Positions 1 to 64,000 of a stretch of DNA of 64,000 bases are shown here, piece by piece. A program made the translations under genes and the position numbers. This stretch comes from Eutreptiella sp. 'Long Island Sound 2002' (Eukaryota; Protista; Euglenida), in assembly GCA_964036045.1 (NCBI GenBank), contig OZ038378.1, positions 146,506,001 to 146,570,000 on the forward strand. The letters are read 5' to 3'. Numbering within the stretch: the stretch's first letter is position 1; each line of letters begins with the position of its first letter. A model generated the notes under the pieces. It ran no database searches and had not been told where the DNA came from. It worked only from the letters and a program-made list of their open reading frames with translations.

Positions 1-856
1 CTTGTCCGCGGGCTGGCGATTGCATTTAACAAGTGTCTGACCCCCGCTACTGGGGAGAAATCAATGGCTCCAATGGCTCCAATAAGTGCGCCCCCTTAAT
101 GCACCCCTAAAAGGCTACCGGTGGGGCACGGGTCAAAAAAGATGCCCGGCGCGCGCCTGGCACGCTAATGTTCCCCCATTGGGCGCCTTTGGCGCTGGGG
201 CGCCCATGGCTTGACAACTACTGTTGGCCGGAGGCCCCTTGGGGGGGGGGGGGGTTAGTTGGCGTCCTAGGACCCGCGGAGTCGCCCCCCCCCCCCCGGG
301 TAGGGAATCGAATGAAGCAGTGGTACAGCAGGGCTTGGTACGGGCTATTCGTCACATGCAAAAGCAACTGGAATTGGCATCTTGCTTTGTGTTTAGCTGG
401 AGAACAAACAGCTTCGCCGCCAAGTACTTGCATCACCGGATGACCTGCTGTCGTAATGGGTGCCCGCCGTCATGCTATCTGCAGCCCTGATCCTCAGCCA
501 TAGACACACAGCTCAGCCGAAGGTCCGCAGGACGAAGACAGACCCGTACAGCCATACCACATGCGCCCACTGCACGAGACCCCGCTCCCCGCACAAGCCA
601 CACCTGCACGTCACTGTCGCTGACCGCCAGTCACAGCGTTCTCAATCGTTCTGCGTGGCTCTTTCTGGCCTCTTGGGCCTCATGCACTGCGCCTGGTGGC
701 AACATTCGCAGCCGGATGGTGCACCCAGTGTCACGCGTCTCTCCTGGCAGCAGGGAGTTGCGCAGCCGGATCGCCTGGTTGCGCACCTCGATTGCCGAGC
801 GCCGCAACTCAGCCCGTGAGAGGCAGGCGGGCGTTGCCCTCGAGGCGATGGCCTCC

Positions 857-998
857 GCATCCCCATCACCGTCCACATCGGCGGCGGCATCTGCATCGGC
901 ATCCACATCTCCAGCAGCATCAGCAGCATCGGCATCGGGGTCAGCACCGGCATCGGCGTTGAGATCCCCATCACCATTGACATCGGCGTCAGCATTAG
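857..998. repeat. Degenerate 6-nt (GCATCG-like) low-complexity tract
   Basis: Recurring GCATC/CATCGG units; they translate as DADADA on the minus strand and ASASAS on the plus strand. Confidence 0.5.
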
Positions 999-2290
999 CA
1001 TACGTCCCGCAGCTCCGTGGCAACGTCCACGGGTGTCAAGCAAGGCCCATGGGATTCATCCTCGTCCGGGTTCGGCCACGCGTCACACATGCCACAAAGC
1101 TACACAAAGACAAACCTGAACCCTGTTCCTGTCCCTAACCCAACCCTAACCCTAACGACAATCCGATGTGTTGGGGGCGGGTCTGAAAGCATCGGGTTGC
1201 AGTTGTTCCCTGCCCCTGAAGTACCCAAACAATGTAAGTTCCCAGAGTACCAGGGGGCAGGAGGGTGCACGGGTTGCCCATGGCCGTGCAAATGCAACAC
1301 ATGGTCCAACAGCTCAGGCTCAGGCTTTCGTTCTGTCTGTCTCCCTCTCCCACTCTCCCCACCTCCGCGATAACTCCGCTGCAATCAACGGCTGCAGCAC
1401 CTGTCATGGCTGTCGTCTGGCTGCTATTCATGGTCTCCCATTTGAACTTTGTACCGTAACGCACCTTATCCAGGGGGCACCCCTCTGCCTCTGCCTGTCC
1501 CCTTATCCAGTCTGGGTCCGATCTATGTCCATATTGCCTGTTTCGCTGCCCATTCCGGTGCCTGCGGTGCCCGCAGGGTCCCGTGTGGAAGGGACCTCCA
1601 CAACGCAGCAGAGCACACCCGCAAGGGCTCTGCAAGATTGCTTGGAGCCTTGCCACGCACCCCCACCGCAGGGCAGTCACACGGTGCCATACGCAGGCAC
1701 ATGATGCCTCGGATGCTGCTTTGTGCAGTCAGGCCTTGGAGTGCCTGGTCACACGGCGCTTCACTGGTCGCGCTGTGCCTACTTATTGCCCTGTGTTTGT
1801 GCGCACGTATGGGGCCTGCCCCTGTCCTGTGCGTTCGCCTGTAGCTGCCGACTACACCTTTCCGGTGGTCTACAACGTCTGTTCCAGAGAAAGGCTGGCT
1901 GGTTGCCAGCGCCCTTCTGTCTTGGTCACAATGTTTGCGTGCGTGCAGGTACACCGACCTGTGCTGCGGCCGGTCATTCCACACCCAATGTCCTGCGCCC
2001 CTTTTCGCGACGTAGTGGTCCTGGGGCATAATGTTCGGGGGGCACAGTGTTCCGGGGGCACGGTGGTCCGGGGGTTATAGTGTTCTAACAATTGTGGCAG
2101 CCTTCCATGCTAAGGCGGCCTCCACTAGCATATCATACCTTGTAGGCACCGGCGCCGGCGGGCCCATGGTTGATAGGGTAGTTGGTGAAGCAGCAATTCC
2201 TTGACGTAAAGAAATGGGGATGCCGACAAAGACCGTGCCGTGATCAAGGGCTTCGGACTATAGACGTTTATTCTTAGAGATTATTCACTA

Positions 2291-3740
2291 TTAGCGGTCA
2301 TGTGGACACTTTTTAATAGCACGGGGCCCGTGACAGTCAAAACACCTGTTTTGCTTGATGTACGAACCGTCGCTAGCCACACCCTTGCACATAGTGGCAT
2401 GTTCCAAGCACATGTACATAAAATATCCTTTCTTCTCACATAATCCGCAAACTGTTTCCAGTGTTGGCTTGTACTTCATCTCACCTTTTGGGTTCCTTTG
2501 ACGGATGTGTCCCAGTAGTTTATACATCGCCTGCAGACCAGTGATTTGCATTGCTGAGCGGCCGACAGGCTTGACGCTGATCAGCGCGAGGCTCAGTTGC
2601 GGGCACCGCGTCTCTCCTGCCTTTCCTCCATTTTCCCTTCTCTCGTACGGCCATTTTATACGTCCGCCCCACGTCATTCGGCTGGAGGCCCATTGCCATT
2701 CCACACGGAGAGGGCGGTCACGGCAGCGGGCGTCCCGCGGGCCGTGTCGCCCATGCCAGTGCTCGTGGCGCGGGGAGGCTACCGCTCGCGGCCCGAGTGG
2801 CAGTCCGACTGGCGGCACTGGCCGCCGCCAGGGCCCACTGTGTGTGTGTCCCGGGAGGGGGGGAGGGGGGGCAGAGTGAGTGAGTTCCTTCGGGGCAGAG
2901 TGAGTGATGGGAGGCCCTCTGCACGCCTGCCCCCCCTCCAGGTCTTTGTCGCGGGGACCAGGGTGACCCTACGTCTGTGGGAGACCTGTGCGTTCGAGTA
3001 GGGGGGACCGTGTTGGGCCTCTGGACTTGGGTGCGTGGCCGTGCACGACCCGACTCCAACAGACCCACTACGTACCCCCCCCCCGCCTGTTCCCCCCTTT
3101 TCCTGCTGTTGTCACCTCCGTGCACCATGCGCCTCCCGTCAAAAAGCAGAAACCCTCGGGCAAACCTCTGCCACGGCGTGTTTGCATTCTTCGTTTGGTG
3201 CCTTTGCCCACTTTTGGGACAAGACGTGGATCGTGTTCTTTGGTCCTGTTGTCTTGAACTTCTTCGCAGCGCCTCGTGCTCTGCCACCGCGGGTCTCACC
3301 TCCTCCACCGACCGGGACGCAGTTTCGACCGCATCGGAATGGCCGCGTGACTTCGACGAATGGGTAGCGTGGTCTCACGTTGGGGCGCTACTCAGCACGT
3401 TCGGGTTTGTGCCCAGCTGATGCCAGTCTGCCCATCTCAGCAGGTGCAGTTTCGCTCCAACTGCTGAAGGCAGGCCTGGCATGCAATTTGGACAATGCCC
3501 CCCATGCCGTTCCGGGTACTTCAGCGCATGACGCTGATGAATGCTCCCAATTGAACCTTTTTCTTGGCCAGATCTTGGGGGGGGCTACCCTGGCACATGG
3601 GGCGCACACGGCATCTTTCCGAACATATTTTGCTGTCCAAGGCCATGGCACTGACTCCAGTGACTTTGCGTTGGCCGCCATGTTGGGGGCTGAATTATTG
3701 ATTGTATTCTTTGTCAGTTATCAGTCTTCCCAAGTTTGAA
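2291..3740 (-). pseudogene. Decayed ORF ending in a Cys/His-rich domain
   Basis: ORFs 3388-3681 and 3139-3378 are in the same frame, separated by one TAG. ORF 2291-2818 ends in CGLC...YMCLEH...C...CFDCH, and AATAAA follows the stop at ~2267 on the minus strand. Confidence 0.33.
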
Positions 3741-5161
3741 AGTGCACGTCTTCATGTGCATATGTATGTGTGTGTGGGGGTGGGTGGTGGGGGGGTGGGG
3801 CTGATTTCAACTGATTCAGCTGAATGTTTTTTGCCCCCCTAGCAGTCATGTATTCACCATGCACAGCAGTCGAATGCCAGTGCAAGGATGCTTTGTTAGC
3901 CCATCTCCGCTTGCTGCTGACCTTTGTGCATCATGTATTTTTGCGTCGGTGTCAAGATTCGCCAGCACCAGGGCCCAACGAGCCGCATGTCGGGGAGCCA
4001 GGTGGGGGGAGGGCACCAGGTGTATGGGTAGTGTGTTTTTTGTTGTGTGTTTTTTGTTTTGGCATGAATCTCGGGTCACACCAAAACAGTCCCGGGGGGG
4101 GGGGGATTGCTAGCCGCAATGTGGCTAAGAGGGAGCGTTAGCACGCAGGGCGTGCGCAGGGCAACTTTTTGGGCTATTCGATCCCTACCCCTGTGGGACC
4201 CCTAAGAAGGCAGCGGTTATGTAGCCAATCCGCCCATTTTGGGCCCCCGAGAAGGCAGGGGTTGGGTAGCTAGGTCCGTTTTTGTCCCCGCGGGTCCGAG
4301 GGTGCCAACCCAGCGGCCTATGGGTACCATGTTTGCTCGCCAAAATGGCCACACGACTACCGGTCCCAAACTACTATCCCATCCGTCCGGAGGATATAGC
4401 AGTCTGTGGCAGTCTGTTCAATGTTGTGCACGGATGGTTTGTTGCTCCATTTGGTCGGCAAGAGGCAGCTGTTGGTCTACTCGGGCGCTTCATACGGTCA
4501 TGATAAACTCGGGGACTCAATTTGGGAAAGTCATCATAAAAGTAGCGCGCAGGGCAAACACTCCCCCACATCTCACAGCCCCCAGGAACTTTGGGTGATG
4601 TGGGGGGGGTAGGGCCAGGGCTGGAGGGGCTGACTCACGTGTGCACATTGGCACATGAACCACGTCCATCATTTTGCGTTCGAGACAACTGACATGTCAT
4701 TAGTTGCAGTGCTTTGAGCTGTGCCCCTTTTAACTTTTAAAACAATATTGAAACACCTATCCAGCAATCATTTCAATCTAAGGTTGCAAAAAATCACAAC
4801 AAACGCTTTTAAGCATCTAAGATATCATCACAACCAGAGGTAAAGGATCAAACAATGCAAGACACCATTGAGAGGCCTCCATGCTACAATAGCAAGCTCT
4901 CGAAATCTTCAAATAAAAAGAACTATAGCATCCAAAAAATGCGAAACAATGTCAAGAAATCTCAACAAACATCTCGAATAGTCTATGAAATGACAAGCAA
5001 AAACTATAACATGCGCCGAAATATGATTCCACATTAACCCAAAAGCTTAAGCAACATAATAGTATGCATGCAAAAGCTTCAACGTATAAATCTCAAACGA
5101 AGGACAACATCAAAAAAGAATATAAACAACCATGATCGGCTCTCCAAGGTGTTTCACACAT

Positions 5162-5998
5162 CTTAGGCGGCCGAAACTGGTACACTTTTGTACCTGGGTC
5201 GTTAGAAAAAGGAACAGAAAAATATGGTGGGTAAATGCTACTAACTACCCCTTTTTTTGCCAACGAGTTTTGGAAGCGGGAATTTGTCTCAGAAAAAAAG
5301 TCAGTTTTTCAACAAGGCTGTACAAAAGGGGTGCCTTTTCACACTTCCTCATCAGGGATTGCATCCAAAAATCATTGTTGTGGGAAAATGCAGCTGTTTA
5401 CCCACCTTTTTGATTGCGAGGCCTCGCAACACACACGATTGGAATGTGTAAAAGGACCCCGTTTCACCAATATGTGGTTGATGTTCAGTGTAGCTATCAA
5501 TGTAAATAGGTGTATTTCTAAATATGCATTCTGAAAATGGGGGTAAAATAGCCAAATTACCCAGTTCGGAATGCGAGGCTTTGCATTCCAATTCAGAATG
5601 TGTGTGGTTCAAGGGATATACCTATTTTTTAAATTTGTATTGCGAGGCCTCGCAATAAAAATTGAAAATGGCATCATTTACCTACATTCTTCAGTCAGTG
5701 AGCATGAAAAGGCTTAAAAAAACATCATGACAGAACGTTCTGAGGTACGAAAGCCAAAAACTAGGGTATCTAACTCAAAATACCCCAGATTTTGGACCTC
5801 TACCAGAAAAATATAGGTAATTTGCCAAAACCACCATATGCTTTTTTGGGCGGAAAACATGCATTTTTGGGGGTAATTGGACCAAAAAGCTGACTGCTTA
5901 AATTTTCCCTCGGCAAAAAGCAGGCAAATGAGGCAAATTACCTAGTCAAAATTTGCAAACACCCCGGTACAAAAGTGTAATAGTTTCGGCCGCCTAAG
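5162..5998. mobile_element. Non-autonomous TIR element (MITE), ~837 bp
   Basis: 37-bp inverted repeats with 3 mismatches: CTTAGGCGGCCGAAACTGGTACACTTTTGTACCTGGG at 5162 and CCCCGGTACAAAAGTGTAATAGTTTCGGCCGCCTAAG ending at 5998. This fits a TA duplication at a CTTAAG site. No internal ORF. Confidence 0.75.
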
Positions 5999-6369
5999 TA
6001 CATAACAATACGCTTTTAGATATAAGATTACTGAAAAAAAGGGGGAGAATCACGCGAGCACGTTTCAAAATACCAACAAGCATCGGAAAGTCGGCAAAGA
6101 AGAAGAATAGTTGTTCTTCGGAAGCCTGTAAAGATTCATAATGTGTCTTGTCTGGTAGCACTTCACTATCTTTTGCAAAGCAACTACTTAAATGGTATTT
6201 GGACCGTTTCAAAGTCCGCATCTTTTCGTCTTTGAGATGGTTTCTAGGCTGTTTCGAGGTAGAAAACACAAGGGTGGTCTTTTCGGGTAAAGAAGAAAAA
6301 AGAAATACCTTATTATGAGGTTTAGGATGTCTATAGTTTTTAGACGGAAACATTAATATTCTTCTGTGC

Positions 6370-6745
6370 GCATGTGTTGATTGTGTTGAATGCTATATGC
6401 AATGGAATCAAGTTCGTAGCAGTTGAGTGGTGGGCAGACAAATTTTTCCATCTCTAATTCGGTCCATAGGCCTGTTGTAATCTATTGTGCAAACACTTGA
6501 AGTGTTTGGAAAGCGGCCCGTGTTGCATTGGTAAAACCATAAACCACGCCGCAGACCTCACAAACCACAATAATTGCACAGTGAACTCAATTTGATTGAT
6601 AACGTCGTAAGCTTTGCACATTCAGTAGCGTAGGCTTTGCATGCCAATTGCAGCAGCATGCTACATTATTCTTCAACTGCAATCTGGTCGAACCCATCGC
6701 AAAGCTCGGGCATACGGAAGAAGTTTGATGCAGGAAAAAATGACA
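6370..6745 (-). pseudogene. Decayed coding remnant, BTB/BACK-like
   Basis: Reads ASNFFRMPELCDGFDQIAVEE*CSMLLQLACKAYATECAKL, reminiscent of the BTB-BACK junction; it contains stops. Weak visual similarity only. Confidence 0.22.
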
Positions 6746-7337
6746 GAGCAGAACTATACATAGTTCTTACATGCACATATTCCATGCTAAAAATTCAACA
6801 ACAAAAAACATAGTACTGGCAAAATTCCGTCATTTCGTCGGCGTCGGCGTCAATGCTGAGCGCGCGGGCGCTTTGCGCGAACATAAAGTCGTGCAGTTGT
6901 CCCGAATCCAGCGACGCTTCCGCCGAATACAATAGAGAATGGGGCATTACATAAATTGTACTTTACCAGGCAACAATAAGCATTATCCAACCTCCAATGC
7001 AGGAGTACATCAATGGCCCCCAATGTATCATCCAATTACACTTTCAACAAGTATAAACTAAGACCCCAAGATCGGGGGGTCTATTTGTAGATAGCCTGAT
7101 GAGACCTTCTCAAGCCAAGGTTTTAATGGCTGAAATCCGAATGTGTTTTTGCATCACCTGTTGTGATTGACATTCATCCATCCGAGCCCACACCCCTAAA
7201 CCCCTGCTCATCACCTATCTTACCACTGCCCACCACATCTACAGTCCACACCTCCCCCATGCCTCTTCAATGGCCCCTCCCAACACCACACCACCAACAC
7301 CTACACACATGCCTCTCTCTACATCCACAAAACATAC

Positions 7338-7421
7338 AAGAAAGGTCAAGGCTTGTCAATGTGGCGTTCTTTTTCAACGCCGTCTCGAGTGCTTGTCCAC
7401 CAGATGAGCCTAGTCCAATCC
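7338..7421 (-). pseudogene. Isolated 84-nt RI-type leucine-rich-repeat exon
   Basis: Encodes (W)IGLGSSGGQALETALKKNATLTSLDLS, matching the NLRC3/RI-type LRR consensus. It is exactly 84 nt and followed by a GTATGT donor. The in-phase acceptor reads AA, so it appears damaged. Confidence 0.5.
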
Positions 7422-10233
7422 TTAAATGTGTGGCGATGGGGGATCGAAAGGGGGCGTGCACAACGCACATCACAACTTCCCCTCCCACAATCCGCACGCA
7501 ATACGTCCGCCACAGCGCCCTCCATCGGAAGCCCCCCTTTGCCCTTCCCAAACGCTTGCGCACACCGAATGCCCACAGCCAGTGCAGCCATATCGCTTGC
7601 CTCGACCAACATTTGGTTAATATCAACCTATGATCCTGTCACATTCTTGTATACACCATCAGGTTTCCCAAAAGAGAATGTACCTTGAAAACATCTGTTG
7701 AGGTTTAGAAAGACTTGTATTATAAACATATCAAAATGAAAAATCTAATTTATATAAGTATTCAGTGTTGAAGAATCACTACGTTTAAGCATTGCACAAG
7801 TTGGTATGGTTATTTCCTCTCTGCTTGTGAGCTCATTGTGCCTCACCAATTACTTCAAGTAATCTAAATCCACAAGATTTTGGAAACATCTTGCACAACC
7901 ATCGGTGCGTGATTAAAAGCATCATGTATTGAAAATAGTTCCATGACCTGCAACAATTGAACACATAGATGGGCTACAGCCGTCTCCTTGAAGTGCGATA
8001 TACACCCCATAGAGAGACCTTCATTCAACCCAAGGCACATTCACATAGTCAATGAGGACTTCCCAACTGAGGATATAGGTCTTGGGTGGTTTAGGCCGAA
8101 TGGCGTTGGTACTTGTTTTCTCCCAAACAACTCTATTACCAATGAACAATGGTGAGAACATTTTGGCCTCGTCTAGCCATAAGTTATGAAAGCCACTGAA
8201 AATAAGATTTGTGTTTTCCTTACTTTCATTTTTGTGTTTCCGTTAGAAACTACGACTCTTCATTTAGACTATAGAAATTTCAAGAAAAAAAACAAATTTA
8301 TAATCACACATCAAAAACTGAATTTCGGGAATTGTTGAAATTTGAGAAAATTTTGTGAATCAAAATTTTCATCGTCGAGTTGCTCTCATGAACTCACCCT
8401 AGTGGTAGTTTTTTTGACACAAACATTCTGTTAGCCTTATGTGCTTCCATGTCCCCATCTACAATTACACCCTCAAAGCTAGGGTTTGCAAGAAGCAATT
8501 GTAAACGTCCACTGGCATCTGAATTGCATGTAAAACCCTAGAGCTCAGAAGAATGTGGATTTAGAAGTTGTGAACAACGCTTCTTCCGCAGAAACATGGC
8601 AATATTTTTGCACCACATTCTTCTGAGATATCAGGTTTATGAAAGCGTGTTTGAAATACAACAAAAAATTTAGAACTCGCCCAAAACGGACAAAATGCAT
8701 CCAAAAAATGTCGGAAAACAAGACTGAACGGTGTGAACATCAAAGATCTACATGCAAAAGCGAAATGCACCTGAGCAATGTGTGAAAATACATTGTAAAT
8801 GTTTGTAGAAGCTGTAAACACGGACAGTTACAAAAAAAAAGATGCATTGATTTGTGTTTGCTAATAATATCATGCGATTTGAAACAATCTTCAAAGTACT
8901 TGTTGGTGAACGCCTGTTGCAAAAAATATTGTGACTGCTTGACTGTATAGAACGGAGGGAGATGGGTTGCACTTATGATTCATCGAAACTTGTTGCATGT
9001 AATTCTTTCGGAGAACGACAGCGTTTAGACGGTGTTTATTCTTGTTGAAGATATGCTAATTGTCATTTGTTGGACCCTTTTGTGTAGGTGTCTGTTGCTG
9101 TTTGTTGTTTTTTGCAATTACTTGCTGGTGATTCCCATCGGAGTACCATCACGCGGTCTGCCTTCCAAATGATTCCATGTTGTTTTGTGGCACCTATTGT
9201 TTTAGCACTTTAGCCTTGCTTCCATAAGCTACTTTTTACTTGAAGAAGGCTATTGCACACATGTTGGTGGGTCTCTCTTACGAAAAGCCTTTTGAATGTA
9301 TACCTATATAATTTTAAATGCACCTTACATGCTCGTGGATATTTGCTGTGGTTTCTTGAAGAGTTTGCGTCCTAGTCTTTACATGTTAGAAACTACTAAA
9401 TGTTTGTGGGCAATCCACGTTTCAAATTTTGTTTTGCTTCTTCTGTACTATTTGGATCATCGTTGCCATTGCTTTGTGATCGCAACACTGCTTTTTTTCT
9501 TCGCATTTGTTCAACTCTCTATACCCGAAGGTGCTACTCACATTTTTCACCCTTCCGTTCACTCTACATACCATCGTATACCCAACTCTAAGACATGGTA
9601 AGTCGAGTTGCAGTTGGAAATGGGACAAAACGAATCTAGGGTCAATTCACGTTAGTCAATATTGAGTGTAGGCATGTTGATGCATGTTTATATTTTACCA
9701 AATCTGTAAAATACCGAAAACCTTTTTAAAGACATCTGCATACTATTTGAGATTCAATCTTTGTGGATCAATGAATCTTTTGCATTGCCACTACTGAGAT
9801 GCTGCTGCATACTAATTTATATTTCTTACAAATCTCTGTTGATATTTGCAGTTTTCAAAATTACTTCTTGATGATGTTGCTGCAGCAAACAGTGATGATC
9901 CATGTAGACTGCTCTTAGAAATGAAAACAATCTCACAAGCAGTGGTACAATGGAATACATAGACGCGGGAGCCTTCCCAAAACTAACAAACTACTTTTAA
10001 CACTTACAGCGCACTAACCAATAATATGAAGCATAGTAACAGTAACCAGAATCCAAAAACCAAAATCGTTTTTAAGATTGATGCTGTGTATCCAAAAAGC
10101 GACAAGAAATAACAATAATCATCAATTATCATCCAGATATCTTTGCGTAGTTATCATAAAAATTTGCAACCCCCACTGAAATAATCACACGTCTGCACCC
10201 CGCTTGCAAATAAGAATGCCAACTTGCATCTAT

Positions 10234-10234
<1 letters not shown>

Positions 10235-10273
<39 letters not shown>
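10235..10273. repeat. (CAA)13 microsatellite
   Basis: Perfect trinucleotide run. Confidence 0.95.
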
Positions 10274-10274
<1 letters not shown>

Positions 10275-11134
10275 TGACGCTTTAACATCCAGACACCTGG
10301 CAGAAATGAGAACTAGCATCCACTGGCTTTTATGTAGTAATGTGCCTAAGCAATCTTCATAAAACTTTCACCCATTGGCCAATACTGACTAAGAATGCAA
10401 AGACGTATCCTTACATTTTTATAAAGCGCGACAAAAATGTAACCGTGCATTCAAAACCCTGTACTGAAGATTTACCAAATTGCACTGCCCGCACGCACTT
10501 ACTTTTCATTTCCGTAGCCCTATGTCCGGAGGGCAAGGGGCTGGAGTGGTGGGCTGATCAAGAGTTCAGGCGCCTTCCTCCCTGTGTGCCCCCCCCCCCC
10601 CCCCACGCCGCCGATGGAGTACAGCCGCACAGAGCGACGAGGCGGTCAGGACTAAGTCTCTTCCAGGCCTGCGCTCCCGTGCAGCCGCCGCGACGGTACC
10701 TGCCCTCCCTCGGGGGAGGGGGGGGGGGGGGCATTGGGCGCCAAAGATGCGCCGGAAAACCTCCGGCACCACTGGGGCTGCGTCGGAGGGCCGTTGCCAC
10801 TTGTGGGGTGGCAGGAGGGGGGGGGGGGGGGGGCATGACGTCGCGTTTTGAATGCACCAGATGGTCCGTGATCCTGACCCCATCCCAGGCTCACTCAGTC
10901 CTCTCTGTTAGCCGGGCTGCTCTCCCAGCGCTCACCAGAACAGTGCCGAACGGTGCCTCGAGTTCACTGCAGCGCTGCCGCATTCGCATGTTGCGTGGGC
11001 TGTCTGGGTCGGCCCATCCCCCTCCCACGGCGCCGGTTAGCCACGGGATCGCAGCTTCTGGGACCCTTGAAAGAGTAGACATAGGGCGGTGCGCCGCCCC
11101 ACGTCACTGAGGGGGTAACGGAAGAACATGGGCA

Positions 11135-11499
11135 CCCCCCCCCCCTTTTGTATAAGCTACGCAAAAGTCCCAAATTAACACGGTCCCTACGCCTACTGTA
11201 GCTTGCACAAGGGCGTAGATGCCCGGGTTCAGAAAGAGAAGATTGCATGGCGAGCTGGTGCCAGAAAGGGGAATAGAATGCACAAATATCCCCAAAATCA
11301 GGGCTATGTGGGTTCAAGTGGGCAAACACTCACAAGAAACATGTCCATGACCCTATGTGACTGGCAAATTTGTCACCAAACCCATGTCTTATGTGGCCAC
11401 ACTACATTTGTACCAAATCAAATTAGGTACCAAATTAATACGGTCCCTACACCCGCTGTAGCTTAGACAAGGGCGTAGCTTATACAAGGGGGGGGGGGG
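11135..11499. mobile_element. MITE with poly-C/poly-G TIRs, copy 1
   Basis: TIRs (C)n-TTTTGTATAAGCTACGC ... GCGTAGCTTATACAA-(G)n, right flank TA. Aligns end to end with 24363-24729. Confidence 0.8.
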
Positions 11500-13317
11500 T
11501 ACCCGTGCATGAGGTGCCTCGGGAGGGTTGACACCTGCTCCCTCTGGCCGAAGGGGTAGGAGGGTCTGGAACCGCCGACTCGTGACTCGATAGCCACGCA
11601 TGATACCACCGACATCGGCCTTGCCGCTGTCCTGACTCGACACACAGCCTGTCGGCGGTTCACTGTCATTCCGTGACCTTGCCTCGCCTCCGAGGCACAC
11701 CACATCGAACAAATGCCCTGCCCTACCCCCATTCTGGACCCCTCCAGAACCGAATGGTACAATTCATGATTTTTAGACCCCCCCCCCCTATCCCCCGCCG
11801 CCATTGCCACGCTGTCCCCCGGGCTCGTGGAACTCTGTCAGTCCCAGCCGTCCCCATAGGCCCTCTACCACGACCACCACGACCGCCACCAGGCAGGAGG
11901 CGTGTTTCAAAGGGCCCCCCACTAGGTCCTGGGGGACACATATTACCTGGCCCGACTAGGTAGCCCCCCCGGCGGCCGAAGGGCGTCTAGTACCCGAAAC
12001 CTCAAACCTCAAACCTCAAACCTCTACCATGACTGTGTCATCGGTATTGGACCCGGAATCGTCCGATCGCGCCTCTGTGTTGGTTGACGACCCCGACCCC
12101 GAGCCTCCTCCTCCGGGCCTCGTTCTGACGGTTTCCCCAAATACTCTCCCTGACTGCCCAGGATGCCTGTCTGTGGGCACCTGACTCCCCCCCCTCTCCG
12201 CGTGCAAGGGCTCCAGAGCAACTCCTCGGCACGCAACCGTCACTCACCCGTACCCCGGGTCCCAGTTTCACAAATGGCACCCGCTCGTTTGGCGCGCCCA
12301 TGCGGTCCACCAGTTGCACCCGCAGGTCCATGTTCGACGTTGGGTCCGTTGGCGTTCACCATTGCGGTGGCTTCCACTGTTGCCTTTGATCCCCTATGCC
12401 TGTCACTACATCGTCCGACTGCAAAAAACAGTCTGGTAGGCCCCCAGCGTGTTGAGGGAATCAACGAGGGTACACAACCCCCACCGCGTTGGGGTTTCCA
12501 AAACAGTTCAAAAAATTCACAAAAAAAATTCCAAAAATGTTTCCAAAAATTCCAAAAAATTCCCAAAAATTTTCTCACAATTCCAAAAACGGGGTTCCCA
12601 AAGCGGTGGGGAAGCCAACCGGCTCCATAACCCCTGCGGTTTGGGGGCCCGGTGTGGGGGAGAAATCAGTGTGGCCAGGAAGGGTTGCCATAGGGGGGGC
12701 GGGAGTGAGACCTAATCAATTTGAATGCATTGTGATGGAGAAAACCAGACCTGCTGTGCAGCAAAAACGCAAAGTGCCATTGGGAGGGGGGGGGGGCGGG
12801 GGTTGAAACAGCTCTGCAACGCCAATGTTCACCGAAAAGAAACCCCGAACCTCACCACAAAAAGCCCCCAAGGGGTTTTCTGGTTCGAGTTTGGGGGGGG
12901 GGGGGGGGCGGTATGATGTGGTAAGGTACGGGGGGGGGGGGGTACTCGGCACCAAAAACAGGGGTTTCTTTGGTGCGTGCCCTCGGCGGACTGGCCATGG
13001 ACACGGCCCATCGCAGAGGGCGTGCCATCTCCCCACTCCACCCCCGGTGACCTGGCCAAGGGCAGGGCCCACACGCTACCAGAGGGAGCACGCCACTTCC
13101 CCCTTCCCGCCAGTGGCCGCTGGCAAACAGCAGGGCCAACTCCGTAGAGCGTGCGCTTGTCCGTCGTCCTGCAGCGCCGGACTGGCCATGCACGAGTAGC
13201 GGTGGGAGGTACGCTGCCCCCCCCCCCCCCCTCGCCCCCCACGTCGAGGCATCCCCCCCCCCGCCCGCCCCCCACGTCGAGGCCAAGCACCAACGGTCCC
13301 CGAGACAATTTTGGCTC

Positions 13318-13737
13318 GCTGCGGCACGCTGCGGCATGCTGCGGCATGCTGCGGCATGCTTCAAGCTGTTGGTCAAGGGTACCTCCTGTGATCCCTCGGT
13401 TGTTTGAGTATCCTCAGGACTTGACATGTCAAAAAAACACCAAAAAAGCGAAGATCTGTGCAACAATAGAGAGGAACTGACAGGCAAAAATTGTCCTTTC
13501 CGGGAATGGAATCCACAACCCTCCAAACTGGGGCCTGGTACATAGACCACTGAGCTACCACTCAGTTCTGAGATGCTTGTGCAACAAAGGGTTCAGAGGT
13601 TTGACATGTTATGAAAAAAAAGTCCGCCATGTGAAAATTTTGCCTCGCTGCGGCATGCTGCGGCATGCTTCAAAACCCCCACCAACAGCTCCCAGAATCT
13701 GGCGCTGCGGCATGCTGCGGCATGCTGCGGCATGCTG
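13318..13737. repeat. Three short arrays of the 10-bp unit GCTGCGGCAT
   Basis: Arrays at 13318-13360, 13647-13669 and 13704-13736, embedded in locally duplicated modules. Confidence 0.85.
13490..13560 (-). other. tRNA-like Pol III head (possible SINE remnant)
   Basis: Minus strand: A-box TAGCTCAGTGG (13557-13547), degenerate B-box GGATTCCATTCCCGG (~13514-13500), then TTTTT. No complete cloverleaf. Confidence 0.35.
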
Positions 13738-14394
13738 CTGCCGTTGGTGCTTGGTCGAGGCATCCCCCCCCCCCCCCCCCCCGCACAGGCCCACGGTCCG
13801 CGGGACGATCCGGTTGGGGCGTGGGGCGGCGGCGGACCGACGGCTGAACCCCAACGGGATGCAGGACCGGGGGTCCCGCCAGCCAGCGCCCCACTGCCCC
13901 CGACGCCCCGACTGCGGACGGTCGGACAAACCCCCGGCCAAACACGAAGATCATTCCCCGTTGCAACCCCCTTTTGGCCTGCGGGCCACGTCCCACGCCC
14001 CCAACGCGTGGGATGGCCCGCCGCCCCCCTCATCTCGTCAGCCACAAAAGCCGTCGATCCGCGCGGCGTTGACGTGCAGCCGCACCGGCACATCCGCTTG
14101 CGCATGTCTTCCGCTAGGCAAGAGGCAACGCCGGTACAACGGCGGCGCCGGTTTCTGGCGGTTGTTGTGGCGGACTGGCGGCGGTTGGCAGTGGACTGGC
14201 GGCGGTTGGATTGGCGAGCGACGGTTGGGCGTGGGTTTGCGGCGGACGGACGGCGGGCGGTGTGCCCCACATTCCACATCCAAAGAGCCACGAGCAATGG
14301 GGTGATGGAGTGTATAATAATGGGGTGGACGGGCGGTAGTGTCCAGGAAAGACGCAGATGAATGCCCCGAACAGGCCCCCCTCGGGGCAGGGCA

Positions 14395-14560
14395 GGGAGG
14401 CAGTAGAAGGGAAGGGGCCTCAGAGGCTGTCCAAGAGGCGGTTAGGCAGGCGGTTGGAGGGGGTTGCCAAAGCGGTTGGGGGCAGTTACGGTCGGTTATA
14501 CATACCTCTGGGCCAGGGGGACAGTGGCTGGGCACAGGCTGGGCGCCCTGGAGGGGGAGG
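14395..14560 (+). repeat. Dispersed repeat family A, copy 1
   Basis: CCTCAGAGGC...GCGGTTAGGCAGGCGGTTGGAGG...GGGACAGTGGCTGGGCA is shared with 20905-21075. Confidence 0.8.
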
Positions 14561-14885
14561 GGGGTGGGGTACCTTCCCCCCTTCCCATACCTCCCTGGGG
14601 TAGGCTCTCCACTACGGGGTCCCAAATGGGGCCTATCGTCGGGTGTGTGCGCCGTGTGGGTGCAGGGCTTGCCCCCCCCGAAGGAACTCTGGGCTATTGC
14701 ACGCGTGCACAAGAGGCAGTCAGCACAAAGCGCGGAAAGAAATTTGGCTCGTCAGTGGCCTACAAGACCATAGGTACCTTTCTGTCAAAAGTGAGACACG
14801 AAGATGCCAGTGGGTTGGCCACTGAGCAGGCAAAGTTCACCAAAGGTGCAGCGGCAGCCCCCCCCCCCCCTCCGCCCGGATGGCC

Positions 14886-15892
14886 TCACTCCAGCGTGGT
14901 GTCGAACCCGCACGGCAGACTGTTCTGCTGGAACTCCGCCACGGACAGCCCGGCCCCGGCCACGGCCCACGCCACCTCCGCCCGGTCCTCGGCCAAGCAC
15001 CGGGCGACACACGCGACCCCGGAGCCGCGGACGCGGTGCTGCCCCGCGGCCCCCGCCCTCCTCCGCACCCACGGCCCCGCGTCGGTGCCGAGCAGCACGT
15101 GGGCCTCCCCCAGCGCCACCCCGCCCCGGATCGCGCCCGGGGCGCGCGCGTCCTCCGCGCACACGCCCCGGCGCCAGACCTTGTAGCCCCCGGTGGCGAG
15201 GGCCACGGCCACGGCCCCGGTAGGATCCGCCCCCCGCTCGGGGCCCACCCACGCCACCGCCGCGTCGTGTCGCGGCAGCGTCCACAGCAGCGCGAGGGTC
15301 CGGATGTCCAGCACCGCGGCGTCCCCGGCCTCGGAGCCGAGCCACAGCGCCGTGCCCGCCGCGTGCACCGCGCTGACCCCCGCCGCCCACGCGCCGTCCC
15401 GCACCCACGCGGGGGCGGGGCTCCGCACGTCCAGCGCGAGCAGCCCCCCGCGCGGGCCCCCGGCCACCGGCCCGGCCGCGGTCCACGTGGGCGTGAGCGC
15501 CGAGCCGCCCCACGGCAGCGCGACCGCGGCGGTGGCGCGCGCGTCGGGCGCGGCGTCCCAGACCGTCAGGCGGCCGGACCCCAAAGCGACGAACGTGCGG
15601 CCGCGGGAGGCGAGGCAGCGGACGGGCTCCGCCGCGGCGTCGCACGGCGGGCGGGCGGCGTCGCCGTGCTGCGCGTTCTGGAGCACGAGCCCGCCCCGGC
15701 CCCCGGCCGCCAGGGCGGTGGGGCCCACCCAGCACAGGGCCCGCACCTCCGCGTCCAGCGGCGGCAGGCACCGGACCGTGTAGCGGTTTCCGGTGTTGTC
15801 CTCCGGGTACGTGCGGACGGGGCGGCACCGCCGCCCAGCGAAGTACGGATTGGCGTCGTGTTGGCGACCGTTGCTGGTGCTGCTGGTGCTGG

Positions 15893-15927
<35 letters not shown>

Positions 15928-16862
15928 GTCTTGGCAGCGTCGTCGGTGCTGGCGGTCTTGGCAGCGTCGGCGGTGCTGGCGGTCTTGGCAGCGTCGGCGG
16001 TGCTGGCGGTCTTGGCAGCGTCGGCGGTGCTGGCGGTCTTGGCAGCGTCGGCGGTGCTGGCGGTCTTGGCAGCGTCGTCGGTGCTGGCGGTCTTGGCAGC
16101 GTCGGCGGTGCTGGCGGTCTTGGCAGCGTCGGCGGTGCTGGCGGTCTTGGCAGCGTCGGCGGTGCTGGCGGTCTTGGCAGCGTCGTCGGTGCTGGCGGTC
16201 TTGGCAGCGTCGGCGGTGCTGGCGGTCTTGGCAGCGTCGGCGGTGCTGGCGGTCTTGGCAGCGTCGGCGGTGCTGGCGGTCTTGGCAGCGTCGGCGGTGC
16301 TGGCGGTCTTGGCAGCGTCGGCGGTGCTGGCGGTCTTGGCAGCGTCGGCGGTGCTGGCGGTCTTGGCAGCGTCGGCGGTGCTGGCGGTCTTGGCAGCGTC
16401 GGCGGTGCTGGCGGTCTTGGCAGCGTCGGCGGTGCTGGAGTCGTCGTTGCTGCCGCTGCCACCGCCGCCGCCGCCGCCGCCGCTGTTGAGCTCCAAAGAG
16501 TGGGCCGCCGCCTGAGGCTGCGAGGGGCCCTGGGGATCTGTGGCCTGAGGGGGGCCGTTTGACGGGGCCCCGGCGCCGGGGGGCCGCGGCCCCACGGCCT
16601 CGTACACGTCCACCGTCGCGCAGAACACGGCGGTGCGCGGGGCCGGCGCGTAGGTCGTGTGGTCGGGGCAGATGGCCTGCGACGTCCCGGAGCACAGGGC
16701 GTCCAGCGGCTGGTCGCAGCGGAGGATGGGGACGTTGTGGGCCTTGGCGGCGTGGCGCAGCTTGCGGTCCACCGCGCCCAGGGCCTGGACCCACTGCAGG
16801 TGCGTCTGGGCCCCGCCCCCCACCGCCCGCACGCAGATGGGGTTGAAGATGAGGACAGGGGC
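14886..16862 (-). CDS. Last exon of the kinase-nitrilase-WD40 gene: C-terminal half of the CN-hydrolase domain, 9-aa repeat and WD40-like propeller
   Basis: Acceptor cctcgcag|GCC in phase 0. APVLIFNP...[10 protein letters not shown] completes the nitrilase fold. WD-like blades follow (VRCLAS, LTVWD, LDVRS, LDIRT, YKVW). 658 codons to TGA, high GC3. Confidence 0.8.
15924..16436 (-). repeat. Coding minisatellite, 19 x 27 bp (STADAAKTA)
   Basis: 513 bp. Units 10, 14 and 19 carry the variant STDDAAKTA. Confidence 0.95.
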
Positions 16863-17207
16863 CTGCGAGGCAGGGGCATCGGAAGGGGAGGAGGGGGGGG
16901 ACTTGCCCTCAGAGACGTGGGACGCAGCTGGGGACACAGGGGCCCTATGTAATCGGTTTTGGTGTCCCCTGCCGCGGGGGGGGGGGGGGGGGGATGCAAG
17001 TTGAGACGGCGAAAGATGCGATGGGGAAAAAAATGCAAACGAACGCATTTGTATTTTGTCCGCCCCCCTCGTCAAAATGGTGCACGTGACACAACCTTGT
17101 CCATGGATGGCCACAATACAAGGAAACTGAAGGCAAGACAGAAGCCAAACAAAATGCGCAAAAAACATGCATTTGCATCCCCCCCACCCCCCTGCCCCCG
17201 CTTTGGA

Positions 17208-17435
17208 GCACAAGGCCTCGGTCTCTGATTGTTTGCCTTTGGCGGCGCCTATGTGCCTCTCGCCACTGCTCATTCTGACCCTCTGTGGGTCCGAACGTGT
17301 TTTGGTTGTGTCAACGGAGCCCGCGGATGACTTGTCCTGTTTGACTACTCCGGGGGGTCGGCCGTCCCGGAGACGGGCTGTTGGCTTGTGCCGTTGACCA
17401 GGGGCATCCAGATGCACAATCCGAGTCCGTGCGGG
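17208..17435 (+). repeat. Dispersed repeat family B, copy 1 (intronic)
   Basis: CACAAGGCCTCGGT...GCCACTGCTCATTCTGACCCTCTGTGGG...GACTACTCCGGGG is shared with 21440-21660, with a fragment at 21343-21372. Confidence 0.85.
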
Positions 17436-18112
17436 GGTTTGGCGACCCCAGCACTGACTTGAGCGCGCTGGGGTGTGCGTCTGCAGGATCATGTTCCTGA
17501 CAGGGGCTTCTAACACCCACAATGATTCTTTCCCGGTTTTCCTTTCCTTCGGGGGGGGGGGGACCCCAACATATACGGCGCGAAATGATACCCACGTCGT
17601 GCTGATCGTTTTGACTACACATTTGTGGGGGAAAACTTTCGGTGGAAAAAACTTTTTCGGGCCCAAATTTGTGTTCCGGCGCCTTCAGCGCCAACATAGA
17701 TTGCTGCACAAAACAAAGGGCCCGGCACGGAAGCCCATCCCCCCCCCGCGCGCCTTCAGGGGGCATCCGTGCTCTGCCCCGCCCCCCAACCCCCCGCCCC
17801 CCTGGAGCAATTGTCAGACCGCCCACACATCACATGGATTGATTGCACAAATCTGAGGCCTGCCTTGATGGCTTCCACAGAGGTCTCCGGTGCCAAACCG
17901 CATAGTCGCAGGCATGGCGGCCGTCCACTGGGGGGTCCACTGGGGGCGCGCGCGCGCGCGCGTGCGTGTGGTCCGTGCGTCTGTGTGTCTGTGCGAGTGT
18001 GTGCGTATCTGTGTGTGCGGGTGTGAAGGGGTGAGGGTGTGGGATCGACGGCATCAGCCGGCCTCCATCCTCCGAAGCGCTGCAACGAGCCTCCTCCACA
18101 AGGCCAGCGTAC

Positions 18113-20753
18113 CTGATCCAGCGTCTCCTGCAGCAGCGCCCGGTCCTCGATGTCGAAGCAGATGAGGATGCCGCACGCGCCCTTGTCCGTGTGGATGATC
18201 CCGACGTCGGCCCCGGGGCAGCCCTCGGCGCGGCTCGTCAGGTTGCGCTTGCGGTACGCGCCGATGACGCCCCCGTTGCGGCCCAGGGCCACGCACGTCA
18301 CGTAGCGGCGGCCGTCGGGGCCGACCTCCGGCAGCGTGCCCAGGAGGGCGTGCACGCGGTGCGCCCGGCAGAGGGCGGCCATGGCCTGCACCGCCGGGAC
18401 CGCGTGCAGCGCCCCCGTGCGGCCCTCCTCCGTGATCCACCCCTCGGGAACAGCAGGAAGTCCAGCGGCTCGCCGGACGTCGCGCGGTGCGTCGCGAGGG
18501 CGGCGCGCACGAGGGCGAGGGACTCGTCGGTCGGGCCCGACGGGACCTGGAAGACCAGCACCCGCACCGCGTCGCGGTGCGCGTGGGCGGTGCCTAGCGG
18601 GCACGGCGGGGCCGGCGGGGGCGGGGGCGCGGGGCGCCGCCACGTCCCGTCCGGCGACCGCTGCCACGCGCCGGAGGCCGCGGCGCCCGCCGGCGGAGGG
18701 GGCGGGGGGGCGGGGGGCGCGGAGGGAGGACAGGGGGGGGCGGGGGGGGCGGGGGGCGCGGAGGGAGGACAGGGGGGGGCGGGGGGGGTCGGGGCCGCAG
18801 GGGGGGCGGCGGCTCGAGGGCGGCGCAGACCGCGCCCGCCTCCAGCCCCGCGGCGGCGAGCTCCTCCCGCAGCACCGCCCACACCCCCTCGAGGTACGCG
18901 GCGCTGATGCGCCCGCAGCCCGCGGCCCACACGTCCTGCCAGTCCTCCTCCGCCATGGCCCCCAGGCCCTCTTTGAGGCGGAGCAGGGGCGCGGGCCCCA
19001 ACGCGACGAAGGCGCCGACGCACGCGACCATCCCCCGCGCGACGCACGCGGCCGCGCCGGGGCCCAGGACGGCCGCGTGCTCGGGCCCGGCCACCGCCTC
19101 GAGAACGCTCCGGACGTACGGGTTGGCCCCGATGGCGGGGTCGCGGAGCTGCGCGGGGCCGGGGCCGGCGAAGGCCGGCAGAAGGGAGCGCAGGAGGGTG
19201 CGCAGGCGGCGGCAGTAGGCCGCGTAGGTGTCCGGGTGCTGGACGGGGTCGATGGTGGTGACGGCGCAGTCGACGAGATACAGGCGGTGGTCCAGCGCGT
19301 TGCAGATGACGTTGCCGGGGTTGCCCAGGTTGTCCCACAGGTCCGCGCACGGGAGGCTGTCGCCGTTGTTGATGACCGCGTTGAAGAGCACCGCCCGCCC
19401 CACGTGGTACATCGCGCAGTCCGCTGCGCGCGCGTGCGGCGCGCCGCACGCCAGTGCCGCGACGCGCGCGCCCGCCTGCAGGCTGCGCCCGGGCACCCGC
19501 TGCTGCACCGTCAGCTGCGGGCGGTTGAGGCCCTTGTCCAGGGCGCGGGCCATGACCACTGCGTCGGCGCCGGAGGCCGGGAGGCCCCGCACGGCGGCCC
19601 GGAGGTCGTGCCAGGGCTGCGACGGCCAGAACGCCACGGCGGAGGTCGGGTGGGGCACGCGCAGCAGGTCCGCCAGCGCGGCCGCGTACGCCTCCTGCGC
19701 GACGGTGGCCGAGCCCTTCAGAACGCGGTGGTGGTCCGCGAAGTCGATGAAGAAGACGGTGCCCGAGGCCCCCTCCTCCGGCCGCGCGATGGAGAGCGCG
19801 CCGTCCCACACGAGCAGTTCCGCCGCCGTGGGGCGGCGCGTGTGGCACGTGCGCTGCGGCGGGGGCGGCGGGGGGGCCGGGGGCGCGGCCTTGAGGCGGA
19901 AGGGGACGCCGACCGGGGGCGGGGGGGGCGCGGGGGGCGGGGGGGCCGTCGGGGGGGTGTCACCGCCGGCGGTGTGCGTGGGAGCGGGGGCTGAGGGCGG
20001 TGGAGGGGGCGGTGGAGGGGGCGGGGCGGCGGAGGGCCTCTGTCCGACGACGCTTCCGGCGTTCGGGGGTGGCGGCGGCGGTGGAGGGGGCGGGGGCGAG
20101 GGCGGGGGGGCGGACGGAGGAGGCGGCGGAGCGCACGCGGCCGAACGGGGCTCTGGGGTCCGGGCCGGGGGCGGCGGCGAGGGGGCGGGGGGGGGCGACG
20201 CCGGGGGGTCGGGCGGGGGACCGGCGTCGCAGGGGACGTCCCCGAACGCCGCGGGCCAGCGGCGCCGCGCCGCCGCGGCCCACGCCCCCCACGCGGCCCG
20301 CACGGCCCCGCACAGGTCCGCGGGCAGCGGGACCCCGCCCTCGGCCACGCTCAGGCGGTGCAGCGCGGCCCACACGGTGGCGTTCGTGCGCGGCTCCACG
20401 AGCGGGAGCGCCCTCAGGCGCGCGACGGCGGCGCGCGCGAGCGACTTGCTCTCGGCGCGGCCCTCCGCCGCGTCGCCCGCGCCGCGCGCGAGGCCGGTCA
20501 CGATCCGGTGCACGAGGCCGTGCAGGCCCTCGGCCTCGCGGCGGTACCGGCCGAGGATGTCCCGCAGCCAGTCCGGGTCGGCGGCGGCAGGGGGCAGGGC
20601 CAGGGAGGCGTGCTCCCCGTCCAGCGTCCGCAGCACCGCCGCGGCGTAGGCGCTGCAGTTCTCGCGGATCGCGCGGTACTGGTCGTCGGTGGCGGTCTGC
20701 TCCTGCGGCAACACTTTGTGGTCTTCGGAGGTGCGGATGTGGAGGAGGTGCAC
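18113..20753 (-). CDS. Central exon: Pro-rich linker, actin-fragmin-kinase-like domain, Pro-rich linker, N-terminal half of the CN-hydrolase domain (two 1-nt frameshifts)
   Basis: Acceptor ctgcag|GTG and donor CAG|GTACGC, both phase 0. AFK motifs: EEGASGTVFF, VLK, QE, NNGDSLP, GNPGNV, LVD. Nitrilase triad: FPEG, YRKRNL, ICFD. Continuity needs +1 nt at ~18800-18806 and at ~18446. Confidence 0.8.
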
Positions 20754-20904
20754 CTGCAGTCCCGCGGGGGTGGGGGGGGGTTGAGGTAGAGGCAGGTCCC
20801 CGGCGCCAGGGCACCATCACGCGTCACAGGCCCCAGGACGGGCCCCCGCCCGGGGGCCAACGGGCTGTTGGTCAAGCGCTAGGCGACCGAACTACACGAC
20901 CGCC

Positions 20905-21075
20905 GTGGGCAGTGATTCGGAGGAAAGGGACCTCAGAGGCGGCCCCAGCAGCGGTTAGGCAGGCGGTTGGAGGAGGTTGCCGAAGCGGTTGGGGGGCGGT
21001 TACTGTCGGTTACAAATGCCATTGAGGCTGGCACTTGGCGTCAGGGGGACAGTGGCTGGGCATAGGCTGGGCCCT
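20905..21075 (+). repeat. Dispersed repeat family A, copy 2 (intronic)
   Basis: Aligns with 14395-14560. Confidence 0.8.
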
Positions 21076-21439
21076 CACCCCCTTCCGATGCATCTCTGGC
21101 ATTGGGTCATGGCCCATGCAGCGCTTGAAGGGTCGGGGGGAGGGGGGTGCTCCCCGCCCTTTGGCGGGACGGACAGCCCTGCCGTCGGGCTTCCGTCCGT
21201 CCCTAACGTGGTCGCCCCGGCCACGGGCCATCGCCGGCCCACAGCCCTGAGCCCAGACACGGGGCATGCCACATGCTGCCCACCCCTTTTCCGCGGGGAC
21301 GGAACAGCCCCCGCCGGAAGGACGCCAGGGGGGGGGGGAGAGGGTTGGCACAAGGCCTCGGTATTCGGTTGTTTGCGAAGGAGGGCCTGGGCGAGAGCGA
21401 GGGCCCCAAGGCCCGTCACCGGCATCACCGGGTGGGGTT

Positions 21440-21660
21440 GGCACAAAGCCTCGGTATCTGATTGTGTGCCTTTGGCAGCGCCTATGTGCCTCTCGCCACT
21501 GCTCATTCTGACCCTCTGTGGGCCTGAACGTGTTTTGGTTGTGTCAACGGAGCCCCCGGATGACTTGTCCTGTTTGACTACTCCGGGGGTCGGCCGTCCC
21601 GGAGACGGGGCTGTTGCCCATGCCGTTGACCAGGTGCATCCAGAGGCACACTCCGAGTCC
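21440..21660 (+). repeat. Dispersed repeat family B, copy 2 (intronic)
   Basis: Aligns with 17208-17435. Confidence 0.85.
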
Positions 21661-22027
21661 GAACCCCGGGAGACCCCGGGTTCGAACCCTGGGGCCGTCA
21701 CGACCCCCCGGGGCAGTGGCGCGGGGGCGGGAGGCGCATGCGGGGCCAATGAAGCGAGGGGCGGTCTGGGGCACCCCCTGACGGACGAGGGCAGTGCTGT
21801 GCAGGCCAAGCGATCGCACATCGCTTGGCACTGCACAGCACTGCCAGACCTCTGCAGGCACCGGTCATCTCTGTGGGGTGTGCCGTGGGGGGACGCCGGT
21901 GGGTGGGGCGTAGGGGAGGGCAGCCGTGGGGGTCAAGGGCGAAGCTGGATCAGGCCATTGCTGAGGCACCCCCCCCCGACCGGGGGGGGGGGGTTCGGGG
22001 TCCTGCCAGACCCCAGCCGACTCCCTG

Positions 22028-22331
22028 TGTGACATTCCGTCCGGTTGTTGCTCCTTTACGGGGCCCTGGACAGTCACCCGCTCTTCCCTTCGCATGTTGC
22101 GTCGGGTCGCTGCGTTCTGTCGGCCGCTGCGGCCGGTGCTCCCGCTGGTGTCGTTTCCGCGTTCGCGGAGCCCAGTAGTTGGTGTGCTGGGGCTGCGCTG
22201 AATGTGGCGGGATGTGCCGTTTGCGTGTCAGCGGCGCCCAATAGTTGGCGTATTGAGGATGTGCTGGTTGTTGCCGGGGTCGTTTGACTGTTTTTGCTGT
22301 CCACACACCTCTGTCCACAGGCCGTCCATAG
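22028..22331 (+). repeat. Dispersed repeat family C, copy 1 (intronic)
   Basis: GTGACATTCCGTC...GGTCGCTGCGTTCTGTCGGCCGCTGCGGCC...CCACAGGCCGTCCATA is shared with 23318-23620. Confidence 0.9.
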
Positions 22332-22568
22332 CCTGCCTCGCTGTGTTTCTGTGCGGCCCAGGTGCCCTGTTCCCCCCCTCAGTCCCGCGCAACAAAAGTG
22401 ACATTCAAAAAAAAAAAAAAAAAAAAAAAAAGAGGCCCGGAATTGGAGGCCGATTTCAGGGACACAAACTTGTTTTTGGCCTCTGACAACGGGCCTGGGC
22501 AGGGGGTGGGACGCAAGGGGGCGGGGCATACGGTGGGGCCCCGCGATGAGAAGCACGGGACGAGGCAC

Positions 22569-22985
22569 CTCAGTCTCCGGAAGCGACCGCATCCAGAAGC
22601 AGAACAACGCGAACTCGCAGTGCAGCACGTGGGCCACCTCCTCGTGGTCCCCCTCCGCGATGCTGCGCCCCACGGCCGGGCTGGCGTACGCGGCGCTCGA
22701 AAGCCCCGGGACCAGCAGCCCGAACTCGGCGAGCTGGTTGTCGACGAAGACCACCGCCTCGAACAGGCCGCTGCCGCTCAGCGCGCGCACGACGCTCAGC
22801 TTCGACTCGTTCTCCAGTCGCACGCTCAGCGGGGACGGAGGGAGCGCGGACCCGCGGATGCTGATGCCCAGGGCCCCGTCAAGCGTGAAGCCCCGGTCCC
22901 TCGAGAGCTTGAAGACGTGCTCGCTTCCCTCGCCGATGCCGAAGTAGGGGCGGAACTCCGCCAGGACCGGCTGGTGGAGACCACC
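22569..22985 (-). CDS. Upstream exon of the kinase-nitrilase-WD40 gene (139 aa, unassigned domain)
   Basis: Acceptor tttctag|GGT after a (CCCT)n tract and donor GAG|GTGCCT. 417 nt, phase 0-0, high GC3, and it joins the 20753 exon in frame. Confidence 0.7.
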
Positions 22986-22992
22986 CTAGAAA

Positions 22993-23162
22993 GGGAGGGA
23001 GGGAGGGATGGAGGGAGGGATGGAGGGAGGGAGGGAGGGAGGGAGGGAGGGAGGGAGGGAGGGAGGGAGGGAGGGAGGGAGGGAGGGAGGGAGGGAGGGA
23101 GGGAGGGAGGGAGGGAGGGAGGGAGGGAGGGAGGGAGGGAGGGAGGGAGGGAGGGAGGGAGG
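22993..23162. repeat. (GGGA)n/(CCCT)n microsatellite, about 42 units
   Basis: Near-perfect tetranucleotide run directly upstream of the 22985 acceptor on the minus strand. Confidence 0.95.
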
Positions 23163-23317
23163 GGGCCGGGTGCCAAGAGCCCCGGTTTGACGGAGATGGA
23201 GGTGCTGCGCACCATACCCGGAGTGAGAGGGCCCATCGGGGGCGGGGGGTGGGGGGTATGGATACCGTTCCTTGCCTCCCATGACGCCTTGTTCTAGGAG
23301 CATACCCCCCCGCCCCG

Positions 23318-23620
23318 TGTGACATTCCGTCGGGTTGTTGTTCCTTTACGGGGCCCTGGACAGTCACCCGTTCTTCCCTTCGCATGTTGCGTCGGGTCGC
23401 TGCGTTCTGTCGGCCGCTGCGGCCGGTGCTCTTGCTGGTGTCGTTTCCGCGTTCGCGGAGCCCCGTCGTTGGTGTGCCGGGGCTGTGCTGGATGTGGCGG
23501 GATGTGCCGTTTGCGCGTCAACGGCGCCCAGTAGTTGGCGTATTGGGGGTTGTGCTGGTTGTTGCCGGGGTCGTTTGACTGTTTTTGCTGCCCACACACC
23601 TCCGTCCACAGGCCGTCCAT
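23318..23620 (+). repeat. Dispersed repeat family C, copy 2
   Basis: Aligns with 22028-22331. Confidence 0.9.
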
Positions 23621-23799
23621 ACCACCACCACCCCACACACACCGCAGCGGGTATCAAAGGTTCCTGTTGTTTCAGGGCCTTGGAGCCCCGCGTGTGGACT
23701 GCATTGCCAAATCGCCCCCTCGCCTCCTCGCACGCCACGGGACCAGCCCGGGCTTCACCGCGACACAACAAAGGCACATCGCAAAACGCTGCAACGCAC

Positions 23800-23959
23800 C
23801 CTCATTTGAGGGTTGTCAAGAGGTCTGCGTGAAGGTACAACGGCACTCTGCATGAGTGCACTAGGGAGGGGCCCCAACAAACGTGCAGTGGAACTGCAGA
23901 CATGCGTACAGTACTCGAAATATGTGGGGTCCACGAGAACATGCTCTTGGAGATCCACT
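23800..23959 (-). CDS. Candidate further upstream exon of the same gene
   Basis: Reads VDLQEHVLVDPTYFEYC...PQMR and ends at a phase-0 AGG|GTGCGT donor compatible with the 22985 acceptor. Its own acceptor is weak and GC3 is lower. Confidence 0.3.
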
Positions 23960-24362
23960 CTTCACTTGCACCTGGGCCTTGGACCACAACGTGTGCGTGC
24001 GTGCGAGTACGCACTCGAAAAAAGGATATGCTCTGCCCAAGACGAAGTGCAAAGAGAGGGAAATGGACGCTCAGAATTGTGTGCACAAGTTGCTCATCAC
24101 TTGTCTCACAGCCTGAATGAACCATTGGTTCTGCCCAGTGCTCGCCATTTGTGAAGTTGTTCCTTCGCGGTGCAGCAAAGTGCAACAAGAAGTTCGCACC
24201 AATCCTGAGCTGCCTTGTCCTTTTCCATCGTGCCACACTTTGCATGGGGCTGTGGTAAACCAGGGGCTTGGCTAATGCCCGCCTGGGAATCTGCCAGGCA
24301 ATCGACGGTTGTGGTGCAATGGACACCGTGTGTGCGGCATCGGCGTCTGGTACCATTTAGTA

Positions 24363-24729
24363 CCCCCCCCCCCCCTTTGTATAAGCTACGCAAAAGTCCC
24401 AAATTAACACGGTCCCTACGCCTACTGTAGCTTGGACAAGGGCGTAGACGCCCGGGTTCACAAAGAGAAGATTGCCTGGTGAGCTGGTGCGAGAAAGGGG
24501 AATAGAATGCACAAATATCCCCAAAATAAGAGCTCTGTGGGTTCAATTGGGCAAACACTCACAGCAAATGTGTCCATGACCCTACGTGACTGGCAAATTT
24601 GTCACCAACCCCATGTCTCATGTGGCCACACTACATTTGTACTGAATCAAATTAGGTACCAAATTACTACGGTCCCCACGCCTACTGTAGCTTGGACAAG
24701 GGCGTAGCTTATACAAAGGGGGGGGGGGG
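24363..24729. mobile_element. MITE with poly-C/poly-G TIRs, copy 2
   Basis: TA on both flanks (24361-62 and 24730-31). Same TIRs and interior as 11135-11499. Confidence 0.85.
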
Positions 24730-25804
24730 TATGATGAACGGGGTTTGGGCAGGGTCTCGGGGGCGGTTGTGGTGCTCTTGGCCAAGGGCTTTGGGGTTGG
24801 TTTCGATGGAGGGCATGGTCGGATGAATGCGCACCACAACCCTTGAGTGCCTCCTTGAACATCCTTCATCTGGGCTCAAAGGGGTTATCACTGGATGACG
24901 CAGACCGCCTTTGAGGATGATGAACCGAGCTATTGAGTGACACCATCCAAGAACCACTGAGTTGCCTTGAAAAATGCATTAGAGCTCATAGTGTTGTGGG
25001 AAAACAGCATTTCGGGTGAAGAAACCAAAAAAAACGGCCTTTTTTGTTTTATAAAAAAAAACCTAACCTCATCTAACCACTGTTTTTGGTGTCGGGGTGT
25101 CGCCGGTGTCCGGGACACCCGTTTCGCTCATCCCTTGTGATGCACTGCAAAGGACGTCCGTGAACACCCGTTTGACGGGATACAGTGGCCCTGGTGACGC
25201 TGATACCGACCGGCGAAAGGGACTGACAACGGCAACCAGCAGGAGCAGGCAAAGCAAACTGGATGAACAGGGCACAAGAACAGGCACACACGGCCCATGC
25301 AAGCAAGCCACACCCCACGGGATCACCGCCTCGACGGGTCTATACATGGCCCTTCCGGGCTATTGTTGGGTCTGGTGGCAGTGGTGGGGTCAGCCGGCGG
25401 CCTAACGGAGCGGGCTGGGGGGGGGGGGGGGGCTGGGTTCAGCATAGGGGTGATGGATGGCGGCCACCGAACTGGCTGTGTGATCCGCCAAGAAAAAAGT
25501 AAAAGGAATTCAAAGAACATTGCTTGGCAACACACTCTTCTGTTTTCCTTTTGCTCCAGGACTGCCATCAGGGGATGTGGACAGTGTTCCACAAAGGAGA
25601 GCCACACATCTTGGAGCACCGTCCTGTAGATGTCATGGTTGGGCTCCCTGTGTGTAGGACCTTGCCCCAACCGGGAATCGAACCTGGTACCCAAGGCGGC
25701 GCACAGACCACCTCAATCACCAAACCTGGTAGCTCAAGGCGGGAATGTGACCGGTGCCGTAATGAAAAAAAAAAAAACTCGGAGTGTCCAATACGCCCTA
25801 CAAT

Positions 25805-25903
25805 GGCGGTTGGTGGGTAACCGATGCGGTTGGTGGGTAACCGATGGCGGTTGGTGGGTACCCGATGGCGGTTGGTGGGTAACCGATGGCGGTTGGTGGG
25901 TAG
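25805..25903. repeat. About 5 x 21-bp tandem GGCGGTTGGTGGGTAACCGAT
   Basis: Directly visible. Related units occur at ~14160-14215 and ~59445-59500. Confidence 0.85.
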
Positions 25904-26523
25904 CCACCAAACATCAGAGAGTGGATGTGATAGTAAAAAAAAAGGGGTGAGCGTCCTTATGGCACCCCCTGATGTGACCTATCGTTGACGCTTATTTCCA
26001 GAGAACATGCCTTCACCGCAACGATGGCTCAAGCCCTGATGCCAGCTGCACTATTCTGGGCCCAGAGGGCCTGGAGCAGAAGAGGGGGTGGGGTGGGGTG
26101 GGGCATTGGGTTGACCGAGCCGGGGATCCGTGACCCAACCCCAGGAGCAGGCGAAGGACCCAAAGAGTTGCTGCCTGAGCAATGGCGTTGCCTGTCGCAG
26201 TACAAAGAGGCGAGCGGAGACTGCTGCGAGCCGCACGCATCTGAAGACAGACTGACAGTCGGACAGACAAGTGGGCAGGCGGGCAGGCAGACGAAAAGAG
26301 AGGGTGGGCCTGAGTGGGGGGGGGGCAGCAAAGGAGGAAGGGGAGAAGGCAGGCAGCAGAGGGGGCAGGCAGGTCGGAAGTGGGGACGAGAGGCAGAGCG
26401 AGAGTAAAAGATGAGAGTTGGGGAACAAGACGGAGGGGGGAGGGGCATCAAGGTGCGAGAGGAGAGAGAGGGGGGGGAGGGAGATACGCACAGACATACA
26501 TCTGGACAAATACACACACAAAC

Positions 26524-27410
<887 letters not shown>

Positions 27411-27411
<1 letters not shown>

Positions 27412-30400
27412 TGGTACCATCCTGGGCGCTCCTAGGGTCTCAGTCCGCGTTCAGGCTGAGATCGGGAGTGCTGTTACAGGGTGGAGTACCGTCAGGCCAT
27501 CCCCGGGTAGCACGGGAGATGGTGGGGCAACCCCTGGCTTCCCTTGTTGCGGGGGTGACCGGTTTATGGGGTGTGTGTCTTAAGTCCCTGGGTGCTACAT
27601 TGGGTACTGGTTTCCAGGCTGTTTGGGTGTTGGTGGGGTGGAGCACGGCCAAGGGCCTGGTTCGTTAAGCACAGCACTTTGGCTGAAGCGGTTCACTGAT
27701 CTGGTGCTGCATGCCTGCCACTCCTTGTGATTTGTTGTCAGGCAACAATGGGGTTCGTGGGGAGTGATCATTCGCGCTATGGTGCAGTTTTAACACATGC
27801 AGCAGTGGGACTTCGAAGGAAGATATGGGGCAACGAGGGTTAGAAAGTCCTCATGGAGGAGATCGAGTTTGGCGTCTTGCTATTTTGCTGCAGTCTGTTT
27901 TCTCGGCTCGCGCCGGTTACAGTCAGCAGAACTTCGACTTGTGCCAGGTGTGTGCAGTGTGGTGTCAAAGGGAGTGGGCAGAATACGGAGGGGACAAGAG
28001 TGAGTGGCACGAGTTCAGAACATTCGCTCCAGCAGGGAGATAAAGGGCCTAGCCGTGACTCAGGTTCGGGGGTCCTCCGGCTTCAGGGCTCAATCCGCGA
28101 CCCCACTCGGTGGGAGTCCTCCGGAGACCACCGGTACACAGGGCGGCTGCGACTCATAATCAGTGGTCCTCCAGCCAGCGTCCGGTGATCTGGTGGTTCA
28201 GAACGGGCTGCGACTTCCCGAGGGAGGTCCTCCAGCCAGTGGCAGGAAGGCACACAGGACGCGAAGGCACACAGGACGCGGCATCTGGACGCCGGATCCC
28301 TTGAACCTTGGGCGACCCCCCCCCTGGTGCCCAAAACAAACACAACGGTCAATCTTTGGCCGAACCAGGGGGGTTAGCTCAGGGGGACGGGGTGATGGTT
28401 CTGCCACTGCCCTCAAGCCAGCGTCGGGTGATCTGGTGGTTCAGGACGGGCTGCGACTTCCCGAGGGAGGTCCTCCAGCCAGTGGCAGGAGGGCACACAG
28501 GAATTCTGAGCCGCGGCATTGTAACTGTGCCCTCCGGCTAGAATTACAGCGTGACCGCGACCCTCTCAGTAGGGTGTCCTCTGGCAGTCGGAAGTCATAA
28601 CGGGACGTGACACTCTTCTCTGCGCTTATCTCAGGATGTCTATCGGCAAGGACGCGTGGAAGAAGCTACAGGCATCAGCAAAGCGGGACAGCCTCAATGG
28701 GTACGACCTGTGGCCGATCGACTCAGTGGCCCGTGGCAAAGACAAGGAGCTCCTGATCACCGGGGTGCACAGGCCATCTGGCGAGAACGTGCTGTCTGTG
28801 CCGATACGGGAAAACCTGATCCATACTCTGGCGTTCTTCTGGTTTTTTATTTCTGGCAACGCCTCCGACACTCAGCGGGCCTGGGTGCAAGATGCAGAGC
28901 CTGATCGATCGGTGTGGAGCATTTACACGCTGCTGCGAGATCTTCAAGCTCAGCTGGACACCATCACCACGGTTGAGGCGGCTGGGAAGTGGCAGGCCAA
29001 CATCATAGAGGAATGCGATTGTCCGGGACTTCGAGGGCAATTGGCGGCTCTACCGTTGGAGGATTTCCTGACGACTTTGGACGCAACGAATCTGAAGGTG
29101 AGCCCACAAACCGACGTAGTACGACTTTGGTACTGACTTTGGTACTTTGGTACAAAGTACTGATGGGGTCAAAGATCGACAGGACCTACTCATCATTGTT
29201 TGAGTATACTAAGGATGGTCAGGGTCTGTTGTCCGTGCTCACGAAATTCTGGAGCAAGAAGACGGCTCTGGAACAGGCGGATATTGAGGACGATTTGATC
29301 TCATGGATAGGAGTGATCAGAGAGGAGTTTGGGGAGAGTGACGCTACCAAGAGCAAGCAAGACACCCTGAGCCGCATGCGATGAAGGCCTGGGCGGTCAG
29401 ATGTGCGGCTGATGGAAAGGATTTGGACTGGTCGAGCTTCATCATGAGTGGATCTATGGAGTTAAATTCTCACGACGACGACGAGCATAGTGAGCTTATG
29501 TCCGTGCTCTTGACTCGGGGGTTGACAAGGCCGTAGTGGGGTCGGAGGCTCAGGAGCAGACGACCAGGAAGATGTTCATCATGGCTGTCACGAAGTGTAA
29601 AACCAACGAAAGGAGGGCAGAGCTAGCAGAGGGTTCGAGAAAGTGGCTGGCCACGTCTCCGAGAGCAAAAAGGCGGCAGAGTCGTTCCTCAAGGCAAGAG
29701 TAGGACAGTATGGGGCAGTGGAGCTGCCCACAGGGAGAGTGCGGGTAGCCCAGCAGGATGGCAGGACAGTCATCAGGGTGGCCTGGATGACCTCGACGGA
29801 GGCATCGTTGACTGATGTGCGGGTATTTATAGAGAAGGTATTCGGTCAGGCAATGGCACTGAACGAAAAGCCTGAGCGACATGGTTGGGGACTACTCAGA
29901 GTACCCCAGTCCCAGTTGGACAAACTACTGGGAGAGGACCCTCAGCGCTCGTTTGTTTCTGATGACCAGAAGGTGGAGCTGGACGTTAGGTCCAGGAACT
30001 CAGCCAAGGGGAAGTATTTCATGGACGCGAATCACTGGGCAGCAATGGCCCTGAGCGAGTAAGTGGTGCGTCGCCGACCGATTCCAGAGCCGGAGATCCA
30101 GGATGACGTCAAGCGAAGAAGAGTGACTGATGGAGCGGGATCCTATCAAAGAGGAACTGGGCGCTGACGCCAGCACTTAAAGGTCGTCTGAGTCAGTTGC
30201 AGCATTAACGAATCGCAGGGTCGGCCCAGGAACAGTGCTCATCAGCGCAGTTTCGCGGCTTCAGGCGATCCACTTCATTATATTTTATTTTCCTATTTTT
30301 ATTTTTCAAGTACACTCAAGAGAGGCAGATCAACATGCACGGTCCGAGTGTTAGAGCACGAGAGTGCAGGCCACACAAAGAAGGCCGCAGACACCCAGTA

Positions 30401-30858
30401 TTTATTTTCTTTAACATTATTTATTTCAGCGGCTTAAGCACAGCGACAGCGGACACCCACCAGCTCAGACGAGCCACTCAGGAGACTCAATGAGTGGCGC
30501 ATTTGGCGGGCGTTTTGGTAGAGTCGCACTGTGCCAGGGCTTGCTCAGGGTGACAGAGGGTGGAGAGAGGGCAATGGAGAGGACTCAGCAAGGTTCATTG
30601 AGACTTCGGGTTGAGGTGGCGGAAGAACAATCAACAATAACAAAGAATTAAATTCTCAACAGAAATCGAGAGCGGGGCACAGGACCACTCAAGGGGCGAA
30701 TGGAGCCAGCACACTTTCTGGGGAGCTAATTTTTTTTTTTAGGAAAAACAGATACGCAATTAAGCACTAAAGGGGACCAATACAGAAGCCCATGCAGCGG
30801 GACTGGGGGTGAGAGCAGGAGCCACTGTAGTCTCGAAAGCAACAGCATCAGGAGCCAG
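27411..30858 (+). mobile_element. Internally deleted LINE copy A1 (5'UTR, broken ORF1, most of the 3' end)
   Basis: Collinear with 33371-36496 and then 41916-42613. It has a 345-bp deletion in ORF1 and a 5.4-kb deletion removing almost all of ORF2, plus small frameshifts and stops. Confidence 0.92.
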
Positions 30859-31893
30859 CAGAGAGATAAAGGGCCTAGCCGTGACTCTGGTTCGGGGGTC
30901 CTCCGGCATCAGAGCTCAATCCGCGGACCCCACTCGGTGGGAGTCCTCCGGAGACCACCAGTACAATGAGCGGCTGCGACTCATAATCAGTGGTCCTCCA
31001 GCCAGCGTCGGGTGATCTGGTAGTTCAGGACGGGCTGCGACTCCCCAAGGAGGGTCCTCCAGCCAGTGGCAAGAATGCACACAGGAATTCTCAGCCGCGG
31101 CATTGTTACTGTGCCCTCCGGCTAAAATTAAAGCGTGACCGCGACCCCTCTCAGTAGGGTGTCCTCCGGCAAGGGGAACAGGGTTCCTGAACAGGTATGA
31201 TGCAGGAGCAGAGAGCCGGACCACGTGTTGTTGCGGTATCACAAGGAATCGTCGGCGGGACAGAATGGAGATCAAGCGAGCATTGGCAATGGAGCCGGAA
31301 AGGGACGGCATGGCCCATCCGGTTGGGGCAAAGGTCGTGGCACTGGCGCAGGAGCGGGTCGGGGCAAGTTTTGACTCCCGGCATGGGCTGCCGGCGACTT
31401 GCCTGGTGAGTGCGCCCCTCGTCGAAGTACTGCAGGTCATGGCAGGATATGGTGTGACTCGTAGGGACCTGGCAGGGGACATCTGGTGGGAAAAATTGTC
31501 TCAGGCGCAGAAGGAGGCATGGGCCACAGGGTATGCTGAAAGTAAAGGTCCCATGGCGTGCTGGGACTGTGGAGAGGTGCAAGAGGAGGACTTGGAACGA
31601 TTCCATTGCTTCATCTGCGGGCGGAACATCAGGAATGACATTTCAGCATTTTCAGCATTTCAGCACTAAAGGAGGACCAACACTGGAAGCCCGTGCATCG
31701 GTACTGGGGGTGTGAGCAGGAGCCACTGTAGTCTCGCAAGCAAAAGCATCAGGAGCCAGTGGGGGCTCCACCACCAGGACTTAAGGGGCACACCCTACGC
31801 AGCCCGGCGGGGCGACTAGGGTTTTCAATGACCTCCAGGGGCACACGTGGAGGCCTGCATAAGCAGCGGCCCAGCAAAGACAAGACAAGACAA
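30859..31893 (+). mobile_element. Deleted, more divergent LINE copy A2 fused to A1
   Basis: Mosaic matching 33971-34520 (one 5'UTR monomer), ~36486-36950 and ~42515-42752. Ends in (GACAA)3 followed by (GA)n. Confidence 0.88.
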
Positions 31894-31919
31894 GAGAGAG
31901 AGAGAGAGAGAGAGGGAGA

Positions 31920-31979
<60 letters not shown>

Positions 31980-31999
31980 GAGAGAGACTGAGAGGGAGG

Positions 32000-32040
<41 letters not shown>

Positions 32041-32088
32041 AGAGAGAGAGAGAGAGAGAGAGAGACTGAGAGAGAGAGAGAGAGAGAG

Positions 32089-32150
<62 letters not shown>

Positions 32151-32187
32151 TGAGAGAGAGAGAGAGAGACTAAGAGAGAGAGAGAGA

Positions 32188-32239
<52 letters not shown>

Positions 32240-32291
32240 GAGCGAGAGAGAGAGACTGAGAGAGAGAGAGAGAGACTGAGAGAGAGAGAGA

Positions 32292-32356
<65 letters not shown>

Positions 32357-32445
32357 TGAGAGAGAGAGACTGAGAGAGAGAGAGAGAGACTGAGAGAGAG
32401 AGAGAGAGAGAGAGGGAAGAGAGACTGAGAGAGAGAGAGAGAGAG

Positions 32446-32485
<40 letters not shown>

Positions 32486-32502
32486 AGAGAGAGAGAGAGA
32501 CT

Positions 32503-32536
<34 letters not shown>

Positions 32537-32582
32537 CTGAGAGAGAGAGAGAGAGAGACTGAGAGAGAGAGAGAGAGAGACT

Positions 32583-32616
<34 letters not shown>

Positions 32617-32662
32617 CTGAGAGAGAGAGAGAGAGAGAGACTGAGAGAGAGAGAGAGAGAGT

Positions 32663-32715
<53 letters not shown>

Positions 32716-32761
32716 TGAGAGAGAGAGACTGAGAGAGAGAGACTGAGAGAGAGAGAGAGAG

Positions 32762-32795
<34 letters not shown>

Positions 32796-32813
32796 AGAGA
32801 GAGAGAGAGAGAG

Positions 32814-32857
<44 letters not shown>

Positions 32858-32874
32858 AGAGAGAGAGAGAGACT

Positions 32875-32908
<34 letters not shown>

Positions 32909-32954
32909 CTGAGAGAGAGAGAGAGAGAGACTGAGAGAGAGAGAGAGAGAGACT

Positions 32955-32988
<34 letters not shown>

Positions 32989-33013
32989 CTGAGAGAGAGA
33001 GAGAGAGAGAGAC

Positions 33014-33099
<86 letters not shown>

Positions 33100-33100
33100 G

Positions 33101-33175
<75 letters not shown>

Positions 33176-33200
33176 AGAGAGAGAGAGAGAGAGTGAGAGC

Positions 33201-33279
<79 letters not shown>

Positions 33280-33301
33280 AGAGAGAGAGAGAGAGAGAAG
33301 A

Positions 33302-33338
<37 letters not shown>

Positions 33339-33370
33339 AGAAGAAGAAGAGAGAGAGAGAGAGAGAGAGA
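31894..33370. repeat. 1477-bp (GA)n tract between LINE copies
   Basis: GA run with recurring GACT interruptions. Confidence 0.97.
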
Positions 33371-34110
33371 CTGGTACTGGTGGCTCAGCCGCGGCGCTCG
33401 GGACTGCTGTTACAGGGTGGAGTACCGTCAGGCCATCCCCGAGTAGCACGGGAGATGGTGGGGCAACCCCTGGCTTCCCTTGTTGCGGGGGTGACCGGTT
33501 TATGGGGTGTGTGTCTTAAGTCCCTGGGTGCTACATTGGGTACTGGTTCCCAGGCTGTTTGGGTGTTGGTGGGGTGGAGCACGGCCACGGGCCTGGTTCG
33601 TTAAGCACAGCACTTTGGCTGAAGCGGTTCACTGATCTGGTGCTGCATGCCTGCCACTCCTTGTGATTTGTTGTCAGGCAACAATGGGGTTCGTGGGGAG
33701 TGATCATTTGCGCATGGTGCAGTTTTAACACATGCAGCAGTGGGGACTTTCCAGGAAGATGTGGGGCAACGAGGGTTAGAAAGTCCTCATGGAGGAGATC
33801 GATTTTGGCGTCCTGCTTTTTTTGCTGCAGTCTGTTTTTCTCGGCTCGTGCCGGTTACAGTCAGCAGAACTTCGACTTGTGCCAGGTGTGTGCAGTGTGG
33901 TGTCAAAGGGAGTGGGCAGAATACGGAGGGGACAGGAATGAGTGGCAGGAGTTCAGAACATTCGCTCCAGCAGGGAGATAAAGGGCCTAGCCGTGACTCA
34001 GGTTCGGGGTCCTCCGGCTTCAGGGCTCAATCCGCGACCCCACTCGGTGGGAGTCCTCCGGAGACCACCGGTACACAGGGCGGCTGCGACTCATAATCAG
34101 TGGTCCTCCA

Positions 34111-34444
34111 GCCAGCGTCGGGTGATCTGGTGGTTCAGGACGGGCTGCGACTTCCCGAGGGAGGTCCTCCAGCCAGTGGCAGGAAGGCACACAGGAATTC
34201 TGAGCTGGGACGCGGCATCTGGACGCCGGATCCCTTGAACCTTGGGCGACCCCCCCCTGGTGCCCAAAACAAACACAACGGTCAAACTTTGGCCGAACCA
34301 GGGGGGTTAGCTCAGGGGAACGGGGTGATGGTTCTGCCACTGCCCTTGAGCCAGCGTCGGGTGATCTGGTGGTTCAGGGCGGGCTGCGACTTCCCGAGGG
34401 AGGTCCTCCAGCCAGTGGCAGGAAGGCACACAGGAATTCTGAGC
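34111..34444 (+). repeat. Two 95-bp direct repeats in the LINE 5'UTR
   Basis: 34111-34205 and 34350-34444 differ by 1 nt. Also present in A1 (~28174 and ~28417). Confidence 0.92.
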
Positions 34445-34636
34445 CGCGGCATTGTAACTGTGCCCTCCGGCTAGAATTACAGCGTGACCGCGACCCCTCT
34501 CAGTAGGGTGTCCTCCGGCAGTCGGAAGTCATAACGGGACGTGACCTCAAGGGGTGGAACACCAGCCAGACGACTAGGTTCAGGTAATCGTGCGATCTGC
34601 CCTCTATTCAGCACTCTTCTCTGCGCTTATCTCAGG

Positions 34637-36688
34637 ATGTCTATCGGCAAGGACGCGTGGAAGAAGCTACAGGCATCAGCAAAGCGGGACAGCCTCAATG
34701 GGTACGACCTGTGGCCGATCGACTCAGTGGCCCGTGGCAAAGACAAGGAGCTCCTGATCACCGGGGTGCACAGGCCATCTGGCGAGAACGTGCTGTCTGT
34801 GCCGATACGGGAAAACCTGATCCATACTCTGGCGTTCTTCTGGTTTTTTATTTCTGGCAACGCCTCCGACACTCAGCGGGCCTGGGTGCAAGATGCAGAG
34901 CCTGATCGATCGGTGTGGAGCATTTACACGCTGCTGCGAGATCTTCAAGCTCAGCTGGACACCATCACCACGGTTGAGGCGGCTGGGAAGTGGCAGGCCA
35001 ACATCATAGAGGAATGCGATTGTCCGGGACTTCGAGGGCAATTGGCGGCTCTACCTTTGGAGGATTTCCTGACGACTTTGGACGCAACGAATCTGAAGGT
35101 GAGCCCACAAACCGACGTAGTACGACTTTGGTATGCGGCGTGCAGCTGCCTGGGGAAAGGGATCCAGAAGCCGGTCTTAATGAATTTGGCCTCCGATGCA
35201 ACTGGTGAGGTTGGAATGGGCAAGGTTCTGCGTCCGAGCCCTCTGACTCTAGTGGATATGGGTAATGCTCTGAAGACTTTGAGGGCCCGCATCAAGAACA
35301 CCACCAGACTGAAGGTGTCCGACACCATAAGAACCGAGGTGGTTCAGCCCTCGCGAAACTGGAAGGCCCTAATGAAGGAGCCCGGTGTGATTCACGGTGA
35401 GAAGACCACTTTGCAGCAGTTCGATGCGGTGTTGTCCTTGACCTCTGAGCAAGCAGTGCGACGGGCAGTGAATGGACTCAAAGTACTGATGGGGTCAAAG
35501 ATCGACAGGACCTACTCATCATTGTTTGAGTATACTAAGGATGGTCAGGGTCTGTTGTCCGTGCTCACGAAATTCTGGAGCAAGAAGACGGCTCTGGAAC
35601 AGGCGGATATTGAGGACGATTTGATCTCATGGATAGGAGTGATCAGAGAGGAGTTTGGGGAGAGTGACGCTACCAAGAGCAAGCAAGACACCCTGAGCCG
35701 CATAGGAGAAGCGATGAAGGCCTGGGCGGTCAGATGTGCGGCTGATGGAAAGGATTTGGACTGGTCGAGCTTCATCATGAGTGGATCTATGGAGTTAAAT
35801 TCTCACGACGACGACGAGCATAGTGAGCTTATGTCCGTGCTCTTGAGCTCGGGGGTTGACAAGGCCGTAGTGGGGTCGGAGGCTCAGGAGCAGACGACGA
35901 GGAAGATGTTCATCATGGCTGTCACGAAGTGTAAAACCAACGAAAGGAGGGCAGAGCTAGCAGAGGGGTTCGAGAAAGTGGCTGGCCACGTCTCCGAGAG
36001 CAAAAAGGCGGCAGAGTCGTTCCTCAAGGCAAGAGTAGGACAGTATGGGGCAGTGGAGCTGCCCACCGGGAGAGTGCGGGTAGCCCAGCAGGATGGCAGG
36101 ACAGTCATCAGGGTGGCCTGGATGACCTCGACGGAGGCATCGTTGACTGATGTGCGGGTATTTATAGAGAAGGTATTCGGTCAGGCAATGGCACTGAACG
36201 AAAAGCATGAGCGACATGGTTGGGGACTACTGAGAGTACCCCAGTCCCAGTTGGACAAACTACTGGGAGAGGACCCTCAGCGCTCGTTTGTTTCTGATGA
36301 CCAGAAGGTGGAGCTGGACGTTAGGTCCAGGAACTCAGCCAAGGGGAAGTATTTCATGGACGCAAATCACTGGGCAGCAATGGCCCTGAGCGAGGAAGTG
36401 GTGCGTCGCCGACCGATTCCAGAGCCGGAGATCCAGGATGACGTCAAGCGAAGAAGAGTGACTGATGGAGCGGGATCCTATCAAAGAGGAACTGGGTTCC
36501 TGAACAGGTATGACGACAGGAGCAGAGAGCCGGACCACGTGTTGCTGCGGTATCACAAGGAATCGTCGGCGAGACACAATAGAGATCAAGCGAGCTTTGG
36601 CAAAGGAGTCGAAAAAGGAAGGGAAGGCCCATCCGGTTGGGGCAAAGGTCGTGGCACTGGCGCAGGAGCGGGTCGGGGCAAGTTTTGA
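34637..36688 (+). CDS. LINE ORF1 (683 aa), RRM-like region and basic/RG-rich tail
   Basis: The ATG is shared with A1 (28636). TVIRVAW...DVRVFIEKVFG...GWGLLRVPQSQLDKLL fits an RRM pattern, followed by KRRR and GKGRG...GRGK. Confidence 0.85.
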   Translation: MSIGKDAWKKLQASAKRDSLNGYDLWPIDSVARGKDKELLITGVHRPSGENVLSVPIRENLIHTLAFFWFFISGNASDTQRAWVQDAEPDRSVWSIYTLLRDLQAQLDTITTVEAAGKWQANIIEECDCPGLRGQLAALPLEDFLTTLDATNLKVSPQTDVVRLWYAACSCLGKGIQKPVLMNLASDATGEVGMGKVLRPSPLTLVDMGNALKTLRARIKNTTRLKVSDTIRTEVVQPSRNWKALMKEPGVIHGEKTTLQQFDAVLSLTSEQAVRRAVNGLKVLMGSKIDRTYSSLFEYTKDGQGLLSVLTKFWSKKTALEQADIEDDLISWIGVIREEFGESDATKSKQDTLSRIGEAMKAWAVRCAADGKDLDWSSFIMSGSMELNSHDDDEHSELMSVLLSSGVDKAVVGSEAQEQTTRKMFIMAVTKCKTNERRAELAEGFEKVAGHVSESKKAAESFLKARVGQYGAVELPTGRVRVAQQDGRTVIRVAWMTSTEASLTDVRVFIEKVFGQAMALNEKHERHGWGLLRVPQSQLDKLLGEDPQRSFVSDDQKVELDVRSRNSAKGKYFMDANHWAAMALSEEVVRRRPIPEPEIQDDVKRRRVTDGAGSYQRGTGFLNRYDDRSREPDHVLLRYHKESSARHNRDQASFGKGVEKGREGPSGWGKGRGTGAGAGRGKF

Positions 36689-39600
36689 ATCCCAGCATGG
36701 CTGCCGGCGACCTGCCTGGTGAGTGCACCCCTCGTCGAAGTACTGCAGGTCATGGCAGGATATGGTGTGACTCCTAGGGACCTGGCAGGGGACATCTGGT
36801 GGGAAAAACTGTCTCAGACGCAGAAGGAGGCTCAGCACGGGGCATGGACCACAGGGTATGCTGAAAGTATAGGTCCCATGGCGTGCTGGGACTGTGGAGT
36901 GGTCCAAGAGGCAGACTTGGAACGATTTCATTGCTTCATCTGCGGCGGACGCGGAGCGCTACGGTTGGGGGAGGCCCGCAGCAGTACGGAACTAGTGTCG
37001 TCTCCATGGAGCGGCCTGTTCGAGTGCATCAAGGGGCAGTGGACCCCGCCAATCCGTTACGAGATGATGAATCAACTCAAGGATTTTGCGCAGGCCCTGA
37101 GGCAGCACAAGAAGAGACTCAAGCAGGACACCTCAGTCTCGGTGCCGTTAATACTGCCGTCTTCTACTCTCTTGGTGTATCACGGGGGAAACGAAGACCT
37201 GTCAGGGATGTCAGAGTCCATGGACTCAGTGCAGACGGACCAGTGGATCTTGAAAGGAGACCTATGCTCAACTTGCGGCAGGTTTGTGGCGACAACAGCT
37301 TCCATATTGCGCACCGGGGTTGGGGTGCTTCGAGTATGCGTACACCAAGGGTCGGGGGATCCATTGGTGAAGAAGGACTGGTCCAAGCGTACTTCCTGGG
37401 GCTGTGGGTCTCAGTCCCTGCCGGGAGGGGTGCCAGTCAGACTCCAAGGAACGCACATTCCACCTGAGATGAGTCTACCGCCATCCGGCATCCGCAGTTG
37501 CCGGTCATGGATGCAGCAGTTTGCACCGCATCTGCCGGAACGGCATGACCCAGGGGCAGAGACCATGGTGGACATACTGACTCTTCAAATTGGGGGTGGA
37601 ACGGAGAAGGTCGAAGTGGTGAGAGACTGGATGGTAGGACTAGCGCCATCAGTGGCGCTGTTGCAGGAATTATGGGATCTGGAGCTGAAGCATGTTGACT
37701 GGGCTAGAAAATATCACGTCGTGGAAGGCGAGAAGGGGCAAGGACTGGGGTTGGCTGTGTTAATAGAGAGGTACCTTCTCTCCCCCGACGACAATGTCTG
37801 GACGCTGCTGAACGAAGAGTACGCACTGGTGGTGGCCTTTATAGCAGCGGATGGCAAGTTATGGGCGGTAGGGTCCATTCACCTGAGACCCGGATCCTCT
37901 GTCACCGAAAAGAAGATGCAGCTGCGGGAGACGGCTTTGGCTTGTCAAGTGGTGCGGCCTGATGCGCTGTTCCTTGGCGGCGACTTCAACGGGACTTTTG
38001 AGGGAGAGCGATCACCGCTCCGACAATTCACGGAGGGGTCGAGGACATGGTCTTCGCTGGGGTTGCGGTATGTTGGAGATCCAGCGCAAATAACCAATCA
38101 GGTGAAGAGGGGTGGAAAAGTTTCGGAAACATCGATCGATCATGGCTTCGCGGGGGGGCATTTTCGCGATTGCGAACGACATTTAATCCCGGGAGTGGGC
38201 TCTCACTTCGCCCAGCTGTTCACAGCGCGTATCCCAGGGCTCTTTGTCCGGCCGTTTGGCTGGAAGAGATATCCTTGGCGCAGAACGGTGGACCGGGATA
38301 GAGTAGCCCTGATGGATGCCATGGAGGTTTACTGGTACTGGGCGGCAATTGGAGGGGCTGAGCCGGACCATTTCCTAGGGGTCTACCACCACGTGGCCGA
38401 CCAACTGATCTACAGGGATCCGACAGGTGTCAGAAACCAGTTTGTGAAACGGCTGAGGTCTGAGGAAGACACAGCAGGACTCTTGGCGTGCAAAAGAAGA
38501 GCACTTGCAGCGAAGGAGGAGTTGCTGGAGTTAGGTGTGAAAATTCCTGACAAGGAGGAGTCTGAGAACGTGGGAATCACCAGCGCCACACGCACTCACA
38601 TGCGGCTGACGCGGGCGTCTCTCACAGTGTTCGGGGGCATCAAAGGGCACCCAGATGAATCGTACGTCGACGTGGAGGAGGAACTGAGGGAGATAAGTCG
38701 TCAGGCCGAGGAAAATAATTTATACCGAGGAGAGCTTCTGCAACTCGATATTCTGGAGGAAGCTTATAGAGAGCCGTTATGTAGGGAGCGCTGTGTGGAC
38801 AGACCGCCGGACGAGTTATGGATTGCAATGAGGCGGCGACGCTTGAACCCAGAGGACCACCACGATAGGAAATTGTTTGCGGAAGAGCTGATCGCGGAGG
38901 GGTCCTGTACCATGCGCAGGCTCTGTAAGGTGCTGCGAAGACCCATGACGGACGCCACGGCAATGGATCTACTGCCGTCGTCCCAGTTGAAGCAGGGCGG
39001 CATGGTGGCGAGGCACTGCATGCTGAATATAATGGAACAACTGTCAGTGGGTATCGCCTCGATGTTCAACTCAGTGGCGCACTACGGCATTCGCAAGAAG
39101 GAGCCCTATTATTACCTCAGCGGGTACAGGCACATTTTCGTAGAAACGTCCATCTCACGTGTGAACACGGCGCTGGACCACTCCTTGCTGAGCGATGTCT
39201 GTGAACTGACTGGGCTCTGGGGACCGAATCTCTTCTCGTACCGCAAGGGTTTTAACCCAGCCCAAATGGCCATCATCCTGCGTCGCTGTGCGTACAAGAT
39301 TCTGGAGATCCATGGGGAGATTTGGCTGCTGGACTGGGACGAGACGGGCGCATTCCCCAAATTGCAACTCCAAAACTTGGATGCCCTGTTGCGAATGGCA
39401 GCGAACTGGCGCAGAGTAGACGGTCAGCCCGGTATTTACACGGTGGGACATCCCGAAGAAGAGGATGGAGTTTCGCAGGAGGAAGCGGTATGGTTCTGCC
39501 AAGACCGTTTCGATCAGTTCTACCGACGGCAGGTCATCTACCCCGTCACGGAGCATGGCCTCGGAGAGCCGTACGGCGCGGCAGACGGGCTCCTGGAGGG

Positions 39601-41437
39601 GGACAGTGCAGCACCGGCAGTCTATCAGACAGCCAGTGCAGTGAGGACCCGGTGCAGCCTCGTGTCAGAAGCGGTGCATTTCTCCAAGGGTGACAAGGTG
39701 CTCGGAGTCAGCGAGCTCATATTCAGTGACGACCGCAGATTATTCCATTTCCGTAAGGAATACTTTGAGGACCTGACATGGGACCGCATCGAGACGACCA
39801 AGAGTGCAGGAGGGATAGTGAACCCGGGCAAGTTAGAACTGTTCCACGCAATGTTGCGCCAAGGGGTCCTGCAGCTGGACGAGGAGGAAGCGAGTGTAGG
39901 CCTAATGATGCGAGCCTCCAAGCAGCCTCCAACGTGCATTGGAGTGCCGGTATTCCAAGAAATGAAGCCCCTTCAATGGCTCTCAGCGACGGCGGCGCAG
40001 TGGAGGAAGCTGACGCCGAGTATCGTTAGAGCCGATTTCTTGCCCATTAAGACTGTCCGAGTGATCATGGCCTTCATGGTGGCCCGATTCGACTATGCAG
40101 CGCCAGCTTACCTCTTTAGAGAGGAATGGCTGAGGGACTTGCAGCTGATCATTGACAGGACTTTCTGCGAGGCGCATGGCCTGTCGATCAGGGTGGCTAA
40201 GCTATTCCTGTACCTGCCCCCCCCGCGGGGTGGCACAGGTTGCCCGTGGCTGCCTTTGAGAGCAGAGATGAGGTACTTGCGCCAAGTGCTGAAGATGCCG
40301 TACAGCCGCAGTGGACTGGCTCAGATGGTAGCGGATGAGCTGCTCGATGACGAAACTCCCGGGGACGACGTTCAGCAAATTTGGCGCGTGTTGCGGGCAT
40401 TCAAGATAAAGCTACTGACAGCGAGAGGGGCGCCTCTGCCCAGACCCATGGCGCCCACTGGTGGTAACGACGAGCCCTGGCTGCTTGTGACTGATGGAGG
40501 GCTGAGAGGCAGCCGCGGAGGCATTGGAATGGTGCTGGCTAAGGCGGGCCGCATTCTGGAGGTGCGGGGCTTCGGTTTGAGAGTGCACGCGGGCAGTTCA
40601 ACAGCATTGGAGCAGTTGGCTAAATCGACATGGATTGAGATGCTCGATCACTTGCCAGGGGTCAAACTGGTTGCAGCGGACTCCTCGGCGGGAGCTTTCA
40701 CGGGCATCAAGCTTCCTTCGTATGGAACCTGGTTAGATGACCTCGTCCGAGGAGCATACGGTAAGTCAGACTTAAAGACATATGGAGAGGCTTGGGTGGA
40801 AGCACAGCATGACAGCGGGTTGGCAGAGTTCCTTTCAACTTGCAACCGGTTGGCTGATGAGCAGGCGACAGCACAACTGGAGGCGTCGAAAGAGGGAGAG
40901 TTCTTTCTCCCCAAAGAGCTGGTTCCAGGACCGGTCTTCAGCATTGGAGGAGCGGTGGTAGTGGCCTTGGATGAGACGTTGGACCAGATTTACAACGAAG
41001 CGATTCGTCATAGGGCTGCAGCAGGACTAGCCGGATGGGATGCCAGGTGGTCGGCCTACGACCAAGTGAAGGCATTCGAAGGAGGGGCCATAGTCTCGTC
41101 CAGCTTCAAGAAGTTGATGCTTCTCAGAACGTTGGGGATGCAGATGGAGGTCGCCGGAGAAGGCCAGCAGTGCCACTGGTGTGGGGCGGCGGACTCCCTG
41201 CGGGCCTCGCACCTGCAGTTCCACTGCCCAGAGTTCTATCTAAAGTGGGTTCAGGTGACCCACAAGCTGGCAGGGGCGCTTCACAGGCTGGGGGTCTGGT
41301 CTCTCGCTCTGGTGTCCGACTTGGAGGTCGTGTTCTCAAGACAGGGTAAGAAATTGTGGATGAGCGTGATGGCGGACGGCGATCTGAACGGGTATCTGCA
41401 GCGGAAGGCGCCCGACGACGTTATAGCATTCAGCTGA
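36689..41437 (+). CDS. LINE ORF2: Zn motifs, APE endonuclease, reverse transcriptase, RNase H, CCHC knuckle
   Basis: APE (~37570-38225): LLQELW, SIHL, GGDFNG, SIDH, SHF. RT: WDETGAF, LEGD, FSDD at 39722. RNase H (~40475-40875): VTDGG, ALEQ, AADS, NRLADE. CHWC...HLQFHC at ~41168. N-terminal CWDC...HCFIC. The start codon is uncertain. Confidence 0.95.
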   Translation: MPAWLPATCLVSAPLVEVLQVMAGYGVTPRDLAGDIWWEKLSQTQKEAQHGAWTTGYAESIGPMACWDCGVVQEADLERFHCFICGGRGALRLGEARSSTELVSSPWSGLFECIKGQWTPPIRYEMMNQLKDFAQALRQHKKRLKQDTSVSVPLILPSSTLLVYHGGNEDLSGMSESMDSVQTDQWILKGDLCSTCGRFVATTASILRTGVGVLRVCVHQGSGDPLVKKDWSKRTSWGCGSQSLPGGVPVRLQGTHIPPEMSLPPSGIRSCRSWMQQFAPHLPERHDPGAETMVDILTLQIGGGTEKVEVVRDWMVGLAPSVALLQELWDLELKHVDWARKYHVVEGEKGQGLGLAVLIERYLLSPDDNVWTLLNEEYALVVAFIAADGKLWAVGSIHLRPGSSVTEKKMQLRETALACQVVRPDALFLGGDFNGTFEGERSPLRQFTEGSRTWSSLGLRYVGDPAQITNQVKRGGKVSETSIDHGFAGGHFRDCERHLIPGVGSHFAQLFTARIPGLFVRPFGWKRYPWRRTVDRDRVALMDAMEVYWYWAAIGGAEPDHFLGVYHHVADQLIYRDPTGVRNQFVKRLRSEEDTAGLLACKRRALAAKEELLELGVKIPDKEESENVGITSATRTHMRLTRASLTVFGGIKGHPDESYVDVEEELREISRQAEENNLYRGELLQLDILEEAYREPLCRERCVDRPPDELWIAMRRRRLNPEDHHDRKLFAEELIAEGSCTMRRLCKVLRRPMTDATAMDLLPSSQLKQGGMVARHCMLNIMEQLSVGIASMFNSVAHYGIRKKEPYYYLSGYRHIFVETSISRVNTALDHSLLSDVCELTGLWGPNLFSYRKGFNPAQMAIILRRCAYKILEIHGEIWLLDWDETGAFPKLQLQNLDALLRMAANWRRVDGQPGIYTVGHPEEEDGVSQEEAVWFCQDRFDQFYRRQVIYPVTEHGLGEPYGAADGLLEGDSAAPAVYQTASAVRTRCSLVSEAVHFSKGDKVLGVSELIFSDDRRLFHFRKEYFEDLTWDRIETTKSAGGIVNPGKLELFHAMLRQGVLQLDEEEASVGLMMRASKQPPTCIGVPVFQEMKPLQWLSATAAQWRKLTPSIVRADFLPIKTVRVIMAFMVARFDYAAPAYLFREEWLRDLQLIIDRTFCEAHGLSIRVAKLFLYLPPPRGGTGCPWLPLRAEMRYLRQVLKMPYSRSGLAQMVADELLDDETPGDDVQQIWRVLRAFKIKLLTARGAPLPRPMAPTGGNDEPWLLVTDGGLRGSRGGIGMVLAKAGRILEVRGFGLRVHAGSSTALEQLAKSTWIEMLDHLPGVKLVAADSSAGAFTGIKLPSYGTWLDDLVRGAYGKSDLKTYGEAWVEAQHDSGLAEFLSTCNRLADEQATAQLEASKEGEFFLPKELVPGPVFSIGGAVVVALDETLDQIYNEAIRHRAAAGLAGWDARWSAYDQVKAFEGGAIVSSSFKKLMLLRTLGMQMEVAGEGQQCHWCGAADSLRASHLQFHCPEFYLKWVQVTHKLAGALHRLGVWSLALVSDLEVVFSRQGKKLWMSVMADGDLNGYLQRKAPDDVIAFS

Positions 41438-41962
41438 TCAGGAAGGTACTACTCCTCCGGCCCATGGGCCAATGCGTGGAAAGGGAGTCCTATTGCACTG
41501 AAGGATCTGTTCCTCTGTTGGAGTGAGGCTACTCAGGTGAGCTTGCATGAACTGCAGATGAGTCTCGTCCGAGAGCGCAGAACGTGGGAGCATGAGAGGT
41601 CCACACTGGTGCTCACTGGAGGGGCCAGACATGGCTCACTGGTGGAGTCCATCACGGCATCCTGGCTGGCCAGAGGATGTGGAAATTGGAGGATGTGGCA
41701 ATGGGGACTGCCAGTGATCGACAGCCCGAGACTGCAGACTAGTCGAGACCTGGAGCCGGTGATAGTGGTGGTGGGTCGAGTCAGGCCAGTAGGACTGGAG
41801 CGCCACAACTACGAGATATTCGTGGGAGAGGAGGCGAGATCCTTTCAAAGCGATGGAGAGTTCGAGTACTTTGATCTCCCGGTCCCGTTCGCATGGACGC
41901 GGGGGATTCCATGGGCGCTGACGGAAGCACTTAAAGGTCGTCTGAGTCAGTTGCAGCATTAA
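41438..41962 (+). CDS. In-frame 174-aa continuation of ORF2 after one TGA
   Basis: Open from 41438 to the TAA at 41960-41962, in the ORF2 frame. It includes the track ORF 41537-41962. Confidence 0.65.
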   Translation, partial: SGRYYSSGPWANAWKGSPIALKDLFLCWSEATQVSLHELQMSLVRERRTWEHERSTLVLTGGARHGSLVESITASWLARGCGNWRMWQWGLPVIDSPRLQTSRDLEPVIVVVGRVRPVGLERHNYEIFVGEEARSFQSDGEFEYFDLPVPFAWTRGIPWALTEALKGRLSQLQH

Positions 41963-42748
41963 CGAATCGCAGGGTCGGCCCAGGAACAGTGCTCATCAGC
42001 GCAGTTTCGCGGCATCAGGCGATCCACTTCATTATATTTTATTTTCCTACTTTTATTTTTCAAGTACACTCAAGAGAGTCAGATCAACATGCACGGTCCG
42101 AGTGTTAGAGCACGAGAGGGCAGGCCACAACAAAGAAGGCCGCAGACACCCAGTATTTATTTTCTTTAACATTATTTATTTCAGCGGCTTAAGCACAGCG
42201 ACAGCGGACACCCACCAGCTCAGACGAGCCACTCAGGAGACTCAAGGAGTGGCGCATTTGGCGGGCGTTTTGGTAGAGTCGCACTGTGCCAGGGCTTGCT
42301 CAGGGTGACAGAGGGTGGAGAGAGGGCAATGGAGAGGACTCAGCAAGGTTCACTGAGACTTCGGGTTGATGTTGGCGGAAGAACAATCAACAATAACAAA
42401 GAATTAAATTCTCAACAGAAATCGAGAGCGGGGCACAGGACCACTCAAGGGGCGAATGGAGTCAACACACTTTCTGGGGAACTAATTTTTTTTAGGAAAA
42501 ACAGATACGCAATTCGGCACTAAAGGGGGACCAATTCAGGAAGCCCATGCAGCGGGACTGGGGGTGAGAGCAGGAGCCACTGTAGTCTCGAAAGCAACAG
42601 CAACAGGAGCCAGTGGGGGCTCCACCACCAGGACTAAAAGGGCACACCCTACGCAGCCCGGCGGGGCGACTAGGGATTTCAATGACCTCCAGGGGCTCAC
42701 GTGGAGGCCTGCATAAGCAGCGGCCCAGCAAAGACAAGACAAGACAAG

Positions 42749-42752
<4 letters not shown>

Positions 42753-42809
<57 letters not shown>

Positions 42810-42810
42810 G

Positions 42811-42883
<73 letters not shown>

Positions 42884-42915
42884 AGGGAGAGAGAGAGAGA
42901 GAGTGAGAGCGAGAG
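42753..42915. repeat. (GA)n tract at the 3' end of the full-length LINE
   Basis: About 150 bp of GA decaying into flanking sequence. Confidence 0.95.
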
Positions 42916-42947
42916 TGATGCACAGAGGCAGAAATGGAAAAGAAAAC

Positions 42948-43364
42948 CTGCTGCTCGAAGAGGTCCTCCACGCAGCCAGCAGTCAGCAGCAGGTGGTGCA
43001 CGCTCTGCCACGTGCTGAGGTCCGCGAGTAGAGCTGCAAAACCTTGATGGTCCACGAAACTGGTGCGCGGGCCATGCAGACTACTGGTACAGAGGATGGT
43101 GTCATCCACGTCCCACACCAGCAAAAGCCGCTTATGCCTCATGCCCTCACACACCGCAAGGATGTCGGCATAGCCCCGTGCCGTGGAAGGGAATAGAGGT
43201 GGGCAGCTGCCATGGGCCATATGCAATGCTGAGGATACAAAGTGCCGGCTCAGAAAGGTCAGGTGATTGGCAGGCATAGGGGCATTCACTGCATTGCAGA
43301 AACCCATCAATTCCACCACGTGGCCTGCCCACAGACACAAACTAGTCAGTGGCTTGTCTTCCAT
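42948..43364 (-). CDS. HAD-superfamily hydrolase exon
   Basis: RLLLVWDVDDTIL (motif I, DxDxT) and LLLTAG (motif II-like). A possible donor CAG|GTTTTC leads into pyrimidine-rich sequence. Confidence 0.5.
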
Positions 43365-46300
43365 GGAGACCCGGGTTTGCAAATCTTGAGTGCAGGATAT
43401 TCTCTCGTGCTGCCATGCCAGGCTCTCGGCAGGCTGCGGTTGTCGTTTCATGTGGTGCAGTTGGTGTCATAGGGGGAGTATCTGTGCCGCGCGCTACTTC
43501 TACAGTGCGTTATCCCGGAACGGCCTCGGCTTAAACCCTCTCCTAAAATGGCCCCTACAGAGAGAAAACCTTTTTGGTGGTAAGGAAGGTTGCTTGGCCG
43601 GGATAGATGGCCAAATCTCCGCGCCGCGCGTGTGCGCGGCGTTAGGTGCTCCCCCATACATGCACATTACAAACACTCTGCAGCAACCCCACCTCCTTGC
43701 ACGATGTGGAACAAAGGTGGCACATTGCATAGTACTATTGGCTCAACATGCCACTTTGAATGCTGCAGCTTGCACACCAACTTGGGTAAGATCCGCAGCT
43801 GGTTGCTGAGCTCCATACACTGTGCTATAGATGCTCGCCAAAGCACTTTTGTACGATCCGAAATCCCATTTGTTGCCATTTGGCCATAGGGTGCAGGGTG
43901 GGGTCCTTCCAAGGGCTGGTGCACCGCCTGCATATGCATTTCAGCCTCACTTTTTCGACATTGTGACCTTCCAGAATTATCAAATATCACATGTGAAGCA
44001 TGGGATGGCACAGCATAATCTGCTACAGCCACCGGGTTACGTGTTTGCTAGTGCTGTGCAACCACCCCCAGGGACACTACAAAAACAGTAATCGGTCCCT
44101 CTTCGAGTTGCCTTGTCAAATGCAGTGGAATTCCCACAACAATATTTTTGATATTGTGACCACTCACAATGTTCAAACATCCTATGTAAAACATCTTTTA
44201 GGCTCGCTTCATGTTTGTTCACCCTATTTGGGTATTGGGTGCTTTGGGGGTGTCTCCCAAAGAACTGGTGCAAAACTGCTCACGTAGTTTTCAACCCTCA
44301 AGAATGGAAATTCCCAAAACTGATTTTTTATATTGTGAGGCATGCTTTTGGGCCCTCTTTATGTGGTTTGCAGGCCTCTTGTTGTCAACCTGCCTGTGGT
44401 GGGGCTGCCCCGGCTGAGGCACAACCTTGCTGCCTTTCTCTGCCTGCACACCACACATGGCGACAAGATGCCTGCGGGTTCCTTGTAGTGCGCACCGCCT
44501 GATTGCTGCCGTGCGAGGGCTAGTCCGGTACCGCTAGACGCTCGGCTGCTCTACGCTCCTCCCGCGCCCAGTGCGTCGCTGACAGCCCTTGGGCGGTCCT
44601 CCACCACCGGCTGCCAATTTGTGGAGCACTAGAGGCACATTCGACAATTTCTTCCCCTTCGACGTGCATGCGCAGCGCCGCTCCTCCGGGGAAGCGCGCG
44701 ACAAGCGATGCCTAGCACCACCGCCGATGGCTGCAACTTGGCGGTCGCATGTGCTGCTGCACGAAAGCAGCCGGAGGTCCCGGCCACACTTGGGGCTGCC
44801 CTTGCCTTCTTCCTCAGCGCCCCCCCCCCCCCGCCCCGGGCCTCTGGCCAGCCCCGGACACCCTCCCGGGGGCCGCGCAGGCCGGGGGATGCCCAGCCCG
44901 CCCCCTCCACAGCCGAGGCGTCCCAAATGAAGGCCTTTCTGCAGCACTCAAGTCCATGGAGGACACCATCGCGCTCCTCCGACAGGAGCTTGCGGCCGCG
45001 CGGGGGGACCTAGCGCCTACCCCCACCTGAGGCTTGGATGCCCGAATGGCCCCGGCGCTCGGAGCTGGAGCGGCCTAGGCCCCCCACAAGTGGCCGCAAG
45101 TGGCAGGTCACTGGCCACCTAGCCCACCTCACTAGCCAGTACCACTTGCCGCAGGCCCACCGGTGGCACTCATGGAGCAGTGGCATTAACTGGACCATGG
45201 AGCATTCATCCCCGTGCTCTCGCGGTGGAGATCTGCCTCCACACCCAGACGCGGGCAAGCTGGGCCTGGAAAACCCGGTCTAGGGGGACATGCAGCACGC
45301 AAAGGGCTCATACGCGGCTGACATCCAGTCCTTTGCTATTAGCGCAGCTCATCAGCCCTAGCCGTGACAAGTGGCACCGGGCGGCTATAGGGCAGAGGCG
45401 CCGCGCCCTGCCGCGGCAGCCAAGCAGGCACAGTATAGGGGCTTGTGGCACCGGGGCGCGCTGCGGCGCAGTTGCCGCATGTGCAGCCGACGGTCGGGCC
45501 TTGCCAGTGGTCGGGGCTTGCAGGCACTCCTGCCTTCGGTGGCGGCGGCGTTGCGGTCGCGGCGCCTGCGTGAGATGCTCGGCAGGAGTGGCGCCCTCTG
45601 CAGATCAACCCCGGCTGCCATCTGGCCAAGTGGCGCTAGCCACCGTAGCCAAGCGCTGTGCAGCGGGTTGCTCTCGCGGGCTGCACGTTGCACGAGGCCC
45701 ACTTGGTTGCGGCAGCAGTGTTCATCACGCACCCAGACACCCTGGAGGTCCCTGCCCGGGTGCATGTCTAGGGCGGCGGCCGCACGACACCCACAGTAGT
45801 GTCTTTGCTGCAAGTACTGTGCCGCACTCGCACTAGTATTGCCCCCTATCTGGTCCCTGTTCTCCCCAGCAGCATGCAAAACTCAAGCAAATGATTGCTT
45901 CATCACTCACCGCCACCCCCCCACCCCCCAGGGGGCACCCCATGGTGTCACGCTCTGGTCGACGCCATAAAGTGGATACATTGTAGGTCGAACATCAGCG
46001 TGTTCCAGTTTTCACATGCACTCACCACAGCCCTGCCAAGAACTTCTGGCTGTGTGTTTGGAATCCGGGAGACTGTGTTGGCTGGCGTGGTATTTGTGGG
46101 CACCCATAACAAATACAGTAGGGTGCCCGTACACCAGAGGCGATTGAACAATCACCTGACGATTTTCACCTGGCATGTGGCTTTTGGGCTGGCCTTCGGT
46201 TTCCCAGCGGAGTAAAGCGTAGCCATGTTCTCAATTAGCACATTGGCGCTATGTAGTCGGTGGTTGGACACAAAATGGGCAGTGTAATTGACTCCTGTCA

Positions 46301-47529
46301 GCTCGGCTTGTTGCTAGTTCTGTAAGCAAAAAAAGTGCAGTCGGTGCCTGACGCAAACAAATTGACTACCCAATTCTGTATCCCCCGTCCGTTTCAGCAG
46401 CATCCACGGCGATCATCGGAGCCAACAGTGGCGTTGTGTGCGCTGGTGGGGCTGTGTATGGCACTGCCCCATAACATATGCAATGGCTTCAGGCAGGCAT
46501 CATCCTGAGACATCCAACTTGTTTCAAGAGTTTCACAGCTGGGTCTCCAGCAGGTCCAGTGTTTCGTTGACAGACAGGCAGATGCATTTGATGTCTTGGG
46601 CCAATATCCTACAGGATCACTGGCCCTTGGCGGTCACGCTTTCAGTGCGTGCACGTAGTGTTCCCCAACCACGCTGCCTACCAATATATCAACCGCTTTG
46701 TGTGTGGTGATGGCATTGTGGTGCCATGGTGTCATTTGGGATCATAGTACACATGATTTTCTGTTTGCTCCAACTAGCAAGTTAAGAAAGAGAGATTCAT
46801 AGCGGTACCAAACACCAGCAACGCATTGAGGGAAACGGTGATAATGCAAGGTGCCTATTTTGTGCGGATCCAACCTCTGTGCCTCCGTACTCCATAGACG
46901 GTGGTTGTAGCTTAATCTGCGCCGACTGATGCCGCTTGACCCGTAAACGAGCACTGTTGATGTCCAGATGCACCACAGTCCGGCAGTTTCCCTTTCTCTT
47001 TGTGGCACTACGGACCACCTGCCCACCTGGCGTATGCTAATGGCAGGTCTGCAGACTGGCGGGCACTACATGGGTACCTGTGCTGTCACAGACTCCTGTC
47101 CACTCACCCTTTGGTTGGGCTGTTATCCCCCCTGGAGATTGCGCAGTTGAGCCGAAAATATTCGCGGTACCAATCCTTTTTTTTTGTTGTGGGTCATCCG
47201 TAAGCAGAATGAGACTGGCACCGTTTTACAACTGCCAGCATGGCGACTGAAACCGCTTGAAAGCCGCCAGTTGCTGTTGCAGCTGCCCTTGAGGCGTCCC
47301 TTCAGCCTCCCTCTCCCTGAAGCAGAGCCCTGGCTAGGCCCCACTGAGTTGATGTGGAACGCAGCCAATTCCTTGTTAGTTTTGGGTGCCACAGGACTGG
47401 CACATGGTACGGGGCTCATTCCTAACGAACGGCTGTCCCCTTGCCAGACACTGGTGCCATGCCTGCCCCACCCCCGCCTTGTTGAAGTGTTGATGTTGGT
47501 GCTCTTCTCTCGAGCTGGTCACATAGTGC

Positions 47530-47812
47530 CCCTGCCCATGCAGCACCCATTCACGACCCATGCAGCACTCAATTGCTGCCCATGCAGCACCCATTCACGA
47601 CCCATGCAGCACTCAATTGCTGCCCATGCAGCACCCAGTTGCTGCCCATGCAGCACCCATTCACGACCCATGCAGCACTCAATTGCTGCCCATGCAGCAC
47701 CCAGTTGCTGCCCATGCAGCACTCAATTGCTGCCCATGCAGCACCCAGTTGCTCCATTGGCTGCCCATGCAGCACCCAGTTGCTCCATTGGCTGCCCATG
47801 CAGCACCCATTC
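47530..47812. repeat. Minisatellite built from CCCATGCAGCA-based 22/44-bp units
   Basis: Alternating CCCATGCAGCACCCATTCACGA, CCCATGCAGCACTCAATTGCTG and CCCATGCAGCACCCAGTTGCTG units. Confidence 0.9.
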
Positions 47813-48901
47813 ACTCCCTCCTCTTGTCCAACACGCGACCTATTGGGTAGAATGGACAATATTTGGGACTCTGTGTCGGCGCCCCCGGCACCGCATCTGC
47901 ACCCTCATGAGTGTTGCTGCCTCGCCACCTATGTCCTGAAAGGACTGCGGATGATGGCGGACTGCTTCCGGAGGGCCACGACCATCGTCAGCTTATGGCG
48001 CAGAGACGACCTGCAAAACGCAGGTGGAATGGGCAGGAGGGTGATCCTGAAAGCCATCGCTCTGCTTTGGGCCAAGAAACGCCCTGGAGGCATGTGGCGG
48101 CATTAATTGGCAATGTTGCCGTCGTCGCCAGCCCAAGGGGAAGTAGTTGGATTGCGCACATGATGTCGCTGCTTATGCGGAGGTTGCTAAGGGGGCGCAG
48201 GAAGACATGATGACCTTCGCAGCATAAGTCGTTTGCCCAACACGCTGCAATCCCTCCTTTGAATCCTAAGCTAAGCATTGCTGGTATCCATAGCCCCATA
48301 TTGCCCCATCTCAAACATTCATTCAATACAACATAGGGTGTATCGTGCAATAGCGCTCCTCGTAAATCGTTAGGATTGAAATGGAAACCAACGCAACCCG
48401 GCTCCGACCGAGCTGCCTCTTCGCACGCCACATTCCGTACGCCAATGGGTGCAAGGGGCGCGAGCAGCCAAGCATTCATTTGGCGGCTATGGACCTGATG
48501 GTAGGGAGTCACCTCCAAGGCTACCACTAATGCTTGGTACCCGTTTTGGGGAGTCGGGGCAGGTGGAGGCGGCAAGGATTACGCGAGATCAAATATCTGA
48601 GATTGCATACAGGCAAAGCGTCCCTTATGCTTGGAGAGTGAGCAGTTTTGCAGGAGAGAACCACGCGGAACCCAGCGATATCTGATCGATTCGAGACAAC
48701 AGTCCGTTGTATAAACACCTGCTCATCGGTCAGCACACACTGCGCCTTCAAGCCGCATCCACGTTGATTTTAAAGCCGAACCCCCGGCATTGGATCACAA
48801 GCATCAAACCTCAGGTTCAATGTGCTTGCCGCCCTATGTGAACCAACAGCGGGCACGATCGGCCATCTGCACGGCGACAGACCAGAGCAGCACGCACAAA
48901 C

Positions 48902-49942
48902 TCAATGGGCATGGCCGCAGTCGCCGCAGGTCCGATGCAGCTTGGACTCCTCCTCCGCAGCCGCCAGCAGCTCAGAGACTGCCGTGCCCTGCACCCCACC
49001 TTCTGCGCCATGATCCATCAGCAACTGCACTACGTCACGGTGTCCCGCTTCGGCTGCCAGCAGCACTGCCGGCCGCGCCGCGGCCGCCTGCAGCTGCACC
49101 TGTGCCTTGTGGGCCAACAGCAGCGCAACAATGTGCCGCGCCCCCCTCTGCGCCGCCACCATGAGTGGCGACAGCCCGCTTCCGTCCTGCAAATCCACGG
49201 CGGCCCGGTGCTCCAGCAGCAGGGCCACCAGGGCCTCGTCGTTGCGGTGAAGGGCCAACATCACGGCGCTGCGCCCGTCATCGTCCGTCGCGTTGACGTC
49301 GGCGTTGCACCGCAGCAACTCCGCCGCGACTTCCGGGTGCTGGTTGTGGACGGCCCACAGCAGCGACGACCGGGAGTACTCGCGGTCGCACGCCGACAGG
49401 TCCGCCCCGGCATCGATCAGCACCACCGCGACCTCCGTGCGGCCGTTGTGGCACGCGGACAGCAGAGGGGTCCATCCGTCCTCATCGGCCGCGTTCACGT
49501 CTATGTTCCGATTCAGCAGCAGCTTGACGACCTCCACGTGCCCATCCCCTGCGGCCATCGCAAGCGCCTCCGTCTGGGCGTGCGTTCGGGAGGGCATCAA
49601 GTCGCACAGCTCGCGCACGTCGTCGACGCGCCCGGACAGCACCGCCTCCATGAGCGTGCTGGGGCGAGCACGCGGGACTTCTTCCGTCAAGCTCATCATC
49701 ACGCTTGTCATGCCGAACTGCTGGCACACGGCCACCGGGGTGGTCAAGGCCGTGGTGGTGCCGGCCCCGGCGGTCGGCGCGGGGCCCGAGTGCAGGAGCA
49801 CGCGCTGCACATGAGAGGGGGCAATGCCCAGTGTGGAGGGGAGGCAGTCCGCGAGCGTCTGGGACGGGCAGAACGGGGCGATGTCGTCCCACAGGGTGGC
49901 CGCCCCCCTCCGAATGATGACCCGCAGGAACACCTTGTCCAT
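48902..49942 (-). CDS. Ankyrin-repeat protein (~7 repeats, 346 aa)
   Basis: GHVEVVKLLL, GWTPLLSAC, GLSPLMVAA, GHRDVVQLL. Uninterrupted ORF with high GC3. ATG at 49942 chosen as the likely start. Confidence 0.92.
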   Translation of the reverse strand: MDKVFLRVIIRRGAATLWDDIAPFCPSQTLADCLPSTLGIAPSHVQRVLLHSGPAPTAGAGTTTALTTPVAVCQQFGMTSVMMSLTEEVPRARPSTLMEAVLSGRVDDVRELCDLMPSRTHAQTEALAMAAGDGHVEVVKLLLNRNIDVNAADEDGWTPLLSACHNGRTEVAVVLIDAGADLSACDREYSRSSLLWAVHNQHPEVAAELLRCNADVNATDDDGRSAVMLALHRNDEALVALLLEHRAAVDLQDGSGLSPLMVAAQRGARHIVALLLAHKAQVQLQAAAARPAVLLAAEAGHRDVVQLLMDHGAEGGVQGTAVSELLAAAEEESKLHRTCGDCGHAH

Positions 49943-52900
49943 GCCCGTCTTGCAGACGGGGTGGTCGAAGAGCAAACACTTGAGAAGGGCATGAAATGAT
50001 CTTGTGCGCCACACCAAAAACTGTCCACCCCATGCCTCAAGGCTCGAACAAAGGGGGGTGAACCTTCAACCCAAAGACCAACGAATCCCCCCCCCCCCAC
50101 AATCCCTCCCACGTATGCCAAATAGCAAACACTTGAGAAGCACATAGGTTGTGCATCTCACAACAAAAAATCCCTCTCGCGGCTTCAAGGGTCAAAGAAG
50201 GGAGCGTGAACCTCTTGCTCGGGCCGTGAGGCTCGGTACCCTCTTTTTTAGCCCCTACCACTAAATCCATACAAAGCAGCCAAAATATCGGCTAGCACTC
50301 GAAAACTATTGGATAATGTTGCCATGCTCATGTTTCGAATGTGCATCACTCACCAAACTCATCAAACGATCACCGATTCGAGTGCATCACTCGCAGTCGA
50401 CCGAATGCCATAGAACCACCGAGTAGTATCGATGCGGTACAAAACTCGTCACCAAGGTACCCTCGCCAACCAACTTGAAGCCTTCGCAGGGAGGTACTTC
50501 GCATAGGCGCGCCATGTACCCCATCGCATGTCAACTGCCACACTGGCCCTGCTAGATACAGGACCGGATCCATACCACAACCCGAAGTTGATTTGACCAG
50601 CGTCGAACTGCCTCAGCTCGTTCCAAGAGAACGTGACGACAAAGGGCTCCACTTCATTACGGAGGTCTTGCACCGTTTTGTGTGCTCTTTGAATACCACC
50701 GAAATTTTAATTGACCTTGTAAACGAGATAGATCCTCTTCAAGGGTGCAGCGCGCATTCCGTGGCACCCTCGACGCCCCCTCCCGCCCTCTCGGCACGGC
50801 ACGGCACGGCACGGCACGCTTTCCCATGTCACGACACGTGTCGCGGCACACGCAGTGACGCCCCCCCCCCCTCCCCCCCCGCCTCGGTGTCATGGTGGCA
50901 CAGCCGGCACAGGTGGCACGCATGACACAAGTGCCACTCATCCCAGTACACGAACCATCGCGCACCGTGCCACGACATAGCCCAAGTGGCGGCCCCATGA
51001 CACGACACAGCTCAACCCCCCCCCTTCCCCCCCCCGCCACGGTCCGTGGCTCGGTAAGCTCCAAGCCCCTCTGCGCGCCTAGCCCCCCACCCCTCTCCCC
51101 ATGCCAACGCATGAAAACCCCCACGAACCCCCACCATAGTTTTTCAACGCGCACCGAGTGATGTGGTGTAACATGTATGGACGTCTTCAAAAAAATAAAT
51201 GTGCACAAGTTGGTGTAACCATGTCCAATCCATGCCACTTGTTGCAACAAAAATGCCTTCAAAGTGTGGTTACACATGCTAGCGAAGGTGGACTGAAATT
51301 CATGAAGGTATCTTGCAAGAAAATTTTTTGGGAGGCACACTTCTTGGAAAAAAAAAAAAGGTAGGGGTCGCGGCATGCAAACCAACAGCAACCAAAGTTG
51401 GACAAGTCCCATTGAAGATTGTTTGAGACCATGAATTCTTGCTAATGCATTCCGTGGCACAACACTATACCTTTGTGCTTCACCTAGCCACGTGCATGAT
51501 GTTGTCTACCATTTTCCGGAATTTTGAACCTCTACCCAAAGTAGTCCACTCGAACCAATCTCAATCGGCTGTAGTGGGTACAAGACTTTTGAGAATGGTC
51601 CATGACCTCCAATGTACATGAGGATGACCGACGTATAGGCTAACCATTGGGAGGGGGGGCACTGCATGCACCATGAAGTCTGGTGGGTAACCATGTAGTG
51701 CACCTTGTGCCCGGTGTCAAGCCTTTTCTTCGACGTGCTGGGCTTCCTACTAAGCAACGTAGTGGCGCTTTGGAATGCAAATTGCAAGTATGTCCTTGCC
51801 CTTGGGGGTCATATAGAGACATCCTCGTGACGTAGACACATGAGCGCTTTTGTGCACCCATGCATTTGAACACTGGTGAGGATTGACGATGTGACAATGG
51901 TTGTACAGAGGTGGTATCTATGCAGTTTGCATTGCTAGCGTTGAATGTTTAAATGTCGTCGAGGTGTGCAAGTGTTATTGAACTTGTCTCTTTTCTCATG
52001 ACGACAATGGGATGTTGTTTTCCACGTACCTCCCACAGTTGGCACGGCAAAACGCGAGGTAGCAAAGAGCTGATCAAAGTGACATTCAAAACCGAGCCGA
52101 AGCACAAGGATGATATGTGTGCTTTCACTCTTCGTTGCGTGTTTTGAGCAATGTGCATTCATATGATCATGAACCATTACTGCGGAATACCCTCGTTGAT
52201 ACCCAAAGCCGGGTAATGTATCAGGTAAGTCAATAAAGGGGGGTTGACGAAGGGGTGAGATCCGCCTTTCTGATTTTTCAAGTCACAATGTAGAAAATCA
52301 CACCAAAAATCCCATCTCAGCGTTAGAAAAGGGGTTTAATCACTAAGACACCACCCTAGTGTAGGGAGTGACGCTTTGTGCTTCTGTGGGCACTTGCTTC
52401 CTTTTCCTAGGGAGACCCATGCATGTCCCTAAAATCCTTGGTGCCGACACAAGTGAACAACTGGTGGCGGGGGAAACAAATTTTATAGCGCTACAAGATA
52501 GACGGCTAGCTTTTGAATACGCTAAAATGAGTCTTGCAACACGCAAAGGGCAAATCAACGGAGCGGCAAGCACTAGTCATCTCAGAGGTGAGAAACCCAA
52601 ATCCCAAGGAGCGCGTCAACAGGCAATAGAAAACATGGTTAGAAATCATCCATTTAGGCGGAAAAATAGACACTCAGAAAACGCTTATGTTACAAGGCAC
52701 GTGCCCAACCCATCTCGTGGTACTACTACGACACCTAAGTGGGCACGTTGCACCTGGCACAGCACGACAAAGCGCCAAAATCGTTCAATCCATAAAATTG
52801 TTGATTCAGCAGGCTCCATGATTGTGACCATCGCTGAAGGCTATAAAAAAACCTATAACACTTGTAGCATTTGCGGAGCCGCACTCAATTTACCATAATG

Positions 52901-53215
52901 TCACCCCTGTGCACAGCAGTGTACTGTACTGTCGCACGCGCGAGACGGTTAAGTACCGCTTCTGTAAACCACCAGTTACAGGTATAAAGTGACAACTGGC
53001 CCCACACGCAAAATTTTCCGCTGACCGGTACGTTCCTCTCCGTCGTTCGGGTTTCTCTCCCGCAGGAGGTGCCAATGGTGGCCCCCGATCGCGGCACCGC
53101 GGTCGGCGACGAACAGTTTTAACTGCTTACTTTTAGAGTCGATTTAATGGCCGATTTCGGCCGATTTTTGCATCGAATCTCGAGCTTCTCTTGCCTGTCC
53201 AAAATTTTTGAATGA

Positions 53216-53365
53216 CGACACGATTTCAATAGTAAGCCTACGCTACGTTCACTCTTACCCTCGTTGGCACGAAAGTGCCTAATGTATGCGACAGACAGTA
53301 CAGCAGTGTTTGAGAACATTGAAGGTGTAGTACAGGAAATGCGGGTGAAGGGTTACCCCCGGTCA
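53216..53365 (+). pseudogene. Penelope-like RT thumb fragment
   Basis: HDFNSKPTLRSLLPSLARKCLMYATDSTAVFENIEGVVQEMRVKGYP resembles the PLE pattern S-HP..K.SII..L..RA..ICS...F..E...L...NGYP. Upstream sequence is stop-interrupted. Confidence 0.42.
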
Positions 53366-56300
53366 TGGTGGCAGGACCACTTCAAAAAACCCCAGGACCA
53401 CTTCAAAAAACCCCTGCTCCGATATGGCCTGAACCCCACACACATGAAGTACCTCAATACCCTAATCGTACCTCCTCAGCCAGGAAACACACAACAGGGA
53501 GTCCTCAGGACCCCCTGTGTGGGAACCAAGCATTTGTTGTCTCTTGATATTCAATGACTGACCAGGAAAGCAATGAAAGCGCGTATCACGAATGGCGTGC
53601 TGAAATGTGGTGGAATTATCATGGAGTGTGCATGTGCTTGTTACAAACACATACCAATCCATATACTCTTCCGATTTCAGCCAATGGATTTCTACCACTG
53701 TTGAGTGTTCCCGCTTGCTCTCTTTCGTCATCCTTGATATGGATTTGTAATGCCCTCCAGACGTGTAATAAGCGTGTGCGCACTGATGAAGCGTTCGTCA
53801 ACCGGAGGAGGAAAATTTTTCCATCTTCAACAAAAAAATTGTCACTCGGGTGGCCGAGAACTTTTGTAATGTCCCAATTGGCTTGGTTTCGGTTGGGCCA
53901 TTATTGGACATGATAAGTCAAGTTTACTTATTTGAAACAGCGACCACAAATGACAAGGCACCCACCTCGGGTAATTTGTGATGTAGGCATGGGGGGCTCT
54001 TGACGTAGCTGGGGGAGGAATGGGAGAAAATCTTGCCAACTCTTGATGGATCACGTAAACTCGAATTGCTACGTAACTAATACCTTGGTAGCCAAGCAGA
54101 GGGGTGTGCGAAGGCCCCTCGATGGGAAACCGTAGCTTGCATGTGTCGACAATGAATGCACAAAAAAACCACCAAAGGACTTCTCCACTCACTTTGGGTT
54201 CACATGGCCACATCCATTACCGGTTGACCCATTCGACGCTTCCCCCCCCGTGTTGACCTCGGTGCTGTTTTTTGGGGGGAAGTTTTTATTCCAAGGGCTT
54301 CACGCCCGGTTTTTCTCCTCCACCCCCACCCTGTGTTGACTAGGCCATTTGGGACATTAGTAGACTTGCTCCAAGACGTCAGAATCTAAAGTCTTGGAAC
54401 ATTACGAGGGCCATTTGGGACATTCACGAGACATTTTTTTGAGACATTAATGGATCCTCGACATTTTACTGTTCATTATTCTTTCTCGCGTGAGGGGCGG
54501 GATAAGTTCTCGGTGAAAGTGAAAAGTCTAAAGAGAGCCCAAAACAAGGGTTGGGGTTTGTTCTTTTGGTGATGGAGAGGTGTGCTACAACTTTGATCGG
54601 TGTGGCCCAATCTTTGGGTGCTCATGGCACCATTTGTGGGTTGCTAGGGGCTGTGCAGCTCAGTCTGAGTTAACAATATAGTCCCCGATGTACTTTGGGG
54701 CCACTTACTTGTTCCAAAATCAGTGTTTGTGGTCCCCTCCGCCCCGTATTTTGAGGGTGCCGGGTTCAAAAAAAATGGGTCTCGTGGCTCCAAAGTCCAC
54801 TCCACCATCGACACAGGCGCATGTATCGTTGCGGGATCACCCTTGTTCTTCTAAGCATAGAAGGCTCGGGCGTGGTTTTGGTACGCTTGCGAGCGTTCGG
54901 GCACGTTGCACCCGGTTTCTCTCGAATAGGATCCCCCCCCATGCGGCGGTGACCCGGAACGGCGAAGTGCAAGGTCAATGTCAGACGCTCCTTCACAATA
55001 AGTGATAGATATGCATACAATTTCATTTCGTCGGTCTTTCATCGGTCGTTTCGTCGTAGTTCGTGGAGTCAATGAATTTTGCCTTGAAATCTTTGAAGGA
55101 TGGATCCACCTGCAAGAATTGTGCCACACATGGTTCAAATGCAAGCAAAGTGGAACTCACCCAAGGAGCGACAAATTGCATGCCGTAGGCCACTCGAAGG
55201 TTTCGGGTAGCCGAACTTGGGCGTTTCAACCGTTGCACGAGACTCGGCTTAGCAGCTCACGTTGACGAAGGCACAACTCAACGGCAACTGAACAATGAGT
55301 AGCAACTGAACAATGGAGAAAACCTCATGATGGATAAGCAAGATAAACACGTCCGACTCCTCATTGGCAAGGGCAAAGGCAAAAAGACACAGAAGCTAAG
55401 CATGTGTATGGTGTATGTGTTGGTGTGTGTGTGTGTTGTGGGGGTTGTAGAAAAAGCAAGTACGACTGTCGGCCATGTGCTCTTGATCATACACGAAAAT
55501 GAACCGAGCGAGAACTACACTGGGTGCACTTTGCATCAAGTTGCCCTTGTGCGTATGCCCGGCCCCATGCATGTCATTGTTGCTGGGTGTTCATTTTTTC
55601 CAACCGCAATTTACGTATGTTCGTTCCCTGATGCCTTCATCCCACACCATGTTACCGGTGCGCTTTGAAAAATTTCTTCTCAAGAGCAATGTGCCCAATG
55701 CCGTTAGATGCTCCACTAGAATTTGCTTGCTTGGCCATTGAAGGGGTAATGCGGCGCGCATGCAAATCACACTAGACAAACATGATGCGTTGTCGGCGTG
55801 CTTTGCATAGGATACGTGTTTCCGCCTTTCGCTAGGGCATGCCTCGCATGCTGAAGCGGCGCGGCGTCACCGTGCGGTGGTCTCATGGCCTCGATAAATT
55901 TTCGGGGATTCACGGGGACCTTCCGGGATATTGCCCTGCATGGCATCCTTCACATGCTCAACAAGAGGTTGCAACCTAGACAATCACCGGCGACAGCGGA
56001 TGCACCGTGCCCCGCAAACCCATCCATGTTAGGTTGTACGTTTGGCGTCCCATGTACCATTTGCATTACGACACCTCTATCGTATTGTCATTTGGCGCCT
56101 TGAGCAGTGCCGTGGCGGCGAGTGGTTCCCTTCCCCCTGCCAAATGTAGCTATGCAAGTGTGATGGTACTCAGCAGGCTGAAGGCGGGAGGCCCACATGC
56201 TATGTGTCTTTTTACATGCCTTGGTGTCTTGTGTCCTTGCAATCGAGTGAAAGTACCACGAAGGTGATCGTGGTCCCGGGAACATGTGCATCCTTGTCCA

Positions 56301-57720
56301 TGAACCCACCCGTATTTGCACCATGTGACACCTCATGGCCATGTGATCTTCCATTTTGTGGTATTTTGACCCGACATGGTAAGCATGACAATGAGGGCTA
56401 AGTGCAAGATGTGGTGTTTTGCTTTGGCATGCAATCTTCTGCACAAGTCCCGATTTTCTATTATTGTTTTTGTTGAAAAGTGGAAGGGTGCAAGAAGCAA
56501 GCGAACAAACGCTGCTAGGTTTTGTTGACCTCCCTATCTTGGGGGCTCTGCCTTTTGTGCAACTACACTGCTCCTGCTGTATTGCGTGTTGATTCTTCCC
56601 TGAGACTTGTGAGACATAGGTGTGTGGGTGGCTGGGCGCGCGCGTATGCGTGTATGCGTGCGGGTGGGTGGGTATGGGTGTCAATGTTAGTGGGTGAGTG
56701 CGGTGGGTGTGGGTGTGGGGGTGGGTGCCAAGGCGAGTGGGTGTGCGTGCGTGTCCGCGCGCGCGCATGATGGTGGTTTGTAAATGGGTGGCAGCATTAT
56801 AGTGTAGGGGGGGTTCATTGCGTGTGAGTTGATACGACTATTTGGATTGATAAGGTCCACGATTGGGTGAGGTGGCCTTCCCACGCTGACGTCAAGGTGA
56901 CATCCATCTGCGAAGGAGGTAGATGAGGGTTTTTGCGATGTCCACCAGGTTTGTTTGTGGGAGAATGAGAGTTTTTGACAAATGGGAGACGCAACTAGAA
57001 AGTTTGGAAAATGGAGTGTTGGTTATGAGTCTGGGGGTTGGGGTGTGGATGTTCCCGAGGTTTCGTGCAACTAGTGATAGCGTTGATGGTGATGGTGATG
57101 ATGATGATGGTGGTCGTGGTGGTGGTGGTGGTGATGATCATTCCACATCTTAGCAAAAACAACCACAATACAAATAATTGGGCATGCGCGCAAATCGAGC
57201 CGCTCAAGGTCATTTGTGCACGGAGGAATGTATTGTGTGCAAGCATGCCCACTTCGGTAACATGAAAGGATCCTTTGCTACAATGTGTTCGTCGTATACG
57301 GCGGAAACAAGGCGCCGGTGGGTGACGGGATCCGGCGTTCCATGACGGACTAGTCCGATCAAACCACCGCGCACAAGCTCGTAACAAATGGTGCACGCGA
57401 TTACCCCCCAACATCTAGTCAGTAACGGTCGCATTGAGAGCTACCCAAGAATATCCTTAGGAATGGTGGTGGCAAGCCGTAAGAGTGCACAATGTGTGCC
57501 CTCACACATTGTCAAGCACCAGCACCAAATGCTTTAAGGTAGGAAATGGGCGGAACCCAAGATAATGGCGCAGGCGGAACTCAAACTTGCGCAGTCAACC
57601 ACGTGCGCAAACGTTGATGGCACCGTTGGTATAGGGCTTCCTTTGCATTGTGTGCGTAGGAATTCCACCCCGCCACCTTCTTGCGGTTCCCTTCGCGACC
57701 CGTGTTGTGCTCGGTGAACG

Positions 57721-57735
57721 CTTTCCCTTCCACAG
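57721..57735 (+). promoter_or_regulatory. 3' splice or trans-splice acceptor upstream of the transporter ATG
   Basis: CTTTCCCTTCCACAG ends 10 nt before the ATG at 57746. Confidence 0.5.
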
Positions 57736-57745
57736 CCCTTTGAAC

Positions 57746-59365
57746 ATGGAGTCTCCCGGTGAACTGAGTCCGCTGTTGCGGGTCGACTTTACCTCCGGCT
57801 CGCAAGGGCGCCTTGAGCGGAGCGAATCGATGGGACTCGGCCGTACCTACCAGTTCACGCCCGAGTCCAAAATGGTCGAGACATGGGACGTGTCGGACGT
57901 GTGCTCGTGGCTGCAAAGCCACGAAAACTTGGAATGGCTGCGGGAGGCGGAGCACGGGTCGCTTGTGCGGCGGCTGCTCCGGGAGTGCCGCGTCCAAGAC
58001 ATCGATGGGGTCACCCTCTTGAGGCTCACGGACGCGGACCTCAAAGAGTTGGGCCTCACCAAAATCGGGGACCGGAAGCGGCTGCTGCACGCCATCGAGA
58101 CCCTGCACAACATCAAGTGGTCCACCGTCCTGATCGAGACGCTGATCCCCTCCGGGTCCGTGGCGGGGGCCACGTTCAATCTGTGCAGCGCCGTGATGGG
58201 GGCGGGCGCCCTGTCCCTGCCGTACGCGTTCGCGAAGGCGGGGGTCGCGCTGACGATGTTCCTCCTGCTGCTGTCGGCCTACGCCACGATCTACACCATC
58301 CGCCTCCTGATCTACGTGTTCGAGCACAGCAACACCCGCACCTTCGAGGACTCCATCGAGGGCATCGCCGGCCGGAAGGTCGGCGTCCTCGTGGAGGTGC
58401 TGTCGATTCTGTTCTGCTTTGGCTGCGCGGTGGCGTACGTCATCGTCATGGGCGACGCCCTGCAGTCCATTCTGGGGTGGCTCAGCCTTGACCTGGACGT
58501 CAATGCGCTGACCGTGTTCTTCGCCGCCGTGTGCTTCCTGCCCCCGTCCTGCTACAAGCACATCGACTCCCTCCGCATCTGCAGCTTCATTGGCCTCCTG
58601 GCCATGGGCTACGTCGTGCTCACGACGTGGCAGAACTCGTACCAGCACAAGACGTGGGCCCCGGGGGTCTCCATGTTGAAGTTGGACTGGCGCACGGCTG
58701 CAGCCATGCCGATCGTGCTGTTTGCGTATTCGTGTCAAGTGAACGTGTGGCCCATCTACGACGAACTCAGGGCAGGGGACGACATTCAGAAGCGGCGCGA
58801 CATGATGATGCGGGCCAGTTATGCGTCCATTGTCATCTGCGTGCTGGTGTATTCCTTGATTGGCTGGTACGGGTATCGATCCTTCGGAAGCGCCACGGAG
58901 GGGAACATCATCCTTAACTTCTCCCCGGACACCGCCCCCTACGCATCCCTGTGTATGCTGGTCAGCGTGTTCGCCGCGTTCCCCATGAACTTCTACCCCA
59001 TGCGGCAGGCCATCAATCAGCTGGTGCACAAGGACGACCGCTCCCAACTGGAGTTCAAGAGAGGGCGCGTGTACCCCGTGCTCAAGGACAACACGGCGCA
59101 CTTCCTGCAGACCTTCGTGCTGGTGGCCCTGATCGTGGCGCTGGGCATCCTCGTGCCCCATGTCAACGTGGTGTTCCAGCTGATCGGGTCCCTGGTGTCC
59201 TCCACTTTGTGCTTCATCTTGCCCGCGTACCTGTCCATTCTGGTGGAGGGCAAAGGGCAGACCTCCGTCTGCCGCACGTTGATCGGGAACGTTGGGCCGT
59301 TGGCGTTGATTGTGTTCGGCGTCTTCGTGGCCGTGCTTGGGACGTTGGTGACGATTCTGTACTAG
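57746..59365 (+). CDS. Amino acid transporter (AAAP/SLC38-like, Aa_trans) with N-terminal SAM domain, 539 aa
   Basis: SAM: WDVSDVCSWL...IDGVTLLRLTDADLKELGLTKIGDRKRLLHAI. Transporter: FNLCSAVMGAGALSLPYAF, FAYSCQVNV, GYRSFG, about 11 hydrophobic segments. Intronless. Confidence 0.95.
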   Translation: MESPGELSPLLRVDFTSGSQGRLERSESMGLGRTYQFTPESKMVETWDVSDVCSWLQSHENLEWLREAEHGSLVRRLLRECRVQDIDGVTLLRLTDADLKELGLTKIGDRKRLLHAIETLHNIKWSTVLIETLIPSGSVAGATFNLCSAVMGAGALSLPYAFAKAGVALTMFLLLLSAYATIYTIRLLIYVFEHSNTRTFEDSIEGIAGRKVGVLVEVLSILFCFGCAVAYVIVMGDALQSILGWLSLDLDVNALTVFFAAVCFLPPSCYKHIDSLRICSFIGLLAMGYVVLTTWQNSYQHKTWAPGVSMLKLDWRTAAAMPIVLFAYSCQVNVWPIYDELRAGDDIQKRRDMMMRASYASIVICVLVYSLIGWYGYRSFGSATEGNIILNFSPDTAPYASLCMLVSVFAAFPMNFYPMRQAINQLVHKDDRSQLEFKRGRVYPVLKDNTAHFLQTFVLVALIVALGILVPHVNVVFQLIGSLVSSTLCFILPAYLSILVEGKGQTSVCRTLIGNVGPLALIVFGVFVAVLGTLVTILY

Positions 59366-59919
59366 GCCGAGGAGGAGGGGCGGCCGAGTGAAGTCAGGGT
59401 TGCGTGAAGGCCGTCTGGGCCGTCGGCAGCCGGCGCTCTGCGTTCGGCAGTTGGTCCCCAACCGTTGGTGATAGACGGTTAACTCTGGTAACCGACGGCG
59501 GTCGCTGCGCCTTGTCTAAGTTGGGGCGTCACGCAGTTGGCAGTTCTTTGCCCTCGACAGCCATGGTGGGCAAACGTGTGGCCACGCGGAGCCACGGGGA
59601 ACTCCACAAGTCCCCGTGTTCGGCACGAGGAGCGGGCTGCCGGGACAGTGCCCTGCATGGTCGCAGGAGGACGTATTCTCAGCCCTCCTGGTGTGGCGGA
59701 CAGTGAGAATTGTAAGGGGGTGTGCAAGGGGATGCCCCCATGAGGTCAAGTGCCGTAGCCGTCTGGATCTCATGCAATCGACGTTTCCATTTTCCGAAAG
59801 GGACCATGCAGCCAGGGCCTTCTCCGGGCGTCAGTGCTCCCCAGCACATGCCTCGCCCCTCTGTATGGGCGGGGCACCCACGGGCACTGTTGCTCAACAA
59901 GTTGAAGAACGCTGTCTAC

Positions 59920-61090
59920 AATCCACAGATCACGATCTACAAACTACACATTGGTGACGACATGTTGCAGATGGGGGTCCACAGACCACCTGATGCTTTT
60001 TTTGAAGGGGCGCTGAATGTTGTCTCTTCGTGTCCATAACCTGAAGGTCGTGTTCACAATGGCCATCGTTGTGCACGACCTATGCACTGTGTCTACAAGT
60101 TGCAGATTTCACTGTCTACAGACTGCACATTGGTGTCTATTTCTTCAAACTACCGAACGATCCTAATTTGCTGCAGGGAAACAGCTTCACAACAGAATTC
60201 GGAGAAAAAGAAGAACAAGAAGTACCACACATTTGATGCGCATTGACATTTCTTCAACACTGCATACGGACATCTGTTGCATGACAAGCTGGGTGGTCAG
60301 TCCCATGGCGTGTGATCCATCTTTCTGGGATTTTGGGGCTTTGGGAGGTTTGGATGATCTTGGCATGTTTGGGTAGAGCATTCTTTTGCAGACTCCCTTC
60401 TAAGGTAGACACCAGTCTGTAGTTTGAAGCAGTTGTTGCACGAAGCCCCCCCCCCCCTCACACCTTGGAGGTGGGACTACAGATTGGTGTCTACCTGTTC
60501 CAGGTTGGAGTCTACAGCCCACTGGGAGCCTTTTACAAGGGCACCCTTCAGGCCCCTTCCGAAACCTTGTCTCTTTGCGTCTACAACATGGAGGCAGTGT
60601 CTACAATGGGCATCGGTGTACACCACCTATCCATGGTGTCTACAACACTTGGTCCCTGGCCTCGGCACAGATGCGTACATACGTGTGTGTACAGCTCACG
60701 CATACGTATGCCCCTAAATACACAGGTATGTTGTGTTCACGTGTAGGTATACGCATACACATATGCGATGTATAGGTGACGTATGCACAACAGCTACCCG
60801 ACAGGTACGCATAGACGTGTACGCATATATCCGCATATGCCACTGCCACGCATGTTGCAGAATGGGGTCTACAGCCCACTCACTGCATTTTGCAATGGTG
60901 CCCTTCGAGCCCTCTCCATATATTGTATCTTGGTGTCGGTGGTGTCCCAAAGGGGCATGGCTGTACACCACCTATCTATTGCCCACGAACCACAGATCTA
61001 TCTGCAAACTACACATTGGTGTCTGCATCTACGGACCACTCAATGCTTTTTGCAAAGGGGTGCGTCCTAAATGTTGTCTCTTTACATCTA
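59920..61090. repeat. Locally duplicated modules with TACG/CATA-rich low complexity
   Basis: ~59925-60030 recurs at ~60990-61085 (CAAACTACACATTGGTG...AATGTTGTCTCTT). TGTACACCACCTATC occurs at ~60616 and ~60962. GTCTACAGCCCACT occurs at ~60510 and ~60867. Confidence 0.7.
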
Positions 61091-61749
61091 TAACATGCGG
61101 GCAGTGTCCGCAATGGGTATTGGTGGACATCGCTCGTGCACAGTGTCTACAAAGTTACCAATTGGCGTTGGACCACAGATGGCACGGGTGCAAGGGGGCG
61201 GAGGGGGCTGGGAGTTTTGGGTTTGTATTTGAACTGATGTTAAGGCACACAGGATGCCTAGAGATGGGCGCACAACGGGTTCCATGACAACTTTGCTCAC
61301 CGGCCTGCATGTGACGCATTCCCAGTGGTTTCTTGAAGCCAGTGAAGAAGAGGGCGACCGTGGGGTAAGTGACAGTGACATTGACTCCGGGTCCAGCTGG
61401 TGTTCGCTGCCTGTCCCATCAGGATACGTATACCTGGCTGTGAGGATCAATAAATGACCATAAGGCATTGAGGTCGTGTATGTAGTGCAGCTGAGCTTCA
61501 CTGATTTTGACTGTTCGAATTGTATGAACTGTTTGAGCTACAGCGCATGGTGGGGCATTGTGCCTCTCTCATGCCCTGCCAACTGTCCACGCATTCTTTG
61601 TAATCAGACTCCAGTCATGGCAACACCGTTTTCTTCCAACCACTCCCCAGGGAATGCCCAGCAAAGGTTGGGTCCCTGCTGTTCCGTGTTCCCGCTACTA
61701 CGATGGTCAGACACGGTACGCCAACCAGGAAATAACAAGAGAAGTACCA

Positions 61750-62120
61750 TTGAACAAGATTGCCGTTTCCGTGTTCGTTGGTGATGGTGCCCACAAGAAG
61801 AAGTAAAAGGTCCCCCAAGGATTCCTGCTTCGCCCATGTGACAGCTGAAGGGTACATGGAATATGGGGGTTTGGGATACCCGTACCCCTCCCCTGAAGAT
61901 GATGCCAAGTATTTGGCAACAAGAAGACAATCAGAAGCATGAGCAACTGCTTGGTGCAGTCCTGACCATGCGCTGGTTGGATGCTTTCATGAATGCCCAT
62001 GACGCAAAGCCTTTCCAATGGTTTGGAGTATGCTTCCGGAGCAAAGGCCGCCCTGAATCACTTGGTCACCATTGAGTTTGTTGTGTGGTGTGACATCCTG
62101 TGTGGCGCGCTGACAGAGAT
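61750..62120 (+). pseudogene. Decayed RNase-H-like fragment (retroelement relic)
   Basis: Across shifting frames: VFVGDGA, DNQKHEQLLGAVLTMRWL and FVVWCD, spaced like the RNase H D-E-D residues. Many stops. Confidence 0.3.
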
Positions 62121-64000
62121 TGCATTTGCAGAGTTGGTGGGGCAAAACAGTGACAGCACCTTTAGGGATGTTGATTGCATGTGGCATGTGCGCGAAGGGT
62201 GCCTGCAGATGTGACCAAAACAAAGGTATTGCAGGACCACCCTGCAAGACATGGGAACTGTTATGGGCCATGCTGTGTACAACACTGTGAAGCTGAATGG
62301 CATGGTGCAAATTTGGTTCCTGGTGGGGCCCTGAATTCTGACCCTGGCATCCAAAATGTTGCCTGTACCTGCACCTTAAATTCCTTACCCTGAAACATGG
62401 CACTCACGAGGTGATAAAGATGGGGACAGTTTTGGGCAGTTGTTTTTCGACGGTTTGTGCGCAGAGTGGGCAAATTTTTGACAGCATCATTGGGTTGACA
62501 CCCATCATGGGGTGGAGACAGAATGGAAAGTGGTCAAAGATTTTGTAACTTAGGAGGGCTTGATAAAAAAGGGTTCATCTATTTTTTTTTTGGATTTTCG
62601 GAGGCACATCATTCAACAGCCCATTTGCCCCCCCCCCCCCCGTATTGCATATCATATTGCACCATGCTCTTGCCCTGTCACCAACTAGCTGTGGTGTAGA
62701 GGTTGGAAATGGTACAACTTGAAAAGTGAAAAATCTCCAGGTACAGCTCTAGCTCTAGCTCTAGCTCCAGCTCTAGTTGAGACTCTGAAGGTGGGTATAT
62801 ATGATTCTTGGACATTACACTCCTCTATACAGACCAAGCTTTACGGGTATCTGCACTCTTCCGCATGTGGTCTCCGAAGTTTGCTTCTATTGTGGTGTGT
62901 GCTCTTTGTGCATTTTGGTGTCTTGATATCTTCCCCAATGAACCCCAATCAACAGGCTCCATCCAAGAATCACCAGGCAGTAACAACATCCATTCCGGAA
63001 TCTCCGCACAGTACCATCATGGGGAGCAGGACTGACTCAACGACGGAGGAGCAGACTTGTGCAATGATAGTCTAGCAGTTTCCTCACACTTGTTTGTGGT
63101 TTTTGGAATGTGGGAGCGCGAAAAACATCACCCACCCAACAACGTCCGGAAAATACCAATATCCATCCAAGATCCTCTCGGAAGTAATAGCATCAATCCA
63201 AGGACCGATGCAAGAGCCTCGGGGAAATGACAGCATATATCCAGGACCCTCCAAGGATTAACAGCACCCATGCAAGAACCTCCAAAAAGCACCAATGTCC
63301 ACGACATTACGCCTTTTTTCTCATAATTTTTTTCCAACTCTTCGCCGCACAAAAACAGGGCGGGGGGGGGGGGTGGCTTCCCCCTTCAGAAGCCCCTCCC
63401 CGCTGCCACTCAAAAGACACCATGGATGTGGCCAGCACAATGCGGCCGGATGACCCGCTGAGGTAATGTGGAGAAAGGGCACGCCCAGGTCCACAGTAGA
63501 GCCGCCCCTCACCCGAACATCCCTCTTGGGTGGCCGTCCCCCTCTCAGTGCTCTTTGGCAAGTCCATTATGTGTGCCCGTGCGACGTGATGACCTGAGTA
63601 TAGTTCCGGTGAAGCACTGCACCACCTCTTCGCCGGATGCTTGACGGGCTTTGTAGAGCCAGCTATATGCTCATACTCACAGCAAGCCCGCTTGGGGAGT
63701 AAATGGTTTCCCCGACATACGGCACTAGGTGGTTCTCAATCAGGAATGCACAACCTTGAAATCAATGCCGGTCAACAGGTTTTTGGCCAGTGGTTGGTAG
63801 ATTATTTATTCGGGTGCTTATTTTTGTGTTTTTTTTTTTGTGCAAAAAGCAAAATGTTTTGACCGCGGTTTCTTTTCTTGTGAATGTGGCCTTAGATTTA
63901 TCCTTTGTTGTGCATCCATACATCAAACCCCATGTTGAGAATGAGCAGGGACGGAGTGTCTAACAGATGAACAAAAGCACAACATGCACACAAAATACAT

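Follow-up and report, generated by a model that had tools for sequence, protein, structure and literature searches.

A predicted fusion of an actin-fragmin-kinase-type kinase, an amidase and a probable propeller in the euglenid Eutreptiella

To our knowledge, kinases of the actin-fragmin kinase (AFK) type have only two characterised roles: the control of actin capping in a slime mould and the stress-induced disassembly of microtubules in plants. The substrate of Physarum polycephalum AFK is actin, and the propeller of this enzyme is of the Kelch type. Plant PHS1, which acts on alpha-tubulin, is a precedent for AFK-like kinases that act on cytoskeletal proteins besides actin (PMC8783414). Here we analysed a stretch of 64,000 nucleotides from Eutreptiella sp. 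'Long Island Sound 2002' (referred to as the window), in which an AFK-like kinase had been predicted next to a nitrilase domain. The exons, the domains with their catalytic residues, the membership in a family of such fusions and an assembly error at position 18445 are direct observations. We consider it likely that they belong together as one minus-strand gene with at least four exons, that it represents a conserved AFK, CN_hydrolase and propeller family and that the breaks in its reading frame are homopolymer miscalls of the assembly.

Exons and the N-terminal region

The gene is composed of exons at 43220-42948, 22985-22569, 20753-18113 and 16862-14886 on the minus strand and encodes about 1,769 aa. 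The original prediction comprised the last three as phase-0 exons; all of their borders carry GT-AG and are in phase 0, and the GC content at third codon positions (GC3) in the predicted frames is 0.93-0.99, far from chance. The predicted length of ~1680 aa has to be revised because the gene runs on into the upstream exon, which also provides the start that had been absent. This first coding exon (E0, 42948-43220, 91 codons) begins with ATG and ends at the donor CAG/GTTTTC. It was found by tblastn with aa 32-90 of P0052, a protein of 1,281 aa encoded by one ORF on the ENA metagenome contig L003 and collinear with all four exons. The match is a single one of 59 aa (39% identity, E 2e-6), E0 aligns with P0052 1-107, and its GC3 is only 0.71, well below that of the other exons. 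As E0 and the next exon abut on P0052, we infer an intron of about 20 kb between them (22986-42947). It holds a LINE array at 26524-42915 and its 3' end consists of a (CCCT)43 tract and a TAG acceptor ((AGGG)43 at 22992-23163); a scan of 22995-48946 for a coding signal periodic in GC3 found none. Genes of this genome can conceal a first exon behind a 20-kb intron packed with transposable elements.

The second exon (E1, 22569-22985, 139 codons) has no ATG and begins at a splice acceptor. In the originally predicted frame its GC3 is 0.935 and its GC2 0.457, and phmmer aligned it with P0052 aa 131-216 (E 2e-9). Intron 1 (20754-22568, GT...AG) is full of high-copy repeats, with a k-mer depth of up to 1e4-1e6 in runs X1 and X2. 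Exon E2 (18113-20753) is 2,641 nt long as assembled in the window (1 mod 3), and intron 2 (16863-18112, GTACGC...CGCAG), which interrupts the CN_hydrolase domain, separates it from exon E3 (14886-16862, 658 codons and TGA).

E0 and E1 may form an N-terminal module that resembles HAD phosphatases, with E1 as its second half: a DxDxT motif can be read directly in E0 (VWDVDDT), E1 carries VVFVDNQL, and an Atlas feature search with the module gave HAD families at 0.87-0.90, to be taken as a lead only. The single Pfam match on P0052 was DUF2608 (E 0.1), a PDB sequence search with the module gave no match, and its fold model (pLDDT 32) was too poor to use. A helix-rich region follows from the first residue of E2 (20190-20753) and is weakly collinear with P0052 aa 275-440 (E 0.005); it had no match in Pfam and no useful match in the Atlas search. 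Next comes the first of two predicted poly-Pro tracts (about 19830-20190), both of which are present. From the N-terminus on, the protein would comprise the putative HAD-like module, the helical region, poly-Pro, an AFK-type atypical kinase, again poly-Pro, a Nit-like CN_hydrolase with a Glu-Lys-Cys triad, a spacer of 19 x 9 aa and a divergent beta-propeller.

The two enzyme domains and the frame between them

The kinase domain (18882-19823) was recognised by Pfam PF09192 with 56.7 bits against a cutoff of 24 (E 3.3e-15), which bears out the assignment as AFK-like, and it matched our AFK family profile over positions 10-307 of 309 (E 6e-42). Against the Physarum structure 1CJA (E 8e-4) the NNxD...GN...D motifs aligned at an identity of about 20-25%. 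The predicted K, E, D, N and D are all in place; moreover, K68, N184, N185, D187, N203 and D217, invariant in 12 sequences, are kept in the window. They represent the Lys that binds ATP, the NNxD of the catalytic loop and the Asn and Asp that bind metal. Arg188, which follows the catalytic-loop Asp in at least 90% of the relatives, is replaced by Ser.

The CN_hydrolase domain was also confirmed by Pfam (PF00795, cutoff 23.2), with 32.8 bits in the window and 41.3 bits in contig L001 of a second assembly (E 1.5e-10 on L001:6591-7073). Its N-terminal part (18113-18585) contains the Glu (FPE), Lys (YRKR) and Cys (ICFD) and matched positions 55-211 of the amidase family profile (E 4e-35), while the C-terminal part (16596-16862) carries the family motifs NP, RCD and GSSQ-like and matched positions 210-302 of 307 (E 4e-19). 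The two exon ends meet at profile positions 211/210, in adjacent alignment columns, so that the intron 18112-16863 splits the domain as predicted. The triad that had been described as intact does line up with the triad positions of the relatives, but in the window as assembled the Glu codon is broken, as one C is missing at 18445.

Two 1-nt corrections had been proposed in this region. The one at 18445 repairs an assembly error: the extra C is present in L001 and in a contig from the X2 read set at depth 40, and in both the catalytic Glu is intact. The second assembly may have been built from reads in common with X2, so these two sources are not fully independent. The other correction falls into the C-runs at 18771 and 18799 of the poly-Pro linker (18600-18815), which contains a 39-nt direct repeat; no contig spans 18727-18799. 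The runs vary between the assemblies (C7 vs C8 at 18799, C8 vs C9 at 18771). Judged by the internal 39-nt repeat, C8 is the more likely length at 18771, and an X2 contig has one additional base somewhere within 18782-19092. With one base added at 18445 and one in either single linker run, E2 becomes an unbroken 881 codons with no stop. On this sequence, the kinase, the amidase and the propeller would lie on one polypeptide, for which the open frame requires that exactly one linker C-run gains a base. Of the sequencing runs on record as RNA, none contained the locus.

The linker frameshift could instead be real, and the gene a pseudogene from which the kinase part alone, or nothing, is produced. 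Both assemblies are out of frame from the kinase to the amidase (net 0 and net +2), and the Ser in place of a near-invariant Arg points in the same direction. We nevertheless regard this as unlikely. No catalytic residue has been lost, one break of the two is an error of the assembly, and no stop interrupts about 1,680 codons downstream of E0, at a GC3 of about 0.97 that continues through the linker and over both frame changes. Furthermore, the two assemblies disagree at homopolymers only (~0.6 sites per kb). In this assembly, a reading frame that breaks at a G/C homopolymer is best taken as a sequence error as long as it has not been checked.

An arrangement as two neighbouring genes, of which one encodes the kinase and stops at the TAG at 18594-18596 and the other encodes the amidase and the propeller, is in our view very unlikely. 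In the window this TAG does end the kinase frame; with one base added to one linker C-run it falls into another frame. Several observations speak against a second gene. No ATG lies upstream of the first conserved strand in the amidase frame, and the coding signal in GC3 continues without interruption. As assembled in the window, E2 is 1 mod 3 in length and is bounded by phase-0 splice sites on both sides, and the close architectural relatives are all single ORFs, some of them from transcriptomes. Non-canonical introns are known in euglenids and an AG is present at 18594-18595, yet it is highly improbable that the cell itself restores the frame, by removing a short non-conventional intron or by programmed ribosomal frameshifting in the C-rich tract: this is superfluous once a homopolymer error is allowed, we identified neither intron-like base-pairing nor a slippery site, and the relatives translate a linker that resembles this one in length and Pro content.

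The C-terminal domain and the family

Downstream of the amidase, the predicted 19x repeat is present at 15920-16438 as 19.2 copies of a 27-bp unit encoding TADAAKTAS (TRF, 98% matches), with an equal copy number and no gap in L001. It is flanked by Gly and Ser runs and reads as a low-complexity spacer. The C-terminal domain of about 328 aa (14889-15872) begins with R-x-x-R-T-x-x-x-D-N-T-G-x-R-Y and ends with F-x-Q-N. The family motif was matched at E 8.5e-4, and hhalign gave a probability of 74%. It had been described as a WD40-like propeller. In Pfam, the best WD40 match was not significant (E 0.11, 12 bits), and no Kelch match was found in these 328 aa. The AlphaFold2 model is all-beta at poor confidence (pLDDT 50, pTM 0.45), and the top 50 Foldseek matches to it are all propellers (E about 1e-6, TM only 0.40-0.45). 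Homologues have sub-threshold WD40-family matches at the equivalent position. On the basis of the low-confidence model and the homologues, the domain is probably a divergent propeller.

AFK and CN_hydrolase occur together in at least 14 database clusters, in most cases with a WD40-like propeller after them. CN_hydrolase was present in 8 of the 10 long AFK matches, three of which also had WD40-type matches, and further members were recovered with our own profiles built from the family. Pigoraptor, Mastigamoeba and two dinoflagellates, one of them Polykrikos, are among the sources; the Pigoraptor and dinoflagellate entries are single ORFs derived from transcriptomes. The window matches the family in domain order and in the motifs RxRTxxxDNTGxRY (after the amidase) and C-terminal FxQN. 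Judged by these sequences, AFK, CN_hydrolase and propeller make up a conserved family across several eukaryotic supergroups (the fusion occurs in amoebae, dinoflagellates, euglenids and relatives of animals) and are not peculiar to the Eutreptiella genome. A literature search found no paper describing the fusion, in line with the original view that the architecture was undescribed, but the proteins are already in sequence databases, where they are unannotated.

P0052 is the only relative collinear with the window over the entire gene, E0 and E1 included, and its kinase groups with the window kinase and a diplonemid sequence (SH-aLRT 90). It is only 28-39% identical, and its amidase is weakly recognisable (E 1e-5). 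Other relatives without a name of their own, from Mastigamoeba balamuthi (EP00727_P011700, 'putative actinfragmin kinase'), Pigoraptor chileana (EP01137_P008440), Polykrikos kofoidii (EP00927_P060120) and a metagenome (P0037, 'predicted amidohydrolase'), agree with the window protein in domain order and catalytic residues; in them, too, DNTGxRY follows the amidase and FxQN is found at the C-terminus. In contrast to the window protein they are 800-1,200 aa long (24-31% identity), and most have no N-terminal extension, no 19 x repeat and no very long poly-Pro tracts.

Possible function and comparison with characterised systems

The predicted coupling of a kinase to an amidase is a fair reading of the protein, because the architecture is genuine and neither catalytic domain has lost its key residues. 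A cytoskeletal link, by analogy with Physarum AFK and plant PHS1, can only be inferred. On this analogy, the propeller and the poly-Pro tracts would dock a protein partner, most likely a cytoskeletal one (compare actin for AFK and alpha-tubulin for PHS1), and the kinase would phosphorylate it on Ser/Thr. The amidase would hydrolyse a non-peptide amide, either in a deamidation of this partner or in a small ligand, and the HAD-like module may provide an opposing phosphatase, like the phosphatase domain of PHS1. One could go further and imagine an ancient eukaryotic machine of two enzymes, one phosphorylating and the other deamidating or de-acylating a single cytoskeletal substrate (actin or tubulin). 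Euglenozoans would have added a HAD-type phosphatase to it and so obtained a self-contained write/erase module, independently of plant PHS1; this is speculative and we hold it to be rather doubtful. An AFK-type kinase that is permanently joined to a probable propeller and to an amidase that looks active may point to an unstudied step of protein modification or metabolism, and in these lineages selection seems to have kept the two activities linked. The family is functionally unstudied and offers a concrete set of proteins for cloning and assay.

Physarum AFK (PDB 1CJA) shares with the window protein the PF09192 kinase, and its beta-propeller lies C-terminal to the kinase, as the probable propeller of the window protein does. 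CN_hydrolase, a HAD-like N-terminus and long poly-Pro tracts are all absent from the Physarum enzyme, and the probable propeller of the window is divergent and WD40-like, without a Kelch match, whereas that of AFK is of the Kelch type. PHS1 of plants and green algae likewise joins an AFK-like kinase to another enzyme domain. While PHS1 combines its tubulin kinase with a MAPK-phosphatase-like domain, the kinase of the window is joined by a nitrilase-type amidase, by a probable propeller and perhaps by a HAD-type module; Pfam found no DSPc match in any exon, and a PHS1-like protein with AFK and DSPc (P0035) was among the relatives recovered. The best matches of the amidase profile to solved structures are amidases of the Nit branch, yeast Nit3 (1F89, E 2.7e-21) and mouse Nit2 (2W1V, 1e-13), which have the same Glu-Lys-Cys triad. 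The alignment with them is limited to the N-terminal 150 or so positions, and the C-terminal half of the family has its own motifs NP, RCD and GSSQ. Known Nit enzymes are free-standing and act on small-molecule substrates.

Gene structure on the minus strand

The gene is read on the minus strand, in a region with a GC content of 0.66-0.78. A stop-to-stop reading gave a 740-codon open stretch at 20816-18597, in which Pfam found the catalytic domain of actin-fragmin kinase (AFK; Act-Frag_cataly, PF09192; E 3.3e-15, 56.7 bits vs a cutoff of 24), and a CN_hydrolase match (PF00795, E 6.1e-8 in the window as written) lay in a second frame at 18508-17759; the kinase and amidase domains of the original prediction were both recovered. 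GC at third codon positions (GC3) was 0.93-0.99 in the predicted frames, with second positions at ∼0.5. A window-wide periodicity scan marked minus-strand coding segments at 22531-22995, 20281-20775, 18766-19875, 18406-18630, 18106-18450 and 14851-16920, and no further GC3-periodic signal between 22995 and 48946. All borders of the three predicted exons (E1, 22985-22569; E2, 20753-18113; E3, 16862-14886) read as canonical GT-AG, phase-0 junctions, as had been proposed: the E1 donor (...GAG/GT, 22569/22568), the E2 acceptor (CAG/G, 20754/20753) and donor (CAG/GTACGC, 18113/18112) and the E3 acceptor (CGCAG/G, 16863/16862). E3 ends with a TGA stop (14888-14886) and contains 19.2 copies of a 27-bp unit at 98% identity (15920-16438), which is the 19-fold repeat expected there.

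Our own profiles, built from three parts of the aligned family members, were searched against unjoined stop-to-stop translations. The kinase profile matched 19823-18882 (positions 10-307 of 309, E 6e-42), and the amidase profile matched in two pieces, one in exon 2 of a second assembly of the locus (window equivalent 18585-18113, positions 55-211, E 4e-35) and one in exon 3 (16868-16596, positions 210-302 of 307, E 4e-19). The two halves join at the same profile position, with '...ETLDQ' and 'APVLIFNP...' in adjacent alignment columns, which confirms both the 18112-16863 intron and the claim that it splits the CN-hydrolase domain.

Pfam gave no match on E1, on the pre-kinase region or on the C-terminal part of the amidase alone, and an Atlas feature search with the pre-kinase region scored below 0.85 throughout. 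A word-index protein search found no match with the amidase part; queries with the family alignment or with the kinase retrieved no cluster other than their own, probably as poly-Pro words crowded the list of candidates. All searches worked on single exons or on proteins already in the databases. An Rfam search of the whole window found no RNA families. None of the sequencing runs that contain the locus is recorded as RNA, and two small runs from 2013 (X3 and X4) gave nothing there. Elsewhere in the window, one open frame at 57650-59362 (plus strand) encodes both a SAM domain (E 1.7e-9) and an amino-acid transporter of the Aa_trans family (E 6e-66), an unusual pairing.

Frame breaks in the two assemblies

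An exhaustive protein search with a 351-aa kinase query returned P0001, a 900-aa ORF of another assembly that is 100% identical across the query. Its source contig, L001 (ENA ERZ25074135), aligns to window positions 25182-8054 at 99.9%; over these 17 kb we counted one mismatch and 11 indels (gap openings), nearly all of the latter in homopolymers of G, C or T. Wherever a homopolymer breaks a reading frame in this Eutreptiella genome, an assembly error should be considered. The coding region differs at three sites only, each with one additional C in L001: 18799 (C7 in the window vs C8), 18771 (C8 vs C9) and 18445 (CCC vs CCCC).

The added C at 18445 connects '...DFLLFP' with 'EGWITEEG...' and so creates the FPE motif with the catalytic Glu of CN-hydrolases, and the Pfam match improves to E 1.5e-10 (profile positions 4-152). 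A contig from the public run X2 has the same inserted base at a depth of 40, and low-depth contigs from a second run, X1, end at this break. We take the break at 18445 to be an assembly error. As written in the window, E2 measures 2,641 nt from its phase-0 acceptor to its phase-0 donor, one more than a multiple of three. With an extra C at 18445 and another in just one of the runs at 18799 and 18771, its length becomes 2,643 nt, or 881 stop-free codons that finish with ...ETLDQ at the donor. The TAG at 18594 then falls out of frame (CTA GGC). The poly-Pro linker between kinase and amidase (18600-18815) contains a 39-nt direct repeat, and both assemblies read C8 in the second copy of it; an X2 contig across 18782-19092 has exactly one extra base, which we infer sits at 18799. 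Both observations favour C8 at both linker runs. The X1 and X2 contigs break within the C-rich linker and none spans 18727-18799. Of the two 1-nt corrections originally proposed, the one at 18445 is seen in L001 and X2, and the one in the linker is a prediction that opens the frame.

A candidate upstream first exon

E1 starts directly after (CCCT)43...CTTTCTAG and has its first ATG just eight codons from its end; E2 has none ahead of the kinase. A relative, P0052 (1,281 aa, encoded by one ORF of a 4.7-kb metagenome contig), has an N-terminal extension that matches E1, and when it was searched against the window by tblastn its matches were collinear on the minus strand: residues 146-227 on E1, 501-658 on the kinase, 1010-1028 on the amidase Cys motif, 1141-1157 on a DNTG-like motif and, upstream, 32-90 on 43130-42963 (39% identity, E 2e-6). 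The upstream match lies in a candidate exon, E0 (43220-42948), with an ATG at 43220, ten bases past a pyrimidine-rich ...CCTCAG, and a donor CAG/GTTTTC at 42948/42947. E0 and E1 adjoin on P0052, and the first residue of E2 aligns to its residue 275 (E 0.005). On these alignments the gene start is placed upstream of 22985, in E0. The GC3 of E0 is only 0.71 vs 0.93-0.99 in all other exons. An ankyrin-repeat ORF further upstream (48905-50017, minus strand; Ank_2 E 2e-38) was rejected as an additional exon and regarded as a separate gene, because the ATG of E0 aligns with Met1 of P0052.

The predicted E0-E1 intron is ∼20 kb long and wholly encloses a LINE array (26524-42915). The (CCCT)43 microsatellite of the coding strand occupies 22992-23163, adjoining the E1 acceptor upstream, for which it might act as an extreme polypyrimidine tract. 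In and around the introns we also observed three pairs of dispersed repeats, 93-94% identical (17208-17429 and 21441-21661; 22023-22330 and 23313-23621; 11134-11501 and 24364-24731). Across 17200-17800, 20800-21800 and 22000-22400, runs X1 and X2 gave k-mer depths between 1e4 and 2e6, which mark these repeats as very high-copy elements.

The N-terminal module has VWDVDDT (DxDxT) in E0 and VVFVDNQL in E1, similar to HAD-phosphatase motifs I and IV. Pfam on P0052 gave DUF2608 at E 0.1, the Atlas feature search gave HAD families at 0.87-0.90, and a PDB sequence search with the module found no match; an AlphaFold2 model of P0052 1-260, for which E0 and E1 were added as alignment rows, was too poor to use (pLDDT 32). 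These hints weakly suggest a HAD-phosphatase-like module.

A family of kinase-amidase proteins

When ten long matches from the kinase search were scanned with Pfam, eight had Act-Frag_cataly followed by CN_hydrolase, three of them (P0028, P0037 and P0042) with additional C-terminal matches to the WD40 family that stayed below threshold; P0035 was PHS1-like (AFK and DSPc). The named sources are Pigoraptor chileana, Mastigamoeba balamuthi ('putative actinfragmin kinase'), Polykrikos kofoidii and another dinoflagellate, and others are marine and other metagenomes, including one protein labelled 'predicted amidohydrolase'. Several members were read as ORFs from transcriptomes, which places the fusion on one mRNA in the organisms concerned. 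Our own profiles found five more kinase-amidase clusters, none of which had been used in building them. A compact, apparently intron-free member, P0154 (988 aa), lies at 10001-12967 of a 22.8-kb eukaryotic metagenome contig (ENA ERZ28563591 scaffold_5665), with a VPS13 gene on one side and a WD40 gene on the other, and would be a handy homologue for expression. In a kinase tree the amidase-bearing proteins did not form one clade and 12 changes were needed; as many rows of 300-400 aa are probably fragments, we draw no conclusion on a single origin of the fusion.

In a ten-member alignment the invariant positions comprised K, D..N.., GN..N and D in the kinase and E, K and C in the amidase, and the motif R-x-R-T-x-x-x-D-N-T-G-x-R-Y followed the amidase. 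The Eutreptiella protein keeps these catalytic residues, as predicted, with the Glu codon needing the C at 18445; the one exception is a Ser for the near-invariant Arg beside the catalytic-loop Asp of the kinase. Its last 328 aa, predicted to be a WD40-like propeller, begin with the family motif (E 8.5e-4; hhalign 74%) and close with the family F-x-Q-N motif, but had no significant Pfam match. An AlphaFold2 model with nine homologues was all-beta with four-strand runs, at low confidence (pLDDT 50, pTM 0.45), and its best 50 Foldseek matches were all beta-propellers (WD40, BamB and designed; E ∼1e-6, TM 0.40-0.45). We take this region to be a probable divergent propeller.

Physarum AFK phosphorylates actin at Thr202/203 within the actin-fragmin complex. 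In the Eutreptiella protein, the propeller and poly-Pro tracts might dock a protein partner, which the kinase would phosphorylate and from which the amidase could take off an amide, unless the amidase acts on a small ligand. Alternatively, the protein may have its role in a small-molecule pathway. Among solved structures the family amidase profile came nearest to the Nit branch, with yeast Nit3 at E 2.7e-21, a likeness aligned over the N-terminal half of the profile only.

The architecture had been thought undescribed. A literature search found no paper that joins AFK with a nitrilase or carbon-nitrogen hydrolase or discusses such an architecture, and the Dictyostelium kinome paper describes four AFK homologues with no mention of an AFK-amidase fusion; the family itself, however, is already present in sequence databases. 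In PHS1 of plants and Chlamydomonas, an AFK-like domain that is a tubulin kinase is fused to a phosphatase-like domain (PMC8783414). Since its family is already in the databases, the fusion with CN_hydrolase counts as a variation on AFK-type kinases rather than as a novel class of system.
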